A stretch of DNA of 20,000 bases from an uncultured virus (IMG/VR IMGVR_UViG_3300046727_000499) (Duplodnaviria > Heunggongvirae > Uroviricota > Caudoviricetes), in the IMG/VR virus record IMGVR_UViG_3300046727_000499; one strand, given 5' to 3'. Positions within the stretch are counted from its first letter, which is position 1; each line of letters starts with the position of its first letter. The notes below the pieces were generated by a model. That model was not told where the DNA came from, did no database searches, and saw nothing but the letters and a program-made list of their open reading frames with translations. Shown here one piece after another: positions 1-20,000 of this stretch. Both the position numbers and the translations under genes were made by a program.

Positions 1-258
1 ACGAAGCTTTTTACGGCCGGCATCATCGACCGGGCGACCGCGCTGAAGATGGTCGATATCGAGTCCGTCCCGGGAGACGAGGGCATTTACCTGTTGCCGC
101 GAGGGGCTTCCTTTAGCGATGGGTCGATTGCGGAGCCCGTCAGCCCGGTGATCGAGAAGGTGAACACGGAACCAGGTGCGCCGGCGTCGGTAGCGACGAA
201 CGGCAATCAACCGGCTGCGGCGGCGCAGGCTGCGGTACCGATCGGGAGTCAGCCATGA
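1..258 (+). CDS. Phage portal protein, C-terminal end (5'-truncated by the window)
   Basis: Frame 1 is open from base 1: TKLFTAGIIDRATALKMVDIESVPGDEGIYLLP..., resembling the G-I-I...GD-x-Y tail of HK97-family portals, followed by a low-complexity Ala/Pro tail. Lies upstream of protease and capsid genes. Confidence 0.7.
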   Translation, partial: TKLFTAGIIDRATALKMVDIESVPGDEGIYLLPRGASFSDGSIAEPVSPVIEKVNTEPGAPASVATNGNQPAAAAQAAVPIGSQP

Positions 259-419
259 AACTCACGTTCGCGGTGCTCCTGTTTTTGATCGCGGCAATCA
301 TCTTCGGGTTGGATTTCCTGCTGGGATTCACGACAGTCGACTATGCCCGCTTGCGTGTCCACTCGCTTGGATGGTGTCTCGTCGCGCTGGGGCTCATGCT
401 TTGGAAAGGTGGCCTCTGA
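255..419 (+). CDS. Small 54-aa membrane protein with two hydrophobic segments (not in the ORF track)
   Basis: ATG at 255 overlaps the portal stop (ATGA), GGGAG at 244-248, TGA at 417-419 just before the next ATG at 421. Translation: MKLTFAVLLFLIAAIIFGLDFLLGFTTVDYARLRVHSLGWCLVALGLMLWKGGL. Confidence 0.8.
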   Translation: MKLTFAVLLFLIAAIIFGLDFLLGFTTVDYARLRVHSLGWCLVALGLMLWKGGL

Positions 420-420
420 G

Positions 421-1590
421 ATGGATACGCTCGTGATGTTCGGTGGCGCGGTCAAAGCCCTGGGCGATGGGCGCGTTGGCGGCTACCTCATCACCTTCTC
501 CGATGCGGCCAGTCCGGACCTCACCGGCGAGTACTTCACCAAGGACACCGACTACGACCTCGCGGACGGTGACTCGCGCTCGGTCTATTACGCGCACGGC
601 CTCGACGAGCAGTTGGGCGTGAAGAAGATCGGCCGCTTCACCGCGAAGACGGATGCGATTGGTATCTGGGTTGAGGCGCAGCTGAACCTGCGTGACGAGT
701 ACGAGAAAGCCATCCTCGACCTGGCCGCGAAAGGGAAACTCGGCTGGTCGTCGGGCGCGCCGGCGCATCTCGTCACCCGCAAGGCGGTGGAGACGAAGGA
801 CGGCGCGACAGTCCGCGAGATCACCCACTGGCCGATTGCAGAGGGATCGCTCACACCGTGCCCGGCGGAGCCCCGTAACGGCGCCGTGGCGTTGAAATCT
901 CTTTCGTCGATTCTCGGTCTCCATCCCACAAACCACACAAAAGCCCTGCCCTCGGGCATGTCGTACGACGATCTCCGCACGCTCCTCCAGGACGAACTCA
1001 ACGAGGATTTCCCTGACGACGACGACGACCCGGATAGCTGGAACCGCGGCCTGTGGATTCGTGATGTCTACGACGATGCGGTGGTCTACGCCGACGAGGA
1101 GGACCTGTTCCGTCGCACCTATCAGGTGACCGCGGGCAATGACATCGTCTGGGGGCCGGAGGAGAGCGTCGTGCGCGTGACGACCTACGTCACCGCCACC
1201 GACGTTGACGAGGCCAGCGACGGTGAAGGCGATTCGGCGATGGGTATGCCCAAGAGTTTCAATCACGGCGTCGCGCCTGCTGCGATGCCGTTTGCACAAC
1301 ACATCGAAACCGCGCTTGCTGCGGTGGACGGTGTGATACAGCGCGGGTTCGCGATCAACGAACTGCGCATCAAGTCCGGGCGTGTCTTCTCCGCAGTCAA
1401 TCGCAAGAAACTGCAGGAGATGCATACCCAAATGCAGACCGCCCACGCGGCAATGGGAACGCACATCGCCACGATGCAGGCGCTCCTCAACGAGACCGAA
1501 CCGGCGGCGAAGAGCAATGCCGGGATCGAGCAGATCTACCTCCGCATGCTCGCACGCGAGGCAGAGGCCCTCGGCGTGGAGATCGCGTAA
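421..1590 (+). CDS. HK97-family prohead maturation protease with long C-terminal extension (389 aa)
   Basis: Motifs DLTGEYF, YAHG (putative catalytic His), GIWVEAQL, LGWSSG (putative catalytic Ser) and EGSLTPCPAEP. Start placed at ATG 421 (GGAAAGGTGG upstream) rather than 343. Sits directly before the capsid gene. Confidence 0.85.
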   Translation: MDTLVMFGGAVKALGDGRVGGYLITFSDAASPDLTGEYFTKDTDYDLADGDSRSVYYAHGLDEQLGVKKIGRFTAKTDAIGIWVEAQLNLRDEYEKAILDLAAKGKLGWSSGAPAHLVTRKAVETKDGATVREITHWPIAEGSLTPCPAEPRNGAVALKSLSSILGLHPTNHTKALPSGMSYDDLRTLLQDELNEDFPDDDDDPDSWNRGLWIRDVYDDAVVYADEEDLFRRTYQVTAGNDIVWGPEESVVRVTTYVTATDVDEASDGEGDSAMGMPKSFNHGVAPAAMPFAQHIETALAAVDGVIQRGFAINELRIKSGRVFSAVNRKKLQEMHTQMQTAHAAMGTHIATMQALLNETEPAAKSNAGIEQIYLRMLAREAEALGVEIA

Positions 1591-1607
1591 CGAAAGCGAG
1601 TGACACA

Positions 1608-2870
1608 ATGCCCACGTTGGTTGACATGGGCCGCGAACTGGATCAGAAGCGCGGCGAACTGAAGAAACTCTTCGACGATCACCGCAAGATCATCAATGGC
1701 TCCACAGAGTACGACCTGTCCGCCGATCAGGTGGAGGAAGTACGCCGGCGTGAGGCCGAACTGGCGCCGCTGCAGGACGCCTTCAAGCAGGCAGAGCGCC
1801 TCGCCGCCATCGACCGCGACAACCAGAAGGGCGTCGAGGACCTCGGCCGCATCGTGCGTCCCGTGCCGTTCGCTGGCGGCTCGGCCGACGGTGAGGGCGC
1901 GACGCCGGGCAGCACGCCCGCCACGAAGTCCCTCGGTGAGCGGTTCGTCGCCAGCGAGGCGTACAAGAACTGGCGCCCCGGTGGTGGGCAGCAACAAGCA
2001 TTCTTTGAGTCGCCGGAGGAACTTGGGTTCACTGCCAAGACGACGTTCACGACGGCTGTGTCCACGCTGACCCAGTATGACCGCCAGCCCGGCATGGTGA
2101 TGCTCGGGCAACAGGCGCTCACCATCGCCGATCTCATCTCGCAGGGTGAGACGACGATGAACACCATCCGCTATGTCCGTGAGGATACCTTCACCAATGC
2201 GGCCACAACCGTCGCGGAGGGCATCGCTAAGCCGGAAGCAGCCTTCGATACCTCTGAAGCGGACGCCCCCGTGCGCAAGATCGCCGTGACCGCGAAGGTC
2301 ACCGACGAAATGTTCGCGGACTTCCCGATGATCCGCGACTACGTGGACAACCGGTTGCGGTTCATGGTCGCACAGCGGGAAGAGGCGCAGCTCTTGCTCG
2401 GCAACGGCACGCCGCCGAATATCCAGGGCATCGAGACGACCTCGGGCATTCAGACCCAGGCGCTCGGCACTGATCCACTTCCGGATGGCGTCTTCAAGGC
2501 GATCACGAAGATCGCCACGGTCGGCTTCTTCCAGGCCGATGGCGTCGTCTTCCATCCGCTCGACTGGCAGAACGTCAAGTTGCTCAAGACGGCTGACGGT
2601 ATCTACATCTGGGGCAGTCCGACCGATGGCGGCCCTGATCGCATCTGGGGATTGCCGGTGGTCGCCACCGTCGCCCAGACCCAGCACACCGCCATCGTCG
2701 GCGCCTGGAAACTCGGCGCACAGGTCTTCCGTCGGCAGGGCATCACGCTCGAGACGACAAACTCGAACGAAGATGACTTCAAAACGAACTTAATTGCTTT
2801 GAGGGCAGAGGAGCGCCTCGCTTTGGCCTGCTACCGTCCGCTCGCGTTCTGCACACTGACGGGGCTATAA
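1608..2870 (+). CDS. Major capsid protein, HK97 fold, with N-terminal coiled-coil delta domain (420 aa)
   Basis: Motifs VAEGIAKPE, VRKIA, EEAQLLLGNG, HPLDW, KTADGIYIW, RIWGLPVV and DDFKTNLIALRAEERLAL are typical of HK97-family capsids; charged helical N-terminus. Confidence 0.96.
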   Translation: MPTLVDMGRELDQKRGELKKLFDDHRKIINGSTEYDLSADQVEEVRRREAELAPLQDAFKQAERLAAIDRDNQKGVEDLGRIVRPVPFAGGSADGEGATPGSTPATKSLGERFVASEAYKNWRPGGGQQQAFFESPEELGFTAKTTFTTAVSTLTQYDRQPGMVMLGQQALTIADLISQGETTMNTIRYVREDTFTNAATTVAEGIAKPEAAFDTSEADAPVRKIAVTAKVTDEMFADFPMIRDYVDNRLRFMVAQREEAQLLLGNGTPPNIQGIETTSGIQTQALGTDPLPDGVFKAITKIATVGFFQADGVVFHPLDWQNVKLLKTADGIYIWGSPTDGGPDRIWGLPVVATVAQTQHTAIVGAWKLGAQVFRRQGITLETTNSNEDDFKTNLIALRAEERLALACYRPLAFCTLTGL

Positions 2871-2897
2871 CCTGTTTCGCTAAGTAAGGAGCCATCC

Positions 2898-3137
2898 ATG
2901 GCTGTGACTTCGACATACATGCCGACCACTGGCCCCACAATCATGCCGGGGTCCAGACAGCGTCTGGCTGCCGGGAGTACAGGAAGCGCGGGCGCTCCGA
3001 CTGCCAACGTCACTGGCCTCGGGACCGCCGGTGTCGGTTCGCTCTACACGGACACGACCACTGGCATCCTGTGGATCTGTACTGCCACGGACGGCGCGAC
3101 CACGATCACGTGGACGAAGGTTGGCCTGCAGACGTGA
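2898..3137 (+). CDS. Small virion protein, possible capsid decoration or head fibre (79 aa)
   Basis: AAGGAG RBS at about 2886. Gly/Thr-rich with a GAP...GSLYTDTTTGILW...TW pattern seen in phage fibre or decoration modules; directly follows the capsid gene. Function is inferred. Confidence 0.6.
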   Translation: MAVTSTYMPTTGPTIMPGSRQRLAAGSTGSAGAPTANVTGLGTAGVGSLYTDTTTGILWICTATDGATTITWTKVGLQT

Positions 3138-3250
3138 GTCCCCGCCTCCATGTCGGTCCTGGCCGCGGAGTTCGCGACCCACTGGGTAAACACGAAGCAG
3201 TACGCACGGGCGGGTCGGTAACGATCCGCCAGATCACGGAGGAGACACCG

Positions 3251-3517
3251 ATGTACACGTCTGAAACCGCGATATACGCCGACAGCGAGGGCAACGTCGT
3301 CCCCGAGGACAGCCCCGATGCGGCGATCATGGTGGTTGCCGCCGGCGGCACGATCACGGACGAGGAGGCGGCGAAGTACGGTCTGACGGACGAGAGCGCG
3401 GCGTCCGACGAGGGTGCCGCGTCGAAAGTCGCTGAGCGGTCAGCAGCACCCACCGAAGACAAGGGTCCTGGCCCTGACCCGCAGGCGCCCACCGGCACGA
3501 AGCCCGCCAAGAAGTAG
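3251..3517 (+). CDS. Hypothetical acidic protein of the head module (88 aa)
   Basis: GGAGGAG at 3238-3244 favours ATG 3251 over the ORF-track start at 3071. MYTSETAIYADSEGNVVPEDSPDAA...EEAAKYGL, then a disordered tail. Confidence 0.7.
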   Translation: MYTSETAIYADSEGNVVPEDSPDAAIMVVAAGGTITDEEAAKYGLTDESAASDEGAASKVAERSAAPTEDKGPGPDPQAPTGTKPAKK

Positions 3518-3525
3518 GGTCTCCC

Positions 3526-4068
3526 ATGAGCGTTCCCATCGAGGTCCATGACGCGGTGGTGGCACTGGTTGAGCCGACGCTTGACCCCGTGCTCACCGAC
3601 GCGGAGATCGACGCGGCGATCCTGCGGACGATGGGCTTCCGCACGTGGACGGCGGCGACGACCTACTACCCGGATGTGCTCGTGACGCCGACGGTGCCGA
3701 ACGGGTGGGCGTACGCGCCACTGACGCAGTCACAGGGCCCGTATTGGGCCTATTCGGACCCGAACTTCACGGGCAGTGGCATCCCCGGTGTCTCCGGTGA
3801 CACCGAACCGACGTGGCTGATCCCCGCGAGTAGTCGCAACCCGGCGGCCTACGTGCAGGACGGGACGATCACGTGGGCGGCGGCGGTGCCGACGAACGGA
3901 CCGTACGATGTCAAGCGTGCTGCCGCAGAATGTCTCCGCGCCAAAGCGCGCAAGGCGATGAACCGCGTTGATTCCTCCGTCCCAGGCGCGGTCAGTGCAC
4001 GGGAAAGCCAGATGTATCAACAACTGATGGCCGCGGCCGCGCAGCTGGAACCGGTAGGGCTGTACTGA
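3526..4068 (+). CDS. Head-tail adaptor/connector with an inserted beta-rich domain (180 aa)
   Basis: Helical termini DPVLTDAEIDAAI and YDVKRAAAECLRAKA...SQMYQQLM resemble head-tail adaptors; position after capsid accessories supports this. Confidence 0.7.
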   Translation: MSVPIEVHDAVVALVEPTLDPVLTDAEIDAAILRTMGFRTWTAATTYYPDVLVTPTVPNGWAYAPLTQSQGPYWAYSDPNFTGSGIPGVSGDTEPTWLIPASSRNPAAYVQDGTITWAAAVPTNGPYDVKRAAAECLRAKARKAMNRVDSSVPGAVSARESQMYQQLMAAAAQLEPVGLY

Positions 4069-4069
4069 C

Positions 4070-4441
4070 ATGGTGATACCGTACGTCCCCACCGACCGCC
4101 TCGACCGCTTCCGCGTGCTCGATGAGCGCGCCATGCCTGACACGTGTGACATCGTCTCAGTGGACCCGGGCACCATCAATCCCGATGGCAGTGGCGAGCC
4201 CGGCGAAATCACCACGACGACCGTGCCCTGCCGCTTCCTCGATGCGGCCGGCGCGGCAGAGATCCTGTTTGCGATGCGGCTGACGGTGGAGGCCGGCGGC
4301 ATCCTCTGGGTACCGGTCAGCACGGTTGCCACAGAAGAAGACACCGTGACGTTCAAGGGCGACACCTGGCAAATCGTTGGGACATCGTTGGGGCAAACCT
4401 TTGCCACCAGCCTCCAGCTGGCCGTGAAGTTGGTGGAGTGA
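4070..4441 (+). CDS. Head closure/stopper protein (123 aa)
   Basis: MPDTCDI...TTVPCR...DTVTFKGDTWQIV beta pattern; lies between adaptor and gp10-like gene. Confidence 0.7.
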   Translation: MVIPYVPTDRLDRFRVLDERAMPDTCDIVSVDPGTINPDGSGEPGEITTTTVPCRFLDAAGAAEILFAMRLTVEAGGILWVPVSTVATEEDTVTFKGDTWQIVGTSLGQTFATSLQLAVKLVE

Positions 4442-4776
4442 TGAGCGTCACGATCAGCATTCAGTCGAACGTCACCCCGCTCGATGCCGCCATTGAGCAC
4501 ATGGAACGCATCGAGGAGATCGTGTCGCACTATGCGGGGTTGATTGAGGAACGGGCGAAGACGCTGGTTCCCGTCAAAACAGGCGCGCTTCGTGCTTCGA
4601 TAACCACGCATCTCAATGGACTGGTGGCTGAGGTGACCGCCGGTGAGGGCCTGTCGTATGCCGTTGTCGTGGAGTATGGCGGTCATAATCGCCCTTCCCA
4701 GCCCTTCATGAGGCCAGCCATCGAAGCCTACGCCGACGAGTTCGTCCGCGCGATCATTGCGGTGGTGGGAGGCTAG
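4441..4776 (+). CDS. HK97 gp10-like tail completion protein
   Basis: Characteristic AKTLVPVKTGALRASI, YAVVVEYG and QPFMRPA motifs; TGATG overlap with the previous stop. Confidence 0.9.
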   Translation: MSVTISIQSNVTPLDAAIEHMERIEEIVSHYAGLIEERAKTLVPVKTGALRASITTHLNGLVAEVTAGEGLSYAVVVEYGGHNRPSQPFMRPAIEAYADEFVRAIIAVVGG

Positions 4777-4778
4777 GG

Positions 4779-5225
4779 ATGTCGCTCACAGCCGTCCCGC
4801 GCGCCCTCGACATCCATGCGATTGGCATCGGCATCCGGGCGGCGCTGCTGGCCAACCCGACGATCGTGGCCGCTGTCGGCACGCGCATCTACCCGGACGA
4901 CGATGTGTCGAGCGGCCCGTTTCCCTATCTCGTCTACGCCGTGGTCTCCGATCAGACGCAAGGGTGGTACTCACATGCAGGAGTCAATGACCTCTGGCAG
5001 GTCACCGCCGTTGACCGGCCAGCCGGGCCGGGCTACTCGACGACCGTGGTCTCAAACCTCGGCGCCGCCATCCAGACGGCGCTCCTCGATACCCCATGGA
5101 CCGTCTCCGGCTGGCACCTGACCGCAGTACTGCGCGAGAACACCCGGCCCTACACCGAGAACGAGCAGGGGGTCGTTTTCCGGTATGTGGCCGTGACCGT
5201 GAGAGTTGAGGCCTTCAAGATCTAA
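4779..5225 (+). CDS. Tail terminator (DUF3168-like, 148 aa)
   Basis: IRAALLANPTIVAAVGTRIYP...FPYLVY N-terminus and position after the gp10-like gene. Confidence 0.8.
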   Translation: MSLTAVPRALDIHAIGIGIRAALLANPTIVAAVGTRIYPDDDVSSGPFPYLVYAVVSDQTQGWYSHAGVNDLWQVTAVDRPAGPGYSTTVVSNLGAAIQTALLDTPWTVSGWHLTAVLRENTRPYTENEQGVVFRYVAVTVRVEAFKI

Positions 5226-5236
5226 AGGAGTCCATC

Positions 5237-5389
5237 ATGGCAGAGGACAAAGCAGCCGAGAAGCCAGCGAGCAAGAGCGCGGAGGAGAAGGCAGCAGCGG
5301 ACGCGCAGGCCCACGCCGAAGAGCAGGCGGCGCTCTTCGAGAAGATGCGTGCTGAGGAGCGAGCTGCCCGACTGGGCAAGGCACCGTAA
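5237..5389 (+). CDS. Small 50-aa Ala/Glu/Lys-rich helical protein (not in the ORF track)
   Basis: AAGGAG at 5225-5230, ATG 5237, TAA 5387-5389. Translation: MAEDKAAEKPASKSAEEKAAADAQAHAEEQAALFEKMRAEERAARLGKAP. Confidence 0.75.
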   Translation: MAEDKAAEKPASKSAEEKAAADAQAHAEEQAALFEKMRAEERAARLGKAP

Positions 5390-5421
5390 TCGCTCACCGT
5401 GACGAATCGCTCACCGTGACG
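5388..5421. repeat. Perfect tandem duplication 2 x 17 bp (AATCGCTCACCGTGACG)
   Basis: Copies read directly at 5388-5404 and 5405-5421; each holds the palindrome TCAC-C-GTGA. Confidence 0.95.
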
Positions 5422-5450
5422 TTTAGTTGCATCGCATAGGAGGCGACGTT

Positions 5451-6143
5451 ATGACGTTCCTAACAGTTACGACGGGGGTAGGAGGTGGGATAGGCTGGAT
5501 CCGCGGCGCAACCACGCTGGCGACCGCCGAACCGTGCTCCGCCATTACCGTGCTCTCGGGCAGCCCGACGACGTACCCCGCCAACCAGTGCTTCCGCGTG
5601 ACTGCACGGGCGCATAGCCTGCTCGATCCTCGCAGCCCAACCATCGTCAAGAACGCCACGGTGGCGGCGAAGACGACGGACTACTTCATCAACTGGGGCA
5701 CGGGCGAGATCGTTTTCTACACGCCGCTCACCGGCACGCCGACGATCACCATCGACTGCGGCTGGATCTCCACGGCGACCGGCTCTGACCTGCGTCTCCT
5801 CTCCCACGTCAACAACTGGCAGGAGGGCACGACCGCCGCCCAGATCCCCGCCGATGAGTACGGCACGCGCATCGTCCCCTCGTTCGCGGGCAAGGTGTCC
5901 GGTACGTTCCAGTTCGACTACTACAGTTCGTCGGACATCGTCGATCTCGGCCACGCCCAAAGGCTGAATGGCAACTACTTCGTGTTCGCCCTCTACGAGG
6001 ATGTCGTCACCAACCGGATGCGCATCATCTATGCGAACCTTGGCGGTTTCCCGATCACGGCTCCCGGCGCGGGTATGATAGGCGGCACTCTCACCGGGGG
6101 ACTTATGGCCGATGTTACCTTCAGAAATGAAGTTCTCATCTAG
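5451..6143 (+). CDS. Probable major tail (tube) protein with an N-proximal inserted domain (230 aa)
   Basis: AGGAGG at 5438-5443, ATG 5451. Lies between terminator and chaperone. C-terminal half (VNNWQ...DEYG...GKVSGTFQFDYY) has the beta pattern of siphovirus tube proteins. Confidence 0.7.
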   Translation: MTFLTVTTGVGGGIGWIRGATTLATAEPCSAITVLSGSPTTYPANQCFRVTARAHSLLDPRSPTIVKNATVAAKTTDYFINWGTGEIVFYTPLTGTPTITIDCGWISTATGSDLRLLSHVNNWQEGTTAAQIPADEYGTRIVPSFAGKVSGTFQFDYYSSSDIVDLGHAQRLNGNYFVFALYEDVVTNRMRIIYANLGGFPITAPGAGMIGGTLTGGLMADVTFRNEVLI

Positions 6144-6206
6144 CTAGCTATCTACGATGGCGAGCGGGGCGGCGGGCAGCGTGACACCCCTCCCAATGTC
6201 CTGCTC

Positions 6207-6275
6207 GTCACGAAAATCAGCGGTGTTCACGAAATCGTGTCACGAAAATCAGGGGTGTTCACGAAAAGGGGTGTT
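6207..6275. repeat. Imperfect direct repeats: 2 x 28 bp GTCACGAAAATCAG[C/G]GGTGTTCACGAAA, giving four TCACGAAA boxes
   Basis: Units at 6207-6234 and 6239-6266 differ at one base. TCACGAAA starts at 6208, 6227, 6240 and 6259. AGGGGTGTT occurs at 6251 and 6267. Confidence 0.9.
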
Positions 6276-6277
6276 GT

Positions 6278-6736
6278 ATGTCCGAGAACGGCGCGAGCCC
6301 GAACGGCCTGACGGCGATTGCGCGCCTCAAACAGAAGAGCGAGCAGCGGTACATGCCGCAGCCGCTGCAGATTGACGGCGACACGTACTACTTCCGCCGC
6401 CTCGACGGCTTCCAGGCCGATACGCTCGTCAAGCTGCAGGCGGAAAACCCGAACCTCTCGACGGCGCGCTATGATGCGACCGTGGCGGCAATGGCATTTG
6501 TCAGCGACACGGGCACGCCGCTGACGGCGGACGAGGCGCTGGCGATCGGCGCCTGGTTTTACCAGCCGGCACGGGAGTTCGTGCAGAAGATCACCGGTGA
6601 TTTTCGCGATGAGGCGGCAGTGAAAGCCGCTGAACCCGGCCCTTTTATCCAGAAACCTATGCTCTCTATGGTCTCGCCGCCGCCCTCCACAAAACCGTCT
6701 GGGAAATCCGCGACCTCGTCGACGCCGACCCGCTGA
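6278..6736 (+). CDS. Tail assembly chaperone (lambda gpG-like, 152 aa)
   Basis: Between tail tube and tape measure genes; LQIDGDTYYFRRL N-terminal pattern; contains an in-frame slippery heptamer. Confidence 0.8.
   Translation: MSENGASPNGLTAIARLKQKSEQRYMPQPLQIDGDTYYFRRLDGFQADTLVKLQAENPNLSTARYDATVAAMAFVSDTGTPLTADEALAIGAWFYQPAREFVQKITGDFRDEAAVKAAEPGPFIQKPMLSMVSPPPSTKPSGKSATSSTPTR
6640..6646 (+). promoter_or_regulatory. Programmed -1 ribosomal frameshift site C CCT TTT
   Basis: X XXY YYZ heptamer in the correct codon phase (GGC CCT TTT); the -1 frame stays open to TAA at 6970-6972. Confidence 0.85.
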
Positions 6737-6972
6737 CCTTCAGGCGACACTGTGACTGGTACGAGACCTTCTGCTCGCAGGAGGCCGGGATGGGGATTCC
6801 CGCCTCAGATCCCGCACGCATCTTCGGCATCGGCCTCAAGGCGATGCGTGAGCAGATGCGCACGGCGTTCCCGGAGCCCGAGACGGACGAGCAGCGGGAA
6901 GCCCGCTTCGCGGCGCAGGCCGACGCGCAGGTGCAGGCGAAGTTCGAGGCCGCCAGGCAAAGCCAGGAGTAA
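6646..6972 (+). CDS. Frameshifted extension of the tail chaperone (gpT-like part of a gpGT fusion of about 231 aa)
   Basis: The -1 frame reads YPETYALYGLAAALHKTVWEIRDLVDADPLTFRRHCDWYETF...ARQSQE, with the LA..L..T..E...W pattern of gpT-like segments; it ends 3 bp before the tape measure start. Confidence 0.82.
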   Translation, partial: YPETYALYGLAAALHKTVWEIRDLVDADPLTFRRHCDWYETFCSQEAGMGIPASDPARIFGIGLKAMREQMRTAFPEPETDEQREARFAAQADAQVQAKFEAARQSQE

Positions 6973-6975
6973 CGC

Positions 6976-9900
6976 GTGCCTGATTCCCTCGTCCGGGTAC
7001 AACTGCAGGCGACCGGCGCGGACCAGATCCTGGCGACGCTGCGTGCGGTGCGGCAGGAAGTGGCGCTGCTCGGGCAGCAGAGCGCGCGCATCAACCTGGC
7101 CGCGAACACGACCGTCGTCAACCAGCAACTCGGGCAGGTCACGACCCAACTGACGCGCATCAATGCGATAACGGCACGGGCGCGCGTGGACGTCGATACG
7201 TCGCAGGCCGAGAGCAGACTCTCCGGGCTGGAATCCAAGGTCTCGTCGCTGATGACCGGCACCCTGGCGGCAGCCGGGGCGATTATTGGCGTGCAGATCA
7301 CGCGCGGCATCGGCGCGGCGACCGACGCCATCGTCGGCTTCAACAGCACGCTCGAACAGACGCGCATCGCCTTTACCTCGCTCTTCGGTTCCGCCTCGCG
7401 GGCGAACGACTTCATGGCGCAGTTGCAGGACTTCGCCAAGAAGACTCCGTTTGACTTCGAGGCCGTCAATCACTATGCGCAGCGCCTGCTCGCGGTCGGC
7501 TTCGCGGCAAAGGATGTGATCCCCGACCTGACCGCGATGGGCAATGCCGTCGCCGCCGCTGGCGGCAACTCCGAGACGCTCGACCGCGTGACGCTCGCGC
7601 TCGGTCAGATGCACGGCAGTGTGAAACTGACCGCCCAGGACATGAACCAGCTGATCCAGGCGAATATCCCCGCCTGGCGCTTGCTCGCGGACCAGATCGG
7701 CGTCACCGAGGCGCAGGCGCGGAAGATGGCGGACGCCGGCAAGATCTCCGGCGCGGACGCCTCTGCGGCGATCATTGCCGCCATGAGTCAGCAGAACGTC
7801 GGCCTGATGGACCAGATGTCGAAGACGTTTGCGGGCCGGCTGGAAAACCTCAAAGACACCTTCCGCAGTGAAATGGCGGATCTCGGCAAGCCGCTCTTCG
7901 AGGAGCTGTCGAAGGCGGTCGATCTGGCGAGCGAGGCGCTGGCGTCGCCGAAGTTCAAGCAGGCCGCGCTGGACATGGTCAACGACCTGACGGCCATCAC
8001 GCGCGCCGCCGAATCAGTTGGCACCGCCTTTGGGAAGATCCCGCCCGGCGTCTCCTCCTTCCTCGAGGGCGCGCTCGCTCCCGGCCACGCGCTGATTGGC
8101 GCCATCAAGTCACTGGGGGCCGGGCCCAACCTGCCGGGCATGACCGTCCCTGAACCGCCCGCCGCCGCAGGCGAAGCCCCCGGCGGTGGCGCCGCATTGC
8201 TCCAGCAGCGCGCGGCCACCGGCATCATGACGGACTTGACGAATCAGGTACGCACGGGCGCGATGACGGCCGACCAGGCGCGCCAGCAGTGGCGGGCGCT
8301 CTCCGAGACGTTCGGCGGGCTCTTCGGCAATGCCTCGGATCTCTCGCGCCTCTTCAGCGGCGAACTCAACCAGGCGATCGCGGACCATATCACGCAGGTC
8401 AATGACGCGACGGCCGCGCATGAGCGGTTGCAGGACACGCTCAAGCAGGCGGGCCAGGCCCAGGCACTCGGGGCTTCCTCCGAGGATGTCGGTCGCGCGA
8501 TCTTCGGCATCACGGGCACGGGTGCGCAGGCGACGCCCGAGCAGATCCAGCGGGCGAAACAGGACATTCAGGACCTGACGACCGCCTATCAGCGCGCCGC
8601 CTCCGTGATCGGCACGGTCGATCTCGCGCACGGCATCGCCGGCTTCGCGGCGGTCGCGCCCGACCTCGCCCGCGCCCGTGACAGTCTGCGCGACCTCGGC
8701 CAGAGCAACCAGGCACTCGACAACCTCGCCTCGCTCGCCACCCAGTTCAAGTCCCTCACCGACGCCACGGATGCGGCGACGACCGCGTACCGCGGCTTCA
8801 TGCTCACGCTCACGGAGACCGACCAGAAGATCCAGCAACTGAGCACCTTCCGCGGACAGGTGACGGCCGCAGTCAGCGATGCCGACCGCCGGCGGTCACT
8901 CGGGATTGCCACGCCGGAAGACCTGACGCTGCTCGCGAACTATAAAAATATCCTCGCCAACATCGACACGATGAAGACGGGATTGCAGCGGAACGCCACG
9001 GGCGACATCCTCGGCATCGCGGCGAACTACCCCGACCTGAAGAAGAGCGACGACACGCTGCGGGACATGATCGGCAAGCTCGGCGGCCCGCAGCAGCTCG
9101 AGATCGATGTCAAGACGAACACGGACAAGGCGCTCGAGCAGATCAACGACCTGCTGACGAAACCGCATCAGGCAACGATTGACGTCCAGATCGCCACCCA
9201 TCTGACGGGGCTGCCGCCTGCACTCGCGAACATCATCGCGAGTGCCGCTGGCGCACAAGCGGTGGGAGGGGCCAGCGATGGCGGCTACGCGCGGCCGACG
9301 ACGCAACGCCTGGTCGGCGGCGGCCCGTACGGCAGTGGCACGCTCTATCAACCGGGCGGCGCGATCGGCAGCGCTGGCGGCGGTGGGGCTGGCTGGAACC
9401 AGTTCCAACCGCTCTCGCAGGCACAGTACGGCGGCATCGTCTCCTCCGGGCCGCTGGCGAACCCGCAGGTCTATGCCGGGGTGATGGCTGCGGCGCAGGA
9501 GTACAACGTCGATCCGCGCGCCTTACTCGCCTTCGTCAAAAATGAGGGCGTTGCGCCATCGCTTGCTGCCGTCAACAACTTCGGCGGCATCAAGGGAAAA
9601 GGCGGTCCGGCCGCGCCCGCGAATGAAGGCGGCACCTACGCCGCGTACAGCAGTCCCGCCGATTTCTTCCGCTCGCTGGCCGCGAATCTCACCACCGGCG
9701 CCTACGCGGGCGACTATCAGTCGGGCAATCTCGCGGCCGTGCGCCAGCGGTACGTGGCCGGAAGTGCGACACCGAGCGCAGCGCAGCAAGCGAACATCGC
9801 GAACACCGTTTCCTCCTACAACGACCTCGTGCAGCAATACCCGTCAGGCGCTGGTGGCGTGATCACGCCGCAGGTGCCGGGGTCGTCAACGCTGACCAGT

Positions 9901-12057
9901 CGCGTGTCCCTGACGCAGCCGACACCGATTCAGGCGGGCGCGGGTCAGACGGTAACGCCCAATCAGGTCGCGGCCATGCGCAAGCGTGCGAACGAACTCG
10001 CGGGCAGCGCCTATGTCTACGGCGGCGGTCATTCCAGCCAGGATGCGGGCGGGTTCGACTGTTCCGGCTACGTGATCGAAGTGCTGCGCGCCGGCGGTAT
10101 CAACGCGCCCTTCACCGATGCCGGTGGGCTCTACAAGTGGGCACAGACGGCGGAGGGATCGAAGCTCCTCGACGCCGCGGGCATCCAACTGGGCTTCTAC
10201 AATCCCGGCGCCGGCGGCATGAACGAGCATGTTGGTATTAACATCGGCGGCGACTGGTTCGAGAGTGGTGGGCAGCGCGGCGATACCGCGGGGCCGTCAC
10301 CGAACGCGGCGAAGGGGCTCAACAAGTTCGTCGGCACCCCACACGCCGTCGCGGCCGCAACGGGCGGGGGCATCGCCCTGGCGCAATCGACGGGCGGCGG
10401 GACGAGCGATCTGACGGGTGCCGCCGGTGGTGGTGACCTCGCCAGTATCATCAGCGGTGCGGCCACCACTGCCGGTCGCGCTGGGGCTGGTGCGATCCAG
10501 GGAGCCGGGATCGGCAAGACGCTGGCGAGCCTCAACCCGCAGGACGCGCAGAACACGCTTGCCGCCTATCAGCAGATTCTGCCGATGCTGCGTGAAGCGG
10601 CGAACATGAAATACCCCGAACTGCCCGTGACGGCAGAGAACGAGGCATTGCAGCAAGGTCTGGGCTTCCTCCAGGCGTGGGGTCAGGCGCAGGGCGACAT
10701 TCGCACGGGTGCATCGGGCTTCGCCGACGACATGCAGCGCGTGACCGACATCATCGGTGGGCCACTCGGCGCGGCATACGGCCGCATCCTCCAGGCGCAA
10801 TACCAGTCCGCGCGCATCAACGAGCAGATCGTCTCCACGCAGAGCGCGATCACGCAGTTGGACACCGCCCATCAAGCGACGGTCGATCAGCGGACGGCGG
10901 CGGACCGCGCTTCCGGCCGCCAGCAGACAATGCAGGGCTGGGCCGACCAGGCGTCCGACCAGGCACGGCAACGGCGGCAGCAGGCGGGCGCGCAGGGGAT
11001 TCAGGATGCGCAGAGCGCCGAGAACCGCGGCTACACCGGGGTGACGCGCTCATTCCAGGACCGGCAGCGCGCGTTGCAGTTCTCGCAGCAGGTGCAGGGC
11101 ACCGACCTGCAAAATCAACTGGCGGACCTCCAACAGCAGCAGACGAGAACCGGCTACCAGCGGACGGCGCAGGAGCAACTCGTCTCGGCGCAGGTCAAAG
11201 GCGCCGGCACGAACGAGGCAGCGGCGCAACTGGCGGCGAACCTCGCTGCGATGCATGACCGCGACCTCCTGCAGAAGGACGCGGACACGAAGGCCATCGA
11301 TGATCTGCAGGAGAAGATCCGCCTGCAACAGAAGCAAGCGAATCTCGACTCCTACAATCTGGAGACGGAGCAGATTCAGGCGCAGCGGGCACACGAAGAC
11401 CGGATGGCGCAACTTGACGATCAGGCCACGGCGCAGCAGCGGAACGCCCAGGCGGAGGACGAGGCGATCCAGGAGAGTCGGACCGCACGCGATCAGGCCC
11501 ACCAGATGGAGCTCTGGCAGGTCGAGGATAGCCGTGCCGCCGAAGATGCCGCATACCAGCAGCAAAAGGCGTCGCTGGAGGAGCGACTGACCGGCTTGCA
11601 GGCGGAAAAGCAGGCGCAGGACGACCTCATCACCACACTGCAGCAGATGATCGGGCTGATGGGACAGTTCGGGGACGCCGGCCAGACCGCACTCAGTCAG
11701 CTCGTCTCCGGCACGCAGGGGATGCTGACAGGCGAGTCGAAGGCGAGCCATCCCACGGGCGGCTGGATACCGAAGCTCGCCGCCGGCGGCACCGTGCCGA
11801 TTGGCGGCCAGGCATTCGTCGGTGAGTCGGGCATCGAGCATCTGCTGATGACTCCGAAGGGAGCGGTCGTCACGCCGATGGGGTCGGCTCCTGCTGCATC
11901 GGGTGGTGGGGTCGTCGTCAACATCGGTACGATCAACGGCGGCATGAGCGAGGACCAGATCGCGGACGTGACGCAGCAGTTCAATCAGGCGCTGCGCGAC
12001 GCGGTGCGTAAGGCCGGCACCGCGTCACGCGCCCAGAGCCGCGCACTCGGAAGGTGA
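6976..12057 (+). CDS. Tape measure protein with internal GH73-like muralytic and NlpC/P60 domains (1693 aa)
   Basis: Longest ORF, after the chaperones. Tape-measure N-terminal motifs LEQTRIAFTSLFGS, FAKKTPF, ALGQM and GRLENLKD; internal NNFGGIK and YVYGG...FDCSG...HVGI; Gln-rich coiled coil; C-terminal LAAGG...VGESGIE motif. GTG start with AGGAG RBS. Confidence 0.95.
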   Translation: MPDSLVRVQLQATGADQILATLRAVRQEVALLGQQSARINLAANTTVVNQQLGQVTTQLTRINAITARARVDVDTSQAESRLSGLESKVSSLMTGTLAAAGAIIGVQITRGIGAATDAIVGFNSTLEQTRIAFTSLFGSASRANDFMAQLQDFAKKTPFDFEAVNHYAQRLLAVGFAAKDVIPDLTAMGNAVAAAGGNSETLDRVTLALGQMHGSVKLTAQDMNQLIQANIPAWRLLADQIGVTEAQARKMADAGKISGADASAAIIAAMSQQNVGLMDQMSKTFAGRLENLKDTFRSEMADLGKPLFEELSKAVDLASEALASPKFKQAALDMVNDLTAITRAAESVGTAFGKIPPGVSSFLEGALAPGHALIGAIKSLGAGPNLPGMTVPEPPAAAGEAPGGGAALLQQRAATGIMTDLTNQVRTGAMTADQARQQWRALSETFGGLFGNASDLSRLFSGELNQAIADHITQVNDATAAHERLQDTLKQAGQAQALGASSEDVGRAIFGITGTGAQATPEQIQRAKQDIQDLTTAYQRAASVIGTVDLAHGIAGFAAVAPDLARARDSLRDLGQSNQALDNLASLATQFKSLTDATDAATTAYRGFMLTLTETDQKIQQLSTFRGQVTAAVSDADRRRSLGIATPEDLTLLANYKNILANIDTMKTGLQRNATGDILGIAANYPDLKKSDDTLRDMIGKLGGPQQLEIDVKTNTDKALEQINDLLTKPHQATIDVQIATHLTGLPPALANIIASAAGAQAVGGASDGGYARPTTQRLVGGGPYGSGTLYQPGGAIGSAGGGGAGWNQFQPLSQAQYGGIVSSGPLANPQVYAGVMAAAQEYNVDPRALLAFVKNEGVAPSLAAVNNFGGIKGKGGPAAPANEGGTYAAYSSPADFFRSLAANLTTGAYAGDYQSGNLAAVRQRYVAGSATPSAAQQANIANTVSSYNDLVQQYPSGAGGVITPQVPGSSTLTSRVSLTQPTPIQAGAGQTVTPNQVAAMRKRANELAGSAYVYGGGHSSQDAGGFDCSGYVIEVLRAGGINAPFTDAGGLYKWAQTAEGSKLLDAAGIQLGFYNPGAGGMNEHVGINIGGDWFESGGQRGDTAGPSPNAAKGLNKFVGTPHAVAAATGGGIALAQSTGGGTSDLTGAAGGGDLASIISGAATTAGRAGAGAIQGAGIGKTLASLNPQDAQNTLAAYQQILPMLREAANMKYPELPVTAENEALQQGLGFLQAWGQAQGDIRTGASGFADDMQRVTDIIGGPLGAAYGRILQAQYQSARINEQIVSTQSAITQLDTAHQATVDQRTAADRASGRQQTMQGWADQASDQARQRRQQAGAQGIQDAQSAENRGYTGVTRSFQDRQRALQFSQQVQGTDLQNQLADLQQQQTRTGYQRTAQEQLVSAQVKGAGTNEAAAQLAANLAAMHDRDLLQKDADTKAIDDLQEKIRLQQKQANLDSYNLETEQIQAQRAHEDRMAQLDDQATAQQRNAQAEDEAIQESRTARDQAHQMELWQVEDSRAAEDAAYQQQKASLEERLTGLQAEKQAQDDLITTLQQMIGLMGQFGDAGQTALSQLVSGTQGMLTGESKASHPTGGWIPKLAAGGTVPIGGQAFVGESGIEHLLMTPKGAVVTPMGSAPAASGGGVVVNIGTINGGMSEDQIADVTQQFNQALRDAVRKAGTASRAQSRALGR

Positions 12058-12124
12058 GGGTACCGGTATCGGGTTCTTAAGGTACCTGTACCAGCTTGAT
12101 CTGGATCCGGCTGACGGCGCCTAC

Positions 12125-13006
12125 GTGCCGTACGAGTTCCGGCCGATCAACATGAGCATGAGCCGTGATTTTGCGCGACGGGAGTCCGTGCTGGTGGTTC
12201 CGGGCGCGGATTCAGTGCTGGACGCTTTCGGCGCCGGCGCCGGCCCGATGGACCGGCGCGATCAATCGTTTTCGTTCCGCCGCTTCACCCACGGCAACAA
12301 TGACGCCGTCTACGATACGCTCGCCGCCTGGCTCGCGCCCGGTCTGCCGCTCCGCCTCGTCTACCAGACCGACCAGTTGGGGCTCTGGTATACCGTCGGC
12401 TACAATCCACGGATCGCGCTGACGGAGACGTCGGGCGGCAACTGGGGCGAGGACGGGTATCTTGACTTCACCATTACCTGGCGCATCCGCCCCGACTGGC
12501 GCGCGCGGTTCAGCGAGGATAGCGAGCGCTTCACCTCCGTCTCCCGCTTCGCCCCCGGGACCGTCTTCGGCGGGACGGGGACGATACCGATCACCGCGAA
12601 CCCGCAGGCGATCTCGATCGATGCGCGCGGCACGGCGGGCCTCGATCTGCCCACCCTCCCCGACACCGGCGCAACGATCTCCGTGCATGGGCCGGTTGGC
12701 GGCAGTCTCGGCTTCCGGGTGACCAGTTTCTCCGCTTTCGCCGTCGATGCGTCGGGGACGAAGCAGCCACTGTACTTTGACGTGCCGTTCCCGCTGCCGC
12801 TCGCCACTGACAGCGTCACGCTCAACTTCGCGTCGCAGACGTTCCTGCATAACGGTGCGCCGTTTCGGCCGGTCAAGCCCGCATATCAATCGCACTACTG
12901 GGAGATCGCGCCCGGTGTGCTGAACGGTGGTCAGGTCGCCGCGCTCGGCACGTCCCCCCTGGTGGGCGGGCTGATCCGCTTCTCGTGGTTCCGTAAGCGC
13001 GCATAG
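12125..13006 (+). CDS. Probable distal tail (Dit-like) minor tail protein; start uncertain, possibly 12068
   Basis: Directly after the tape measure gene, about 300 aa, beta-rich, ending ...WEIAPGVLNG...IRFSWFRKRA like many Dit proteins. Family assignment is inference. Confidence 0.65.
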   Translation: MPYEFRPINMSMSRDFARRESVLVVPGADSVLDAFGAGAGPMDRRDQSFSFRRFTHGNNDAVYDTLAAWLAPGLPLRLVYQTDQLGLWYTVGYNPRIALTETSGGNWGEDGYLDFTITWRIRPDWRARFSEDSERFTSVSRFAPGTVFGGTGTIPITANPQAISIDARGTAGLDLPTLPDTGATISVHGPVGGSLGFRVTSFSAFAVDASGTKQPLYFDVPFPLPLATDSVTLNFASQTFLHNGAPFRPVKPAYQSHYWEIAPGVLNGGQVAALGTSPLVGGLIRFSWFRKRA

Positions 13007-13121
13007 TGGTTCACCGCATGCCGATCCTTGCCCCTTTGCACGAGACCGTGTCAGTGCGGTTCGCGGCAAAGGGGCAAGGATGTACCGCTACGAAGACGGT
13101 CACATGCATGCGGTGAACCAC
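13006..13121. other. 116-nt nested inverted-repeat element, a predicted three-way-junction RNA or DNA cruciform
   Basis: GTGGTTCACCGCATGC (13006-13021) is the exact reverse complement of 13106-13121. ATCCTTGCCCCTTTGC (13024-13039) is the exact reverse complement of 13066-13081. A third short hairpin lies at 13082-13103. Confidence 0.85.
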
Positions 13122-13141
13122 GGAGAGGACGAGGCACCATC

Positions 13142-14548
13142 ATGCCCATGAGTTACGCTTCGGCGGGTGTGGTCGCACCCGCGAACGCGACCGACAACTC
13201 GTTCGTCTTCTTCAAGGCGACATTCGATCATATCTTCGGCGTCTTCAACAGCTTCGAGACGGCGAACAATGCCGCACTCGCGACGACGAACAGTAACGTC
13301 GCGGGGAACACCTCGAGCATCGGCACGATCAACACGCTGCTCGGCACGCGCACCGCGGCCGCGTCGGCGAACTCGATGATGATGCGCGACGCCAACGCGG
13401 CCACCGCGCTCGGCGGCCTCTCCGTGGTCTCCACGCAGCCGGGCGCCGCGACCGTCGTGCTGCGGCCGATCAGCGGACAAACCTTCCCCCTCGTCACGGT
13501 GCAAAACGCGGCGGGCACGGTCAACACCGCCTATATCGGCTTTGATGGCTCATTCACCTCGACACCCGGCTTTGTGGGCGACCTCGCGGGCAATGCCACG
13601 GGCGTCAAGGGGATCGCGGCACACGCCCTGCTCGTCGGCGCCGGTGCGGGCGCCATGGCCGCACTGCCGCCTGGGTCCGCGGGCTATGTCCTGACATCGC
13701 AGGGAGCGGCGCTCGATCCCGTCTGGTCCGCCCCGACTGGCGGCAGCGGCGGCGGCGGAACGGCGTCCACGATCACGACGGGCGGCACCGGCGATGCGTC
13801 ACTGATTGACATCACGACGCCGCTCGTCCAGAACGTCGTCAACGCGCTCTCCGTCACCGGCGGCACGAGTCTGCAAATCGCCGCCAGCAGTAGCACGAAG
13901 CTCGGACTCTCGGTCGGCGGGCGCTGGCGCACGAATACCGCGAACGCGACGACGAACGCCGTGTCGGGCGGAGCCGGGAACCGCTATCTGGTCGCGGACA
14001 TCTCGGGCGCGGTCGTCGGTGGCAACGGCATCGCCTTCTCGCTGAATACCACAGCAACGCTGACGAACCAGTACCAGTTGCTCATCTGCGCGGTGCGCTG
14101 GGATGGCACGACGCTGCAACTCGATGCCTCCACCACCGACTTCACGAATCTTGTGCCGACAATCAACTCGACCGGCTTTCTCCCCGCCGTCCTCGCACAG
14201 GATTACACCGCTGGCGCGCTGACGAACGCGGGCTTTCAGAACCTGGCGAATGGCATCACCACCACGCTCCATTTCCCCACGGCGCTGCGCGGACTGATCG
14301 TCTTTAGCTTCGATCTCGCGCAAGGCGCAGCGGCACAGAACGGCTATCTCTATCTCAGTGTCGATGGTGGACTCGTGGGGAAAAACGTCCAGTTCAACGG
14401 CGTGCCAATCAATCAGACGCTGACGCTGACCGGGCAGCTGCGCGTCTCGCTCGGTGCGGGTGCACATACGTTCGTCGTGCAGGCATTTTGCGGCACGGTC
14501 GGCCCGACGGTCGGCGCGGTCAGCGTCAACGGCTTCTTCTATCGGTAG
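13142..14548 (+). CDS. Tail fibre or receptor-binding-like minor tail protein (468 aa)
   Basis: GAGG RBS before ATG 13142. Gly/Ala/Thr/Asn-rich; fibre-type segment LPPGSAGYVLTSQGAALDPVW, a Gly linker, and a C-terminal beta domain ending LGAGAHTFVVQ. Confidence 0.7.
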   Translation: MPMSYASAGVVAPANATDNSFVFFKATFDHIFGVFNSFETANNAALATTNSNVAGNTSSIGTINTLLGTRTAAASANSMMMRDANAATALGGLSVVSTQPGAATVVLRPISGQTFPLVTVQNAAGTVNTAYIGFDGSFTSTPGFVGDLAGNATGVKGIAAHALLVGAGAGAMAALPPGSAGYVLTSQGAALDPVWSAPTGGSGGGGTASTITTGGTGDASLIDITTPLVQNVVNALSVTGGTSLQIAASSSTKLGLSVGGRWRTNTANATTNAVSGGAGNRYLVADISGAVVGGNGIAFSLNTTATLTNQYQLLICAVRWDGTTLQLDASTTDFTNLVPTINSTGFLPAVLAQDYTAGALTNAGFQNLANGITTTLHFPTALRGLIVFSFDLAQGAAAQNGYLYLSVDGGLVGKNVQFNGVPINQTLTLTGQLRVSLGAGAHTFVVQAFCGTVGPTVGAVSVNGFFYR

Positions 14549-14559
14549 GAGGACAGCGG

Positions 14560-15633
14560 ATGACCATGACGCGCATCGACCAGACGGACGCCAGCGTGAC
14601 CCTGGGTGGCGGACACTGGGGCACCGCCGTCGCGGACGCCAATGCTGTCGGTGGCACCTACGCACGCACGACCACCAATGGTGACACGGCGACCATCGTC
14701 ATCCCGGCCGGTCCTTCGACGGCGATCCTCCAATGCACACGCCTGTCGACCGGCGGCGCGCCCACGATTGTCAACACGACGCTGGGCAGCGCGCCGGTCA
14801 CGTGGGATCAGACGAGCGGCACGAACAATGCCGCCGCCGGCTGGGTCGTCTCGAAAGCTTGCAGCCCGCCGATTGCCCTCAATCCCGCGGTCCCGAACAC
14901 GATCGTCGTCACCGCAGCCGGTGGCGGGGCGACGCTTGATGCCTATGAGAAATACACGCCGTCCGCGATCACGGCCGGGCGCTTCACCGTGGCCGGGCAC
15001 TCGATCACGCAGGGCGCGTTCATCACCAGTCCGACGACGAACCGCTTCACCGCCCTCGCCGCAACCTGGCTCAGCATGACGGAGGACAACACCGGGACAG
15101 CGACCGGGGCAACGCTCGCCGATAACAATCAGGCCGCGTCCCCGGTGCCGCTCTGGACGATCATCCATGTCGGCACGAACTGGGATCAGCGCACACCGGA
15201 AATTGCCTGTTGCATGATCGGGATCAACGACATCTCCACCCTGCTCGCTGCTGACCCGACGCCGGGCTACTACCTCGCCCTCTTCAAGCAGCGCCTGCGC
15301 GAGTTGACCTGGCGGATGAACTACAGCGTGCCCGGCTGCCTGGTGCTCCTCGTCAGCATGACGCCAAACACCAACCTAGGCGGCGCGGTGACGCAGGCGA
15401 ATATCGTCGCCTTCGACCGCGCCATTCAGCAGGTCGCCCTCGAGCCAACGATGACGAACTGCCTGTACGTCAACTGCTGGGATGCGCTCAACACCACCAA
15501 CTACGCATCGGCGGCGATCCTCTCGGACGGGACGCACCCGACCATCTACGGGCACGACCTGATGGCGCGGGCGCTGTTCAAGCAGGTCGCGGCGCGGCGG
15601 GCGTCGCCGGCCGCACTGCGGTTGGTTGCGTGA
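14560..15633 (+). CDS. SGNH/GDSL-family esterase with an N-terminal beta-sandwich domain (357 aa)
   Basis: AGGAGG at 14547-14552, ATG 14560. Block I AGHSITQG, block III MIGINDI, block V DGTHPTIYGH. Confidence 0.85.
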   Translation: MTMTRIDQTDASVTLGGGHWGTAVADANAVGGTYARTTTNGDTATIVIPAGPSTAILQCTRLSTGGAPTIVNTTLGSAPVTWDQTSGTNNAAAGWVVSKACSPPIALNPAVPNTIVVTAAGGGATLDAYEKYTPSAITAGRFTVAGHSITQGAFITSPTTNRFTALAATWLSMTEDNTGTATGATLADNNQAASPVPLWTIIHVGTNWDQRTPEIACCMIGINDISTLLAADPTPGYYLALFKQRLRELTWRMNYSVPGCLVLLVSMTPNTNLGGAVTQANIVAFDRAIQQVALEPTMTNCLYVNCWDALNTTNYASAAILSDGTHPTIYGHDLMARALFKQVAARRASPAALRLVA

Positions 15634-15653
15634 TGTTGGAAAGGAGTTTGCAT

Positions 15654-15986
15654 GTGAATCCTGCCCATGCTGCCCAGCGGGCGCCCGCACCCGAGACCGT
15701 TACATCCTTGGCGGCTTGCCGCGAACCGCTCCAAAACGAGGTTAGGCGCCTGTCCGAGGATGAGTTGTGCTACCACCGGAGGGTCGTCGCGGCAGTGCAG
15801 GAAGCACGGCAGCGATTGGCGCTCGCGGAGGCAGTGGGGAGCGCGTGGTTCGCGCACCTGATGGAGCGCTACGGGCTCGCCGAGACCGATGTCGTCGAAG
15901 TCGATGGCGCCATCACGCGCGTGTCCGCACCGCGGGACGCGCGTGTAGTGCGCGACACGGCATCGCCGTCTCCAAAGAAAGGCTAG
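15654..15986 (+). CDS. Hypothetical helical protein (about 110 aa), possibly a fibre assembly chaperone
   Basis: AAGGAG at 15641-15646 favours GTG 15654; fills the gap between the SGNH gene and the next tail gene. Function unknown. Confidence 0.55.
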   Translation: MNPAHAAQRAPAPETVTSLAACREPLQNEVRRLSEDELCYHRRVVAAVQEARQRLALAEAVGSAWFAHLMERYGLAETDVVEVDGAITRVSAPRDARVVRDTASPSPKKG

Positions 15987-15989
15987 CAG

Positions 15990-18308
15990 ATGGCGCGGCT
16001 GACCTGTTGGACGGTCGGTGCGAACCCGGTCCCGCTCCTCACCTGTGTCGGCGGTACCGTCGTCCTGACCGAAATCGACCAGTTCACCGCGCATGACCTG
16101 GAGTTCGCGGCCGCCGATGCGCGCACGATCCAGGCGATGAAGGAATGGACCCTGCTCGAACTGGTGCAGGAGGGCGTCGGCACGATCGGCTACGGGTACG
16201 TCGTCAATCCCCGCCAGAGCGTCAGCGACCAGGGCGCGGGCACCATCCGCGTCAGCCTCGAGCAACTGACGCACGAGTTGACCTGGCACCGGACGCGGCG
16301 GGGCTGGCAGGCACAGAACAACATCTCGATCGTCCAGGCACGCCTCGCGGCGCTGGCACCCGGCTGGACCGGCGTCTTTACGGACCTGTACACGGTGGAC
16401 CCGCAAGGGAACCCGCGCGATCTCACCGTGCAGGTGACACTGAACAACCCGACCGCACTCGGCGGCTATCTGCAACTCGCCCAACAGTTCTCACAGCATG
16501 CGCGCCTCGGCACCCTCGTCGATGCGACCGGCAACCCGGCGCGCATCCTCGAGATGGGCCAGTTCGGCGCCGCCCCCACGGTGACCTTGCAGGATGCGAA
16601 GGGTGGCGATCTCGACGCCATGGGGCGCAACACGACCATGCGCGTCCCCGCCAGCGTCGAATGGCAGCCGAACAATGTCGAGGACTTCTGCAACGTCACG
16701 GTGCCATTTGGCGGCGGGCAGGACACGGATTCACTCGTCACGCTGGAACGCCTGTGGCGGATCATCAATGACCCCGCCTACCCGGATGTCGGGCGGTACG
16801 GTTCCGATGCCGACTCGACGGCACGCACGGGGAGGGCGAGCCTGTTTCCTGAGTACGATCCCGCCTATCCGATCACGGACCCGGAGCATCCGCCCACGGG
16901 CACGATTCAGTATGACGCGCAGGGGAATCTCCTCCAGGGGGCGTACAACACGCGCGGCGTCACCCTCGACGGGCACTATGACTACATCGTCTACGATGCC
17001 GCCAGTTATGCCACCTACGGGCACAAGGAGACCAAAGACTATATCGATTCATCGCTGACCTACCCGTCCGCGGATCCCGCCGATCAGGTCTACACCGCGC
17101 GCGCTCTCTATGTCTCGGTGGTTGGGTTCTTCAAACGCTACGCGCACCCGCATCACGCCTTTACGTGCACCGTCAACGATGCGAACACGCTGCCGACACG
17201 CGCGGGCGACCTGGTCGCCACGGATTTCCAGCACGTCTCGGTGGCCGAGAACGCCGCGGTCGTGGAGATGAACATCACCGAGAGCATGCGGGTGATGCAG
17301 GTGACGCGGGCGTTCAACGGTGATGATCCCGCAGTGGACACGTACACCCTCTCGAATCTCGGGCGCTTTGATGCGACGGACGCCACGGGTGCGGCGGATA
17401 CCGCGCAGACGATCGTCGCCTTGCAGCGGCAACAGGGAACGGGCCTGGCTCCGTATACGCGCGACTTTGCGGGCAACATCGATGTCGCGAACCCGATCAC
17501 CGTGTCCATCTACGTGCCGCAGTTGCATTTCCGCTGGCACGAGTTCCGGGTGCAGTGCGACTGGCTCCCGTTTCGTGGCACGGCGACGACGGCACACACC
17601 ATCCAGGGATCGCCGATCGTCACGGTCGGGGCCGTGGAAATCCTGATCGCGACGCCAGCGGACATCAACGCCGTCGCCGCGAATATCGGCGGTATCCCCG
17701 ATCACGTGCACGGCATGGCGGTACTCGGCAACACACGGGCCTTCACCATCTCTAGCACGCCTGCCACGATCTCGCCAAATAACTACCTCTGGGTCGGCGG
17801 ATCGGGAACCAATCTGGTGCTGAACGCGAACAGCCTCACCGGCACGCTGTACACCGGCACGCCGCCGGGCAGCCATCAGCAGGTCAATCTCGATCCGACC
17901 GCGCATCCGCACGTGGTCAAGAAGCAGGGGGAAACGGTGGGCCACCTTCCGGCGGGGACGGTGATCGGCCCCGTACCGGACCACGCGCATGACGTGGAGA
18001 AGCGCATCCCCACCGGGCAACCCGCCCCTGCGTCCATCACCCTGACGATCAATGGGGTCAGCCTCTCCTCCGGTGCCTCGGTGCAGGGGACACGTGACCC
18101 GCTGCTTGGCAACGCATTCACGTCAGCCTTTGTTGCCAATGACATCTCGGTGGAGATGGAGGCGGCCGGGAGGCCGGGATCGGTCGTCCCGCTCCGGTTT
18201 GACGCGGGCACGAGCGCGGGCAATCCCTTCGGGGTGGGTTTCCTGCAAATCTCGGTGACTGCGGTGGAGGAACTCGGCGGCCTGGCAAGCACCTTCCGCG
18301 CATCGTAA
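15990..18308 (+). CDS. Large minor tail protein, probable baseplate hub (Tal-like) or central fibre (772 aa)
   Basis: Size and position; hub-like NVTVPFGGG and RAGDLV...MRVMQVTR segments; C-terminal domain with three HxH motifs. Confidence 0.7.
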   Translation: MARLTCWTVGANPVPLLTCVGGTVVLTEIDQFTAHDLEFAAADARTIQAMKEWTLLELVQEGVGTIGYGYVVNPRQSVSDQGAGTIRVSLEQLTHELTWHRTRRGWQAQNNISIVQARLAALAPGWTGVFTDLYTVDPQGNPRDLTVQVTLNNPTALGGYLQLAQQFSQHARLGTLVDATGNPARILEMGQFGAAPTVTLQDAKGGDLDAMGRNTTMRVPASVEWQPNNVEDFCNVTVPFGGGQDTDSLVTLERLWRIINDPAYPDVGRYGSDADSTARTGRASLFPEYDPAYPITDPEHPPTGTIQYDAQGNLLQGAYNTRGVTLDGHYDYIVYDAASYATYGHKETKDYIDSSLTYPSADPADQVYTARALYVSVVGFFKRYAHPHHAFTCTVNDANTLPTRAGDLVATDFQHVSVAENAAVVEMNITESMRVMQVTRAFNGDDPAVDTYTLSNLGRFDATDATGAADTAQTIVALQRQQGTGLAPYTRDFAGNIDVANPITVSIYVPQLHFRWHEFRVQCDWLPFRGTATTAHTIQGSPIVTVGAVEILIATPADINAVAANIGGIPDHVHGMAVLGNTRAFTISSTPATISPNNYLWVGGSGTNLVLNANSLTGTLYTGTPPGSHQQVNLDPTAHPHVVKKQGETVGHLPAGTVIGPVPDHAHDVEKRIPTGQPAPASITLTINGVSLSSGASVQGTRDPLLGNAFTSAFVANDISVEMEAAGRPGSVVPLRFDAGTSAGNPFGVGFLQISVTAVEELGGLASTFRAS

Positions 18309-18319
18309 GGAGCGAGGGA

Positions 18320-18601
18320 ATGGACGCCAGCGTCGCCCTGATCACGACCCTCGGCGCGATCGCGGTGGCGCTGATCTCCGGCGGCTTCGCCTTCGCCACA
18401 CAGCGCGGCAAGGGCAGCGGCGATTATCTGCGCGAGCGGATCGCCGTCCTCGAAGCGCGTGAGGACACCACCCTCGCACCGCTCGTCGCCGCGGTGCAAA
18501 GCCAGCAGGACTCGATCGCGCAGATCGCCCAGCTGGTCACGACGGTGATGGATGAGATTCAGTACCGACGCCGGCGCCAGCAGGAAGGGAGCGATGACTG
18601 A
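18320..18601 (+). CDS. Membrane protein with N-terminal TM helix and coiled coil, holin-like (93 aa)
   Basis: AAGGAG/GAGGG RBS; hydrophobic VALITTLGAIAVALISGGFAFA, then a heptad-like region; lies between tail genes and the lysin. Confidence 0.6.
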   Translation: MDASVALITTLGAIAVALISGGFAFATQRGKGSGDYLRERIAVLEAREDTTLAPLVAAVQSQQDSIAQIAQLVTTVMDEIQYRRRRQQEGSDD

Positions 18602-18882
18602 TGGCCGCATTCCTGAACGTCGCGGAACTCCGGCTCGTCGCCCTGTATCTCGCCACGATCGCGAGCGCCGCCGTCATCGGCTTCCTGGTCGCGCGTTCGA
18701 TCAACCGGCAGCAACGGCGTGCCGCGGAGGTCGACGCGGTGCAGCACATCATCGAGGCGGACAAGCGACGGGAAGAGGCGGAAGCGCTCGCCCGCACGAG
18801 CGAGGCGCAGCAACAGCGGTTAGGACGCGTGATGAAGGGGAAGGCTGGAGATGAACACAAGGCAGATTCCCAGCATCGATGA
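18601..18882 (+). CDS. Second membrane protein with one TM helix and a charged coiled coil, holin or antiholin-like (93 aa)
   Basis: TGATG overlap with the previous gene; hydrophobic LVALYLATIASAAVIGFLVA followed by an Arg/Glu/Gln-rich helix. Confidence 0.55.
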   Translation: MAAFLNVAELRLVALYLATIASAAVIGFLVARSINRQQRRAAEVDAVQHIIEADKRREEAEALARTSEAQQQRLGRVMKGKAGDEHKADSQHR

Positions 18883-19225
18883 TGAGGGCGTCTCACCGCC
18901 ATACCGACCGCCGGGGTCGATGGCGAGAAACATGCCGCGGCCATTGCCGTCACCGCCGCCGCCGGTCGGGTGGCGCGAGCACCCGCGCGTCATTACCGCC
19001 GGTCCCTGGGCCACGATGCTCTGGTGGTACGCGTGCGATCTGGTGCGGGAGCGTGGCGGCGGGACGACGATCAGCATGCGGGACCTGAAGCGCTTGCTCG
19101 ATTGGGATGAGATCGGCCGCAAGCCGCGCACGGTGATTGACGCGGGCATCGACGCGGGATTCTTCGCCAAGACTCAGGATTCGATAATGGTGTTCATAGA
19201 CGCGCTCGATGAGCGGCGGGGGTAG
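18851..19225 (+). CDS. Hypothetical protein (124 aa) with Pro-rich N-terminus and possible winged-helix-like domain
   Basis: Purine-rich upstream sequence; HPRVITAGPWATMLW...IDAGFF pattern. Start codon uncertain (18851 or 18920). Confidence 0.5.
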   Translation: MNTRQIPSIDDEGVSPPYRPPGSMARNMPRPLPSPPPPVGWREHPRVITAGPWATMLWWYACDLVRERGGGTTISMRDLKRLLDWDEIGRKPRTVIDAGIDAGFFAKTQDSIMVFIDALDERRG

Positions 19226-19378
19226 TCGACGCCTTCTCACGCGGAAAAGCCCGTGGCGTGGCTCTCAGCGCGTTCTGGAGGCATTCCTGGAGGGGCGGCG
19301 GCGGGCGGGGCAGGCCACCCACTTCCCCCTGACCCCGACCGCCGTCACCACCCACGCCCACGATGATCGGAGAACCGG

Positions 19379-20000
19379 ATGCAGACGACGCTTGACCGCG
19401 CTTCGTATGGCTTCAATGCGCTGTCGGCGACGCAATACGAGGCGATTGTTGACGCCGGCGACATGGGCCTCGAGTCACCGATGCACGGGCAGGAAAACTA
19501 CCAGGGGTTGATGCTCGCGGCGAAGGGGATCAACGCGGATGCGCGCGTGCTTCTGTCCGGGCTGCTCTTCGAGGGGCACATGGGGGCAGATCCGAACCTT
19601 GTGGCTGCCTCAGTGAACAATCTTTCAGGGATCAAGTGGGCGGGGCAGCGCAGCGCCACCGATTCCGGCATCCCCGCTGATACCGGCGGCACGTACGCGG
19701 CGTTCGCCACCCTGACTGCGTTCTTCGGTGAATATGCGCGCACCTTGGTCAACGAGTACATCGGCCCGTACTTCGAAGCCGGCGACATGGCCAATGCATG
19801 GAGCGTCTACATCACCGGGCGGCCGAACAGCGGCCACGGCCAGGAACGTGTTGACCAGTGGGCGTACTATCGGGATCACTATCCACCGCAGGATACCGCC
19901 GGTCCTGTCAGCGGTGTGTACGGCGCGGACCTGATTGCCATGTTGCACACACAGATCGGTCACCCCTCCAGCGATGGGTATGATGCCCGAAATGGAAATC
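19379..20000 (+). CDS. Endolysin, N-terminal GH73/glucosaminidase-like domain, 3'-truncated by the window (not in the ORF track)
   Basis: GGAG at 19369-19372, ATG 19379, open to the window end: MQTTLDRASYGFNALSATQYEAIV...LLFEG...VNNLSGIKWAG...GGTYAAF...; a second domain seems to begin at GADLIAMLHTQIG. Follows holin-like genes. Confidence 0.8.
   Translation, partial: MQTTLDRASYGFNALSATQYEAIVDAGDMGLESPMHGQENYQGLMLAAKGINADARVLLSGLLFEGHMGADPNLVAASVNNLSGIKWAGQRSATDSGIPADTGGTYAAFATLTAFFGEYARTLVNEYIGPYFEAGDMANAWSVYITGRPNSGHGQERVDQWAYYRDHYPPQDTAGPVSGVYGADLIAMLHTQIGHPSSDGYDARNGN

Follow-up and report, generated by a model that had tools for sequence, protein, structure and literature searches.

Does the strongly folding 116-nt segment that lies between two tail-module genes of an uncultured tailed phage (positions 13006-13121) represent a dedicated structured RNA or a piece of mobile DNA? 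The window, i.e., the whole 20,000-nt stretch that was analyzed (IMG/VR record IMGVR_UViG_3300046727_000499), covers a tailed-phage structural module with genes for a prohead protease, a major capsid protein, and a 1693-aa tape measure protein, followed by the 293-aa and 468-aa open reading frames (ORFs) that flank the segment. The original prediction left both options standing: a single three-way-junction element acting as an RNase III processing site, stabilizer, or switch, or else an insertion resembling MITEs (miniature transposable elements that carry inverted repeats) or REPINs. The 116-nt structure is a ~55-nt hairpin element inserted in the loop of another copy. The reading favored here, to which we assign a probability of roughly 75%, is that this nest consists of two copies of a gene-less hairpin mobile DNA element confined to a clade of soil phages.

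The DNA runs that contain this stretch are soil and rhizosphere metagenomes, and the capsid protein of the phage is at most 36% identical to those of cultured phages. The earlier labels for the flanking genes, “Dit-like” and “tail fiber,” are based on their positions in the module only; neither protein matched a single Pfam or PHROG family. A search of IMG/VR for relatives of the 293-aa gene returned none, and the RecT domain of this phage used as a query returned only three distant loci. BLASTN comparison of positions 12700-13500 and of the element with 50,697 phage records yielded no true match, only seven chance matches of at most 34 nt in Klebsiella phage genes.

As RNA, the segment has a minimum free energy of -76.5 kcal/mol, compared to -39.2 +/- 3.3 kcal/mol for 200 shuffled sequences, none of which was as stable (z -11.25). 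As single-stranded DNA, the + and - strands fold at -48.2 and -47.1 kcal/mol, respectively (z -11.0 and -10.6). Both of the anticipated stems (13006-13021/13106-13121 and 13024-13039/13066-13081) consist of 16 perfect Watson-Crick pairs, the apical hairpins and the third hairpin are present in the minimum free energy structures, and the segment starts on the last base of the upstream stop codon and ends just before GGAGAGGA of the next gene, all as predicted. There is indeed no U-tract, as no T-run follows the 3' arm. The failure to recognize an RNA family was likewise borne out: at E <= 10, positions 12700-13400 reached no Rfam gathering threshold, the sole matches being to sucC (16.1 bits; threshold, 50) and tRNA-Sec (15 bits; threshold, 47). 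That the segment is a chance palindrome or an assembly artifact is exceedingly improbable. Such an explanation can draw only on the general risk of foldbacks in short-read assemblies, and against it stand the shuffling results, the presence of the complete stretch in three DNA runs (which may be the source sample) and of the 5' arm in a contig of a fourth run, and the dozens of family members in independent viral and metagenome contigs.

What had been taken for one three-way-junction element is actually two elements, B nested in A (Table 1). Element B is a complete copy in the opposite orientation that sits two bases inside the loop of A and, alone as DNA, folds at -25.2 kcal/mol (z -7.4); the supposed third hairpin is the remainder of the loop of A. 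The suggested partner swap between the apical hairpins is real but has a trivial cause, because both loops are one family motif in opposite orientations and are hence mutually complementary. The terminal repeat, described earlier as 16 bp long and starting with GTGG, is 15 bp long in the family, with the tips TGG...CCA. As pairing is fixed for 15 bp only, the outer element proper therefore spans 13007-13120.

Table 1. Positions of the two hairpin elements, their parts, and the neighboring features in the window
Feature	Position	Strand	Details
Outer hairpin element A	13007..13120	.	Perfect inverted repeat; nhmmer family match 13081-13120, E 3.9e-6
Arms of A	13007-13021 / 13106-13120		Extra 16th pair 13006/13121
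Loop of A	13022-13023 + 13082-13105		Interrupted by the inner element; motif forward on + strand
Inner hairpin element B	13024..13081	.	nhmmer match 13030-13074, E 1.6e-9
Arms of B	13024-13039 / 13066-13081		
Loop of B	13040-13065		Motif reversed
Upstream ORF, 293 aa	12125..13006	+	Directly 3' of the tape measure gene, i.e., in the Dit position; TAG stop 13004-13006
Purine-rich ribosome-binding region	13122..13134	+	GGAGAGGA at 13122, then GAGG; begins 1 nt past the hairpin base
Downstream ORF, 468 aa	13142..14548	+	ATG at 13142; tail-module gene
Decayed family remnants	15636..15760	.	41-nt, 78% complementary match to 13047-13087

Two remnants are found farther downstream. The one at ~15636-15660 comprises a 5' arm and the start of a loop (weak partial nhmmer match at 15637-15657, E 0.35), and the other, at ~15704-15760, belongs to the B type, its 3' arm being degraded (weak partial match at 15710-15734, E 0.026).

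The family unit is 53-59 nt long, carries no gene, and consists of a perfect 15-bp inverted repeat, whose arm sequence differs from copy to copy, closed by a conserved, bulged loop of 23-28 nt (typically ~24) with the consensus CGYGTACCG-N6-CGGTCACRY. Within the loop, helices of 3 and 4 bp flank a single bulged base, and there is a 1x2 internal loop as well. The stem tips read TGG...CCA (counting inward from position 15, T in 44, G in 40, and G in 36 of 57 copies), and the loop-side end is always ...TGC/GCA.... Such variability of the arms is atypical for transposon ends. The arms being identical on both strands, the orientation of a copy is set by its loop alone.

Among 57 distinct copies aligned outward from the loop, stem positions 1-15 (855 cells) contain 850 Watson-Crick pairs, five other mismatches, and not a single G.T pair. 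Position 16 is paired in 35 of the 57 copies and position 17 in 7, with 7 to 24 copies paired across positions 17-24; this drop past position 15 thus marks a sharp 15-bp limit of the stem. No conserved flanks were found around 45 oriented copies. Covariation was assessed on an alignment of 56 sequences (51 distinct rows) over the full 23-pair structure (1173 cells), of which 97.0% were paired, compared to 70.5% in shuffles (none of 500 shuffles reached 97.0%) and 30-42% in controls with slid partners. Both sides have changed in 17 of the 23 pairs, the 4-bp loop helix covarying as well. The covariation among homologs that had been proposed as a check is therefore strong, with 275 doubly changed cells versus 75.7 in shuffles; changes on one side only were seen in just 3 of the 1173 cells.

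The window and an overlapping 40,368-bp viral record, G001, which differ by one mismatch, close into a 40,337-bp circle (the wrap-round is identical at 9800 of 9800 bases). A scan for perfect inverted repeats combined with an nhmmer profile detected 14 copies in this genome, all with E <= 3.9e-6, totaling 772 nt, or 1.91% of the sequence. Two of these form the nest at 13007-13120, and the other 12 are spread over the interval from 26.7 to 33.1 kb, which contains early and replication genes. While all genes are on the + strand, nine copies are in the forward and five in the reverse orientation. Most copies are intergenic, at the starts or ends of genes. Two copies lie in the linker 3' of the RecT domain, each adding 19 codons in-frame; small ORFs and the 3' end of the gene preceding recT harbor others. 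Two identical copies are only 176 bp apart, the second of which frameshifts a small ORF relative to phage G009. In a metagenome contig, a different copy occupies the same position in RecT.

The large collections were scanned with the exact pattern of the main loop only, so that minor loop types, including that of element B, are undercounted in the following numbers. Among 51 matches in ~30 IMG/VR viral contigs, 45 had perfect stems of 14-17 bp, 5 had stems with one mismatch, and 1 was not a family member. The JGI metagenome contigs contributed 94 matches, of which 18 had stems of at least 13 bp, 3 showed a perfect run of 6-12 bp, and 73 lacked a stem. In 185,579 bacterial and archaeal genomes (one per species), there were 46 matches, none with a stem longer than 5 bp. 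With the prokaryote genome set as a negative control, these sequence scans suggest that cellular genomes are devoid of the hairpin family, at least of its main loop type. The stemmed metagenome copies represent 17 loci, one of which holds two copies, and the ORFs were scanned at 11 of them. There, the flanks encode phage-type proteins, including RecT (twice) and Phd/Vut_1, as in G001, along with HTH regulators, a serine-recombinase zinc ribbon, and HNH; no housekeeping genes were found in the flanks of these 11 loci. As the carrier contigs come from few habitats and many of them are related, not all of these copies are independent.

Comparison with relatives shows that individual copies are present in some phages and absent from others. 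Six of the 14 copies, including both copies of the 13007-13119 nest, are absent from at least one relative, although, because the direction of change is not polarized, these empty sites could be deletions. A 400-nt contig of a relative, from RNA-library run X7, joins position 13006 to position 13120 and has 7 different letters where the window has 113 nt. It differs from the window at 42 of 388 aligned bases (~89% identity) and retains the stop codon and the ribosome-binding site beside the joint. The 7 letters are unrelated, and the junction is not a clean one. Contigs of relatives are present in RNA-library runs X4 and X7; the contigs show neither transcription nor RNA ends. In phage G003, which lacks the copy at 28835-28893, the difference is exactly 57 nt inside the RecT-like ORF, and phage G009 lacks four copies (at 27009, 27227, 28635, and 28835), its RecT region being 114 nt shorter. 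Conversely, near-identical copies, arms included, occupy nonhomologous sites (96% identity in G009, 95% in G019/G021, 91% in G003, and 89% in G004/G005). Two copies bound the block in which G001 and G003 share high identity.

Nesting recurs as well. A second nest in this genome (27963-28076) is of the same subtype, with the same position in the loop and the same relative orientation as B in A, and both the spot and the relative orientation recur in phage G023. In the latter, a triple nest occupies the spacer equivalent to 13007-13120, and further nests were detected in G023, G004, and G006. At three unambiguous nested junctions (G023 inner2, G023 at 23391, and G004 at 8800), the host loop is restored with no duplicated bases; a 2-nt AT at the empty site of G003 leaves the matter of duplication ambiguous. 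The homolog of the 293-aa protein in G023 is 46% identical; this distant relative likewise has a nest in the same tail-gene spacer. This coincidence could reflect a hot spot or repeated insertion, or else retention of the structure under selection for function. The possibility that loops are preferred targets was considered and not counted, as nesting may simply reflect how few sites, loops among them, accept an insertion without harm in a compact genome.

The dispersed copies, the empty sites in relatives, and the nesting support, in substance, the MITE/REPIN-like alternative of the original prediction, according to which many dispersed copies would indicate a mobile repeat. The other alternative could be broadened from one dedicated RNA to a duplicated family of functional RNA hairpins, such as RNase III sites, terminators without U-tracts, or 3' stabilizers, with the RNA structure under selection. 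The very stable fold, the strong covariation, the prevalence of copies at gene starts and ends, and the nest in the same tail-gene spacer of two distant phages would all fit such a family, as would the dispersed and mutually similar palindromes of T7-type RNase III sites (as described in PMC11707656). However, the loop is the most conserved part of the element even though it occurs in both orientations, 9 versus 5, in genes transcribed in one direction. The stems contain five non-wobble mismatches but no G.T pair, a wobble that helices of RNA tolerate, and one-side changes are nearly absent; copies persist in-frame within the RecT ORF and inside other ORFs; individual copies, the entire 13007-13119 nest among them, are missing in close relatives; and Rfam families are unmatched. 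On this evidence, the single dedicated RNA is not supported, and the broader family of RNA hairpins appears very unlikely. The mixed orientations, the lack of wobble pairs, the in-frame copies, and the different copy at the same position in RecT all point to a constraint that acts on DNA, on both strands equally, rather than on the transcript.

A constraint on DNA could also come from sites that work in place: sites of binding or cleavage by a phage protein, recombination “linkers” for RecT and the VRR-NUC nuclease at module boundaries, or decoys for hairpin-sensing host systems. The constraint is symmetric on both strands, and the loop motif is conserved whatever its orientation; RecT and VRR-NUC are encoded in the copy-rich region, with VRR-NUC homologs in G003, G006, and G023; and the high-identity block shared by G001 and G003 lies between two copies. 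Nevertheless, we consider this explanation quite unlikely, only marginally less so than a family of functional RNAs. RecT and VRR-NUC genes are common in phages and are therefore weak evidence, the number and positions of copies vary among close relatives, one recent copy frameshifts a small ORF relative to G009, and the copies pile up in each other, as expected of selfish DNA and not of sites with a fixed place.

In the preferred reading, that of a mobile hairpin element, A would have landed in the short spacer that separates the stop codon of the 293-aa gene from the next tail gene's ribosome-binding site, and B would then have landed in the loop of A. The element may move as folded DNA, either a single-strand hairpin or an extruded cruciform, with a trans-acting enzyme that recognizes the conserved bulged apex, works on the stem base at a distance of 15 bp, and inserts the element without target duplication. 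Perfect stems could persist despite sequence drift if copies with imperfect stems stop moving or if one arm is corrected against the other. Any effect of the very stable hairpin just 5' of the ribosome-binding site on the tail-gene mRNA would be a by-product; such an incidental effect may occur at 13007-13120, since only 1 nt separates the end of the hairpin from the ribosome-binding region.

The search for the enzyme identified none. Y1/HUH transposases (PF01797) were found in none of the five phage carrier records, compared with 6 positives among 14 control genomes, and the rve DDE domain was likewise missing from the five carrier records. The ORFs scanned in G001, in G006, and at the 11 metagenome loci included nothing resembling a transposase gene, and no longer element bounded by the same ends or by matching half-sites was detected in seven genomes; half-sites that lacked a nearby partner proved to belong to additional nests or to copies whose apex carries a small extra hairpin. 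Genes for the VRR-NUC nuclease are common to G001, G003, G006, and G023, adjacent RecT genes are frequent, and in G001 both are located where the copies cluster. This association is only a lead, because both are common phage genes.

Several other candidates were rejected. A rolling-circle initiator was considered as the mobilizer, but the only family that the replication protein matched was a PHROG one for replication initiation, Pfam giving no match, and its translation, inspected by eye, looked like a replisome organizer with no HUH motif seen. No nuclease-gene cassette was seen between two copies. An IS200/IS605-like rule, i.e., a fixed tetranucleotide on one flank, is absent from the flanks of the 45 oriented copies, and two copies of one subtype occupy the same loop spot in opposite orientations. 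Copying of the arms from the target was suggested by 8 nt at the G003 empty site that resemble the inner arm; as a general rule it was rejected because copies that are 89-96% identical, arms included, occupy unrelated sites.

A bolder version of the mobile-element reading, which we regard as rather unlikely, posits a phage-native transposon family that is mobilized in the form of a folded DNA hairpin, through neither an HUH/Y1 nor a DDE mechanism. The bulged apical mini-hairpin would be read by the enzyme and the cut made at a fixed distance of 15 bp, at the stem base; the candidate enzymes would be the structure-specific VRR-NUC nuclease acting together with the RecT annealase of these phages, and the element would be inserted where other folded DNA is unpaired. 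If true, such a mechanism would account for stems that are perfect and fixed in length yet free in sequence, for the lack of target duplication, for the two recurrent insertion positions in the loop, and for the absence from cellular genomes.

A description of this hairpin family was not found in the full-text literature searched, outside of which most subscription journals fall. It is a phage-restricted family whose nearest kinds are REPINs/REPs and MITEs and which lacks their testable defining features. REP/REPIN elements reside in high copy number in bacterial chromosomes and are mobilized by RAYT Y1 transposases; REPINs are short and gene-less, replicate as whole hairpins in both orientations without target duplication, and keep their pairing amid sequence drift. 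The phage family is likewise short, gene-less, and hairpin forming, has the entire hairpin as its replicating unit, occurs in both orientations, produces no target duplication, and keeps its pairing. In contrast to REP/REPIN elements, it has a conserved apex and a variable stem, none of the five phage carrier records encodes a RAYT/Y1 protein, and its real copies are seen in phage contigs only (none of the 46 motif matches in the 185,579 prokaryote genomes is a real copy). It also lacks the end tag of REP/REPIN elements, a GTAG or CGTC tetranucleotide according to the abstract of PMC3733652, having instead TGG tips and variable flanks.

Prokaryotic MITEs are characterized in PMC11602168 as small, noncoding, dispersed elements whose terminal inverted repeats measure 10-15 bp or more and that depend on an enzyme supplied in trans. 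The phage element resembles them in being small (53-59 nt), gene-less, and dispersed, in having 15-bp inverted repeats, and presumably in its dependence on a trans-acting enzyme, but the target-site duplication (2-10 bp) is absent at the three unambiguous junctions, the sequence of the repeat is not conserved past its tips, and none of the seven genomes yielded a longer element that could be a parent insertion sequence. Whereas the phage MITEs covered by PMC11602168 are mostly shared with hosts, the collections searched contain no host copies of the hairpin family.

Like the Rickettsia palindromic elements (RPEs), the family is palindromic selfish DNA that survives in-frame within genes (the RecT linker and small ORFs), but its home is a phage and its copies are mostly intergenic. 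The RPEs are longer and reside in a bacterial chromosome. The GC-rich palindromic and double-hairpin elements of fungal mitochondria, like the phage family, are tiny and insert precisely into spacers, genes, and each other; we know of no mobilizing enzyme for them, and the phage family is unrelated to them in sequence and hosts. In integron attC sites, which are recognized by the integron integrase, the conserved core is at the stem base and the apex is variable. The phage family has the reverse arrangement, a conserved apex and a variable base, and no integrase was found among the scanned ORFs of G001. The RNase III sites of T7-like phages, as presented in PMC11707656, are dispersed, similar palindromes between genes, about two helical turns long with an internal loop, and also fold as hairpins in single-stranded DNA. 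The copies of the phage family are similarly dispersed palindromes with an internal loop between phage genes; they differ in their occurrence in both orientations, nested, and within ORFs, in the lack of wobble pairs, and in having empty sites.

Phage genomes seldom carry transposable elements, which are believed to be purged quickly, as stated in PMC11602168. A 40-kb phage with 14 copies of an element that is found in none of the searched cellular genomes suggests that this selfish DNA has its home in phages and spreads among them. Such an element reshapes phage proteins, as with the two in-frame 19-codon insertions in RecT, and places very stable hairpins beside ribosome-binding sites. Perfect palindromes can also be acted upon by hairpin-sensing systems of the host (PMC11707656). 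The combination of a perfect stem of fixed length and variable sequence with a conserved bulged apex provides a concrete substrate for finding the mobilizing enzyme. For genome annotation, the finding means that apparent “multi-branched RNA structures” in phage spacers can be nests of mobile elements.

Copies of the hairpin family are found not only between genes but also within open reading frames (ORFs). The RecT-like ORF of G001, the viral record from the same phage genome that overlaps the window, carries two in-frame element copies in the linker that follows the RecT domain. The C-terminal part of this ORF is kept in two other phage contigs, G003 and G009, both of which are devoid of the copies, and a RecT ORF at the metagenome locus L187 has a different family copy at the equivalent position. 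The same G001 locus contains a pair of identical copies, 176 bp apart, and a small ORF whose 5′ half they flank; the second of these copies alters the frame of the last ∼30 codons of the ORF compared to G009.

Homologs of the 118-aa ORF from the window, detected in G003 (50% amino acid identity) and in another phage contig, G023 (37%), correspond only to its C-terminal part, and in G023 two intact family elements are located immediately upstream of the homologous ORF. The start of the 118-aa ORF falls within decayed remnants of the hairpin family.

The window extends across the point where the two ends of the G001 record meet, and its positions 1 to 10212 correspond to positions 30126 to 40337 of G001. 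The phage genome assembled from the two closes as a 40,337-bp circle, although the IMG/VR entry for G001 gives a linear topology and 56% completeness. The G001 ORFs that were scanned did not include an integrase gene. A 28-nt repeat pair and its inverted partner were observed in the region that precedes the tape measure gene.

Coordinates of the ORFs, element copies, and repeats discussed in the text
Feature	Position	Locus	Remarks
RecT-like ORF with two element copies	G001 17879-18877 (28091-29092 in window numbering, beyond the window itself)	L012	
Pair of family copies	G001 16621-16853	L012	100% identical, direct order
118-aa ORF	Window 15630-15986		Between GDSL-domain gene and 772-aa gene
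Decayed family remnant	Window ~15636-15660		5′ arm and loop start
Decayed family remnant	Window ~15704-15760		B-type copy (type of the inner element in the nest)
Tandem 28-nt direct repeats (pair)	Window 6207-6266		96% identical; after 238-aa gene
25-nt inverted partner of the 28-nt repeats	Window 6589-6613		360 nt downstream of the tandem pair
Tape measure protein, 1693 aa	Window 6976-12057		NlpC/P60 peptidase domain at residues 1010-1095
Two family copies with much longer apex	G006 13717-13795 and ~47395-47485	L132, L134	

A subthreshold Rfam match at window positions 13065 to 13106 (16.1 bits, E value of 1.7), between the outer loop of the nested element and the 3′ portion of the sucC RNA motif, is probably due to chance. 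In the phage contig G006, the much longer apex of two family copies contains a different small GC-rich hairpin; this hairpin may represent another type of element, smaller still, that is nested within the apical loop.
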